A stretch of DNA of 63,986 nucleotides, the filler included, from Lenisia limosa (Eukaryota; Protista; Breviatea), in NCBI GenBank assembly GCA_001655205.1. It is 10 parts of 10 records of this genome, joined end to end, with 100 filler letters (N's around TTAATTAATTAA, not from the genome) between each part and the next. Parts side by side here need not be neighbours in the genome. Positions count along the whole stretch, not along the records: positions 27,152 to 55,065 come from LPNZ01008366.1; 9 more parts are not named here. One strand, 5' to 3'. Both the position numbers and the translations under genes were made by a program. The notes beneath the pieces were generated by a model, which made no database searches, was not told the origin of the DNA, and saw only the letters and a list, made by a program, of their open reading frames with translations. Below are positions 1 through 63,986 of this stretch, piece by piece; positions within the stretch are counted from its first letter, which is position 1, and every line of letters begins with the position of its first letter.

Positions 1-125
1 TTTGCTGATAGCACACAGGGTTGAGAACATAAAACAAACAAAGCCCAAGCCAGTCGTTTCTGCAGCACCGCATCCCTCAAGCGTACAGTAAATATATAAT
101 TTATGAAACAAAAAAAAGCCAATCT
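1..125 (-). repeat. Family R2 copies in a channel intron
   Basis: Reverse complement of ...atgcggtgctgcagaaacgactggcttgggctttgtttgtttt...caaccctgtgtg; same strand as the host gene. Confidence 0.75.
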
Positions 126-280
126 ATCTGTGCAGCAAGTATAATACTTTAATCACCGTTTTGTACCATAGTGAAAGAAGGGGGGGCATAAATAAAAAAA
201 ATGTGACCCTAAAATAATTGAAAAAATGATGCTGATTTGAAATTTTATCTCTTTGAACAACTTTACCAAATATCACCCAC

Positions 281-3200
281 CTCTGTATCTATAAGCATCC
301 AGGCCTCCGCCAGTCGGTCCACATCTACGTCTTTTACTTCCTGGGGGGGGGGGGGGNNNNNNNNNNNNNNNNNNNNNNNNNNNNNNNNNNNNNNNNNNNN
401 NNNNNNNNNNNNNNNNNNNNNNNNNNNNNNNNNNNNNNNNNNNNNNNNNNNNNNNNNNNNNNNNNNNNNNNNNNNNNNNNNNNNNNNNNNNNNNNNNNNN
501 GTCGCTTCTGTAGCACTGCATCCCATCACTCCAGCGTAAAAGTACAGTTTTTTATTGGGCAAACAAAATGGAAAAAGCCCTGAGACAATATTAAACTGTT
601 CGAATCAATGAGAGAGGCGGAGGAAGAGGGGATGAGAGAGAGGGGGGGTCTGAATCAGTTCAATTGGCCAGACATTAGGTTCACACAATAGACTCTGCAG
701 AAGAATCTTATTTCCATTACTCCAGAGGTGGTAGCCTTCTCCGGTAATACGAATACTGCGCATTAAGTCTATCACCCCTCTCACGGCAGTCTGCTGTTTG
801 GTTGCAGAGTCGAAGTTATCCAGGATAACGGCGATGACGATGTTGAGAACCACCAGGTTGATGAAGATGATAAAGAACTGGCGTGGTGAATGAAAGATGA
901 TGAAGAACTGGCGTGTTGAATGAAAGATGATGAAGAACTGGCGTGGTGGATAAAAGAACTTTGGAAGAGGTGACAAGGAATGTTCAGGATGGCACTATAC
1001 CATTGAGAGGTATTATGAAGAAATAGGAGAAAATCATTGGATATCACAACCACAAACCACGAAATACGTATAGGCCTGCCAGGGCTCTCCGCAATTCTCT
1101 TCAGCGTAAGTGCAGTCACTGTTACTGGGCTGGATCATAGCCGACCTCATGACCTGTGTTGGCATCATGATTCATCAATGTTTTAATAGCAAGAACTACA
1201 GATACATTTTAAAATACAATATACTAGTAGATACAGTATAAAGCAAAATTACCATCTAATCACGAGTCCATGTACAGAATCCGTTCCCCCCCCCCCCTAC
1301 CTCATTCCAGCCCGCAGCGGTAGCAAGTCGGAAGGTCATGAGGAAGGCCATGGCGAAGTTGTCAAAGTTCACTATTTGGTCAATTTGGATTGTGTGGCAA
1401 ACAAGGGGAATATCTCAGTAAGATAGCGAGTATCTCAGTAAGATAGCGAGTATCTCAGTAAGATAGCGACAGTATGTGACACGATCCATCTCCACGACTC
1501 GGTCAAAAGACGTGATGGTGTTAATTTCTTGTACAGATCGAAGTAACCCCCCACTGTCTTCATTAATGCCATCAGTATGCAGGACTTTGCCGAAAAGGGA
1601 CATGCCGAGAATTGAGAACATAATAAGCAGGAGAACAAGAACGGCAACTACAACGATCATTCAAATGGGCAATGTATAGTACAAGATTATCCAGTTGAAG
1701 CTGCCCGTATCATTGCAATAAAGGTTTTTGATGACAATAATATCATTCACTCTTCCAATATTTCAGTGCACCAGTAATAGAATTGCTAAGGGTTAATTCA
1801 AGACCACTCACAGATGTTGAAGAGGGAAGGAAGCGAGTAGATGAGAGTGTAGATGAGTTTTCGGACATTCTCTGCGCCTAAAAGGTCAAACAATGTTTGG
1901 AGTTCTTGGATGGAAACAACTGGGAAAGGTATTGTATTTGAGGATTTCTTGGTGCCTATTCTCCGGGCTGATATATCAGAAAATTAACTCCACGATTCTA
2001 TTTTCATTCTCATCCCCTCTTGCACGTACCTCTGAGCAATCTAAGGAATCTGAAGGACCTAAAAGCTCGGAACACGCGGAACACCATGGTGTTGATCGGT
2101 AGGGACGGCAGAAATACTAGGAACAACTGAATGGGGTGAGAGGAAACATTGAGTCTGTGTGCGAGTAAAGCAATAACAAATACTGTAATAATGGGGTTGC
2201 AAAAAACAGAGTACAGAGAGGCATCGCGTGGCTTACTTCGACACAGAGTGCAAAGAGACTGAGGCACAGGATGCTGAAGTCAAACCTAAAACATGAACAC
2301 TGATGATGGGAGGCATGAGCTGAGAAAAACAGGCCAGGACTGGGTGGGACAATATCATATCACGAATTACCCCCCCCCCCCCNNNNNNNNNNNNNNNNNN
2401 NNNNNNNNNNNNNNNNNNNNNNNNNNNNNNNNNNNNNNNNNNNNNNNNNNNNNNNNNNNNNNNNNNNNNNNNNNNNNNNNNNNNNNNNCGATGACGAAAA
2501 TGCCCGTGAAGAGGAGGTTCGCAAAGTACTGCACGTCCGTCCATGTGGATCTGAAAGATCATTTTCTCTGATTTCAAATCCGAATCCATAATCTTGATCA
2601 GAATCCATTATCTTGATCATGGACAATCAAAGGTTTTGAGTGAGAAATATGCTGATAAAATCGAAAGATAATACAACATAATATCATAGAAATAGTTGAA
2701 TAGTTTATTTTGACCTGGACCAGAGGTGGCAATGAGGAAAGCGTCGTACCCCTGATTATAGTGCTCAAGGGCCATGAAGAGCGTGTTTACCACCACGACA
2801 AGCATAATAAACACTTCAAACTTCCAACTCTGGGAGATGCCATGGAACTGCACAGGTAAGAGGGAATAAAGATTATTCTAAGGGGCTGGCAAAACAAAAA
2901 CCATTGACCCACGAATTGTCTGAATTTCGACTTCGGAGTGGGCGGCTTGACAGTCAAACGACACGCAAGCATGACTCGTTGCGCCTATTTGGTCAGTGGA
3001 GTGTGTGTTTCAAATTTGACAAAAGGAAAAAAAGCGAACTGAAAATTGACTAGTCCGAGCGAACCAAACCCAGGTGTTATTATACCATTCACACATCTCA
3101 CCTCACTCCACTGCTTTTGGCTTTCTGTCATTGTACTATGACCCTCCTCCTCGCGCTTCAAGCGGAAGAATGTGTCCACAATGACACCTAGGAAATCACC

Positions 3201-6200
3201 GCAATGTTGCACATCATGCAGGCATGAAGCCGACTATGTCCCAAAGAATGATTGAGGCAAAGCTCCCAGACATACCTGTCACCAAGTTGAGGATGAAGAA
3301 CGCGCCAATGAGCAGGAAGATGACGAAGTAGATGGACGCGGTTTTGTTGTGGTCACGAATAGGCCCTGTGGTGAGACCCTAAGATGTCAGATCTTCTGGA
3401 GCATTGTGCGGAGGAATTATAGTGTTTCTTACATGAGTTGCAGCAATATCAATTTCCGATCCTCACAGTCAACCCATTGCCACCCTCCTACCGTAGCGTC
3501 AGTAGCAGACCAAATGATCGGCATGGCCCCCTCGAAAGTGGATACCTCCAGGAGGGTCAGCATGGATGTGAAGAACGTATCGAAGTTCGCCTCGTACGTC
3601 TCCCAAGTTCTCGTCACGTTACTTCCTTCCTCGTTCGCAAAGAAGCCCTTAATTGTGAGTCCAAGTACCGAATACTGGCTTTGTATTTGAAAGTAACTTG
3701 AGAATTGTCATCTCAGAAAGGATCCATCCCATGTCCAAAGTCGCCCACCTTGCAGTCCTCAAGGTTGTGGATGGATTCGTCAGAACAGTAGTTCAGCTGG
3801 CCGCCAAAGAGCTGCATGCCTAGGATGGCGAACATGGAAAATACCAGGACGCCGACAACCATGACATTCAGGACACCAGGAAGGGACTTGAAGAGGACGT
3901 TGACAATGAGCTGTGATTGTGGTTACTGCAGATGAGTACATTGTATTAATGCTAGAAATTATGCTATGACAACTGAAAGGAGCCTTGATTCAAGGAATGG
4001 AACGGAAATTAGTTATTCAGAAGTATTTGGTATTACTCATTACAATATCAAGAGATGGCATGGGCATGGCAGCAAGGAGGCCAGTTTGAGTACCTTCAGT
4101 CCAGGGTGGCGCTTGATGACTCGAAGGGGTCTGAGGCATCTTAGGGCTCGGAGAACTCGGAGGAAGGAGTACTCATCACCACCAGGAAGGAGGGAGAGGA
4201 CTGACACCAGCACAACACCTGGGGTGGGTCAGCGGCCATACATAAAACAAGGAATGAGGGGTGATATTTCGGGTCTCTTGAAGCAGAAGAGAAGATGCAA
4301 AAGAGCAAGATTTGCGAAAAGATAGAAATGAAAAGACTGAAAGGGAACAAAGTACATAGTCCCCGCATACAAGCATCCAAAACGTTCCAAGAGTCTCGCA
4401 GGTAGGCCCCTCGGTGAGCAAAGAGACCGTACACAATCACCTTCATCACAAGCTCCAATACGAACAGCCCAACAAAGACATAGTTGGTGTATGTTAATAC
4501 CTGCAGTGAATAAGACACCCCACCTCAGAAAACACCCGACATGAATAACTTACACATATTAACTTGAAAATGGAAATATTATGTACGGCTGCATGTACAT
4601 ATCATACAAAAAGGTTGTATATGATATAGTATATGAATGATATGTGACATAATTAGAGATATTGACTATAATACCAAAGTCACCCAGTCATTATCCTAAC
4701 ATTTCATAAAAAGCACCCCTGACCTCGGCAAGAGTGCTGTCTTTGTCCAAACCAGGCCGCTCAAGAGCAAGTGCAAAGGTAGACAGGAAAATCAAGGTAA
4801 GCACGGCAGCTATTGTGTGAAGGAAAGTGGGACCTATATTACGGGACCCTTCCAAAAGACAATAAAACACAGTGGATTCTTAACAGCAAAAGGAAGAAGC
4901 ATTGGGTTGATTTCATTAACAAAGTAATCCCATTAACCCATAATCACGCCACAATACAGAAGCCGCACTTTACCAAGAAGGACATACCCTCGAAGTTGGA
5001 GTGAGACACAACAGAGTAGAGACTCCTTCGAATAGCACCCATTGCGGGGAAAATGAAAAGCGAGCGTCCATATAGCGGCCAAGGCTCGGCCTAGCATAAA
5101 GGTTAATATATCAACTTCATTCATAGGGGGTTGAAGGTCAAAGAACATCAGCGAAATGATAAATTATATCCTGGGTATGAAAGACACCATTATTGCTATA
5201 ATTGGGACCAATACAATATCACTCACTTTTTTATTTGTTTAATAGCATTGGCATTATGAAAAAAAATAATATATCGTGTGGTGTGGGGTGGGGAGGATCA
5301 AATACAAAACAAGAAGAACAAATTCGNNNNNNNNNNNNNNNNNNNNNNNNNNNNNNNNNNNNNNNNNNNNNNNNNNNNNNNNNNNNNNNNNNNNNNNNNN
5401 NNNNNNNNNNNNNNNNNNNNNNNNNNNNNNNNNNNNNNNNNNNNNNNNNNNNNNNNNNNCAAGTCCCTACACACCTCCATTGCCTCTTCAGCCTCCTCAA
5501 AAGGAACAATCTTATCCTCGTCTGCTTTATCCCACTCATCAGTCTCGTTTCTAAAATCGTAAAAAATGGTTCTCAAGGATTCCTCGAATCATGTTCGGAG
5601 CCAAAATCGAAGTCCTGCGAGAAAAGCCCGAATTGCTGACATTTCCTGCATCTCAGACTCCATGAGTATGATGCACTGGTTGTCATCAAGAGAGCCGCTA
5701 GCAGCACGCCGCTTCTTCCGGGGGGTTGCCTGCGGGGGGGTGGGGGGTGGNNNNNNNNNNNNNNNNNNNNNNNNNNNNNNNNNNNNNNNNNNNNNNNNNN
5801 NNNNNNNNNNNNNNNNNNNNNNNNNNNNNNNNAAAAAAAAGGCCCAAAATCAACTCTGATATAAAACGGGTGGATTTATTGAAGATTTATTGGGACCTCG
5901 AACAAAATAGAACAATAGAAAAGGCCCAACAAAGAACATGTTAGATTGTCACGTGACCTTCCATCCCCCCCCCCCTACAATAGCCGGCACGGCCTCCGTT
6001 TCTTCCGCCACGGCAGCCTCGGCCCACGTGATATCGTCCTAAGGATCAGAATAAGGCTCATCTAAAAATGGGGTGGGTTTTATTTAGTCTATAGAAAAAT
6101 AAGTGATAACAGAATAATGCATCCAATCCGCCCCATCATGCCATATCAGCCACGGGCGTATTATCAGCCCCAAGTTTACCGGACCCAGCGGCTGGGTGTC

Positions 6201-9200
6201 CACAATGTCGGCATCAGTAGCCACCATTTCACCCGCTCTGTCGAAGTTTGTGAAGAGAACCTGCAAAATGAACAACAGATAGTGGGTGGAAAGGGAACCT
6301 CGTATGATATGTCTGTTTTGGTACTATTGCTTTGTTTGCTTCATGGTACTTGCTGTAGTGATGCGCACTTAACACAAAAACCTCCTACCGCCAAGAAGAG
6401 GTTAAGAATCAAGACGGCACCGATGAGCACAACCACGATGAAGAAGATGGAGATGGTCCAATCAGTCGCCCGCACTCCGTCAAAAAGCGGCTCGATCCAT
6501 TCGCCGCATATCATGCGGAAGATGGACCAAAGGGCATGGTAGATATCGTCAAAGTTGGTCCGCGGCACTCCGTCCTCAAAGTTATACTGCAAATGTCAGG
6601 GAGGTTCAGGGCTACACTGTAAATTGAGAGTTTCAAACTTCCATCTTTTTTGACCAAAGATATCAAGACCATATGATATTAAGTTGCAACCACCCACCTT
6701 GCCACCAAGCATCTGCATCCCGGTGAGAGCACAGATGAAGATGACCAGGAACGTGATGAAAGTGATGTTGCCGAGGCTTGACAATGACCGAACCATTGCC
6801 AACAGCAGGATGCGGAAAGATGTCCATGCTCTGAGTGATATTAGATGTATGGGGGAAACCGATACTATGTCGGACTGGCTGCCATAGTTCTAATCAGAGG
6901 CAGAAGCATGCTTTACCTTACCTAGCCAGCTTCACAACTCTGAACAGGCGGAGTGAGCGGAAGGCCGATAAGTTCTGTCCGGCGGAGAAGAAAAGCTCCA
7001 CAATAGAGATCTGCAATGTCAGTGTCAGATGAAAAGGTCCCAGTGACAGGCCTCATGCATACAATGACAATTGTTGCGTCAAATTTGTTCATGGGGTTCT
7101 TAAAGTACATTTTCGGCCCCAGGCCAATCAGTTTAATGATCATTTCAATTGCGAACAAGACAACGAAGAAGATATTGGCCTTGTCTAAAGTGGTAAGTAC
7201 CAGGAGAGAACGCACTTAGTCGGTCTTGTTCCTCATCAGAGAGGTTCGGCGTCTCCATTGCCATCGTCACCAAGTTGATCAGAATCGCAAACAGAATAAT
7301 AAACTCAAACACCTTGGAAGTCAGAAACGAGGGAAAAGTGGAAATGAAAGATAAAAAAATGGTTTCATCTTTATTGTATCAGAAAAAAGGGGTAGATGCA
7401 ACCAACAGACCTGGTGGAAAGCCACAGTGTAGAACACCCCTCTGATACCCTTCGGCTTCCCCGGTCTGAATAGTGTGAAAGGGTTGGCGCGTCTTTGATA
7501 TGATATATATATGATATATGATATATATCTAAATGTATACATGTACAGTATATCGACTTCTCATTGAAAATCAGTCAAGACTTATCCCGATCCCTGGTTG
7601 ATATGCATTATTATAGCAATGAGAAAAAAAACGCTACCAAAACTTCGGCTTCGGTTAGTGCATAGTTAATACAAACAATATCCATTATTTGTGTGATGAG
7701 TATTAGTTTTAATGCAAAAAGCACAGAGTTCTGTGCTTTTGAAGCAATAGGCACAGTGTCGTCATCCCCATGTTAATAGGGGACATAAACAACAGCCAAC
7801 CTGGTGCCTTCATCAAGACTGTGGTCCTTCGCCGCTGTCATGCCATTGAGGGGATGGTCCCCTGATCGTGAGGAAAATCCCGCTCCCCACGTTGTCATAT
7901 CACGTATTCCCACATCCACAGAATAAGGACTTCAAGCCCCCTCTCTCCAAAATATCCACAGAATCATTTAGAGATGAAAACTAAAAGGTGGTTGTATCCA
8001 TATTACCCCCCCCCCCCCCNNNNNNNNNNNNNNNNNNNNNNNNNNNNNNNNNNNNNNNNNNNNNNNNNNNNNNNNNNNNNNNNNNNNNNNNNNNNNNNNN
8101 NNNNNNNNNNNNNNNNNNNNNNNNNNNNNNNNNNNNNNNNNNNNNNNNNNNNNTAGAGTACTTTTTGTAAAAACACCTTTTGTATGAAAGATTTTTACTT
8201 CCAAAATCGAGAAAATAAGTTCTTAAATAGTATTGTACAGCATGATGGGAAATACTTCGAACTTATTCCCCCAACTCATTGTCTCCATCAAGTGATCGTT
8301 TGAAAAGTTGGGTTTTCACAAAAATGTATCATGGAGGGGAGAAAATGAAATATGAAAACGACGAACAGGGAAATACGGTCATTTTGGAAGGTCTTACCTC
8401 ATAGGCAGACGAAATAACGGCCAGTACCAAGTTGATCTACAGCAGGTCAACACTCCAATGGTACATGTAAAAGTGGAAAGGGTACGAAAGACTGTTATAA
8501 TATCCATAAATACAGGAATTTATCGAAATAATACCGAAAGTGAACCCTCTCTTACAATGAAGAAAGCACCGATCATAATGAGGAGGAAGAGGTAAATGGA
8601 GACCCATCGAGTTGTCATTTGGAGGAACTGCTGGTACACTCCTTCCCACTCATCAAGCATCACGATTTGGAAGATGGTAACTGTACAGTTAGCAAAGATT
8701 CCATTAAAGTCCCTCTTTGACATAACTCTTTGACATAATATCGTGTATTTTGATAATTTATAGACCAATGTGCCCTCATAGCCACCCACTCAGCGCATAG
8801 CCAATATTGTCGAATGTGGTAACACCTTCATTGGGGTTGTCAGCATTTTGTAGACACCTGTAGTGATAAGTAAACCCCTAACCAGAGCTTTTCTTTGGCC
8901 CTATAAGACCCATAAAATATCGATATTAATCGAGGATTTAGGTACTGTACGACTCTACAATCCAGAACATCACAGTTTTGCTTACGCAGTTCCGTCCACA
9001 CACTGCCGGCCGAAGCTAGGGTTCATAGAGCATAGATAGTCTTGCGAAGTGTCCTCCAAACCATCTTGACCATTAGAGCGCTTGACAAACAAAGGGCAAA
9101 TTCCGAGGCAATATATTGCACCACTTACCCGGAAAGAAGCATCGTTGTCTGAATATTCCTTGAAACATCTGGACTCCGACGATACCGAAGAGAACCTAAG

Positions 9201-10885
9201 AAGGTGGTCATTTGTGTGACTCAGGCAATATGAAGCAAATGATACCTGCTTCCCTATGGCCCCAAAAAGACCGTTTAAATATCGATAGTTATCGAGTATT
9301 TATCGAGAATTTCACTATTTTTGGGATCGTAGGAAGTCCTAATCAGTACGCCTTTCCCCCCCTTCATACCAGCACAAACAGTGTCATGAGACACGAGTTG
9401 ATCACACCTGTCAAACTGTCTAGTAAAGACTCCACAACCACTCGAAGGCCTAAACTGTCAAACCATGGAGGAAAACAACAATAACCTTGGGGGGAAAGAT
9501 CATAAAACAAGCCAAACTTCTCAAAAAAAATTATCACTACTAATCCGTTATTAAAGGTTCAGCCGCTGGATCTTTTCATCCTAGTTTCAAATGAGACTTG
9601 CAAAAAAACCTTGGCAAGCACCAAGGACCCTCGAACCCGGTGCTGCTGACATGGCGCGTAAGGCTCGGAGGATTCTTACACCTCGGATGGCGTTGTAGTT
9701 GCCTGTTCCGAGCATTGAGACGCAAGCCATAACCTGGGGGGGGGGGGGNNNNNNNNNNNNNNNNNNNNNNNNNNNNNNNNNNNNNNNNNNNNNNNNNNNN
9801 NNNNNNNNNNNNNNNNNNNNNNNNNNNNNNNNNNNNNNNNNNNNNNNNNNNNNNNNNNNNNNNNNNNNNNNNNNNNNNNNNNNNNNNNNNNNNNNNNNNN
9901 NNNNNNNNNNNNNNNNNNNNNNNNNNNNNNNNNNNNNNNNNNNNNNNNNATAGGGTTGGAAAAAAGAAGAAGAAGCCAGGGTAATTCAATTCCACAGAGT
10001 ACTGCTTCCATTACTCCAGCATGCAGGGTGAACCACCTTGATATCGGTATAAAGGATTTTTGTGCCTCCTTAGTACTTCCATATTTATTCCCACACTCAT
10101 GATGAAAGAGCAGAAGAAGAGGTGAGAGGGGGTGGTGGCCTTACCAAAATGGCGAAATCCAGTCTATTCCAGCCGTTTCTAACATAGGCGTGGGGAGACT
10201 GCACGAAACCCATTGCAATAATCTGAGGGGTGATACCACGAGTTTGAAAAGAGGGTTAAGAATTGCAGATATTTCTACAAGTGAAGGATTGGAGGGACAA
10301 AACAAACAAAGTCCAGGCTACTTGCGCTTTACCTTTAAAATTGCTTCAGTACCGTAGATGAAGAGAAACACTATTTCGGCAACATCAAGAACTAGAGAAG
10401 TAAAGAAACCAAAGACGGGGTAGGGAGAGTGTGTTGGGGGGGGGGCATACACGATTAGGAGAGACACCTCTAGGAGGAATATAGATACAAAAGTATCCCC
10501 CATCATAATATGAAGAATACATACTTTTGACAGTTGCCTCAGAGGCAGTGGGTGTGTCAAACGCCAGACAAACGCAATTGACAAGAATACACAGCGTGAT
10601 GAACCGCTCGAACCATCTAAAGTGTCATGAAATGCATCACCATGCCACACTTACTTGTTTTCAATGATGCTGATGACAAATCGTCTGAGCTTGTGTCTGA
10701 CCGGGAATAGACCGAGTGACGTTCCGGAGTAGAATCGGATGTTCGTCAGTGGCGGTGGTTGAATCTGGGTTCATCAGAGGTCATGAGACAAAGGGCAATC
10801 AAGAAGGTCAGCAAACCTCTGAAATAAAGTTGGTGCTCGACTGTGGAGCATCGAGGAAGAAGTTGTCCACTGTAGGTGGAGCCAT
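281..10885 (-). CDS. Four-domain voltage-gated cation channel alpha subunit, Nav2-like (filter D/E/E/A); multi-exon, 3' end beyond the window
   Basis: Spliced exons give the start MAPPTVDNFF...SLGLFPVRHKLRRFVISIIENK. Four S4 segments: IRGVRILRALRAM, FRSLRLFRVVKLAR, LRVLRALRCLRPLRVIKR, FRVFRAFRSFRFLRLLR. Pore loops: IFQIVMLDEW (8652), IFRMICGEW (6500), LLEVSTFEGA (3531), TFRLATAAGW (1313). IV-S6 NLVVLNIVIAVILDNF and an EF-hand-like segment VDRLAEAWMLIDTE ending at a GT donor at 280. Some exons fall in N gaps. Confidence 0.93.
878..960 (-). repeat. 30-bp tandem repeat (~3 copies) duplicating the 3' splice site and first codons of the domain IV S6 exon
   Basis: Plus-strand unit gaactggcgtggtgaatgaaagatgatgaa; on the minus strand AG acceptors fall at 878-879, 908-909 and 938-939; the unit translates as QFFIIFHS(T/P)R. 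Confidence 0.9.
1411..1470. repeat. 20-bp intronic tandem repeat x3
   Basis: tatctcagtaagatagcgag repeated three times without spacers, inside the channel intron at ~1387-1552. Confidence 0.9.
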
Positions 10886-11216
10886 ATTGATCAATTGATT
10901 GGTCACGGCAGAGAAAGGTTAACTGTGGTAAGAGGAATTACATCGGTTGGGAATGTTGAAGTACACAATTTGTAAAGAAGCTATTTGACTGCTATATCTA
11001 TTTTTATATATCTATAAAATATTTAATTATAAACACAACCTAGATACAACTAGCAACTAGCAACAACAACAACCCGAATCAAACCCGAATGGGCCGATTT
11101 CGAGGAGGTATATAAAAATATTTGTACCAGAACTTGCTTAGGATGGATTTATTTTCCACTTTTTTTACCTGGATTAAAATGGATATTATTTAAGGTGCAT
11201 TCATATTCTAGAAACA

Positions 11217-14200
11217 ATGACAGAGGAGATGAAGTTAGAAGAGTTTGTGGAACTGGAAGAGTTCGACAATGATGGTATGGGCCCTGGTTCTGGAGAGCAA
11301 AATGCAAGAAATGATGCAAAAGAGGAATATGAAAATGAAATATGTGTTTCGGAAGTCAGTGCTGCTATGTCCTCGCTCCTAGACAGGCGAAGGTCGCTTC
11401 TCGGCTTTCTCTCTGCAATATACGCTTTTACATCGTATGATGGTGTCATTTTTCCCTTTTCCGACGACATTACTCCTTTCCCTAACCCTACAGGTTGCTT
11501 TTTGTCAACTCTATTTCGGGAAGTTATTTGAGTTCTCTTGCTGACGTCAGAAGCAATTTTTTTGCTCTGTATTCCCTGCTTATTTTTGTTCCATCAATCT
11601 TCACAAGCTGGAGGTTAACCCGAATTGAACATGGTCTGGAGCTGAACGGTAAGGCAGGTTGTTGTCGTGACATACGCAGGCTACCTTCTCAAGCGGATGG
11701 CTCAGCCCTTGGGGCAGAAACACGACTGGTGGTCTTCCGTATCTGGTTGGTTGCATAAAACCTAGTAATGCTAGCATTTATATTGTCCATTGCATGATTT
11801 AGACCACCACTTTACAATGCTCAAGGAGGATTGATATTCTTCAATGTCTCGGTAGTGGCGTTCTCAGCGTCTTGTCTTTTCTTTGTGAGTCTCAACGTCG
11901 GCATGGCCATCACCGTCACAGCCTCAACAGGTAACACCATTGTTCCTTGTTTGTCATCTCTAGTTCTCTTCTTGTTGACAGTGTTCCTCTATATTCGGTT
12001 CCGACGGACTGGCCAGTTATCAGGCCGACGGATATTCAACAGGTGGGTCATTTATGATATCTTCCTTGGGCTTCTGCTCTTGTTCCCCTTCAGTAATATG
12101 AATATTTGTTGTTTTGATTGTGTCGTTGGCATGAATGGGGAGATAGTGCATCTTGATTTGTGTTGATATTCCAGGGTAGGTGTAGCGGAGCAGGACCTTG
12201 AAGCGGACGTGTACGACCATCACAAAGACCATGCCGACGCTTTGGTGGGGATAGTTCAGTTTTTGATTAACTTGGAGCATAACCTATGATTTGTTAACAC
12301 GAACTCAGTTCAATTTGTGAAAATTGCCAATAAATTAAATCAATGCAATCAATCAATTTCCCAATTATTTTTACCTAACTACTTAATATTTAAATTAATT
12401 GATCCAAATTACAATAATTGAAATTAAAAGCCAATTTATTAATTAATTGGCCGGTCTTCCCTTAATTTGTGCAAAGATGTTTCTCATCTCCCAGGAAGGG
12501 GATATGTACAGCCTCTCAATGTTCTCCTTTTTGGTTATATTTGCTGGTCACTCCGCCCTTGCCGGTGTCGCTTCAAATGACGAGAGTTTTTCGTAGGCAT
12601 TTCCTGATTTGCGTATTGGATGGCTACTTACCAAGCAGAGAGGAGGTCAACAAGAACTTGGACCTGTACGCTGTCAAAGTCTATTCCGGAATCATGCTGC
12701 TCACCTCCCTCCTTGGAGTTTTTGCTCAGGTTGGCTGCTCGTCTAATAATTGAATTGCTTGGTATAGCACCACAAACTGAAACAAGCGTAGTATACATAG
12801 TATGAGATGCGGTTCTTATTAATGAGGAATGAGAGAGGTTAGATGAATTATTCAGATGAAACCTTTTGTTTAGATACCCGTGTCAACTTTTGATTTAACA
12901 TCTTAACAAGCCCAGGCTAGCACGCGCTACTGGGTTCGCAAGAACAGGTCGTATTTGACAGCAGAAGACAATGAACTTGGTGGCAAGAGCATGTTTGTCA
13001 ACAGTAGGCTGGAGTAGCAATTTTTGGACAGCCCTTCAATCCGGTGAAAGCCTTATTTTGTTGTCTCTCCTCTTTGCTCATGCTGTGCAGTGATGTCCCT
13101 TCTCTTTGTTCCCGTTTTGGCAGTTGGGTCCTCCTGGGTGTTCTTTCAGGCAATCCTTGATGACGCCGTAAAAATGAGGTATGTTGAATAGCAAAATGAC
13201 ACTCAAAACTTGAAACCCCGTTTCTGTAACATAGACTTACCTCTGTAGCTTGTACATGATGGGAGGGTTGGCATTTGTTGTTTTGCTCTGTGAGATCTAC
13301 ATTCTCCAGTCAACAAAGGATGAAAAAGAGTCCAAAGACACTGCTGAGGAAAAGGTGGGGTTGGGCACCTATCTGCTTCCTTCTTCTTTTCTTTCACCAG
13401 CACAGACCATCACCTATGCCCTTGCATCGGAGCGGTTCCGAGCCGCAGTGGAGGGCCGACGGGACGTTGTCAATGGCCTGGTCTTCATGTTCGCCCTGCT
13501 CTCTTTCCTCTTCGAGTTTGTTGCAGGTGGCGATTTGTCGTCAAGCTTGTCCTGGATCGGTATGTCTGCAATGTTTCGCCTCATTGCTTAGCTGACAACT
13601 TCTTTTCTCTCTACTCTGTGGCCCTATTCCTCTTGTCCACAACACAAGCGTTCAGGTTCTCATCGTACAACGCTGCAATGAACGCCTATAGTAAGCGATT
13701 AGTGACTTGAGTCTTCACCCATTAACTTTCCAGGTACACAGCTCTTCTATTGTAATGGTTTTGAACCGGCGCCAAGAAGGCCGATCAATCGGAAAGGTGT
13801 TTCCTATCTGTTGTTCTTCTTTGTTCTTAGTCTATCGTCATTCTCGTAGGCCTTTCCTGGCTATATGTCCTCATCATATGATTTCTCTCATCTATCAAAA
13901 TCCAAAGATCACAATCTGATGTGTTCATTTTTGATTGAGGCATCCAGCTCTGTCCTGGCCTTAGCCTCGATGAACGCTCCCATGCTGGCTATTGGCCCAA
14001 TCGGAATCCTAATCCAGGTTTGAAGGCAAAACTCGCTAAAATATAACCATTTTCTACGTTATTCCTGATCACATTTTAGTTCCTTGGAATGGTTGCCTAC
14101 GAGAAGCACCACCATCGAAGTGTTCAGAATGCCTACACCACCATCATGAAATCGAAGGAGGGCGGAGTGGTTTGTTCCTGGCTTTAGTTTCACAATATCA

Positions 14201-17200
14201 GGGCACATTGCGGTTTGAGATGCTTAGTGAATCTTCTATGGAAGAAAGTGACGGAGATAAAAGAGCTCATGCATGGGGTTCGGTTCAGGTATGCCGCTTT
14301 CTTTCTGTTGTTAAAGCTACTCTTTGTTTTCAGTAAAAGCAGCAACTTTTTGTTCTACCTGGGGCTGATTAAACAGGATGCAATTGCTGACCAAGACATT
14401 CTCACGTTTTCCCTTGCGCTCCTGCTCTTCACAGCTCTTCAAACTCTGAGCGCGGTTGGAGACACAGAGGTACTAGGATGGAGACTATAGTAATTATCTA
14501 TTCATCTATTGAGCTTTGTGGTATACCTGGTAATAGCGATGATTTCACTATTTTTGGACCGAAGTGAAGGCTAGTATATGATAGACATAATATCAGATCA
14601 TATGTATGTACATGTACATGTGTATATATATTATTACACTTGGTTTGCTTCTCTGATTCCCCCTCTTCAGACATTCTCGGAGAAAGCCACCGAAATGCTG
14701 AACGATCATGGATCGTCACTCTTCGGATTGAGTCTCTTCTGTCTCTCTGTTCTTTGTGCTGTAATGCATGTCAGGTGAGCAGCCTGGAGTGGCACTTTAA
14801 CATAGATTGTCAGCTCCAGCTTCCTCTTGTCCATTTTTTGGGCGCTGTTTACGGTTTTAGACTGAGTGGTGCTATTGCATCGAACTCCTTCAGTGTTAAC
14901 AAAGCGGATATCGCGGCCAAGCCCTGGGAAATCACGGACTCGTATGTTGGAATGCCAACCTCACCTTGACTTTTAGGAATCTCTCCTTCCTCCAGCTCTC
15001 CTTTTACGGCGGGCTGTCTCTCTTTATCTTGCTATTCCCATTTATTGGTTATTGGGCTGCGGCCGTGTCGGCTATTGCTTTTGTTGCGCTTGTTCTCTAT
15101 GTGAGGAGGGCTTGTGGATGTCATTTTTGGACAACTTGGGCAGCTGTTACTTCCTCAAATGATACTGCAGTTCTGGTTTATCACACTGAATCCGAATATC
15201 AGAAGTGTATCTGTATATTTTATGATATGATATGGATACCCCCGTTTATTATTATGAAGCTTTCACACTGTAGCAACAAAAAAGTCTGTCAGGCATCCGA
15301 AACACATTTGTTGAGAAACAATGGAAGTTCAAGGAAGAAAAGGTAGGTTCCTCTGCATTTGCCTTGCAAACTGACAATAATCAGATTCAGATTTGAAGAG
15401 AAAGATAGAATCCACCATCATCATATAATCCTATATTTCTCACTGCTCTAGAGTGAACAATGGGCACAGGGTGAGTTTGCCTCATACAGCGAATTTTCCG
15501 AAGAGTTCTGCAATGTTATTTCGAGGAGAAGGGAGCAAGTGGGAGGGGACCTGAAGAATTTTCTAAACCTACCATTGGTTTACCATTTACTATTTAGGTC
15601 GATTTTCTTGGAGGTATTCTGGCCTTTTCTGGCATTTTGCTTGTCAATGTTGCTGATAACAAAATCGTGTCCTCTCTCTCAGGTAAAGAGTGATTGTTAT
15701 TTACGGCCCTAGATTTGGCTTCGGAATTCTTCGCCTTTTATGCTTTCACGCTTTTCGTTCCTCTTTTCTTCCAGGCTCTGAGGTAGGTTATCACCTTTGT
15801 TTTCCTGTTAAACCGGCCAGGTTTGCCCGTATGGAGTATGGTACGAGTTTCAACGGGGTCCTTCTCTTCCAGGTTAGTTCTCCTGACTTTTTGCCCTCCA
15901 CACTCAAAACAAAAAAAACTCTTTTGTAGTTTCCCATCTAGTAATCGGTTCTGCCAGCACTAGGACCGGCCGAACTAGCTGGGAGCTCGGAATTTTCCAA
16001 GCCAAACAATGCCTGATTTAGCCTGTATCCCTAGCCATAATGAGAAGATGTATAGAACGCCAGCTAGCAGAGTATACAACTGATTTTTTGAAGAAATCTT
16101 AAATCCACATTCCGATCTCCCAAGATTTCAAAAGTACCGTCGGTTAACCCTTGTCCTAACAGAACCCATTGTAATCTCCACTTCTTTGTTTTGAAACGTT
16201 TCACTTTTAGACAGATTTTCCAAGTATTCCTGTTTACCCCCCCCCCCNNNNNNNNNNNNNNNNNNNNNNNNNNNNNNNNNNNNNNNNNNNNNNNNNNNNN
16301 NNNNNNNNNNNNNNNNNNNNNNNNNNNNNNNNNNNNNNNNNTCCAATCAACAAAATTGGTGTTTCCTTCCTGCTCACTGTCACTGTAAGACAGTTGCTTG
16401 CCTGTGACCCTTTTAGTCCAACATTGTTCTTGCAACCACCTTGATTCTGTTCCTAGCCACAACCGGGCTTGCTGTCTTCATCCCTGTCTCTCTTGTTGTG
16501 GTATGCAAGTCTCTCTTGTTAGACATTATTTTATTGTCCAACTACCTGGGGCCTTTTCAAAATGCAACGACATATTGTATATCTGACTTCCCCTTCAGGT
16601 TCTGTCGTTCAATTTCTTGTGGTTTAGAAAGGCCCACCGCACTGGGTATCGCGCAGGCATGGAGCGTTTGCGAAGGTCCGTGCCATGAATTTATTGTTGA
16701 ATTCCTTAATTAGGCTTGACTAAAGGGGTTCACCATTTAGGCTTGCGGCTAATGCTGAACCCGTGGATTCCAGTGACACTCGTAACCACAATATCGCTAG
16801 TCTTGATGTGAGGGAGGGGGGGGGTTCTGGATTGTTTCATTCTTCCCATTTCTTTGATAACACTTCAGGATTGTCAACAAGATATGGACTCGATTCTCGG
16901 CCTTCTTTCCCTTGTCATTCTCTCCTGCCTCGAAATCCTCTTCAGTGTGGGTGAAGAGGCGATTTTTAACGACCAAACAAAGGAAATGCTTGATGACTAC
17001 GGACCTCTTGGGTGAGTGGTTGAAATTCAACATTGCAGTTGCGGCACTTTCAATACTGACAGGTTCAGATATGGAGCGTTAATGTTTGTTGTGGCGATAA
17101 TTTGTCTTCAAATGATGAGAGGCTTGGCCTTGAGAGTGCCAGACTTCTCGTTCAAGGTATGGCAACATAGGATATAGACAAAATTCTTTGGGATAACCCA

Positions 17201-18079
17201 ATACAAACTCCCAGCAAGAAGGGATTTGACTGTGGTAGATTGACAGTGACGACATCGGCGCCTGGCCATTCGCACTAACGGACACGAACTTGGCCTACGC
17301 CACGGCCGCGTTCATGGCTGGTATTGCGTTCTACTTTGCCGGCTACAACCTTCTCAATGTTGGCAGCGTTGAGCTATGGAGGGTATTTACAAATTTAAAT
17401 TTCAATCTCAGCTTTTTTACCCTTTTTCAGACTGGAGTGTTGATTATCATTTCGTCGATTTGTGGTCTCTTGGTAGTTATCCAGTACCAATTCCCTCTTG
17501 TGTCCTTGCGGCAGTCTCTTTTGAAGAAGGTTTGTGCATGTTCACTGATTCGATTCCCAAAATGGCCATTTCTAAAGTGTACTACATGAGACGCTATTTA
17601 TACAACAGAATTCATATAAATGGCTTATAACAAATCAGACACTTTAAGTCTTAAGTTGCTGACAACAGTAACAACTCTTTTCACCCTTCAGGTTAATGCT
17701 CGCGACGGGGTTGACTCCCCAGGCAAAATTGCCAGTATCTTCACCAACCATCATCCTTCCGAAGCAATTAACCTTTCTAAACAGCGAACGTAGCTGTGTT
17801 CTATGTGATGATTTGGGGGGGGGGGGGGNNNNNNNNNNNNNNNNNNNNNNNNNNNNNNNNNNNNNNNNNNNNNNNNNNNNNNNNNNNNNNNNNNNNNNNN
17901 NNNNNNNNNNNNNNNNNNNNNNNNNNNNNNNNNNNNNNNNNNNNNNNNNNNNNNNNNNNNNNNNNNNNNNNNNNNNNNNNNNNNNNNNNNNNNNNNNNNN
18001 NNNNNNNNNNNNNNNNNNNNNNNNNNNNNNNNNNNNNNNNNNTTGGCGTCTTGGTTACGTCTTGGGTGGTGACTGGTGA
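11217..18079 (+). CDS. Large multi-exon polytopic membrane protein of unknown family
   Basis: ATG with acidic N-terminus (MTEEMKLEEFVELEEFDND), then many short GT-AG-bounded exons with hydrophobic segments (LLGFLSAIYAFTSLLFV; VYSGIMLLTSLLGVF; GLVFMFALLSFLFEFV; AFMAGIAFYFAGYNLL; GVLIIISSICGLLVVI). Probable last codons WRLGYVLGGDW*. Exon phases are only partly resolved and this could be more than one gene. Confidence 0.65.
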
Positions 18080-18306
18080 TTAAGTGTTTGGGTATCATCA
18101 GTAAATGTCAAAAACAGGAAATTGATTGTAGCGATCTCATCGATCCCCAATTTTTTGGTTGTTTTCTTGCATTTTTTTTTTCTTTTTTTTTTCTCCCTCT
18201 CCTGCAAAAATAATACTAATAATAATAAATAATAAGTAAATTAATGAAGTTAGATAGGCTTCAGTAACTCCCAGTTTAAAACTTTGCCTGTTAGGAGGCT
18301 TCCCCC

Positions 18307-19587
18307 ATGTCTTCTGAACCACTTCTTAATCAAAATAAGAAAGAAAAGGGAAAATGGGAGAGGTTTGTCGATGCTGTCTTGCTTCGACCTGCAAATCCAG
18401 AAGATAGGTCTATTCCAGTATGCACTGTTCTGATGTTTCCTTCGTTTACTTATCAGCCTGCCGCAGACTTCATCAAAGATGGAGTTTATAATCGCTATCT
18501 AACAGCTGCCATCCTTCTTTATGCCTTTATTTACTCAGCATATGGTAGGAATGGATTTCAATTCATGACATTCAAACGTATTGGGGGAATCCCTCACATC
18601 ACCCCCTCACGTCCAACTCGTAGTGTTCCTCCCGCACTACATTTTCGATCCAGATGTCCTCAAGGGTGACACTGGGCAGTTGTCAATGGTTAGGAATCTT
18701 CACTATCAATCTCTTTGATTGCAATATGTCAACACGACAGACTTATTTGGTATCCAGATGGTCCTCGCATCCTCTCCAAACCTTGAAGTGTTTCACTTCC
18801 GCGACCGCATCCTCACGGGCAGCATCCCGGTATCGGTTGCTGGGAACAACAATGCCTACCATTACCTCCCCTAACCCTCAACTCGTGAAAGGAGATTAGT
18901 GGTGACTGCTTTGGTTGTGCTTTGTTTCAGAGATACATCTCAAGAGAAGTGTGGTTTATAGGTAGCAGTTGTTACCAGGTAGTCATTTTGAAATGATAAA
19001 CAACATGGATATCCTGGACAAGGGTAGTTGCACCCTTCTAACGGATGTAACTGAAATCGGCTGTGAGTTCTATTGTCAGTGATAAAGCTTCTTTGTTTAA
19101 ACATACAACTGAGTTGATGTCGGCCTTTTTTGTTTCATACAGTTTCCCATTTTACTCCCCCCCAGGTCTGGGCCCTTAACAGTGAAAGCTACGGCGCTGA
19201 CAACATCGAACTAGAAGTGGTCTTCACTCTGATTGGCGGACCCACAGCAAACGCCATTCTCTGCCAGGCCCTTCCGACTGACCATCAAATGCCCTCTAAA
19301 TCTGCTACTCAATGGATTGCCGACAGCTACTGCAGCCCCACTGTGTCTGGGACTCGGGCCAAGANNNNNNNNNNNNNNNNNNNNNNNNNNNNNNNNNNNN
19401 NNNNNNNNNNNNNNNNNNNNNNNNNNNNNNNNNNNNNNNNNNNNNNNNNNNNNNNNNNNNNNNNNNNNNNTCCAACATCAATCTAAGGGCTCTATTTGGA
19501 TAATGTTCAAGAACATGAGCTCATGATTCAGCTTGCACAATTCCCGTTGCTCAGTGTCATTGATGGAGTGCCAGGGCGGTATAGGTG
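18307..19587 (+). CDS. Hypothetical protein with an N-terminal TM segment; 3' truncated by the contig end
   Basis: ATG after an AT-rich spacer (MSSEPLLNQNKKEKGKWERF), TM-like YLTAAILLYAFIYSAY, and further GT-AG exons (LASSPNLEVFHFRDRILTGSIP; VWALNSESYGADNIELEVVFTL...). No family motif recognised. Confidence 0.55.
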
Positions 19588-19687
19588 GGAATTGGAGCCC
19601 AGATCTTTGGATTTTGATGCTACCTTGGATTTATCTCTAAATCAATAATATGTATTATATACATAAAAATTATATATACATATCCCC

Positions 19688-19787
19688 NNNNNNNNNNNNN
19701 NNNNNNNNNNNNNNNNNNNNNNNNNNNNNNNTTAATTAATTAANNNNNNNNNNNNNNNNNNNNNNNNNNNNNNNNNNNNNNNNNNNN
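19688..19787. other. Artificial 100-nt join: N44-TTAATTAATTAA-N44 (six-frame stop linker)
   Basis: The identical 12-mer sits between 44-N blocks at 19732, 22772, 24010, 25698, 27096, 55110, 56433, 59742 and 62831. Confidence 0.95.
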
Positions 19788-20228
19788 GGGGGGGGGGGTT
19801 GATGAGCGTTACATTACATTAGTTTGATGAGCGTTACATTAGGGGAAATGAGATAGTTACATTAGGGATGGGATAGGGATAATGTGGGTCCTATCTTGGG
19901 TTTCACTTCGGTTCGAAAAAAGAGATTACCATATTTTCTTTGACCGTTGTAGGTAATTGTGGGGGGAACAGAGCTTGTGGGAAGCCAGAACTTCGACGTG
20001 GTTGCTCCTTGGAGATCTCTTAGTCTTGGTGGGAGTGGGGGGAGGTACGAGTATTTCTTTTTTATTATTATTATTCTTTTTTTGGGTTGGGGGAGTGGAG
20101 ATCTCTCAGTCTTGGTGAGGGGGTTCCACTAGCACAGTTCCTTACGCTCACCCCACGCTCTATGATATTAGTAGGGCTTCCCTACGCTCCAAAAGTCTTT
20201 TGCCCCCACCCTCTTCTCACTCCATAGG

Positions 20229-22709
20229 CACGGTTGTCAGCGGCCTCACTACTCCCATTGAAATCACGATCACCCACCCCGAGCAAGCAAGCACCGACAT
20301 TATGAGGAGAAAGTGCTACTATTTTGACGCGACGTCGCAGTCGTATAAAACTGATGGTTAGCAGTTGGTATTGCGAGTGGGGGTAGTAGATAAAAGTAAT
20401 TGGGAAGACAATCCGTTAAGAATAGATGCAAGTTATATGATACAACAAAGTGTAGGCACATGTGACTTAATATTAGTATATCATAATATAATTCATTATC
20501 TCTAAAGCGTGATGGTGTAGACGGCTTTGGCCAGATACATACCTTATTTTGAAATTTCTCATTGCTATAATACATTGCAGTATTTATACTATGTATTTTA
20601 CTCTGTAGCTATCATATGGCTATCACCTACTTCTATTTCCCGATAATGTCTTAGGATGCCTGGCTATTTCGACTACTGCCACAACGACCGTTTGTTCAGT
20701 AGGAGGTGTTATCAACCCTCGTGTGTTGCTAGCCAACATATTTGATTTTGGGTTTTTTGTCTCATAAATTATCAAATTTAACTCCCCCCTCAGTGCAACC
20801 ATCTTACGTCCTTCACGGTGGCTTCTTCCGACCCCAAAGACGACGTTCCCGAAGTGAATACTGTTGACCCCACTACCCCGCCTGGCTCTCTTGATGTTGG
20901 TAACCCATATAATATGTACACTGACTGACCTCATTTGTCAATCGTGTCAGGACTCACTCAGTGTACATGGTATCATATTCAGAGTCTATTATCCTATTTA
21001 CACTCGTGATATTGTGGCATCGTACATTGTTCCCCATGTTTCCGCTAACATTCATTGTAAATCATTCTGACGTGCATTGACTTATATAGGACTTCACGAC
21101 GCTGGGAGCAGTTTGCTGTGGATGGCTATTCTTCCTGTTCATCCTCCCCTTCATGCTTAAGGTTGGATTCTCTGCATAATTGGTATTTTTTTCGTTTCTG
21201 TCACTTGAATTAATATGATACTATTATCCAATATCTCTTATAAGCGTGATGGTATGGACGTCTTTGGCCAGAAATACTATATGAATATAGTATGATCTAG
21301 TATATGATATAATATAGTATATGATATATATTATGTATTATGTATTATATTGAATTGACTAATCCTACGCAGGGAGATCGTCAGCACCTTCGTCTGTTCT
21401 TCATTTTGAGAATGGAAGTACAGAGCTTAAGGGCTCAAGCAGGTACGCGTTACTAGGGATTTGAAAAAGCTCCTCACCCCCACCCCCCGTACGTTGGATG
21501 GAGTGATGGAATGCGGCGCTGCAGAAGAGACTGGCCTGGGCTTTGTTTGTTTTGTTATTGTCAACCCTCGTGTGTTGTTAGCCAAGAGAGTTGATTTTGG
21601 GCTTTTTTTTTGTTTCATAAATTTTCCAATTTACTACCGGCTCCCAACCCAACAACAATGTTGATTTTGGGATTGCTTGTTTTATAATTTTCTAATTTAC
21701 CCCCCCCCCCCAGNNNNNNNNNNNNNNNNNNNNNNNNNNNNNNNNNNNNNNNNNNNNNNNNNNNNNNNNNNNNNNNNNNNNNNNNNNNNNNNNNNNNNNN
21801 NNNNNNNNNNNNNNNNNNNNNNNNNNNNNNNNNNNNNNNNNNNNNNNNNNNNNNNNNNNNNNNNNTGGGGGGTGATCTGTTCGAGGTTGGTAATCAGTAC
21901 TATGGTGTGGTGCTTGTTTGTTATTTTTTGTTGTTGCTGTTTGGAGATAAAGCGGTCGGACATTTTCAATTACAACATCTAACCTTTCTTAGACACCCCA
22001 AGCTAGTAGCCTTGAGAATCTTCAGCCAAACCAGGTATGATGAGAGGGGTTCGGCCTAATACAAGCCAGTTTTGAACATTCTCATTCCATTTTGACATCT
22101 GACAACCCTTAATATCCAGGGCGAAAATGAGGATCGACCACAGTCCTTTGGAAAGCGCCTTGCAAACCGCCTCAGGTGCGGGGGGGTGGGGAGGCTATCG
22201 TCATACTAAAAACTAATCAGCTCAAGCTATTGTCCTACTAACTAATCAGCTCAAACTATTGTACTAAAAACTAATTCCACCCAGGTTCCGTCACAGCTGG
22301 GTGTCAGTATTCTTCAGAGAGAAGGAAAGTAGCCTCACAAAGACCCAAGTAAGGGCCCTGCTTCTTCTCCACCTCTCATTTACTGAAACAAGCTCCAGTT
22401 GTTTGTGGCCTGTTCCTTATTTGCTTCTCAACCATTTTTCATACATGTCAAATGCTTTAAGCAATATTTATCAAAATCCCCTTTGTCTGATACTCTCATC
22501 ATTTAAGTTCATGATTATGCTCATCCTCATCGTTTTAGCGTCTGATCATGCTCCATCTTATCCTGCAATTGACGCTGGTGGCCAACGCTGCCGTCTATGA
22601 CACGGACGGTGACAACGCCAAAACGATTGTTTCGATGTTGATCACCGGTGCTATGATGTCGGTAGTGGTCGTGCCGATTCCGCTAGTCCTTTCGTTCATC
22701 TGCAAGAGA
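20229..22709 (+). CDS. Polycystin-1/REJ-like protein fragment with GAIN/GPS motif and TM segments
   Basis: Exons 20229-20356, 20655-20698 and 20794-20899 splice to VSGLTTPIEITI...KCYYFDATSQSYKTDGCLAISTTATTTVCSCNHLTSFTV (GPS). Then TM-like LGAVCCGWLFFLFILPFML, the PKD1-family motif RHSWVSVFFREKESSLTKTQRLIMLHLIL, and TM SMLITGAMMSVVVVPIPLVLSFICK. Both ends truncated. Confidence 0.8.
20495..20580 (+). repeat. Intronic repeat family R3
   Basis: Core atctcttataagcgtgatggtgtggacggctttggccaga; other copies at 21205-21272 (+), 25066-25190 (mixed), 50795-50819 and 50935-51095 (-), 52070-52205 (-), 52925-53020 (-). Confidence 0.8.
20706..20793 (+). repeat. Intron-3'-end repeat (family R2) making up most of a 95-nt intron
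   Basis: ttatcaaccctcgtgtgttgctagccaac...ttgattttggg...tcataaatt...actcccccctcag, ending at the acceptor of the CNHLTSF exon. Confidence 0.75.
21508..21713 (+). repeat. Family R2 copy plus a partial duplicate running into a poly-C/CAG acceptor
   Basis: atgcggcgctgcagaagagactggcctgggctttgtttgttttg...gttgattttgggcttttt...tttcataaattttccaatttac. Confidence 0.8.
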
Positions 22710-23720
22710 GTGCGGGGGGGGGGGGGGNNNNNNNNNNNNNNNNNNNNNNNNNNNNNNNNNNNNNNNNNNNNTTAATTAATTAANNNNNNNNNNNNNNNNN
22801 NNNNNNNNNNNNNNNNNNNNNNNNNNNCAGAGGGTGAAGAACAACAAAACAAACAAAGACCAGGCCACTCGGGGGTAAAACGAGGAAATGACGAGGGGGG
22901 CGGAGTATCAAAGAACTTTTTTTAAAAAATAAAGTCTCAATTGAACCTAGGATCTTAAAGACAGTCTCTATTGAAACTAGGAGCATGGAGGAAAAGTCTC
23001 CACTGTTGAAAAAAAGAAAGAATATTGAATGCAGAAGTGTGTTTAATGATAGTTTTATTTCAGTAAAAGAGGAACGTAAACAACGACAGCAAAGAATGAG
23101 TATTCAATTGTAATATCGTAATAGGTTAAGAGACTAGTTCAGTTCATCGGATATTTGATTCACAAAATAAAATTACAAATCCTCTTTTAAAATTGTGGAG
23201 CCCACCCTCCTCATCCCAGGTTAATTCCTAACTGGGCTCTTTATGTTTCAATATACAATAGGGCTCCATGAAGGGTAGGTGTTCTGGGGTTTTCAAGCCC
23301 CAAACACAATCGTCTGACATGGTTGTCCTCCTGACACTGCAATCCCAGTTCCCAAATATACCAGACTCGCAATCTCCATAATATTCATATGGAATAAGAA
23401 ATGGGTATTGAAAGGTTTTCTCAATCAGTCAACAAATAATCCATCCCTTACACTTTCACACACGAAAGATGATACTCCCTTACCTAAAATGTTAGAGGAC
23501 GAGAAATTTAAAGTAAGTTTCATATTTTAAGACAGTAACATGCTAGCAGTTTACATAACCTTGAACAATTGTGAAATAAAAAAACAAAGCCGAGGGAGGA
23601 TGAGAATAATTGAAAAATGGACAAAAAGAAAAAAACAGACCCCAAAAAAGCAACAACAGACGTTTTTTTTTGAAAAAAAGCCACCATATGGGACAAGTCC
23701 AATAATTTGTAATCTCCATT

Positions 23721-23815
23721 GCTTCACTTCGGTTCAAAAAAAACTGTATTTCTCGATAAATCTGCGACAAATATCGATATTTTATCAGTCTTTTTCGAAC
23801 AGAAGTGAAGCCCTA
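23721..23815. mobile_element. Palindromic MITE family M1
   Basis: gcttcacttcggttcaaaaaaa...tttttcgaacagaagtgaagcccta. Confidence 0.75.
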
Positions 23816-24154
23816 ATCTCCACATACCATTATTTGAAGCTCTTCGCGTAGCTGATATTTGCGGGAAGCTATTGGGCCTGGAAAATGAGGTTTCAAGGGA
23901 CTTTCCCAGGGATTTCAAGGATCTCGCTTTATTGCAGCAAATCAATCAACAAGTCACCCCCCCCCNNNNNNNNNNNNNNNNNNNNNNNNNNNNNNNNNNN
24001 NNNNNNNNNTTAATTAATTAANNNNNNNNNNNNNNNNNNNNNNNNNNNNNNNNNNNNNNNNNNNNTCAGAAAAGCGGTCGCGGTTATGTTACAGGTCGCG
24101 GTCGTGTGCACTCACCTATATATATACATTTTCAACTAAAATTATATCATGCAC

Positions 24155-24306
24155 TTAAAGCAGGCCGCTAAACCAGATTCTTTATGTCATCTTAACCGAG
24201 CCCCAAATTCATGAATTTGGTCAAAAGTTGTCAAAAGCGCTACCCCAAATCCATGGGAAAATCTTTATACTCCGAGGTTTTATTCTGGTTTAGCGACCTG
24301 CTTTAA
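24155..24306. mobile_element. TTAA-flanked MITE family M2 (Kolobok-like ends)
   Basis: TTAA-AGCAGGCCGCTAAACCAGA ... TCTGGTTTAGCGACCTGCT-TTAA; 144 bp between the TTAA sites. Confidence 0.75.
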
Positions 24307-24374
24307 AATTTTTACTTCTTTAATCAAAAAATAAAAATTAATCGCTACCTAATACCGTACATATGAAATACAGT

Positions 24375-24462
24375 TAGGGCTTCACTTCGGTTGGAAAAAA
24401 AGACTGAATGTCTCAATAAATCCAAAACTATCGATATTTTCCCGAGTTTTTTTGAAGCCCTA
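24375..24462. mobile_element. MITE M1
   Basis: tagggcttcacttcggttggaaaaaagactg...tttttgaagcccta. Confidence 0.75.
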
Positions 24463-24819
24463 CTATACTATTAGAGTCTTATTATACTACAATACTAATA
24501 GAGTACATATATCCCTCTAACCTGGCTAGATAGTACGAGGGCATGGGCCCACAGCCGCTCTTCACAGGCATATTCAATAGCCTAAACAGTGGTAAAAGTT
24601 AATGACGGTTCAACGGCTTAGGCAGGAAAACACACTAAGGAACAAACACCACAATATCGTACATTACCTCTTAATATTTCCCGTTCTTCTTTAAACACAC
24701 AAACACACAGCATCACCACACCCACTTCAGCCACTTTGCCGGTGAGCATGAGGGCGGTCACGCGGCCCAAATGATAGTCTACTGAAGACGGCGGTGGAGG
24801 TGTGTCTGACGAAACGTGC

Positions 24820-24960
24820 TGGGGGGGGGGGGAGAGTAAAATTGAAAATTTTATGAAACAAAACCCCCCCAAAAAATCAACTCTGTTGGCCACACGAGGG
24901 CTGATAACAACAAAACTAACAAAGCCCAGGCCAGTCGCTTCCGCAGCACCACATATCACT
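24820..24960 (-). repeat. Family R2 copy ending in a poly-C/CAG acceptor
   Basis: Minus strand: gtggtgctgcggaagcgactggcctgggctttg...gccaacagagttgattttt...tttcataaaattttcaattttactctccccccccccag. Confidence 0.8.
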
Positions 24961-25243
24961 CTAACAGTGGGAGGAAAATAATGTGCTAGTTTCAGGGCCT
25001 TGTAATAGCGAGACAATGTGAACGGCGGTAAACGAGGATGAGGAGTGACTTGTGGTTTTTTGGCAATCAGAAAGCTGTATCTGGCCTAAGCCGTCCAATC
25101 ATTTATGTTTTACTAATGCCCAAGACACAAAGCAAATGATTGGTAATAATATGATTTCAATATCTCTTATAAGCGTAATGACATGGACAGATAATGCACC
25201 CCTCACACATATACAAAAATTATACATTCTCATCTTATCTAAC

Positions 25244-25306
25244 GCTTCACTTTGGTTCGGAAAATATTGAGAAATTCAGTCTTTATTCGAATAAAAGTGA
25301 AGCCCT
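25244..25306. mobile_element. MITE M1, internally deleted
   Basis: gcttcactttggttcggaaaa...ttcgaataaaagtgaagccct. Confidence 0.65.
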
Positions 25307-26211
25307 CTCATCCCCCCCNNNNNNNNNNNNNNNNNNNNNNNNNNNNNNNNNNNNNNNNNNNNNNNNNNNNNNNNNNNNNNNNNNNNNNNNNNNNNNNNNN
25401 NNNNNNNNNNNNNNNNNNNNNNNNNNNNNNNNNNNNNNNNNNTAATTTCGCTGATTTGGGGGCTATATTGGTCAATTTTTCGGTTAATTGAAATTAATCA
25501 TTCGCTTTTTAAAAAATAAATTACTTAAAAATCATCAGTTATCTGTATAAACCCCCCACCTACATACATTTATACAGTATTTTACCCCCCCCCACATTCC
25601 AGCCAGGCGTTGACGCAATGCAGTAAAGTGGCGCGAGCAGCCTCCTCCGTTCCNNNNNNNNNNNNNNNNNNNNNNNNNNNNNNNNNNNNNNNNNNNNTTA
25701 ATTAATTAANNNNNNNNNNNNNNNNNNNNNNNNNNNNNNNNNNNNNNNNNNNNGGGGGGGGGGTGGAATTGGAAAATTTATGAAACAAAAAAGCCAAAAA
25801 TAATGATAATGAGTTGTCATCTTCACATTTTTATTTATATTTTGCAAGATGGTGTAGGAGAGGTCTGATATGAAAGTGGAAGGGGAAGATTCACCGGTCT
25901 TTTTTCTAACCATTGTAACTCATCGAAACGTCCTTCCAACTTCCCCCGAACTTACCTATAGGTTTTTGATGCCCAAAAGAACACCATGGAAAACGACCAC
26001 CAAATGTCCCTCTATCAAAAAGTGTGTTTATTTGTCAAGATTCACTTTTATTTGGAATTAAACAGAATTAGCGATTACCCTCACTACGCTAATGTTCTTC
26101 CATTTCACCAATAGAGTTGACTTAAGCTTTTTTTGTTTCATTTTGCTCCCCCCCACCCCCTTGCACTAATATTCTTCATATAATTACGTATACTCGCACC
26201 CTCGAGTGAGG

Positions 26212-26345
26212 GGATGCGGTAGTGCAGAAGTGACTAGAACGGGCTTTTTGTTTGTTTTGTTGTTATCAACACTCGTCTGTTATCAGCCAACAGAGTTGAT
26301 TTCGGGCTTTTTTTTTGTTCATTTTTCCTGGAGTGCTGCAGCAGT
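26212..26345 (+). repeat. Family R2 copy (with partial tandem)
   Basis: gggatgcggtagtgcagaagtgactagaacgggctttttgtttg...tcagccaacagagttgatttcgggcttttt. Confidence 0.75.
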
Positions 26346-26522
26346 GACTAGAGCGGGCTTTTTTGTTAAGTTTTTGACCTTGTATTTTCGCTTTGTTTGT
26401 TTTGTTGTTTTCAACTCTCATGTACTTTTCAAATGTTTCAACAATAGATTTGATTCTGAGAGGTTGTTTTTATTTTGGTTTCACATATTTTCCTTCTTTT
26501 TAATTCTCTACTCACATTTCAG

Positions 26523-27051
26523 TCTTCTGCGGACCTTGAGAGGAGGCTATTGGCCTCTACTCATGAAACTGAAAACATCAGCAACGAACTTTTCGCATCT
26601 CAGAAGGTCGGGGAAAAGGCATGACGTTCATTTGTGCTCTTCTCTCCTGTTCAGTTTTATCTGCAAACCACCCCCATGTATAATATATTATACCCAAAAA
26701 AAGATGTTAATGGGGGGCGAGTATGGTATTGCACTTGCTCTCCCCCTTTACTATAACCTTACCACCACCAGACCACATAGAAGCAAGTTAGAATATTTGC
26801 GTGTTGTAACAATACGAATATTGCCCATATCTCGATATTCTAAGGGCTTAACGTCGATTCAAAAATAAGACTGAATTTCTGATAAAACATCGAAAACTAT
26901 CGATATTTTCTCGAAACGAAGTGAAGCCTTACTAACTTCACCTTGGTCTACTCTTCCACATACACACATACCCTCATTTGATTTTCCAATTTTACTCCCC
27001 CAGATGTACAAGGAGTGCCTAAACGAGGTCTTGGCTCTTACCGATAAAATC
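26523..27051 (+). CDS. Two probable exons of an unidentified helical protein (fragment)
   Basis: AG/GT-bounded exons SSADLERRLLASTHETENISNELFASQK and MYKECLNEVLALTDKI; truncated by the join. Confidence 0.35.
26841..26931. mobile_element. MITE M1
   Basis: taagggcttaacgtcgattcaaaaataagactg...tcgaaacgaagtgaagcctta. Confidence 0.7.
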
Positions 27052-27394
27052 NNNNNNNNNNNNNNNNNNNNNNNNNNNNNNNNNNNNNNNNNNNNTTAAT
27101 TAATTAANNNNNNNNNNNNNNNNNNNNNNNNNNNNNNNNNNNNNNNNNNNNAAAGGTCATTTTTGAACGTATATATATACCATATTATATAGTATATGTA
27201 AATATACATTTATATATTACATGTATGTATAGTACATATGATATGAAATAATACATGTACATATAATAAACTATATCATATGATATCCTATCATACAATC
27301 TAATATACCATGGTTTATAATGTTGTGCAATTTATTTATAGTACAATTGTGTCGGCGTGTTTTCTTAACACCTCCAAAGGATTTCACAATATAG

Positions 27395-30300
27395 GACAAA
27401 CTCGGCGCGTATATTGAGAACCTTCTGTCTCAGTCTGAATTTATCGACATTCTCAATCCTGCTCCAAGCACAAATGAACTCTTTATAAGGCTGAAGAAGC
27501 ATTCTGATTTCAAACTTCACCTTGCTGTTACCGAAGACAGTCGGAAGGTCAAGGTACCAAAGTTGAAGACTGGCATTGCAAGCCGGCTGCTTTCAATCAA
27601 TATTCCCAAACCCAACTCTTTGGAAACGGAAGAGATCCTTACTACTTTTGTGAAGTCCAAATGCAATGCTGACAGTGTTGATATCCGAAAATTCTGCAAA
27701 AAAATGGTAGTATTCAGTCAAAAAATTGATTCTCTCGATTATGGATCTGAAAAGGGAAAGCCCTGGACTTCTGTCACGTTATCACAGCTCATGATGTGGG
27801 TGCGTCTTCACCTCTCGCAACGCTCGTGGTCGGATTGTCTTTGTCCTAGTGATATGTTTCAAGTATTTGGAGCAAGGTTGACATGTAATGAAAACAGGAC
27901 AATGGTGACAGAATTGATCCAGCATGAATCGAAACAACATTGCGCAGTGCCAAATGGAATTCAATTGGATGATCAAACCGTCACTATCGGAGGGCAGACG
28001 AAGGAACTTAACTGTTCAGATGAGGATCTTGCCTGGCTGACTCTCTTTCCTTGGACCCCTGATCAATTGGCAATTTTGGAGTTTTCCCTCAAACAAATTA
28101 TCACTGGAGTAGGAAATGCAATTCTACTGACTTCTAGCGCCTCCGAAAGTTGTGGCAAAAACGTCTTAGCTTGTGCAATTTCATTTCTTCATGGACCTCG
28201 GAAGGCATTAGAAGTGAATGTCAACTGCGAGTTCACATCATCCAACTTCATTGGTGAGGACTGCATGGACCCAGAGACGCAAGACTCAGTCCATCACCAT
28301 GCTCCAATGATCCAGTGTTTCAAAGAAGGTGGAATGTCAATTTTGAAGAACCTCAATTCGGCACCTCTTCCTGAGGTCCCAAGAGTATTTGACTTCTTTT
28401 CGATTGAAAAAACAGCTATGGCTACCTTACATGAAAATTCTGAAACAGAGACTAGCTCTAGTCATCCTGAGTTTTTCACTTTGGCAACAATACGCCGTAC
28501 AAACGACCAATGTGATTTCTCAGATTCATTATACAACAAAGTGTTCACTTATCACGTTTCAAGTATTGAGGTTGGAAATGATTCTGTTACAGAAACTCTC
28601 AAGTCCTTGGCCAAAATATACAAAATGTCATCTCAGTCCGAAGAAATACTACTAAATGCCTCCCTCAAAAGTGTTCCTTTGAACTCTGTCACAAATCTCT
28701 TCAAGTCATGGGGGTCTTTGAAGATGACCATGGCTCATCGTGACATTTCTGATGAAGATCTGTTGCGTCTTGCTGCAGCCTCAGTGGAACAACCAGGGTG
28801 CAATATCTTTAAAAAATTGACTGATAAAACGCCTTGGCAAATCATTGACGGTTATCTTGACCACCTAATGAAAAAAAACCAAACAGACTATATCATTTCC
28901 AAGAGTGTTCCACTTCGATTCCACATGCTCAGGACAATTGCGCTGTCTTTTCTTACTGGTTTTGGTGTAGTGTATGAAGGTCCTCCAAGTTCGGGCAAAA
29001 CGTCACTGATCGAATATTTCATTGAGTGTCTGCAAAAGCAACCTGAATACAATTACGTCAAGTGCCACAAGATAAACTGCAACAAAAACACTGAGCTAGA
29101 TGACATTCACGGCAAGCCAAACACTACTGGTAAATTCAATTTGGGCCCCTTGAGTCATGCTGCAAAGTACGGCCATGTTGTTCTGTTTGATGAAGGTGAC
29201 CTTCTGCTGAAGCGTTACCAGGAGAGCATCATGATTTACACAAAAAGCAATGGTGGTAAAGTCTCGGTGCCTGGAAGCAATGAAGTCATTTTGGTCCATA
29301 AGAACTTCCGCATCTTCTTCGCAATCAATGGAAAACACTGCGGGTCTTGTGGAAGGGAAGTATTGGGAAGTGCTATTGCTTTGAACACCCTCAAATATGA
29401 CGTACCAGAGTTCAACCAACAGGAATTGGTCGAAATCATCCACCGGCTTGTGAAGATTTCCCATGAAAATGCCAACGAAATCGCGGCCTTATTTCTGCGT
29501 GTTACTGCGCTGAAATTCGGTATTGGAACTCTGAGGGAAATCAAACGAGCAATAGTCCGATCTGACAAGACGACGAATAGTATCAAGTCTCATTTGGCAT
29601 ATATTCTCAAAGGAAAGGCCAAGAATGAGAAGCAAGCCGATTGTCTCAATGGCCTTCTTGCACCTTTGGCAGGAAAAGCCGCTCGGAACGACCAAACCAC
29701 TCACCACCTTGAACGAATTCAGCAAAGTGAAGGATCTCTTCCGGGGCTGGACTGCTCAATCAAGAATGCTCTGTCTTCTGTGGCCAACATGACACCTGCA
29801 GTAGAACGTCTCCATCAGGCCGTTGTAAACCATGAGCCGGCACTTGTGGTTGGCCCCACTAGCTACAAAAAACTTCTGAGGGACTTTGTGTTTCGCACTG
29901 ATGCTGAAAAGACGGATGTGTTTGAGGTTACCGGAAGTGCAACAGATACGGTTCAGTACATGATTGGCGGATACACGTTAATGACATACGAACAAACTGT
30001 TCATTTGTTCTTGAGCCGTATTAGGTGCCTGCTCTCAATAGTTGATTCAAAAGCGAAGAAAATCTCTTTGTATGTCGTTGATGAGCTTCAACATCAAGTA
30101 GACAAAATGATGAAGGCATCAGCTTCTGACTCTAAATCAAAATGCGACAAGCCTGGTGAGGAACAAATCGCATCAGTTCTAGAAAAGAATGACCAAAAGG
30201 TCCCAAAGTTCAAACCTATCAGTAATGCTTTTGTTGAGGATGAACTGAGTGGCTATGAATCCTATGAGCTGTCAGAATCAGATAATGATGCCCTGGATCC

Positions 30301-33300
30301 ACTTGAAGAAGATAATGATAAGACTGAAGGATCCACACCTGTTACCAAACCGTTACATAAAGTTATCTCCAATTGCACACAACTAAGGTCACTGCTCGAC
30401 AGATTTCACGAAGTAATTGCGACTAGAGACAAAAATGCTACTGAACTCTATCTTGTTGATGAACTGGAAATTCTTGTTTCAAAATTGGAGTGTTCGGAAA
30501 AGGATTATATTTCACAGAGTCGCCCCCTTGTCATTTGGAAAAATGGCCCTTTTTTGCAAGCTATGATAGCAAGTTTGACTGCTAAAACCTTGTTTGTGAT
30601 TAAAAATGCGGACAAATTTCCTGCTAAAGTTGAACGGTTCAATTGCCTCTTTGAGCACAATGCAAACTTCATTCCATTTGAAAATACTGAGAATATGCGT
30701 TCTATGTTTGTCAGTCCCAATCTTCAGGTTGTACTGGTAGCTGAGACGTTGAACCAATTCAGTTCAGCACTTCTCTCGCGGTTTTCCGTTATCAAAACTA
30801 CAATGCTATCCGAAGCTGAGTTGGTAAAAATGATGACCAATATCCTATCAAGTTCCGATTTTGCACCTGAAAGTTGTCAGAAAATATGCAGTAGTTTCTT
30901 GAAGGACTCTATCCAGGGGCAGCCGCATACTTCTCGGTCCGCTGTCCAGTTCATCAAGGCTGTCAAGGTGCTGGCAGAGAACAAGCCTCTTGCAATTGCT
31001 GCCGGACTAGCCTACATCATGGTCGTAAAATTGCCGCCGATTGACTTGGAGAAGGTGGCAAGAATGTTTGGAGTCCAGAAAGAGGACATTTCCTTTCCAC
31101 TTCTCGACAATCTGCGTTCCAACAATACTAACCTGGATGGATGGGCGGAAGTCAATGATAAACATTTCGTCTTAAAGTCAACAGGCCTCAGGATTAAAGT
31201 CAAACCAGAAAGCCCTGCATCCCGAGGAGACTCGATGGGGATTACCATTACCAATGGTGTTGTGGCTTACATTGAACAAATTGTCCTCTCATATCAAACC
31301 GGGGTAAAACTCCTTGTGGAAGGGCCTCCTGGTACAGGAAAATCTGCTGTTCTGGAGATGTTTTCTCGTTACATTGGAATTCCGTACATTCGTTTTGTTT
31401 GTGGAAAAGACACGGTTTTAGACGACCTTGTGGGGCAGTCTATCCCGACAATTGTGGACAGTGAATTTAAACTCCTCTTTGTAGAGGGGCCACTAACAAC
31501 CGCAATCAGTCAAAAGGCAATCATTTGTTTGGACGAGTTCAACAACCTGTCTGTCAATACCATGGAGCAACTACTCAAGTTTTTCAAAGAGGAAACCTAT
31601 GTTCTCCCTAATGGGGTAACCATAAACACACAAGACGCATCTATCTACGCCTTACAAAACGAAGTTTCAATGGGCAGCTTCAGAGTTCGTCTCCCCTCCT
31701 CGATTGTGTCTTGTCTGACAAAAACCAAATGTGTTTCGAACATTGACGAGGACCTTCTCAAGGGGTTCAACAACTTCCAAAATGTGATACGGAAAGGTCT
31801 TCATGAAGACCACGTTATGGGCCTTCTGAAAGCATTTAAAGTCTTGTCTCTTCACTGTAAAAGAGGTGATATTGGCGTTACCAGCTACCAGGGCAAAGTG
31901 GAACTTGATCTTTGCGTAATTGAACATTTAGTCCAACTGCTTTCAGTTCTTATTGATTCATCGCAATTGGAGTCTTCTTATATCAGAAGCCTCGTGGCTT
32001 TTGACACAATTATTACCTCAAGATTCTCCAATCCTGACGACATTAGCAAGGTCAAAGAAGTTTTGTCGTTGTATATGCCTGGACCGCCACAGATGGACAA
32101 GATGGAGAGCTTGTTCCAAGATAATCTAATTGCACTTAAGATATTTGGCATGACACAAATTGGAAATCACTCATATGTTAGTCACAGAAATTCCAAAATG
32201 GCTATTGGTTCTTCAAAGTTTCGCAATTATGTTGCAATGAAGTCACATTCGGCTGTTCTGGAAAAGATATGTTTGATTATTCAAGCTCATTTGACTCCTG
32301 TACTCTATGGTCCACCTACTGCTGGAATTACTTTTATGCTGAATCATGTTGGTTACTTGTTCAATCAGGAAGTTGTCACGGTAACGCTCTCACCATATAT
32401 CGACATGTCTTCATTAACTGGTTGTCTCAGAATCATCAACCAGGGAAAAGTAATTGAGAGTATTCGTAGCTGCATCACTTCTGTTCAAAAAGACCTGATC
32501 AAGAAATTGCGCGATTGCTTTGGGATTTTGCCAATGGAGAGGTCACACCAAATACGATGTGTCTGTGAAGTGGGACAACTTCAACAACATCAGATTGAAC
32601 AGGTAGAAGAACATGTGAACTCATGGGAAAATATTAAAAATTCCGAGCTAAATGCTATTATTGAAGACTTGAAGGGCCTCAGAGAATCGCTTCTTTTGGA
32701 AGAAACGGCTCAACAAGGAGGAACAGCAATCCGGTACTTGGAAGGGCCAATTGTGAACGCTGTGCTGAATGGTCATATACTGTTGATTCTAGTTGAAGAA
32801 GGAACCCCAGATACCACTGTTGACTCTTTAAACTCTTTATTTGAGAAGAACCGCACGTTTACAAGCAATGGTCGAGTTCTCTCATATGAATCTGGCATTC
32901 ACCCACTCTTCCGCCCCATCTTTGCCATCACAACCGGGAGCAGTCAGGTTCAACTGAGTCCTGCAATGCAAGACAGAACCAACCCAGTTTTGATTCCTTC
33001 AATCGATTCTGATCAAGACACCTTTACTGAAATTTTGGAGTGCTCTATGTATAGCATCCAAGGTCGAACCTCAATTGTGAAATCCCTTATGACGTTGAAT
33101 CAGAAGAGCAGTGAAAAGCGCCCATCTCTTGCATTGCTTTCATGTTGCAAGCACATTACAATGCAGAGCTGCAAGATTAGGAATCCAAAACTCGAACAGA
33201 TACTTGTAGAGTCTTTCTTGCATCTGTTTGTCACCCCACTTCAAATAGAAGACAGAAAAGAAAAAATGACAAAGTTGGTGAAAAAGGAAGTGATGGAAAT

Positions 33301-36300
33301 TTGCAAAACCCTTCATACTCCTGATCGCTCCTTACATCTTACCCTTGATGAAGTGAAGGATTACACTTCTGAAGGGGAAAAAATGGTTGAAAATGCTAAG
33401 ATATCTCTTCTTCACTCAATTGCAACATGCATCTTGGAAAACCTGATGTTTCCAATGGAACAATAAGGCTGCTAATCAATTCTACAGTATTATGTTCATT
33501 AATCAATTAATTGATGAGCTTGATGAAAAACAGAAGTCCATAACAGACTACTGGAAAGACCAATGCCGTAAACTGAGAAAAGATACGACCACTCCAATTA
33601 CACTCATGGACAATGAGGCTATCAGGAAACTACTGAAAACTGTGCTTGAAACAACTCCCATGGCCAATAAGTTGCAAGTGATTTCTAAATCTTTACAGCA
33701 GATCACTGTTATAGCCAAGTCCTTCCTAAACCTGATTGAGGATGCCAAGACCAAGAAGCCCAAGTGGATCATTGGGCTCTTGAAGTCATACAACCACTTG
33801 AACTTTGTTGTCAATCATCTAATTAAAATTGACCACAAAGGCATACATACATTGTGTACAATTCTTGGCACTCCGGAGATAGTCTCCTTAGGAATTCTCA
33901 AGAAAAGCCAGATTGCTCATATCATGTCACAAGGAAACGAAGCCTTTAAAGAGCCAGCATTGGATATCAACTCTAAAAGACAAGTGTTCTACAAAACGTT
34001 GCTAGATGTGGACTTTGACGATGAACTTATGGCCAAAATCCATGCTGTCATCCGTGCTATTGAATTGCCCATTATCTCCTGTTTTGAGTTCTGTCACTGG
34101 CCAGTAAGTCATGCTGAGTCACCGGAGATCAAATCCACCTCAATTGTAAACGCCCTCAATAACCTGCAAACTTGTGACTGCATACAAGAGGTAACACAGC
34201 GACTTCTTTCGATCTGCAATGGCAATGGCGAGAAACAGCAAGTTTTGGAAACAATTGGGGATTCCAATGCATTGTCATGGATGAACAAGTTTGCAAAATC
34301 AAGAGTTGAGGACCACTTTAAGGAGGTCATTGAATCCACATTTCCCAATGGACGTGTTTCTACACGCAATATTGGCAATTGTTCAAATAATGAGATTTTG
34401 CCAACTGTGAGCTTTGATTTCCTCTCACAGGTTGCACTGGTTCTCGCTTTGCGACTTTCACAAATTAGAAGTGACAGCTTGGTGTTCTTTTGCAACGAAC
34501 TTGACGAGATTGAAATGTTGGTATGTCAGCTCGCCGAATATCCGTCGATCAATGCGCTTATTGTTACGACTGAGGTCATCGTAAATCTCTCGCGATATGA
34601 AGAAGAACTTCAACTCACCACGTACACTTCGGAGTCATCAGATTGCAATTGGTCTGAAACAGTTAAAGCTATTGCCAGTCGGTTTGCAAATTCAAGCCTC
34701 ACTGAAGGGTCAACAAACGCTTGGGTCCGCAGATCCCGTGCGGTAAACCGAGAAGAGTCTTGTCAGGTTGCTGCTCTTTGCTATTGTCTTCTCATTAACA
34801 TTGACCGAAGCAATATTCCTCGTCAAAGAAGGACTATGGCAAATTTGCTTGACCGATTTCTTGCGAACAATCAGTGCCAAACACCCAGTCCACGATCTCA
34901 AAGGATGTATTCCATTAAGAAAAACGGAGTTGTATTGCATAAAGCAACTCTTACACTTCTGAATTTGGTTCACATTTTTGCTGATGATAGAATTTCCAAG
35001 CATGATTTGCAACGTGAACTTTCGGTAGTCTCAGTTGGCCAAGAGCGCCGGGATAGCTCAAACTGCCTCACGTCTGGACTTAGTAAAGAGGTGATATACG
35101 ATCTCTCCCGAGAACATGCCAAATTAGCCCAGTGGCCTGTTTTGGCACAGTTCCAAAATGGGAACTACATCAAAGACAAGCATGAACTACTCAAGTCTGA
35201 GATGTATCTGAATTTCAAGAGGTACTGTGCTACCATAAGGCTACTATGGGATATGCCAAATTGTAAGACTCAAGCGGCTGTCCTCAACAGTCGCTTAGTT
35301 GTGAGAACAATTTCTACAGTTCTTGCCAAAATCTTTGCCATTCTTGAAAGTGTCTTTATCAAAACGGATAATAGAGTAGAAGTTCAAAAGAAACTCTTCC
35401 TTAAAAATAGGATGGTTTCTTGTGTTCAAGAAGACTCCAAAACTGTGCGTATTGTTTCAACATCTTCTGAAGATATGCTCCAACTTTCTGAAATACTTAA
35501 GGGCCTCAAATTGGAAGTGACACAGCCTCCAAGTGACTCCGACGATATTCCACAGCTTCTGAAAACATTGGTGATGGTCGAGAAGCAACTAAAAACAGAC
35601 TTCTTTACAGAGAACATTACTGAAGCAGGTATGTCACTGAACGAAGATATCGAATTGGTTTCAGAGAAGCACCAGCAAATGTTTGCCAAGCCCTCGCTTG
35701 AAACACCAGAAGAGCCCAAAATTACGAAACCAGTTCGCAACGACTTCTCAATTTCCGAAAGAGACAAGGCCAAGTCAAAGTTGCTCAATGAACTTCTCAA
35801 GGATTTAACCGATTTCATCATGAAAATCAGATGCCACTCTAGTTCACAGTATCATTCTCTGCTCCACATTGCCCAACGAATGAGGCAACAATTGGTCGAA
35901 CTGGATCAAAATGGGTTCCCATCGGATATAATACTTAAAAAAGCCAAAACTGAAATCCAGAAAATGCTTCAATATGAAAGGGAACTCAAATCATCTAAAG
36001 GTGCATTCTTAAAACAGCAAAACTTGCTTCAGAGTGGACTAGGAGTTGACATTGACCCTCCATGTGAAGCTAGTTTCCCCAATGGTCCTTATCATGATGT
36101 TGCAGAAGCCCTCTCCAAAACAACAACGTTTAAACAGCTTTCACACATTGGTATTTCCGAGGCTTATCAGCAGTCATTCCTGAGGCAGGTTCAAATTTAT
36201 ATCTTAAGGCTTCGAGCTCTTTGTCACGATACTCTCGAAAATATCTTCGAAATTGGTCATCTCATTAAGGCACTTATGGCTTTGATTGAAGATAATGGCC

Positions 36301-39300
36301 TTGTTGAATTAGAGCACCCGCTTAAAGTCTTCGAGCAAGGCGTTTTGGCAACCCAAGAAAACCATTCTGATCTTGACCAAAACTTGCTATCCAATCTATG
36401 TGAAGCAGTCATTGAGATTTCAGCCAAGACCAAGCCAGTTTTTCTCTCAGCACGAAGTCTTGATCTCATTGCCACCAAGGAGATTGAATTTTCCGCCAGT
36501 CTTGCTGACCTGCATCCCCAAGTAATGAACTACTTAGAGAACTTGGAAAAGATCGAGGAATTAAAGACAAAACTCCCTACATTTCACGGAGCCCAGTTTT
36601 CAGTCCTTGCATGTCTCCATCAAATTGGCCAGTTTGGAATTGAAGCAAAAAGTCTTGATGTGAGCATCTTCGCTATGTATCTTGACTGTGGTGAGAGTGT
36701 CGAGATTCCCTGCCTCAATGAACCCACAAGGAGTCTGTTGAACGAGTATAATATAGCACTTCAAAAACCGCTTCTTCAAAAAGCATTAACCCTAACGTCA
36801 TTGTTCATGAAAGCACTGAATGTTTCTTTGAAATCCTTTGATGAAGGCACAATTATGGCAATGTATTCTGATAAATGGCACACGTTAGCCTACCACCAGG
36901 CAAGAACTAGGAATACACAAGCGAAATTGGCCGAAGAAAGTCGCAAAAAGCAAACAGCCAACTTGTCCGAGTTTGCTAGATGTGTCAATCATACATCTAA
37001 CCTCCTTGAAAACTGTTATGCATATTTTTCTGATAATTCTGAAAGGATCTTCGATGATCTTAGCAGTCATGAATTAGGTTCTTTTAAGGCTATGTTGAAC
37101 AAGTTTACGTGCATCAATGTTAGATCCGTTTTTGAAGAATCATCTCTTCCTCCAGACGCCCTGAAATTACAAAGAAAAGTGACTACAGCTGTTAACTTTT
37201 TGAAAGACATGCTGAACCAGCTAACTCACTGGGCAACGGCTCCGCTGCATTCAGACTGCGATGAAAATTCAGCAAATTGAGTTAACGAGTCTTGTGATTG
37301 TATCCGCAACGTATTTTCATCCCTGCCTGATCTAAACAACGCAGAAGCAGATGACATTCTACAGAATCTTTCTGTTCTTGTTGAGGAAATACGAAACCAT
37401 TCATTGGATAGCATAAGTCAACTAGACTTGTGCTGTACACAAATTCTCTTTTCTCAGGCAATGCTCCTCTTGCAACAATACAAGAGATCTTTCAACACGA
37501 AGGATAATGAGTATTTGACAAATCTTCAGGAACTTGCTGAAGCTTGTCAAAGCACACACCCACTCGAGGTATTTGTTGATGCCAGAGATTGTCAGGCAAG
37601 ATGGACAGTTCTGAAAAGGAAATCTACGCTGCAACTGGCCAACTTATCTCAACATCGAGACGTCCTTCTTATTGATAACGGATTCTCTAAAGAGCTCCAT
37701 GAAACATGGGAGTTGGTTCAAACAGACAAGGTTCAGCCTGCACCATTAAACCACGACAACACAAAAACGGCTGAGTATCTCCTTCTATCTGTCGCTTATG
37801 GACGCAGTATTGCCCAGATGATTGGTAATATCCCGCAGTCAAGCAGTATATGTGATGTGGCAATATCACCAACTTTGTCAGGCTTTGGTACTAAACTTTT
37901 TAAATGCCGTTTTGCCAAAATCGAAGACGCAGAAGCCCCAATGCGCCTGGAAATGATTGTTGCTGAAGGACTATCAGTTTTGGAGTTTTCCAAGATACCA
38001 TTCGGAGAACTTATTGAGTCTTTAAATAGTAACTCAGAAAACAAGTTGGATTGTATGGTAATTGCTGCTCTGAAGGAACAACTACTTTCCCTTCAACTTG
38101 AAGTGGTTATTTGTCAAATAGACCAATCATTAACTGAAAGGATTGGTGACGGTGATGGATTACTGAAATTAGACATTCTCTCAGTGTTCAAGTACATGAA
38201 ACACTACCTAATGAAGCTGTCTACTCATGGAATTCAATTTTCAGCACTTCATCAAATTGTCAGCGAATTTGTTAAAGATTCCAATGAAGTCTCTTCTTTG
38301 GAAGAAGTGGTGTCAATGATGTGCAAATATGAAGGTGCCATCTCACAGCAGTTCAACTTAGCTCTTGAGAATATTTCGAAGAACAAAGCTAGAAACCAAG
38401 CACTACTCAATGAATCTATGAGGGTTATTGAGGAATTGAACGACTGGGTTTTATCGATAAAAAAGTGTCAAGAATGGAACATGATACTTTACCAATCACT
38501 GCGTTACAAATTGGAAGGAACAATTACCAATTTTAAAAAAGATCTCAATTACAAGCTTCAAGATGCCACAGAGAAATATCAACTTCGACAAGAAAAGAAG
38601 AACAAAGAATACCAAGATAATAATGAAGCTTATGGTGATTGCCTGCAGGGATATAAGGAAGATTTGGAGACATATGCCCTTGAAAGTGAATTAAGATATC
38701 CCGCTGTCCGAGAAAAACTTGTCAATGTGGCACGTTGTCTCAGAAAGCATGATGTTCATATTGCACCTCTATTTAAGACATTAAGTCGAGTCACATTTAG
38801 GTTTACATCCTACAATGACTATTCCAACCCTAAAGCAAGCTTCAGATTTTTTAGAAATAATGAAGAGCTGCAATTCAAATTAGAGAAGCAGTCAACAGGA
38901 TTCAATTGGACCACAGTCAAATCGAAGTGGTCATCTCTCACCGGTTCAAAAACACAATACAATATTAATTTTGTTTTGAATCTTGGTGTTATTGGCTATG
39001 AAGTTGCAGAGTCACAAATTAGGCTTTCAATGAGAATTGATGGGTCTGACTATGAGATTTATCCAATTCAACTTGATTTGACGAAAAAGTACCATGTTGT
39101 TTTCGATAATGATGATAGTATGAAGATGACATATGAGAGTCATGAATTCATCTATCAAACAACAGTTGACAGCTTCAACCAAGGACATAACCGCACCACC
39201 TCCAATCTTCAGGAACTGTACAGAAAGGTTCAAGCGCTCAAAAAACCACGACCTCCCAAAGAAGAGCAGTTTGACTATAACGGGGACCTGACACACATTA

Positions 39301-42300
39301 AGTACTGCCAAAAACGCCTCCAGAAGTGTACAGAAGATTTCCCCCAAAGTGGAATTGAGCTGGAACAACATTTTGCAAGCAGCAGAACAATTAATAGAAG
39401 AGTTGGCAACTTTATACAATGCTATTTCTGCTGGAAGAGGGGCTTTTAACTTGGTGGAAAGCTCCATCGAAGAGCTATTGATTTTACTGAGACAGTCCTG
39501 TGTTGAAATTATCCGGAAAGAACAGGTACCTCATGATGACCTGAAAGTTAATAATGCTAGACATTACATTGATGAATTAACTACCTCATTTGCAAGACAA
39601 CTTCTCAAATACATTTGCAATGTAATTCATGTAGATCCTTCATCAAAACTAGATAAAAGGAACACCTTTTCAGGCTTCCTCTTGCATCTCGAAGTGAATT
39701 TGAAAAGCTATTCGGAATGTCAAGAAGGTCCACGATTCTACAAGAGATCATTCAAAGGCGCTTCCATCAAAGCACAGGGTCTCAAATCAGTAATGTTCGC
39801 TGTGCTGAGCTTCGACAACTTTTATCATCTGCCCACGATCCAAAGAAATATCTTCACACCCTGACTACTTCCATACAACAAACTCTTTCCCAAGTTCCAC
39901 CTCAACGATGTATTAAAGGTCCTCGGCTCTTGAACTCTTTACAAGGAACACAAAATGTGTGTAGGAAGAACTTGGTTGTTGAAGTTGATACTGGAAACGA
40001 CGAAGGCTTGCAGTTGGGCTTAGTGGAGTTCGGATGGGTACTCACAAATAGTTCTCGAGGATCAACAGCATCTATTGACTTCTTGAACACGGATGTTACT
40101 GCGTTGAACATCAAGCTTGAGTCCTCTTCTGAAAACTCGTCAGTCTCCTTTAGTCATAAGGCCTTTTTCTTAACTGAAGATAAGAAGACTGTGGATGTCT
40201 GCTACCGAACAAACTCAGACTCGCTTCCTGGTAAATGTGTCTCTTATATCACTGTCTATGTCAATAACGAGGCAGCAGGACTCATCGAATGCTCCGCTTA
40301 TCATGAGTCATTGACATTGTTGACACCCCCTCAAGTTGACCTTGGTGTTCCCCAAGAAGGAAAAACTCTCACTTCTGAGCTGATTGTCGAGAACAAGACT
40401 CACTTACCTGCTCTCGTAGTACTGTCTTGCAATTATTCAAATATGGTGAAGTATACCCACGCCCATTCCAGTATTGCTGCGTTGTCAAAGTCGGCGTTCG
40501 AGTTCCAAATCAACGTTCAACGCCTTCTCAACATGGCCAAAAGAGATCCAGTTCAACTAAGGCTCTACACTTCAAGCGACAGCTTCATTCCTTTCCATTG
40601 AAATGGAAGACGGAGATACTTGACGTGAAAATCTGGTTCAGAACTCACTCTATGAAAGAAGGTGTACTTCTTGCTTCAATCACAGAAAGAGTTTGCGGAA
40701 AATTATTCGTTAAAAAGAATATACCACACCAATCTTGTTTCCCATTCCGCCCAGATGTACCTGATCGAGGTATCATTCTCTATGCCACCAACATTGGCAA
40801 TGTGACATTGGACTTGGAGGTCAAATTCCAGAAGAAGATAATAAGCTGTCATTCAATTCCAGGTGAAACGGTTCAACATCGTATCAATGCTGGATCAGTG
40901 TCATCTTATGCAGTTTTTACAATTCAAACGAAGGAGGGTGGACGCTGTTCCAGTGTTCAGTCAACTTCAGTGGGCTTCAAGCGCAGCTCAATGACATTTG
41001 GAATGACAAATAACACTTCCACGAAAAAATTGTATTTTTTTCTCAGTGGTTGCTCAGGCAATTTGGACTCCATTGTTACTACTTCCGGTGCAGGAACAAA
41101 CATTGGCAAGTACATCAATATGTTTTCCACAATCAAAGCGGACTATCATAGCAAGTTGGTGACACCATGCCAGGAGGGCCTCATGCATTTTACCTTCGTA
41201 ACAAAAGAAATTCCTTCAAATGCCACAGCTAGTTCGGTTGTAAAAGAATATCAACCAGTAAGCAAGGGGCAGCCCTTTACACTCTTCGTCCAACTTCCCC
41301 CAAAAGGTAAAGAGGAGTTGTACACCAGTGTTAGAAATATTGGCAAGGCCAGAGCTTCCTTGAAATTCTCTGAATTTAGTTTGAATGCTTTGGTATCAAA
41401 CAATGACAAGGCCTCATGCACTTGTAAATGGTTGGAGACACCACATTCGTTGAAAGCAAATAGCGAGGATAGCGTCATTCGATTATCAGTGAATTCATCA
41501 GCGGTGTGCCAGACAGGTGACATATTTACTTTCACTGCTTCAATGACATCAAGCAATGGGTACGTTACTGGTTTGTATGTAGTTGTGTTCATTAATGAGG
41601 AGACCAATACGGAGACCACTTTCCCTTTCTTTTGCAAACCAGAAAATTTTATCAACTACGACACTCCACCTGCATTAGAGCACACCTTGGCTCGTGATGA
41701 CTACAAAGGAACGTTCTCTACACTCAATGGTCTCTATGGTGAACAGACTGGATTTTTAAGCTCCTTTGAAGGTAATTGCCGTCTTCTCATTGCGGGAAGG
41801 GATCAAAATGCGTTGAACTCACGACTCTTGGCAATAACGGGCCTTCCAGTACAGGCGCTATTTGATGATGGTGAAGAAATCAACCCAAGTCACATTGATT
41901 TTGTTAAGCATGTTTTCAAAATGATCAAAGCCATCACAAAGTACCCTGTGCTTCTTGAAGGTCTTAAAGAAAAGCACCATGCTCTCTCTGACAAAGTTAG
42001 ACTGGTTAATGATCTTCCTGCAATCACCTCAGAGACACTTCTCAACTGGGGATCCAATAAAGAGGACCTTGCTGCTATTATCGTACTTGCTGCCCATTGT
42101 CTTGCTGAAGTTTCGGAAGTCATTATCTCAATGCCAGCAGAAACAGCAACAGATTGTGGCCTATTTAAGTATAGTATCTTTAACATCCATGATATTGAAA
42201 AGGTCGATATTTATACCCAGCCAGAGAAAGTGATAATGGAGGAGTTTAAATTGGATCACAAAACAGATCATTTCAGATCAATGAAGGATGAGACCTCTCC

Positions 42301-45279
42301 TTCCGAAATCCCTTCTCACGATCATGATGAAGCTGGTGGTAACCATCACACAGCCGACGGTGATGAAGATGAGGCTTTTCAAGACGAAATGAGCAAAGCA
42401 ATGGAAGCAATGGAAGCAATTCATGTTGTCAAATGTCTCCCCAACAAAGACGATTCTGAGGCTTACACTACTTTCTTTTCTGTTATCCAAGAGCATGTAT
42501 CTGTGATCCGCTCTAGTTTATCCTGTCTAATTAGCCTCTCCGCCAAGCTTAACGTTACTCAAGTCCAGTGTTTCTACCAGCAAATTCTGCAAAAATCGAC
42601 AAAGATGATCGATTTAGTCAATCTTCTCGAAAAGTTCCAGCCTTGTCATGATCCGTTGATAGTTTCAAGACTTGCTTATCACCAGAATCTTCTTGACAAC
42701 TGCCGCCTAATTCAGAGGCAACTCGCAATGATAGATGGTAACTTGAATATTGCTCCAAATAAAGAATCGTACAAAAACGCTCCTTTTGCTATACGTGATG
42801 AGAACGGCGAAATTAATACTGAATACACTGATCGCAATATTGCAGAACAGATCATTCAAGATGAAGAAATGGTAGACACTATCGCCTCTTACACCTATGA
42901 AGAAAATGCACCTGAAGTTCATGATACCTTCAACACCACCACCATGGCAGCCTTTATGTTTGATGATAAGGATATTGGTGGATATTTATCAGGTCTAACT
43001 GATGCTACAGTTGAAGATATTAAGGAGACTACAAGCATGGTACATCATGTTCACAGAGTGAGTCATTCTACCGTGATCAGCGACTTTGTTCCTACCAAAA
43101 AAGCAATGGATCCCATCGGAGATCTATCAAAAATCACAATTTCTCTTGCTGACTTCAAAGCCGACCCCAAGGCCCCATCAAGACGCCATCGTGAAGAAGA
43201 CGATGATGAAGTTGAAATGGTCAAGACAACAATCACAGCGGAAGTTCTTGAGAGTCTTCTTGCATCGGGAACATCATTTCATGGCGGCATTCTAAGGTCC
43301 ATCGCGGTTGACCCAAGGGTTGGAGACACAAAGCCGCCCGACAACATTGAACCCGACCGAACCACTATGCCGTTCTCAAAACTGACAAAGAGCCTCTTTG
43401 CAGCATCACTTGACCTATCCAACAAGGTCTACAATACCTTCCAGTCTGTGCAAATGAAGACAAAAGTCGATGTGGCCCATGAGGTTGTGATGGCTATTGA
43501 CGGAAGTCTTTCGAACCAGGTAAACATGCCGTCAGTTCAAAGAGCACTCTGCACGTTACTACAAACATTTAAAATGTGCGAGGAAGTTCGCTTTGGAATT
43601 GTAAAGTTTGCTCAAAAGTCAACAGTTCTCAAAGGACTCAATACGGGACTCTACGGACAGTTTGTTCTTGAGAGTCTCTCACGACCCGAAGTGATGTCTA
43701 AACCTGTCACGTGCCTTAGAGACATCTCAATTGACAATAATCTCTTTGGCGCCCCGAAAACCTGTCCTCGTATCCAGTTGATGATAACTGACGGGCTTTT
43801 AGAGGAGCGCAATAAGGCGGAATGGAATCTATATAGTAACAACAGCAAGGCCCTCCTTGCCGTTATTTGTATTGTTCCACCTGAAGGCCACCCAAACTAC
43901 AGGGACCATGTTAAGGAAGCACAAGAGCTACTCAATGATGTAGCACCCGAACAGTATATCATCATTCCAGGGAACAAGATTTCTGATTTGCCAATACTCA
44001 AATTGTATCCGGCCTGTCTAAAACACCAGCTCCAACTTTTATAATACCTTCTGAGGTTCTTAAGTTCCGCCATGATGATCGTCATGACACTGAAGTGTAC
44101 TCCTCGCAACAAGACAATGACGGTGGATACGATGAGGAGATTCAGCCTTCACTGACTAGAGGAAAGGAGAAACTTCGTATCAATATTGCCCAGGTCATGG
44201 AAGTTCTTTCTGATGTATGCAATGGATCAGGGAACGGAAAATTACCCAACACGGAGTTGAAGAGGTCGAAGAAGAAGGTCAGAATTGTTGAAAACGGCAA
44301 GACTGTCACAGAAGATGACATTCTGAATTCAATCAAGAAGTCAAGCTTCTACAATGAGATTTTCAAGGAGAGTGAAAAGATTGAAGTTTGTCTCCAAGCC
44401 TCAAGACGCCAGGGCGCTGGTCCTGGCTCTCTGGATTTAGTCATAATGCTGGACCAAACAGGATCAATGCATGCTTTAAGCAGCCAGTGGAAGCTCAAAA
44501 TCAAGTCATTTGTCCAAGAAATCAACGAATTGAACAAAAAGTCAGGAATCTCTAGCTTCAGGTTTGGTGACCAGTTGTTTCTCATACCATTTGTTCTTTA
44601 AGTATTCCCATCTAACGAAACAGAATTGGAATTGTGGCCTATAGAGATGTTGATTTGCCTCTCAATAAGCAAGTAGAGACTCTCAATTTTGTTGACGCAA
44701 CAAATACTGCTCAACTGGAAGCTTTCCTTGCCCAGTCTCTTGTGGATGGCGGAAGTGATGGATGTAAGTCTGGACTTGAATATTCCGACGACCCGAAGAT
44801 TGATTAAAGACATCTCATTTTATACAATACTATTTTTATAATATCAAAAAACACATTTATGACGATCTCACTTCATAGGTGAAGACGTACAAGGTGGTTT
44901 GAATGCAGCATTGAGCATGAAGTGGATTGCCAGCTACAGATGCTGTGTTCTCATATGTGACTGTCCTGGTCATGGCAAGTTCTGTAATCCCACGGGGTGG
45001 AGTGATTACTATCCCTCTGGAATTCCAGGAAGACCAACGATGGAGACTCTTATCCAAAAAATGAAGACCAATCACGTGAACTTCATTGGCATTCCTCTTC
45101 ATTCCATTTCACACCACATGTTTAACAAAATCAAGGCCACTTACGAGAGCTATGAGCCAAAGAAGTCACCTCTTGGCGCTGACTTAACAGCAGTCATACA
45201 CCCAACGTCAATCGAAAAGCTCGATTTTGTTGAGAAGGTGCAATCAGAGCTGGTGGCCCAGTTGAAGACGCTTGGATAG
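27395..45279 (+). pseudogene. Giant midasin-like multi-AAA+ / Ig-like / double-vWA protein gene (~5,900 aa visible); disrupted as assembled, 5' end missing
   Basis: Seven consecutive ORF blocks continue one protein. Walker A or degenerate equivalents at ~28140 (SASESCGKN), 28979 (GPPSSGKT), 29852 (GPTSYKK), 31322 (GPPGTGKS), 32309 (GPPTAGIT), with GP-L..A...G..LLDE and HP.FR.F motifs; the tail of one more module at 27395-27600. vWA1 AIDGSLS...MITDG (~43480-43800); vWA2 MLDQTGSM...IGIVAYRD...GGSDGCEDVQGGL...ICDCPGHG. Clear introns only at 44562-44623 and 44764-44878. In-frame TGA at 37278; frameshifts near 33450, 39342, 39655, 40590, 44000. Confidence 0.8.
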
Positions 45280-45512
45280 GGTTTTCCTATTAGTATATAT
45301 TTTTGTTCTCTAGTTGTGTCATATTTTATCTCAAGAAAATGTACCTTACTCTAAAAAAGACTGAGAAACAACTCCATATGAGTATACAATATGACTATAT
45401 GGCACCCATACCCTACCATCATTTGAAAGAAATATATGAACAAGAAGAAATTAGTCATTTCCAATCTAAAAGAGAGCATCCATTTATACCATTCAAAATC
45501 AGTTACTGCGCT

Positions 45513-48500
45513 CTAATACGCCCTGAACCATCCATGAGACTTCTGACCGACCTCAATGCCTTTAGGGCTTTTCAGGAGGCGGAATATGTCCATGAAGAAT
45601 TTGTCATTATCGATCACCATCTAAAAATGATCATCACATCTAAATGTAAGCGTTGTTTTCAATAACTATTGTATGATATGGTAGAATGATATAATAGACT
45701 TTAATACTATGTAGTATATACTATATCGATATATTATAATAAAATCATAGTATATCATATAAATATATATCAATATATAATACCCTCTCCCCCGCTCCAT
45801 TTTTGTAGAATGTTTTAATTCTTCTTCCACTCATACCCTCCTGCAATCCGGGGAATAGTTAACTTCCAATACAACCGGATCTGATGTTGCACCAGAGAGA
45901 TCGAACATCACATCAACACCATAAATAGCGCGGCTGAGTGATGACATAAATACATCATATGATATGATAACAAAAGTAAGTAAGCAAATAATCTTCAAAA
46001 AAATAAACACCACGATACAGCATTTTGTGATAGACCTCGCCAACGAGTTTGCTTGGAGAGTTGCACTTGGTGGAGTGAACAGGCGATTCGATTCCGTTTC
46101 TTCAATCACACCACCTTGGAGGAAGCCTGAGAGCACTGCTCGAGTTGATGCTTCATAAACGGCGTTCACTGCTGAAGTATTCGGACACCTAACTTCCGAA
46201 CTGATCCGAAGTGAAAACTTAGGAAGCTAGAACATACAATGTGACAGGGAATCATGACACAAATAAGAAAAAGTTGGTTGAAAGAGCACAATAATAAACT
46301 AACTTGAGGAACCTTCTAAAGCTATCTCCCTCAAATTCAGGGATCACATAGTCCACGACCTCGTCATCTCTACCAAGGAACATGGCCTGTAAGGTCACCG
46401 GGTACAAGAAATTTGATTTGTACGGAAGTATGCAATTCTGTGAGAGCAAACCGTCTGGTGAATTTCATAATCATTGAGAGAGGAAAGGTCAATAGTGTAC
46501 TTCTTACTCGCAACTCTTGGAAAGAGCTCTAAATACATCATTTAAAAAATGTAACAAAGTCACCATCATTCGAAACGCTTTTTCCAAGAAAAACGATACA
46601 AGGTGATAATCTCAACTGACTGGTAGTAAACATGTGACATGTGACACGTGACACATATTGCATACTATAACCTGTCTGTTAGCATGTGATATACTTCACC
46701 TGAAAACCAAGTAACGTACTCGGATACACATAAACCTCGGGTTCGGAAAGAGTTTCGTTGGGTCGAACCGCTACCATGACACGGATATCGATCTTGTGTC
46801 CCTCATAAAGCAGTGGAGACATGATGTCTGTAGTGTGACTTGATATCAATCAAGAAAAGCGTTACTATTTGGAAAAGAAACTAAATAGGGGAAGTAAGGT
46901 CCCCATTCCTCGAAATACAAATGGAGAAAAAAAACACGAGCTGACATTTGCAAGCGATTTTAGGAGAGCCAAGACTGAGGAACGCCATGTCATCCTTCCT
47001 TGAAGTCACCCATAACCCTGCTGACCTCGAGGCACTGTATGGTTTCACCATCATAAGGCCTAATGGTTAAGATACTAACATACAGTATATATTTAAGATG
47101 AACCGTCTGGACAATAGGTGAATTGAATCACTTCAAAATATAATCTCCAGAACAAAAACTGTTTATGATGAACAAAAAAACCATGGATAAGCCAACCATT
47201 ATGTTGATCCATGAAGTCAAGAGCCAGGTCTAATTGCGATGTTAAATCAAAGGTCTCCGCGAGCCTGAGAGATTAACAGAAGGCTAAGCAATTGGCAACT
47301 TGCCTTGAGCAAAAAATGAAACTAAAACTACCCTCCAATTCAAATTCACGTGGCATACCAGGGAACTGTGCCGAAAACATGCTGTACTCTCCTAAAATGT
47401 AAAAAATCATGAAAGACCTTATTCTCATCGAAACGAGATAAATTAGATGTGTAAAGCAAATAATTTTGAGAGAGTCAACAAGTAGCAAACCTAAAGAACA
47501 GATCCTTGACTGTAAAGCAGTTCTCCCCGGGGAAATAATTCATGAGACAGTTCTACAAGTTTAGTGGTTTGGACCTCAACGCCACTTGAATACCTCCTTG
47601 AAAGCGGCTGGTCTCAATTTTGTCGATGTGTACACAAAGTCAGCCTCATCACGATCAGAAGTCTGGATGGTGATGAGGATGATTATACTGATTATGGTGA
47701 TAATGATGATGATGATGATGGTGGTGGTGATGATGATGATGATGTGGGGGGAGGGGGAGGCTCTCATTACCCCTTAAACAAAGTTGATTTGTGTTTGCTT
47801 TTTCCTCATAATTTCTAATTTTTAACTCTTTCTCTCCCCACCNNNNNNNNNNNNNNNNNNNNNNNNNNNNNNNNNNNNNNNNNNNNNNNNNNNNNNNNNN
47901 NNNNNNNNNNNNNNNNNNNNNNNNNNNNNNNNNNNNNNNNNNNNNNNNNNTCGTGCTATGATAATGAATGAAGTTTCACTCCAATGATGAAACAAGTTAT
48001 TGTGGACCCCAACCCACAACAGCGAAATCCTCGGCGCCTTCCAGGGCAGACTTCACCAGGTCAAGGTCAGTATAAACCTTGCAGACCCCAGCCTTCCTCT
48101 TCCTCCTTTTTCTCTCGGCTTGAATTGGCTCTTTTCCGCTTCGGAAGAACTCCAGGTTCAGCTCATCAAAGTTCCGACTCTCTTTTGAGCCCGGCAGCGA
48201 AGTGGTTAAGGAACTCAGGCTGATTTCTGGGGGGGGGGGGTTGGAAAAANNNNNNNNNNNNNNNNNNNNNNNNNNNNNNNNNNNNNNNNNNNNNNNNNNN
48301 NNNNNNNNNNNNNNNNNNNNNNNNNNNNNNNNNNNNNNNNNNNNNNNNNNNNNNNNNNNNNNNNNNNNNNNNNNNNNNNNNNNNNNNNNNGTAAACGAAA
48401 GGGCCATCTGCGCTGCTGCTTTTTGAAGTGGATCCTATGAAAATGAAAATTGACTTTTGCCAGACAAGTCAAGTCATATTAGAATGTTATTTTTTATCAA

Positions 48501-51228
48501 AATATCAAAATAGTAATACATACAAATGCTTTAGATACCGCATCACAGGAATGTAGAGAAAGATAAACAAGGACCATGTGTCAGTGCAATGAGTAAAAGG
48601 GAGGTTAAATTGAGTATGGAATCATATTGAGCCACAAAAAGAACCTTGGTACCGATTAAACAATATGAGCGAAAAAAGGACATCATAAGCTCATGGCTCA
48701 CATTGAATGTTTGAAAGAAGTCTCGGGTTGCGCGTTCGCCCGCCTTCACGTCCCTGCATGGCCACACCAAGGTGTACACCGCGTATTCTATGGGGAAGAG
48801 AAAATGAAACAGAGTATCATCACGATAATGCAGTCCACCCACATCATTATATGTTAAAGGAAAATGATGCGATTGATAATCTGTTAGGAAAATGGTTTTA
48901 CTTTGACCGGAAAATAATATAATATTACGCAGTGAAAAACATAGCTCCAACAACATCCAGCATACGGTTTCCACCCATCATGAGCACAATTGGCATTGTT
49001 TTAAAGGCGGGGTTATTGCTATGGTTGAAGGCCACTAGGGGGGCTTCTGGCGCATCTTAAAGGTCAAATTGTTCATGAGTCTGAGTGTTTCGAATCCTTT
49101 CTCTCTGAAGTGCTATTATAGAGGTTTGGTATCCCTGTGTAATCCCTTGAACTGCAACAAAATGTTGCTTGGAATTAACTACGCGGAAAACATGCTTTGA
49201 CTCCCTTCATGATTGAAAATACTACATTATCCACTGACTACCTTTGCTTCATCTATGCATCACTATCTCTACACCATTTGTTCATACACTTTGGGTTCCA
49301 AAAAGATTTACTTTTCGACAAATATTCAATAGATATCGAAGATTACACGTCTTTTGGAGTCGAAGGTGAATCTCTCTTCAAGTAGGGCTTCACTTCGGTT
49401 CGAAAAAAGAATAAATATCTCGATAAATCCTCGATAATTTACTGGTATTTTTCGAACTGAAGTGAAGCCCTACTTACAATAGATTGTGTCGTGTCTGCCT
49501 TCAGCATTGGGCATATGCGCCTGAAGACAAAAGGGGATAGGGTTGGCGGGCTGAGAGGGTAAGAGCAAAACAACCGGAGGAGGGTGAGAGAGATTGAAAA
49601 ATTTATGAGACAAAAAAGGGTCCAAAATCAACTCAGTTTACGAGGGTTGAGAACTACAAACAAAAAAAGCCCAGGCCAGTCACTTCTGCAGCACCTCAGG
49701 GAGGGAGTATGTTGTCAATCATTATATATAATTTAACCTTACCTGGGGGGTACTCATTATATCACTCCGTTCCCACCTGACAAATCATTTTAACCATTCC
49801 TCAAACCAATTTGTGGATTTTCGAATCAGGGTCCCTTTGAAGCCTCTGCAGTTCCGTTGATGATTTGAACATCACAGATGAAGGGACCAAGAACACCTAG
49901 GGGATATCAAATAACCCTCCAACATTGTTCTATGAATCTAAAGACGGCTTGGTTGATGTTATCATTGCAGACACCACGGTAAAAGGAAATATGTTATGTT
50001 ACAAGAACTCAAAAAACCGTTGAAAGAAAAGAAGAGAATAGTAATAAAATATAAAAATAGGGCAGGTTTAGAAGCAGCCAACAAACCAGCGAGTTCTTTT
50101 CGGTATCATTAACCACGTGCGACTCAAAGCCCACCGGGGATTTGTCAATCTAATGGATATTCAGTGGGATGATTTGGATGGTTTGCTATCTCGGGTTGAT
50201 GTTGAAAGAAGGTGATGTTGACGAAAGTAATTGGGATGATCGTAGAGATCATGTCAATAACACCATGTGGGATAATAATTGTAATTGTTACGATAGTGCT
50301 TGTTAATGAAATTGCTTTTTTTTACTAGTAATGATATGGTTCATCATAGCAAAGAACAACCGATTCTTCTGGGAGAGGGAATGCGGGGGGGGGGGGGGNN
50401 NNNNNNNNNNNNNNNNNNNNNNNNNNNNNNNNNNNNNNNNNNNNNNNNNNNNNNNNNNNNNNNNNNNNNNNNNNNNNNNNNNNNNNNNNNNNGGCAAGTA
50501 CCACGAAGGAAAGGCAGGCAGGATAAATCCCCACCAATTCAACCTTGTCAGTCGGCTGCAGGGACACGACATCAAACCATAGGTGCGGGGGTGTGCCTGC
50601 AACGCATCTAAAGGCCGTCTACATAGTATGAGCACCTTCATTTCATCTATGCCTCACGATCTTCATTACCATTTGATATCTGAATAAATGTAGAATATCA
50701 CCTACATTTCTATGGAATTAGAGTGGGGGGCATGACAAGATATCAAGGAGGAGTACAGATACACAATAAGAGATGAGAAATAATAATAAAAAAGTTTTCT
50801 TCTGGCCGAAGCCGTCCACNNNNNNNNNNNNNNNNNNNNNNNNNNNNNNNNNNNNNNNNNNNNNNNNNNNNNNNNNNNNNNNNNNNNNNNNNNNNNNNNN
50901 NNNNNNNNNNNNNNNNNNNNNNNNNNNNNNNCAACTCTGTACACAGCTTTCTGCATTCCTCCCCAGCATACGGATTCAATATATTGCACTGGGGGAAAAA
51001 TACAAGGCTTTTCTGGCCAAAGCCGTCCACACCATCATTCTTATAAGAGTTATTGAATTATAGTATTATAGTAATTCACCCAATCATTTACCGCGCAACT
51101 GTTATATCTCCAAAGATATACAACATGTGGCATATTGTTACCCCCCCCCCCACATCCCAGAGGCACTTAGGGAATCCAGCATCCTTGAAGTTGCCTTCAT
51201 AAGCGGCAAAGAATGCGTTGACATTCAT
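45513..51228 (-). CDS. TTLL12: Tubulin-tyrosine ligase-like protein 12 homologue (SET-like + TTL domain)
   Basis: Start MNVNAFFAAYEGNFKDAGFPKCLWD; SET-like AFNHSNNPAF and YTLVWPCRDVKAGERATRDF; MMVKPYSASRSAG...GSPKIACK; PLLYEGHKIDIRVMV; SRAIYGVDVM; PVVLEVNYSPDCRR; terminal exon DKFFMDIFRLL...WFRAY*. Confidence 0.85.
47670..47742. repeat. (GAT/GGT)n microsatellite in a TTLL12 intron
   Basis: gatgatgatgatgatggtggtggtgatgatgatgatg, upstream (minus strand) of the exon TSDRDEADFVY. Confidence 0.85.
49383..49472. mobile_element. MITE M1 (best-preserved copy, 90 bp)
   Basis: Near-perfect TIRs: TAGGGCTTCACTTCGGTTCGAAAAA ... TTTTTCGAACTGAAGTGAAGCCCTA. Confidence 0.85.
49590..49700 (-). repeat. Family R2 copy in a TTLL12 intron
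   Basis: Minus strand: ggtgctgcagaagtgactggcctgggctttt...caaccctcgtaaactgagttgattttgg...tctcataaatttttcaat. Confidence 0.75.
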
Positions 51229-51473
51229 TGTACGAGAGGTGGAAGACCACTCCTTTTCGCGAAGGCAAAGATCGCAAACAAAAAAATCACTATTGTTTCG
51301 GTTTTATATTTTTGTGGGTATGGCGTAGAGGTGTTTGTTTTGTTCTTTTATAGCTAGGCAAGAGGAGAGAGGAGGGGACAAGGAGGGGGAGGTTTGAAAC
51401 AACAAAAATAACGGGGAGGGCTGGGATCACCTGATCTGGATTCCTGCAGGTACTTCCATCCGCTTTCAGTTTC

Positions 51474-51579
51474 TTAAAACAGGCCGCTAAACCAGATTCA
51501 TTACGTAATCTTAACCGAGCCCCAAATCCATAACCTTACACACTCCGAGGTTTTATCCTAGATTAGCGGCCTGCTTTAA
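51474..51579. mobile_element. MITE M2, internally deleted copy
   Basis: TTAA-AACAGGCCGCTAAACCAGA...cttaaccgagccccaaat...actccgaggtttta...TAGCGGCCTGCT-TTAA; shares internal sequence with the 24155 copy. Confidence 0.75.
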
Positions 51580-51907
51580 CATTAAAGTATTGTTAAAATG
51601 TGAATAACTAAATTAATGAGCAAGCTGGCCAATGAGACAAATGTAATAATTAATATATGATGATATGTTAGTTGTTATTTTCACCCGCTTTGTCCTGTTC
51701 CTGTTTTATTGCTTTTGGTGGATTTCAAGCTACTAACCCAGTGTATAACCCTCTACTTTTGTGATTTTGTGATATCTGTCTAAAACTTGAACAACATTAT
51801 AAAAAAAACAGAAATACAATAACAATTGGAGACAATTAGAGACTCAATAATACAATCCCCAAGAAATTCAACTCAGCCAAAACCAGAACTGATAAATACC
51901 AAAACCA

Positions 51908-54849
51908 TTAGAGACTCTGCAACCTTCCAAATTTGGCAAGGTAAAGCGCACCAGTGAGTCCGAACCATCTCCCATAGGTTGCAACCTAAACCATAACTCA
52001 ATGCTACGTTCATTATCACTATTTGATATCATCTACTACTGATTCACTCACTTAGTATATTATAATCGAAGAAATGAGAAACAAAACAGAGTTGCATCTG
52101 ACCAAAGCTATCCACATCATCACGCTGATGAGATAGGATTATAATATAATACTAATTCACCCAATCATTTGCCTCACAACTCTGTGCACACAGCTTTCTG
52201 CATATAATAGGAGGTTTAATTCTCAATTTCGCTGCAAATTTCGCAGGCAAATTTCGACGTCGAAATGTGATCAAATTTCACTTTTTGGCCTGAAAAGCGA
52301 AATTTGAACCGGCGAAATTTGAAAACAAAGTAAACCTCAGGTTACCCTCTAGTTGGTCAATTCTTTAATAAATACGTTTAAACATCTTAATTCAGTCAAT
52401 AACTAGAGAGGAAGAGAGTTCAGTACGGCAGACAAATATTTTAAAGCAAATCAAACCCGGGAACTATCCCAAAAACAGTCGGAGATCACTAATTCGAGGG
52501 ATTGGCAACCGGAACGGAGGTTACAGGTGATAAGCTTACCAATGTTGGCACATAAACGTTTAATAGATATCGTTCTTCTCTTATAAAATCAACTTATCGA
52601 AGGATTTTATAATGTTTTACACAAAAAACTACGAAAAATTTACGCGCAACTTTGAATGGTCAAAATTTGCGCCTTAACTACAGACGCTGCCATCCCCTTT
52701 ATAGAAGAGCCAAAATTCCCTCTACATGTAGCTAAAGAAAACTGACCTCAATATTCACAATGTCAGCCATCTCAGTAATGACCTCTTCTTGATCTGAGGG
52801 GGTTGTTAGGCCAACAGTTCAGTTTTATATCCCAAATTGCATGATATCATAGAATATTCAACTAGATATTGAGCAATCATATAATTACTACATAGCATAC
52901 TACTATTAGTAGTACTTATCATATGCAATGAGAAATAAAAAAATCAGGTCTGGCCTAAAGCGTCCACATCATCACGCTTATAAGAGATATTGGATTATAG
53001 TATAATATTAATTCACCCTGATATACATATGCATATATCAAACTCTTCCATCAGACCCCCCCAACCCACATGATTTGAGTGCAGACTGCACATAACCGTC
53101 ATAAGTACACACGCCTCCTGTGGCATTACCAAAAAGAGGTTGTGAAGTAGGACCCCACACTGACTATCCTTATCTCATACCTCCCATCACGATCATGGTT
53201 GGGTTGATAATGTTAGTTAGCATAGCTAATCCGAAGCCAAGAGCCTTGCCTGCTTTTTGAACCTCTAAAATGGTGGCCTAAACTGTAATGAAGGCCCTGA
53301 AACCCCACTATCAAATAACTGCAGATGATGCAAACCTTATCGTTTTCTTTGATTTTGTCGTGAACCTCTTCACCCGTCAAACCAAGGCGTTCCAAAAGTC
53401 CAAGTCCACCTCAGAAATAACATATATTACTACATAAAATATGATACAGTAATATATTCATATATTTCTAGTTGCAAAATGAGCCAGGACAGTATTCTCT
53501 TGGAATACCACTACTGAACAAACAGCAATATTGAAGATAATATAGTTGAACTGAATATGGCCAACTGGAAGCGAAAATGTTCAACTGATGCAAACCACAA
53601 AGAGCATCAAGACTTTCCTTCTGTCCGGCTATGCGAGAAATTCCCGCTTCTCCCGCCCATCCACGTGCGCCTCCAAAGAGCTGAGCTGTTATTTGGACTT
53701 TACTTCCACCAAAAATGGCAATATTTCAATGAATAAACGTATACTTTTGTTGATAATCAAAGAGTCCCCAAGACAAAGTAATATCAAACATTGCATATCA
53801 CTCAGCGTTGTCATAATACTCCTCAAAATAATATTCTATCAGGCAGCGTTGCACTTCCATGAGTTCATACAATATCAATACTGTCAAAATATTAATTATT
53901 TTTGAAAATAGTCTTTTTGGGACCAATGAAGCTCTAGGCTAAAGCCACAAGTACTGTTACGCCCGTAAATACCCAATTGAATCCGTCTTACCTTTCCTTT
54001 GTGGGTAAAAGACGTTCCAATGCCTGATCCAATAACTGCAAATATGATTGTTTCCTAAAGCGTTAAGGTGGTTTCGGGCTATCATTTGTTACCTAAAGGA
54101 CAAAAAAGGAAAATCAAAATTAAACTGTTCCAAAACCAAGTACCACATACCTTCTGAAAAGCCTCTCGGACCTCCATGCTTGGGTGGAAAGCATACGCAC
54201 ACGCGGCAGTGGAGATATCATTGTCAACGTGCACCTGAGGATTAACTTCGCTGGAGAGAATAGTACCAGTTAGACAATAGTTGGCTACTTCACTCGGAAT
54301 CAAATGGGGTTTTAATTACAAAATAGAAACTTCTTTTTTTCTCAAGTAATTACTGGCTAAAAAAAATTAGGACTTATTTCTACAGAGATATTAAAAAATC
54401 AACGGACTGTTTGAACCGAAGCAGTCCACACAAGTAAAGCAATATGTTGCTCAATAAAATGACTTATTATCAACATATCCTAAGGGCTTCACCCTGGTCC
54501 AAAAATTATCGGTAAACCATCGAAATTTATCGAGAAATTCACTACATATCCTTGAAAAAACATCAGTCCCAATCACAAGCAGAACGAACCCTACCTGAAC
54601 CGCCTCCTTTTGTCCATATGCGGCCAAAGCGCTTCGAACACCTTGTGCAGTTAATAGTTTGAAAAGGGCATATGTCAAATAGGAGTTTCTCGGTGTTTTT
54701 GTTACAGAAAATGAATTACTCCTTTTTCTTCAAACACTATCAATATAAACACACCAGCCCTACAATTGGCAATGTTGTGGCCTTTGAGTGCGACATCAGG
54801 GGCCATAACTACGGTGGAGTCTTCGTCCACTATGCCTATGGCTGTTATA
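51908..54849 (-). CDS. ROK-family sugar kinase, multi-exon, 5' end truncated
   Basis: Spliced motifs in ROK order: ITAIGIVDEDSTVVMAPDVALKGHNI; VHVDNDISTAA; IGSGIG...KGKLFGGARGWAGEAG; LTGEEVHDKIKEND; INPTMIVMGG; C-terminal YGRWFGLTGALYLAK...QSL*. Confidence 0.8.
52925..53020 (-). repeat. Family R3 copy in a ROK-kinase intron
   Basis: Minus strand: gggtgaattaatattatactataatccaatatctcttataagcgtgatgatgtggacgctttaggccagacctga...tttctcattgc. Confidence 0.8.
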
Positions 54850-54861
54850 CTGGTCAATACC

Positions 54862-54958
54862 AAGGGCTTCACTTTGTTTCGAAATAAGACTGAATTTCTC
54901 CATAAATGCTCGAAAATTATCGATATTTTCCCGGTTTTTTTCGAACCGAAGTGAAGCC
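54862..54958. mobile_element. MITE M1 next to a ROK-kinase acceptor
   Basis: aagggcttcactttgtttcgaaataagactg...tttttcgaaccgaagtgaagcc; partial copies nearby at 54481-54543 and 55025-55058. Confidence 0.75.
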
Positions 54959-56519
54959 ATGTCAATACTATATGATATGACACAAGAAAAAGACTGGTAA
55001 AATATCAATACACTGTATATTGAGGAATTCAGTCTTTTTTGTACCGAAGTGAAGCCTTTGATAAANNNNNNNNNNNNNNNNNNNNNNNNNNNNNNNNNNN
55101 NNNNNNNNNTTAATTAATTAANNNNNNNNNNNNNNNNNNNNNNNNNNNNNNNNNNNNNNNNNNNNGGGAGTTAGTACATCCATATTTACCAGTATTATCT
55201 TTTTAGGGGGAGAAGTGCTGGGTCTGCCATTTCAATTCACCTTCTCCCCGCTAGCCAATAGTTTCTGAGTTGTGTAATTTCATAACCCCCTTTCCTTCCC
55301 CTCCCAATTCACCTTCTTCCTCTCATCTCTCATGTGTTTACCCCCCTTCCCTTCCCTTTTTTTTTTTGTTTCGTAACCTTTTAGTACCTTACGCCAATAT
55401 TCATCAAAAATTCCTTCGTTTCACCCCCCCCCCCCNNNNNNNNNNNNNNNNNNNNNNNNNNNNNNNNNNNNNNNNNNNNNNNNNNNNNNNNNNNNNNNNN
55501 NNNNNNNNNNNNNNNNNNNNNNNNNNNNNNNNNNNNNNNNNNNNNNNNNNNNNNNNNNNNNNNNNNNNNNNNNNNNNNNNNNGTTATTCCTGTTTTTGTT
55601 TTTTGTTTTTTTTTTGTTACATAATTGTTCCTCCCCAGATTTTCGCGGTGCTGAATGAGTGCAAGTAGTAGCTGATGTTAGAGATCTAGGTTTTATTTAT
55701 TCATGTGTACAATGTTAATGGGGCTTTAAATGCTGAGTGTGGGGTTAGAGGCCCTAGGTTTTATTTCTTCATGTGTACAGTGTTAATGAGGGAGTTTATG
55801 GGTAAAGGAGCTGCAAGGAAATAACGATGGAAAAATTGAAACAATGTTGAAACAAAAAACAAGGGTTGACACAACCGGTCAGTCGCTGCTGCTGCCTCGC
55901 GAAACAGGAAAAAAAACCATGAGTGTTTTGTTTTCTTCATCAGATACATCAGCAAGAATCTTAAGAACTGATTAAATTCAAACATTTTGTTTGAATCTTG
56001 ATATTTTTATCCAAGACACAGAAATTCCGGGTTTTTTGCCACTACGATATTACACTTCGAATGATTTGGTTTATATTTTTGGTTTATGTGGATTTGATTG
56101 TTTGTGTGGCGCATTGACGTTTCTTATAAACACTACGGCGCATTTTCCGCATCACCTACTTATTCCCCCGTCGTGAACCATAAAAACTCCATATTTACCC
56201 ACAAATACTTCTCTCATATTCACATAAACCCCACGAAAAAAATCAACCAATCATCCATCCACGAAGCTAGAGCTCCTCCGGGTACTCCGAGCCGTCATAG
56301 CCGACGGTATCGTCTTCAACACCCACGGCGCCGGGAGTACCTGGGGGGGCCTTTCCGCCCTGAGGGGGGGGGGTGAATCGAAGGAAATNNNNNNNNNNNN
56401 NNNNNNNNNNNNNNNNNNNNNNNNNNNNNNNNTTAATTAATTAANNNNNNNNNNNNNNNNNNNNNNNNNNNNNNNNNNNNNNNNNNNNAATCATCATGCT
56501 TCACCCCACCCCCCAGCCC

Positions 56520-59030
56520 GGCCCACGCCACTCCCGAGGGCACTCGTGCTGTTGGTAGCCGATAACCGGTCGGAGGCAGAACTTTGGAGCTGAGACATCT
56601 GAAAAATGAGATAGGAGCCCCGTGTATTTATTTTCTTTGATTACTGTGTAATGTCTATTATTCTTTCTGATTGAAATAGCACTACTCCATCGGTTGCAAC
56701 AAAAAGACTGAATTCTCGTGAAACATCGATACTTCACCGGTCATTTGGTACGGAGTGATTCCCTACTTGGGCTTCTTTTCGGTTCAAAAAAAAAAGACTG
56801 AATTTATCGATAAAACCTGGACAATTTCGAGAGTTTACCAGTCTTTTTTGAACCGAAGTGAAGCCCAATGCCCTAAGCCCCACATAGCAACCTCTACATG
56901 AAATATTTGAGCAAATCAAAAGAAAGTTCCCATAATAAATAAAAAATAAAATTCAGAATAAATAAATAAGGCCTAGCACCGCCTACCCTGAAGCCCGATA
57001 TTTCCGAANNNNNNNNNNNNNNNNNNNNNNNNNNNNNNNNNNNNNNNNNNNNNNNNNNNNNNNNNNNNNNNNNNNNNNNNNNNNNNNNNNNNNNNNNNNN
57101 NTATGTATCTCTAAAAACAATAGAGTAACTAAACAATATTACATTTAAACAAAATCATAAGATATAAAAAAATTGGCCAATACTTAGTAAAGGGGAGAAG
57201 AAATTGTGAAAAAAACAGTATTTAATGAACACTATTACATTAAACAATATCTTGATATAACAAAAAAAAAATTCGGGAATCCTTTGAATATGCATGTAAT
57301 TGTCGAAACAACTTTCCTTTTCAGGAAGTCAGCCCCCCCCCCCTCACTGGTTTTTGAGGGCGTCCTATCGCCACCACCACCCCAGGTTTCACTGCCTTCG
57401 AACTATGATTGTCAGAAATGTGGGGGGGGGGGGNNNNNNNNNNNNNNNNNNNNNNNNNNNNNNNNNNNNNNNNNNNNNNNNNNNNNNNNNNNNNNNNNNN
57501 NNNNNNNNNNNNNNNNNNNNNNNNNNNNNNNNNNNNNNNNNNNNNNNACAGTTCATCCTAACATTTGCTGATACTAGGGCTTAACTTGGTTGGAAGAAGA
57601 CCAGTAAAAATATCGATAATTTTCCAGGATTTATCGAGAAATTCAGTCTTTTTTCGAAGCGAAGTGTAGCCCTACTTCTAACTCCGTATCCAATTATTCA
57701 CTAACGGGTATTTTTGAGAGGAGTTTTCCTCAACAGGAAACTCTGCGTTACTAAAGGAAGACAACAAGGGAATTCGAGTGGAAACACAGAAGTCGGGATT
57801 TTCTCACTTTTCCAGTAGTATTTCTGGGAAAAAGTGTTTTCAACAAATATTCAATAACAATAATATACAAAATATAATACATGTAGCATATACAAATAAA
57901 ACTATATTACTCAAAACACTATTTAGCCGGTCTTTTTGTAGGCACCCTACCCACCGATGATGCAGAATACATGGAGGTGCGGGTTGAACTTGGGACAGCT
58001 TCGTTGGTGGTCACACCCCTAGGTTTAATTATTTATAACATATTACAATGATCACACCCCTGTCATAGTAAACAGTTTGCAAGACTTTTTAAAACATGAC
58101 GTTCACTTGATATAAGCCATATAAAAATATATTAGTGTATACAAGAAAACACCACTTTCATTATACATGCTCTTTATTCACCTTAACCCCCCTCCGACTT
58201 TCTCTTTCTCTTGTTGGACGAAAAGTCGATGTGAATCAACACGCTCTGCATCCCTCTCATTGCGTCCAAAACAATGAAGCTTTGGTCCGTAGTTGCCTAA
58301 AAAGGAAAGTAAACAACGGATATTGCCTAATAAGGAAAGTGAGACGCGTGGAAGTTACAAATAAGGAAACAATAACACATCACCACCACCCCCACAATTC
58401 CAAGCGGCTGGATTTCGTCGAAATCAATGTAGAAGGAGTTCATGAAGAAGGCGTTACGCGGGCGTAAGAGGAGAAGAGCGATGACGAAGAGCAGCAGAAG
58501 GGCTGTGATGGCTCCGGCGATGAGCAGCCTGGGGGGGGGGAGTAAAACGAAGGAAATTTCGATGAAGAATATTGGCGTTAAGGACTAATCACGAACCGAA
58601 TAATCTGAAACTCCAAACAAACAAGAAAAAAACAAGCAATAACACAAGCAACCAACACAAAAACTATACAAAAACACATGACAAAAACACAAAAAGTAAA
58701 ATAAGCCCGAGCCAGCCTTGGAAGAGTCCCAGCACACTCGATCCCCGTATGAAAATGTAAAACATTTATGCACAAGAAGCCCAAAATCAACCCTCATAAT
58801 CACCCAAAACGAAATAAAGATACTACTCACATGGCATATGACAAGGGCGTCCCTACGGTCCGAAAAAGACCTTCAAAATGTTGAGAATTTATCTACCGTA
58901 GGGAAGCCCTACTATGACCCCCCCCCCCCNNNNNNNNNNNNNNNNNNNNNNNNNNNNNNNNNNNNNNNNNNNNNNNNNNNNNNNNNNNNNNNNNNNNNNN
59001 NNNGATCGACGAGGGGAAGAGCTAAACAGA
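56520..59030 (-). CDS. Single-pass receptor-like protein fragment (TM followed by an IDFDEI juxtamembrane motif)
   Basis: Exon 58396-58528 encodes LLIAGAITALLLLFVIALLLLRPRNAFFMNSFYIDFDEIQPLGI; further small Ser/Thr-rich exons downstream. No catalytic kinase motifs seen; boundaries uncertain. Confidence 0.4.
56767..56868. mobile_element. MITE M1
   Basis: ttgggcttcttttcggttcaaaaaaaaagactg...cagtcttttttgaaccgaagtgaagcccaa. Confidence 0.8.
57575..57674. mobile_element. MITE M1
   Basis: tagggcttaacttggttggaagaagaccag...cagtcttttttcgaagcgaagtgtagcccta. Confidence 0.75.
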
Positions 59031-59035
59031 ATAAT

Positions 59036-59085
59036 GGGGGAGACAAAAGCCCAAAATCAACTCTATTGGCTGACAAAGTCATTTG
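59036..59085 (-). repeat. Family R2 partial copy near an acceptor
   Basis: Minus strand: tcagccaatagagttgattttgggcttttgtc, then ...ctgtttag. Confidence 0.6.
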
Positions 59086-59839
59086 CTTAATAATTACATT
59101 CAGACCAGAAAAACGACCAAGAAACTAACCTCCATCAGTCCGGACGTTTCATTGAGAACATGCACCTCAGTAAACGCATTAGAAACCTACAAGAATGTTA
59201 CCAGGGATAATTTCAGTGATATTTAGAAGATTCAATTTTTGAAAAAAAAAAAAAAAAACACATCGAAATGCATCTAAAAATCGTTGAATGTCGACAAATA
59301 TCAATATTTTCGCGTCATTTTGTGAAGCCAATATCAGCCANNNNNNNNNNNNNNNNNNNNNNNNNNNNNNNNNNNNNNNNNNNNNNNNNNNNNNNNNNNN
59401 NNNNNNNNNNNNNNNNNNNTTGGAACTCTGAAAAGTTAATGTAAATAATGATAAAAATCATAATGTAGCTAATAATGTAACGCGCTTTGAATGGATTTGC
59501 TTAATCAAAAAAAAGTAACTTTATGTAATGCTTCAAGCAAATAAGCTAAGTATTGACACCCCTTCTTCCCCACCACACGCTCTCTCTTAAAAAAAACAAC
59601 AACAAAGAACCACTTAACCCCCTTCACCAATCCACTTAATATATTATCACGGTCTGGGCTTTGTTTGTTTTTGTTATCAACCTTCGTGTGTTGCCAGNNN
59701 NNNNNNNNNNNNNNNNNNNNNNNNNNNNNNNNNNNNNNNNNTTAATTAATTAANNNNNNNNNNNNNNNNNNNNNNNNNNNNNNNNNNNNNNNNNNNNCAA
59801 TTCAAATAAATTCACAGATGGAGGAAAATTCACAGATAT

Positions 59840-62125
59840 ATGGACGGTGTGATATATACTATGCAATTTGTCATTATGACGGTTAATAATAATTCGAACA
59901 TAAGACATACCGTCCAAGTAGGCCTGAGATGGCCGGGCCAGATGCTACACCGATTCGTAAGTGTGTTCGCATCCGATGACTACAATGTCATCACAGCCCA
60001 TTGTCACGCAAAAAAAAAGGAGGGGNNNNNNNNNNNNNNNNNNNNNNNNNNNNNNNNNNNNNNNNNNNNNNNNNNNNNNNNNNNNNNNNNNNNNNNNNNN
60101 NNNNNNNNNNNNNNNNNNNNNNNNNNNNNNNNNNNNNNNNNNNNNNNNNNNNNNNNNNNNNNNNNNNNGGCTGATGCGGTGCATCTTCTTGTGTATTTGC
60201 TGAGTAACGAAAGGCACTTTGACGCGCACATTATACCCTGAAAGTCAGCAGATCAAATGAGACCTACTTGGTAAGCATGGATATCAGTTACGTTGTGTGA
60301 TGGCTCCGGAGGGAACGCCCCTGCAACGGCGATACAGGAAAGCCCTTCTTGCTCCACACGTTGTCTGAACATGGTGATCGCGATCAATGGTTCAATATGC
60401 ATAATTGTCCATAATGCTGACAATCACTGTTCCATATTATACATGCAAATTATAACTAATCATCCATTTTGTTTTCAATGACCTACAGTCCAGTGAGACG
60501 AATGGACTCGTCAATAAGACTGTGGATATCATGAAGCTCATCCGCGTCTGAGTTGGACCCGCCGTCCGGAAGGGTAACCTGAACAGTCAATCTCGTAATC
60601 GGGACTATGTTAAATAACTCCACATTATCAACATCAACATTATCACTACTATTTAGCTTATCAACACATTGCCAAAATTTCACACTCAGCAGAATGGTGG
60701 AACATGATAACCATGCTACAAATAGACCCCAGCTAACCACGAAGAAAACGACCGTCACATTTGGAAGGCTCTGAGTGATGTCTTCCACCGTACTACCAAG
60801 ACGTAATCGCTGGGTAACGGGCTCCGGAAGGATGGCACTTTCTTGTGCTTCAAAGCTGTCACATGCTTCGCTAAGTGCGTGTGTTTCGGCAATAGTGGCC
60901 TCGAGCTGCACATCTCGATACTGAAATCATTGAGATGGGCTGGAGGGTAGTCAAGAGTTTCTGCATAGAAAAACCTATCATATGGCTTATCTATTAGGTA
61001 AGTTTAAAAATATATGATAATATAATAGAAGAGGATAGGTTGGTAGAGACCAATTCCCAAACAGACATACTGCATCCTCTACCATATTCAGCTTCCCTAC
61101 AGCCCAAAAAAGAAGCCATTCTTCATGAATGCAAAATAAATATCATATCTATATAAAATATAGTGAAGGATCAGCTTCCACCCCACCGAGGTTGACACAT
61201 GGAACGTGATGGTGAACACTACAAACGCCAGAACACTACAAAGTCACAATGACAACTCACCAACCAATACAATGAAAAACTTTCGTTAGCAATTGAAGAA
61301 ATCCAGAAAAGAGTCTACAATGTGATGGCAAACAAGAAACGTTACAATTGAAGGGAAAAGTGCAATCCAGGACAGGGAGGTTGGCATGTTCATGGTGAAG
61401 ACTAAAGATGAGGAAGGTTGGGGTGCAACTTACAAGTGCAGGCAACTTCAATAAGAATGATAATAAACATGGCATCACTTTCCGGTGTGAACGGGGGGTT
61501 TTCCATTAGCATAGGGAAGAGAGTGATGGAAAGAGACGCAATGGATGTGACAAAGAAACTGACAGACTCGAACCACCAGTGTTTTAAAGCTGAAGTGACA
61601 GTGTCTATGCTCTCTGAGCTAAGAACCTCCCCTTCACCCATATCAATCAAATGCGAATACGCTGTTTCAAGAAAGGTGATCCTCTACAAGCGTAATGCTA
61701 AATGTGGCGTTTACCTTGGCTGGAATGATTGTCGAACACATCATGCTGTGTGAAGCATAGAACAGAAAGTGGATGATTAAAGGACACAAATCCAATATGG
61801 TGACAGGTTCATTCTGCCCCAGACACACCGCAATGAGAAGCAGTGACAAGAGCGAGAGAAGGAACGATGCAATTTTGCCATCAACAGACAACCGTTCAAC
61901 ATACCAGACCTTCCTCTCAATTTCTTTCGCCAAACTAGCCACTTCCTCCGTATCAATATAGCTATTGTTTTCTTCATAGTCAGTGGTACCGAAGGGGGCC
62001 GAAGCAACCCTGTCAACTAGAAGGTCAGTGTTGAATGTCAGATGAGATAGGAGATGCGAAAGATGAATTGAACATAGAACCTCATACCTTCTGATAAACA
62101 CTCTAAAGAGTAAGAGGAGTGCCAT
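59840..62125 (-). CDS. Polytopic membrane protein of unknown family (3' truncated), with micro-introns
   Basis: Long exons 61667-62125, 61434-61650 and 60485-60910, plus small exons joined in frame by 29-32-nt GT-AG introns; TM-like segments KIASFLLSLLSLLLIAVCL, SLSWIALFPSITLFWI, VLAFVVFTITF, VVFFVVSWGLFVAWL. Start codon uncertain. Confidence 0.65.
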
Positions 62126-63017
62126 TTCTCCTCCATAGTCAAGAGAGCAACTGAGGTTAGAACCTATTTAGGGGTGATGCTCCAGCACTTCCTATTCCCT
62201 CCTAAAACACTCGTCGTTGTTAAGCCTTCTCTCAAGCCCCAGTCAAGCCTGGCCCACTCGTGCTTCGCCTCATATGCCAAATCCAAAATTCTGCAAAACG
62301 CCAACATATAAATCTCTAGGTTTTGTGGGACTACGAACATCCGCCTACCCCCCTTGCGTAGCATTGATTTGACAGTGACTTGATTGTGATGGTGATATGT
62401 TTGTGATAAAGGTACGAAGGCATTGCGAAGGCGAGGAACGGGGAAATGCGGAAATGTTGATAGAGTGACTATTGATTCGACGAATTATTAACCAAAGTAA
62501 AAGGCAATTTTTGTTCAAATATGATTTCGTTTTCGTGAAACAAGCTCATACATATATTGATACAATAGTTCTTTCAAGACAGTGGCGTCTCACACCTATC
62601 CAAAAAACGTTCGCAAAAAGAAACCTAAGGATTTGCCATTCTATTGAAAGCAGCAACTTTTTGTTCAGCTAAAAGATAATGGTATCTCAACATACAAACC
62701 TTGAACAGCTTCTCCATTGAGTATTATAATTTGAGGAATATGCCGAAGTAAAGAGAGCACATTGACAAGGGTGGTTCTTTGAACGGNNNNNNNNNNNNNN
62801 NNNNNNNNNNNNNNNNNNNNNNNNNNNNNNTTAATTAATTAANNNNNNNNNNNNNNNNNNNNNNNNNNNNNNNNNNNNNNNNNNNNTTCCCCCGTAGATA
62901 TGGGACGAAATGGGCGACTGTGTAGCGCGTCAATACGGAGGCAGTAGTCTGACTAATACGGTGGAGACGTACAAAGAGTTCAAAGTAGGCCTTTTTTGCC
63001 GAGATTTCTATGTACTA

Positions 63018-63082
63018 TACCTCCAGTCCTCAAGTAAAACCTCCTCTCCTCTAATACTTACCTCCAGTCCTCAAGTAAAACC
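63018..63082. repeat. Direct repeat, period 41 bp
   Basis: tacctccagtcctcaagtaaaacc at 63018 and 63059. Confidence 0.8.
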
Positions 63083-63426
63083 ACACTCTCCGAACCCCCC
63101 CAACCCCTCTCCTTGTNNNNNNNNNNNNNNNNNNNNNNNNNNNNNNNNNNNNNNNNNNNNNNNNNNNNNNNNCCCTAAGTCATCAAATTGTTTTTTTTTT
63201 ACTAGAGCTTCACTTTCGGTTCCAAATAAATCCTCGATAAATCCTCGATATTTTACAAGTGTTTCGGAACCGAAAGTGAAGAACTGTTTTTAACCCTTGT
63301 GTGTTTCCCACCAACTGCTCTTCAGATATTTTCTGTTTTTACTCCCCCCAGCCAACAGAGTTTATTTATCCCCTAGTCCTCAAGCAAAATCACGGCGTTG
63401 CGGCGGTTCTACTCCAACCAGGTAAC

Positions 63427-63516
63427 TAGGGCTTCACTCTGGACAAAAGACCAGAAAAATATCACTATTTATCAAAAATTCCGTCTTTTTTTATTATTTA
63501 ACCGAAGTAACGCCCA
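63427..63516. mobile_element. MITE M1 (diverged); another copy at 63203-63282
   Basis: tagggcttcactctggacaaaagaccag...aaccgaagtaacgccca. Confidence 0.65.
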
Positions 63517-63986
63517 CTAGGTGACAGACACGGGCAAACAGCACGCGACTAACCTGTTTTTGGGCAAGTTTATCCCTTCAAAATCCGGGCAAAAGTGAGG
63601 GAGGAGGGGGGGAGTGATTGAACAGTAGAACATTTGATACCATTATGTACGAATTGGCTGCTTAACAGTATATAATGTCATTTGAACTACAAATGTTGAC
63701 CCATCCTCCAGGCTCTGGCAATTGGAAACTGATCTCTACCTGCACAGCCCCCCAGTCGACAACTCGTCACAATGCCTGTTCTTCGCTCCAGGTATGAACT
63801 TATCTCAACATAATATATCTTTTACTATAGAGTATACATACACTATATCGTGACCGGGATTGACCGAATTGCTCCAGGTTATCCGTAGTAAATCAGTCAA
63901 GACTTATAATATATTACTATATTCGATCCGTTCTCACGATCCAGGTGTCAGAACCCCAGCAAGGCGCCTCCTCCCCTCCCAACTAA

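Follow-up and report, generated by a model that had tools for sequence, protein, structure and literature searches.

A giant midasin-related AAA+ gene of Lenisia limosa, probably an inactivated and highly divergent copy of a widespread eukaryotic family

Several AAA modules per chain occur in VWA8, dynein heavy chain and RNF213, and of these VWA8, with about 1,900 aa and without a long linker, ends in a vWA domain. Prokaryotic conflict systems include MoxR–vWA pairs, and in Rea1 the modules AAA2 to AAA5 look catalytic. Midasins, such as S. pombe Mdn1 (PDB 6or5) and P0013 of Pseudovirgaria, carry six dynein-related AAA modules in one chain, followed by a very long linker and a C-terminal vWA domain with a DxSxS MIDAS motif. 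All of this, in the same order, recurs in the giant gene of Lenisia limosa that we describe here; however, this gene adds ASH-type Ig domains and a VWA_4 domain, its composition lacks a D/E domain of the midasin kind, its linker has no detectable similarity to that of midasin, and only AAA3 and AAA5 look catalytic. A midasin-type MIDAS domain with an N-terminal extension was not found in it either. The encoded protein is midasin-related, yet it is not a canonical MDN1. In MoxR–vWA systems and in CbbQ and NorQ with their vWA partners, an AAA_5 ATPase works with a metal-dependent vWA substrate adaptor (PMC3495828). The giant gene follows the same logic, and its AAA5 matches CbbQ, NorQ and bpMoxR, whereas those ATPases are single-module homohexamers that have neither linker nor Ig array and whose vWA usually resides on a separate protein. 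VWA8, dynein heavy chain and RNF213 were not among the sequence matches of the giant gene, and no dynein stalk, microtubule-binding domain or RNF213 E3 module was found in it.

The window, a joined stretch of 63,986 nucleotides, contains on its plus strand an uninterrupted coding signal at 27395–45279, which amounts to about 17.7 kb when two introns are removed. The ancestral reading frame is a single one of about 5,900 codons, in agreement with the size of at least ~5,900 aa given in the initial annotation, and the locus is a real gene for a giant midasin-like motor protein. Its domain order is a partial AAA1, AAA2 to AAA6, a linker, a pair of Ig domains with a beta-rich stretch, a weakly acidic spacer, vWA1 and vWA2. 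The sequence that precedes this signal at the contig edge (27152–27394) is AT-rich and non-coding, ends in ...ATATAG, and is probably an intron or the upstream region of the gene. The contig does not include the 5' exons, which would encode the N-terminal domain together with the Walker A/B part of AAA1, and the matching ENA contig adds just 35 nt at this edge.

Module-specific midasin HMMs detected five full AAA modules, preceded by the C-terminal remnant of another, so that the six modules with a truncated first one, as initially read from the sequence, are indeed present; three of them are also matched by Pfam AAA_5. The AAA1 remnant (27395–27814, residues 1–140) aligns with its residues 23–137 to the equivalent segment in the giants P0005 and P0006. 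AAA2 (28007–28849), whose best-matching midasin module HMM is that of AAA2 (9.8 bits), has a degenerate Walker A (SESCGKN) that retains a family-specific CGK signature, and its Walker B is lost (KNLN). AAA3 (28892–29770; 54.9 bits) has a canonical Walker A (GPPSSGKTS) and a Walker B with DE (LFDEG). AAA4 (29777–31099; 13.3 bits) has a family-type P-loop that is shorter by one residue (PTSY-KKLL), no longer has a Walker B, and contains an acidic insert roughly 90 aa long. AAA5 (31247–32209; 70.9 bits) again shows canonical motifs (Walker A GPPGTGKS; Walker B DE in CLDEF), and in AAA6 (32228–33244; 66.3 bits) the Walker A lysine is substituted (GPPTAGIT) and the Walker B is degenerate. As AAA3 and AAA5 keep both motifs, they are the predicted active sites. 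The ring is thus colinear with midasin AAA2–6, to which the modules correspond one to one along the diagonal of these scores; nonetheless, the canonical midasin clade excludes the ring with a UFBoot support of 100.

The linker (33245–39956) is rich in helix-forming residues and has no Pfam family. Its length of ~2,200 aa agrees with the previously noted ~2,100 aa, and its helical or coiled-coil character is suggested by composition. It is followed by two tandem Ig-like domains of the ASH/HYDIN/CFAP65 type (39957–40598), for which an ESM Atlas model of the exact sequence (pTM 0.69) matched a HYDIN-like cluster with a TM of 0.74 over 188 residues and a feature score of 0.95–0.96. The beta-sandwich repeats of the initial annotation are thereby confirmed for this pair; the adjoining region (40601–41700), which is beta-rich by composition, had no Pfam match, and AlphaFold2 predicted strands in it at a pLDDT of 31, so further Ig-like domains are possible there. 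The claimed acidic patch exists as a spacer (42180–43380), but it is mild, with D/E contents of at most 19–26% in three 100-aa windows. Both claimed vWA domains could be recovered. vWA1 (43475–44041), with the MIDAS motif DGSLS ... ITDG, was detected by Pfam (VWA, E 0.0015), by hhalign against the midasin MIDAS profile (94%), and by phmmer against the first vWA of the giant family described below (E 8e-10). Judged by these alignments, it is homologous to the latter and weakly similar to the midasin domain: it scores 18 bits on the midasin MIDAS HMM, compared to E-values of 1e-114 to 1e-135 for the three real midasins shown. vWA2 became recognizable after splicing. Its three exons a (44407–44561, with the DQTGS MIDAS strand), b (44624–44763) and c (44879–45279, GGSDG-CEDVQGGL ... 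ICDCPGHG, ending in TAG at 45277) are separated by GT-AG introns of 62 nt (44562–44623) and 115 nt (44764–44878), and a spliced RNA contig confirmed both introns. The spliced domain matched the VWA_4-type domain of the family (hhalign 99.2%; E-values of 2e-19, 3e-19 and about 1e-18), with 32% identity over 183 aa to Rotaria P0164.

The same architecture, in which an AAA_5 ring is combined with Ig domains of the ASH/HYDIN type and with several vWA domains in tandem, VWA_4 among them, was found in at least 26 giant proteins of 3,600–7,900 aa from bdelloid rotifers, where the family is expanded to multiple copies, and from Bryopsis, Chlorarachnion and metagenomes; Owenia, Ectocarpus and Hondaea have related ring-clade proteins. 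Examples are P0182 (eukprot transcriptome, 7,465 aa), P0164 (Rotaria sp. Silwood1, CAF3709476.1, 6,456 aa), P0183 (Bryopsis sp. KO-2023, BSKO_10123, 6,477 aa) and P0185 (Chlorarachnion reptans, MMETSP0109, 7,408 aa). Their domain order is a six-module single-chain AAA_5 ring, a linker of ~2,200–2,500 aa, an ASH/HYDIN-type Ig array, a spacer, a MIDAS-type vWA and further vWA domains, and in every full-length member a VWA_4-type domain lies downstream of the first vWA in one polypeptide. Our literature search returned no paper describing these proteins, and they constitute a widespread, unnamed and apparently undescribed eukaryotic family. The L. limosa gene shows the matching order of all these elements, and the AAA3 and AAA5 modules are those with a Walker B DE also in the family. 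The ring aligned to 10 family giants with 100% hhalign probability (E 2e-49 over 1,552 columns); the AAA2 signature 'E-x-CGK' and the AAA4 P-loop 'PTS-x-K-x-LL', which has one residue fewer than that of canonical midasin, are common to both; the Ig pair sits where P0182 carries Cep192_D3, ASH and HYDIN Ig domains; and the matches of vWA1 and vWA2 are at colinear positions. By its P-loop signatures, Ig position and colinear vWA domains, the gene belongs to this family. In the tree, the ring attaches on the branch between the canonical and the family clades, and because its own branch is very long, at 4.0 substitutions per site, its placement with the family is not secure from the tree alone. 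The L. limosa copy is the most divergent family member found. It differs from the others by having two instead of three or four vWA domains, by further degraded nucleotide sites in AAA2, AAA4 and AAA6, by lower scores on midasin module HMMs (49–65 bits, compared to 55–186 bits for other non-canonical giants), by an unalignable linker, and by six frame-breaking lesions; neither the linker nor the greater part of the tail resembled any family member at a detectable level. The idea of a divergent midasin paralogue with extra domains therefore holds with respect to the position outside the canonical clade and to the additional Ig and vWA domains, but the presence of the architecture in rotifers, Bryopsis, Chlorarachnion and metagenomes contradicts its description as lineage-specific.

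Taken together, the locus is probably a highly divergent copy of a giant AAA+ protein of this family that is inactivated in the present assembly. The disruption that had been noticed initially consists of five frameshifts and one in-frame TGA, and full-length product cannot be made from such a frame. Coding-frame analysis placed the lesions at 33447–33463 (S1, +1, on the palindrome TTTCCAATGGAA), 37278–37280 (S2, the TGA, a base substitution), 39292–39446 (S3, +1, with TTTCCCCCAAAGTGGAA at 39338), 39657–39861 (S4, −1), 40379–40601 (S5, −1, with the stop TGA 40599 inside the palindrome TTTCCATTGAAATGGAA) and 43987–44044 (S6, −1, with TAA 44042 ending the long frame), and after S6 the coding signal carries on into the next frame without a gap. 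We infer from these lesions that the gene is a pseudogene, and since the frames otherwise run for up to 2,023 codons without a stop, any inactivation must be very recent. Apart from the lesions, the 17.7 kb of reading frame are pristine; this and the correctly spliced transcript of the 3' end would suit an intact and functional gene. Its lesions would then reflect errors of sequencing or assembly, a state specific to one allele, or unconventional recoding or editing at these sites. Moreover, the only three TTTCC-N(2-7)-TGGAA palindromes of the gene, which are hairpin motifs, all lie on frameshifts (three of the five), which random mutation hardly explains and which could point to a systematic artefact. 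However, the lesions are the same in three assemblies at about 35–40x depth, as the window agrees with an ENA SPAdes contig (coverage 35) over S1–S5 and with a Logan contig (word depth 40) over S3–S6, although all three probably share one read source. Furthermore, S2 is a substitution, the motif is missing from S4 and S6, no plausible GT/GC-AG intron rescues the frame at any of the six sites, and the mixture of +1 and −1 shifts is unlike known programmed frameshifting systems. We thus regard an intact gene as unlikely.

A further possibility concerns the 3' end, where 44197–45279 could be a separate small gene of ~300 aa, the giant gene upstream of it having its natural end at TAA 44042. An in-frame ATG is present at 44197, the sole RNA contig spans the vWA2 exons only, and vWA2 is the only place with introns. 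Against this, the hexamer coding signal switches from the giant frame to the vWA2 frame at about 44010–44040, 150 nt upstream of that ATG and with no non-coding gap, and the full-length family members all keep their VWA_4-type domain in the same polypeptide. A separate gene is therefore rather improbable.

The initial annotation had also proposed a sensor or remodeller, possibly in innate defence, similar to RNF213 or to MoxR–vWA conflict systems. The fast evolution and apparent dispensability of the gene, the multicopy expansion in bdelloid rotifers and the prokaryotic MoxR–vWA pairs would fit such a role. However, a PADLOC scan returned generic P-loop matches only, the domain searches yielded neither an effector nor a death-fold, TIR, NACHT or E3 domain, and Ig domains of the ASH/HYDIN type typically occur in ciliary and centrosomal proteins, which makes an immune function very unlikely. 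That the gene is the sole, extremely fast-evolving MDN1/Rea1 orthologue required for 60S ribosome maturation is hardly credible, even though its modules pair with midasin AAA2–6, its DxSxS vWA comes after a weakly acidic stretch, as it does in midasin, and its AAA3 P-loop GPPSSGKTSLIEY is nearer to canonical midasin than to the giant family, as the ring falls outside the canonical clade, vWA1 matches the MIDAS HMM only poorly, the D/E domain and any linker similarity are missing, the AAA2/AAA4 family signatures, ASH Ig and VWA_4 domains are not seen in canonical midasins, and an essential gene would not tolerate disruption.

For the giant family to which we assign the gene, a mechanism can be proposed whose force generation and substrate class are drawn wholly from the analogy with Rea1. 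In this scheme, AAA3 and AAA5 would use ATP turnover to remodel the linker. A partner protein would be gripped through its acidic side chains at metal-ion sites in the C-terminal vWA domains, and the Ig array would serve to anchor the machine to a larger assembly, with the outcome that a protein would be pulled or stripped from a non-ribosomal complex. The L. limosa copy would contribute no full-length machine of this kind, and transcription and splicing persist for its 3' vWA2 exons.

The broken giant AAA+ gene at 27395-45279 (plus strand) is apparently an extreme and fast-evolving member of a widespread and apparently undescribed architecture of the midasin kind. It lies on a piece of the window (27152-55065) that is a eukaryotic nuclear contig with a GC content of about 40% and without a match in an Rfam search. 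The piece agrees letter for letter with NODE_352 of the ENA assembly ERZ3820729 (27,801 nt, coverage 35) across the 16.3 kb that were fetched, and a 20.6-kb Logan contig with a word depth of 40 also agrees with it. A coding signal extends on the plus strand from 27395 to 45279 and comprises six long open stretches of 2,023, 1,277, 722, about 190, 314, and 1,221 codons, followed by a three-exon 3' end. In a hexamer model with the long open stretches as training set, the coding potential moves from frame to frame without a non-coding gap at all five frame changes, among them the one at about 44010-44040, where the long frame stops at a TAA. A spliced RNA contig of 293 nt, from a polyA library that belongs to the same study, confirmed with 0 mismatches the two GT-AG introns of the 3' end (44562-44623 and 44764-44878, plus strand), and the spliced conceptual product ends with the TAG at 45277. 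As the coding signal is gap-free and the 3' introns are confirmed, the ancestral gene is one with about 5,900 residues encoded on the contig, which agrees with the length that the initial annotation had given. The 5' end is missing, and the frame opens right after ...ATATAG, behind 243 nt of AT-rich contig-edge sequence. TA-rich low-complexity tracts of the TATATA type, with 25-nt and 15-nt tandem units, are found on both sides of the gene (27152-27394 and 45680-45830).

The reading frame is interrupted by six lesions on the plus strand, namely the +1 frameshifts S1 (33447-33463) and S3 (39292-39446), the in-frame TGA S2 (37278), and the −1 frameshifts S4 (39657-39861), S5 (40379-40598), and S6 (43987-44041). 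The three assemblies are concordant wherever they overlap lesions, and they were probably built from the same reads. Introns were considered at all six positions by enumerating every frame-restoring GT/GC-AG candidate, and each candidate was either shorter than 30 nt or removed coding-like sequence. An alternative genetic code or a +1 frameshifting of the Euplotes type does not fit, as both TAA and TGA occur at the breaks and the shifts go in either direction (+1 and −1). Since thousands of codons are uninterrupted apart from these lesions, any inactivation must have taken place recently, and the gene is probably a divergent, recently inactivated copy. The 17.9-kb gene contains the motif TTTCC-N(1-10)-TGGAA at exactly three places (33449, 39338, and 40592, with N being 2-7), and all three of these (quasi)palindromes, which form short hairpins, are positioned inside frameshift windows, namely those of S1, S3, and S5. 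The motif at the frameshifts may reflect a mutational hot spot or an artefact, or it may be there by chance, and the coincidence of hairpins and lesions is of uncertain statistical weight, because the pattern was spotted after the sites had been inspected.

With regard to the ring, Pfam AAA_5 was recognized in three modules, and the best solved relative is the midasin of S. pombe (6or5, E 6e-21). When 1.84 billion representatives were searched exhaustively with HMMER, 913 relatives were obtained, with identities of at most 31% in the best 150 of them, the window's own protein excepted. Apart from that protein, a word-based search gave a single distant match. Using HMMs that were built separately for each of the midasin modules AAA1-6, we obtained diagonal scores of 9.8 bits for AAA2, 54.9 for AAA3, 13.3 for AAA4, 70.9 for AAA5, and 66.3 for AAA6, and AAA1 is represented by a C-terminal remnant only, at the contig edge. 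As the matrix is dominated by its diagonal, the ring is a concatemer of the midasin type with the ancestral module order, and the module-by-module comparison with Rea1 that the initial annotation had proposed thus ends with AAA2-6 of the window gene fitting AAA2-6 of midasin. Canonical Walker A and B motifs are retained only in AAA3 (GPPSSGKTS / LFDEG) and AAA5 (GPPGTGKS / CLDEF), and the nucleotide motifs of AAA2, AAA4, and AAA6 are degenerate. AAA4 carries an acidic, Ser-rich insert of about 90 aa between its degenerate Walker A and Walker B motifs (30100-30370, residues ~900-990 of the first open stretch), and the span from AAA3 to AAA5 is about 110 aa longer than in fungal midasin.

With canonical midasin (MDN1/Rea1), the gene shares a tandem array of six AAA_5 modules that is colinear with AAA1-6 of Rea1 (AAA2-6 in full and the remnant of AAA1). 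It lacks a C-terminal MIDAS domain of the midasin type, which in midasin is responsible for binding the UBL domains of Ytm1 and Rsa4. The first vWA domain (vWA1, 43475-44041) reached 18 bits with a MIDAS HMM made from 70 midasin C-termini, with which the real midasins among the matches listed scored E 1e-114 to 1e-135. In hhalign, vWA1 matched the midasin MIDAS profile with a probability of 94%, but the generic vWA core alone was aligned and the N-terminal extension was missing. A long D/E-rich domain in front of the MIDAS domain was not found, as D and E make up no more than 26% of any 100-aa window and at least 19% in only three of these windows. Likewise, none of the linker pieces resembled a profile of 30 midasin linkers (hhalign probability ≤0.3%, with a sensitivity that is limited by the single-sequence query). 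In an IQ-TREE phylogeny of AAA3, AAA5, and AAA6 (LG+G4), 24 canonical midasins were split with UFBoot 100 from the query and 23 non-canonical proteins, the latter being those without a midasin-type MIDAS domain. These 23 proteins without the query had a UFBoot of 81, and the query was placed on the branch that joins the canonical and non-canonical clades, a placement in which long-branch effects are likely, because the terminal branch of the query has a length of 4.0 substitutions per site. The window gene is not a canonical midasin.

The non-canonical ring clade contains proteins of Rotaria, Adineta, Brachionus, Owenia, Hondaea, and Ectocarpus, as well as giants of 6.8-8.0 thousand aa from metagenomes, and this branch seems to hold several undescribed subfamilies. 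One of its proteins, P0164 from Rotaria sp. Silwood1 (6,456 aa), has the domains VWA_3, VWA, VWA_4, and VWA_2 at its C-terminal end. A search with this tail identified 26 giants of 3,571-7,907 aa, each with a subset of the domains AAA_5, AAA_lid_7, HYDIN-type Ig (PF22544), ASH (PF15780), Cep192_D3 (PF22067), VWA_3, VWA, VWA_4, and VWA_2. Among the 26 are proteins from Bryopsis sp. KO-2023 and Chlorarachnion reptans, and P0182, a complete ORF of 7,465 aa from a EukProt transcriptome. In P0182, the ring extends to ~2289 and is followed by the linker, an array of Cep192_D3, ASH, and HYDIN Ig domains (4806-5104), a first vWA domain (~6379-6530), VWA_4 (7067-7196), and VWA (7269-7419). The family is carried by rotifers, by a green alga and a chlorarachniophyte, and by many environmental eukaryotes, and related ring-clade proteins are present in an annelid as well as in a brown alga and a labyrinthulomycete. 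The proteins of the family and clade bear automatic annotations only ("unnamed", "Midasin", "Dynein heavy chain", "MoxR-like ATPase"), and a full-text search, whose coverage mostly excludes subscription journals, found no published description of the giant family. Searches with the ring also led to several more lineages of midasin-ring giants of 5.8-8.0 thousand aa (P0004, P0011, and the group of P0005, P0006, and P0017), whose tails are blank in Pfam and mutually unalignable; P0006 has weak Cep192_D6 / CFAP65 Ig matches about 2,600 aa after the ring.

Several lines of evidence link the window gene to this family. The ring of ten family giants aligned with the window ring over 1,552 columns (hhalign, E 2e-49), and P-loop details are shared that are missing from canonical midasin. 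The AAA2 P-loop of the family is E-G-CGKS and that of the window gene SESCGKN, so that both have E-x-CGK, and in AAA4 the family P-loop PTS-x-K-T-LL, which is one residue shorter, corresponds to PTSY-KKLL in the window gene. The Walker B motifs of AAA2 and AAA6 have a "DN" in the family and are further degenerated in the window gene. The region 39957-40598 encodes two ASH/HYDIN-type Ig domains, as evidenced by an Atlas model of exactly this sequence (pTM 0.69, TM 0.74, feature score 0.96). This Ig pair lies about 2,240 aa past the ring, at a relative position that corresponds to that of the Ig array in P0182, and direct sequence similarity between the Ig regions of the window gene and the family was not found. 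Furthermore, vWA1 matches the first vWA domain of the family (P0182 6379-6530, E 8e-10), and the second vWA domain (vWA2), spliced from the three 3' exons (44407-45279), matches VWA_4-type domains of the family (phmmer E 3e-19 to 6e-14; hhalign 99.2%), with 32% identity to P0164 over 183 aa in an alignment that crosses both exon junctions. The order of vWA1 and vWA2 is colinear with that of the family, the join across S6 being deduced from the coding signal. For these two reasons, vWA2 was probably once part of the same polypeptide, and 43987-44041 would be a frameshift and not a natural end. The architecture that had initially been seen in 27395-45279 was confirmed.

The gene differs from the other family members in several respects. 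They have three to four tandem vWA domains (VWA_3, VWA, VWA_4, VWA_2), whereas the window gene has two, without counterparts of the second and fourth vWA domains of P0164. Its linker could not be aligned with that of the family, the degradation of its nucleotide sites goes further than in the rest of the family, and its ring scores 49-65 bits against the midasin module HMMs, compared to 55-186 bits for other non-canonical giants. The tail gave no similarity to the best 150 ring matches (blastp, phmmer) or to the tail profile of the P0005/P0006/P0017 group (hhalign), Pfam searches of tail pieces yielded a weak VWA match alone, and internal repeats were not detected in the Ig and beta-rich regions. 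Single-sequence AF2 models had a pLDDT of 31 for 40601-41800 and of 35 for 43286-44041, and the third exon of vWA2 alone had chance-level matches only in ESM Atlas and PDB searches. Of the initial interpretation, a disrupted midasin paralogue with extra domains could be retained, but the paralogue is not lineage-specific, as similar giants exist in rotifers, Bryopsis, Chlorarachnion, and environmental eukaryotes.

The role in defence that had also been proposed is unsupported: PADLOC recognized P-loop-level matches in AAA5 only (best mad8, 29 bits, 48 residues) and nothing in the tail, no likeness to known components or effector domains of prokaryote-type MoxR-vWA conflict or defence systems was found in these matches, and there is no support for an immune role. 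VWA8, in which AAA modules are directly followed by one vWA domain within about 1,900 aa, differs by inspection in length and domain content. ASH/HYDIN Ig domains typically occur in proteins of cilia and centrosomes, and their presence suggests that the protein may dock on a large cellular assembly. In both vWA domains, the strand with DxSxS or DxTxS and the Asp downstream of it are retained. In the established AAA_5 ATPase-vWA partnership, the vWA domain serves as a metal-dependent substrate adaptor (PMC3495828). By analogy with this partnership and with Rea1, from which we infer the mechanism, ATP-driven movement of ring and linker would pull a ligand that is gripped by the vWA MIDAS sites.

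Midasin is usually seen as a single, essential, and universally conserved motor of ribosome maturation. The giant family represents a second, structurally distinct family on the midasin ring; its description would widen the known repertoire of single-chain AAA+ mechanoenzymes and would offer a natural experiment in the reuse of the ring, linker, and vWA logic. The copy in the window adds less; its chief use is to draw attention to the family and to exemplify recent gene decay. We consider it possible, albeit somewhat short of probable, that the locus represents an ancient, apparently undescribed second midasin branch across eukaryotic supergroups, whose giants of 6-8 thousand aa combine the ring with ASH/HYDIN Ig domains and a vWA array and would be force-generating remodellers of a non-ribosomal, possibly ciliary or centrosomal, assembly, and that, in addition, the three hairpin-sited frameshifts may reflect a specific mutational or recoding process and not random decay.

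Downstream of the gene, a 123-codon open frame (45294-45662, plus strand) begins just 3' of the TAG, with coding-like codon usage and a hexamer score of up to 16; it matches no Pfam family and may represent a small gene or a terminal exon that was not annotated, or have arisen by chance. It is followed on the minus strand (45834-48977) by a multi-exon TTLL12-like gene that is convergent with the giant gene, recognized by weak Pfam matches only (SET_TTL, E 0.005; TTL, E 0.002), with short exons of about 100-145 codons and with N runs that interrupt the gene. The piece has four such runs of 94-141 nt (47843-47950, 48250-48390, 50399-50492, and 50820-50931), two of them bordered by long poly-G, and they probably represent gaps of the scaffold or low-complexity sequence that was masked.
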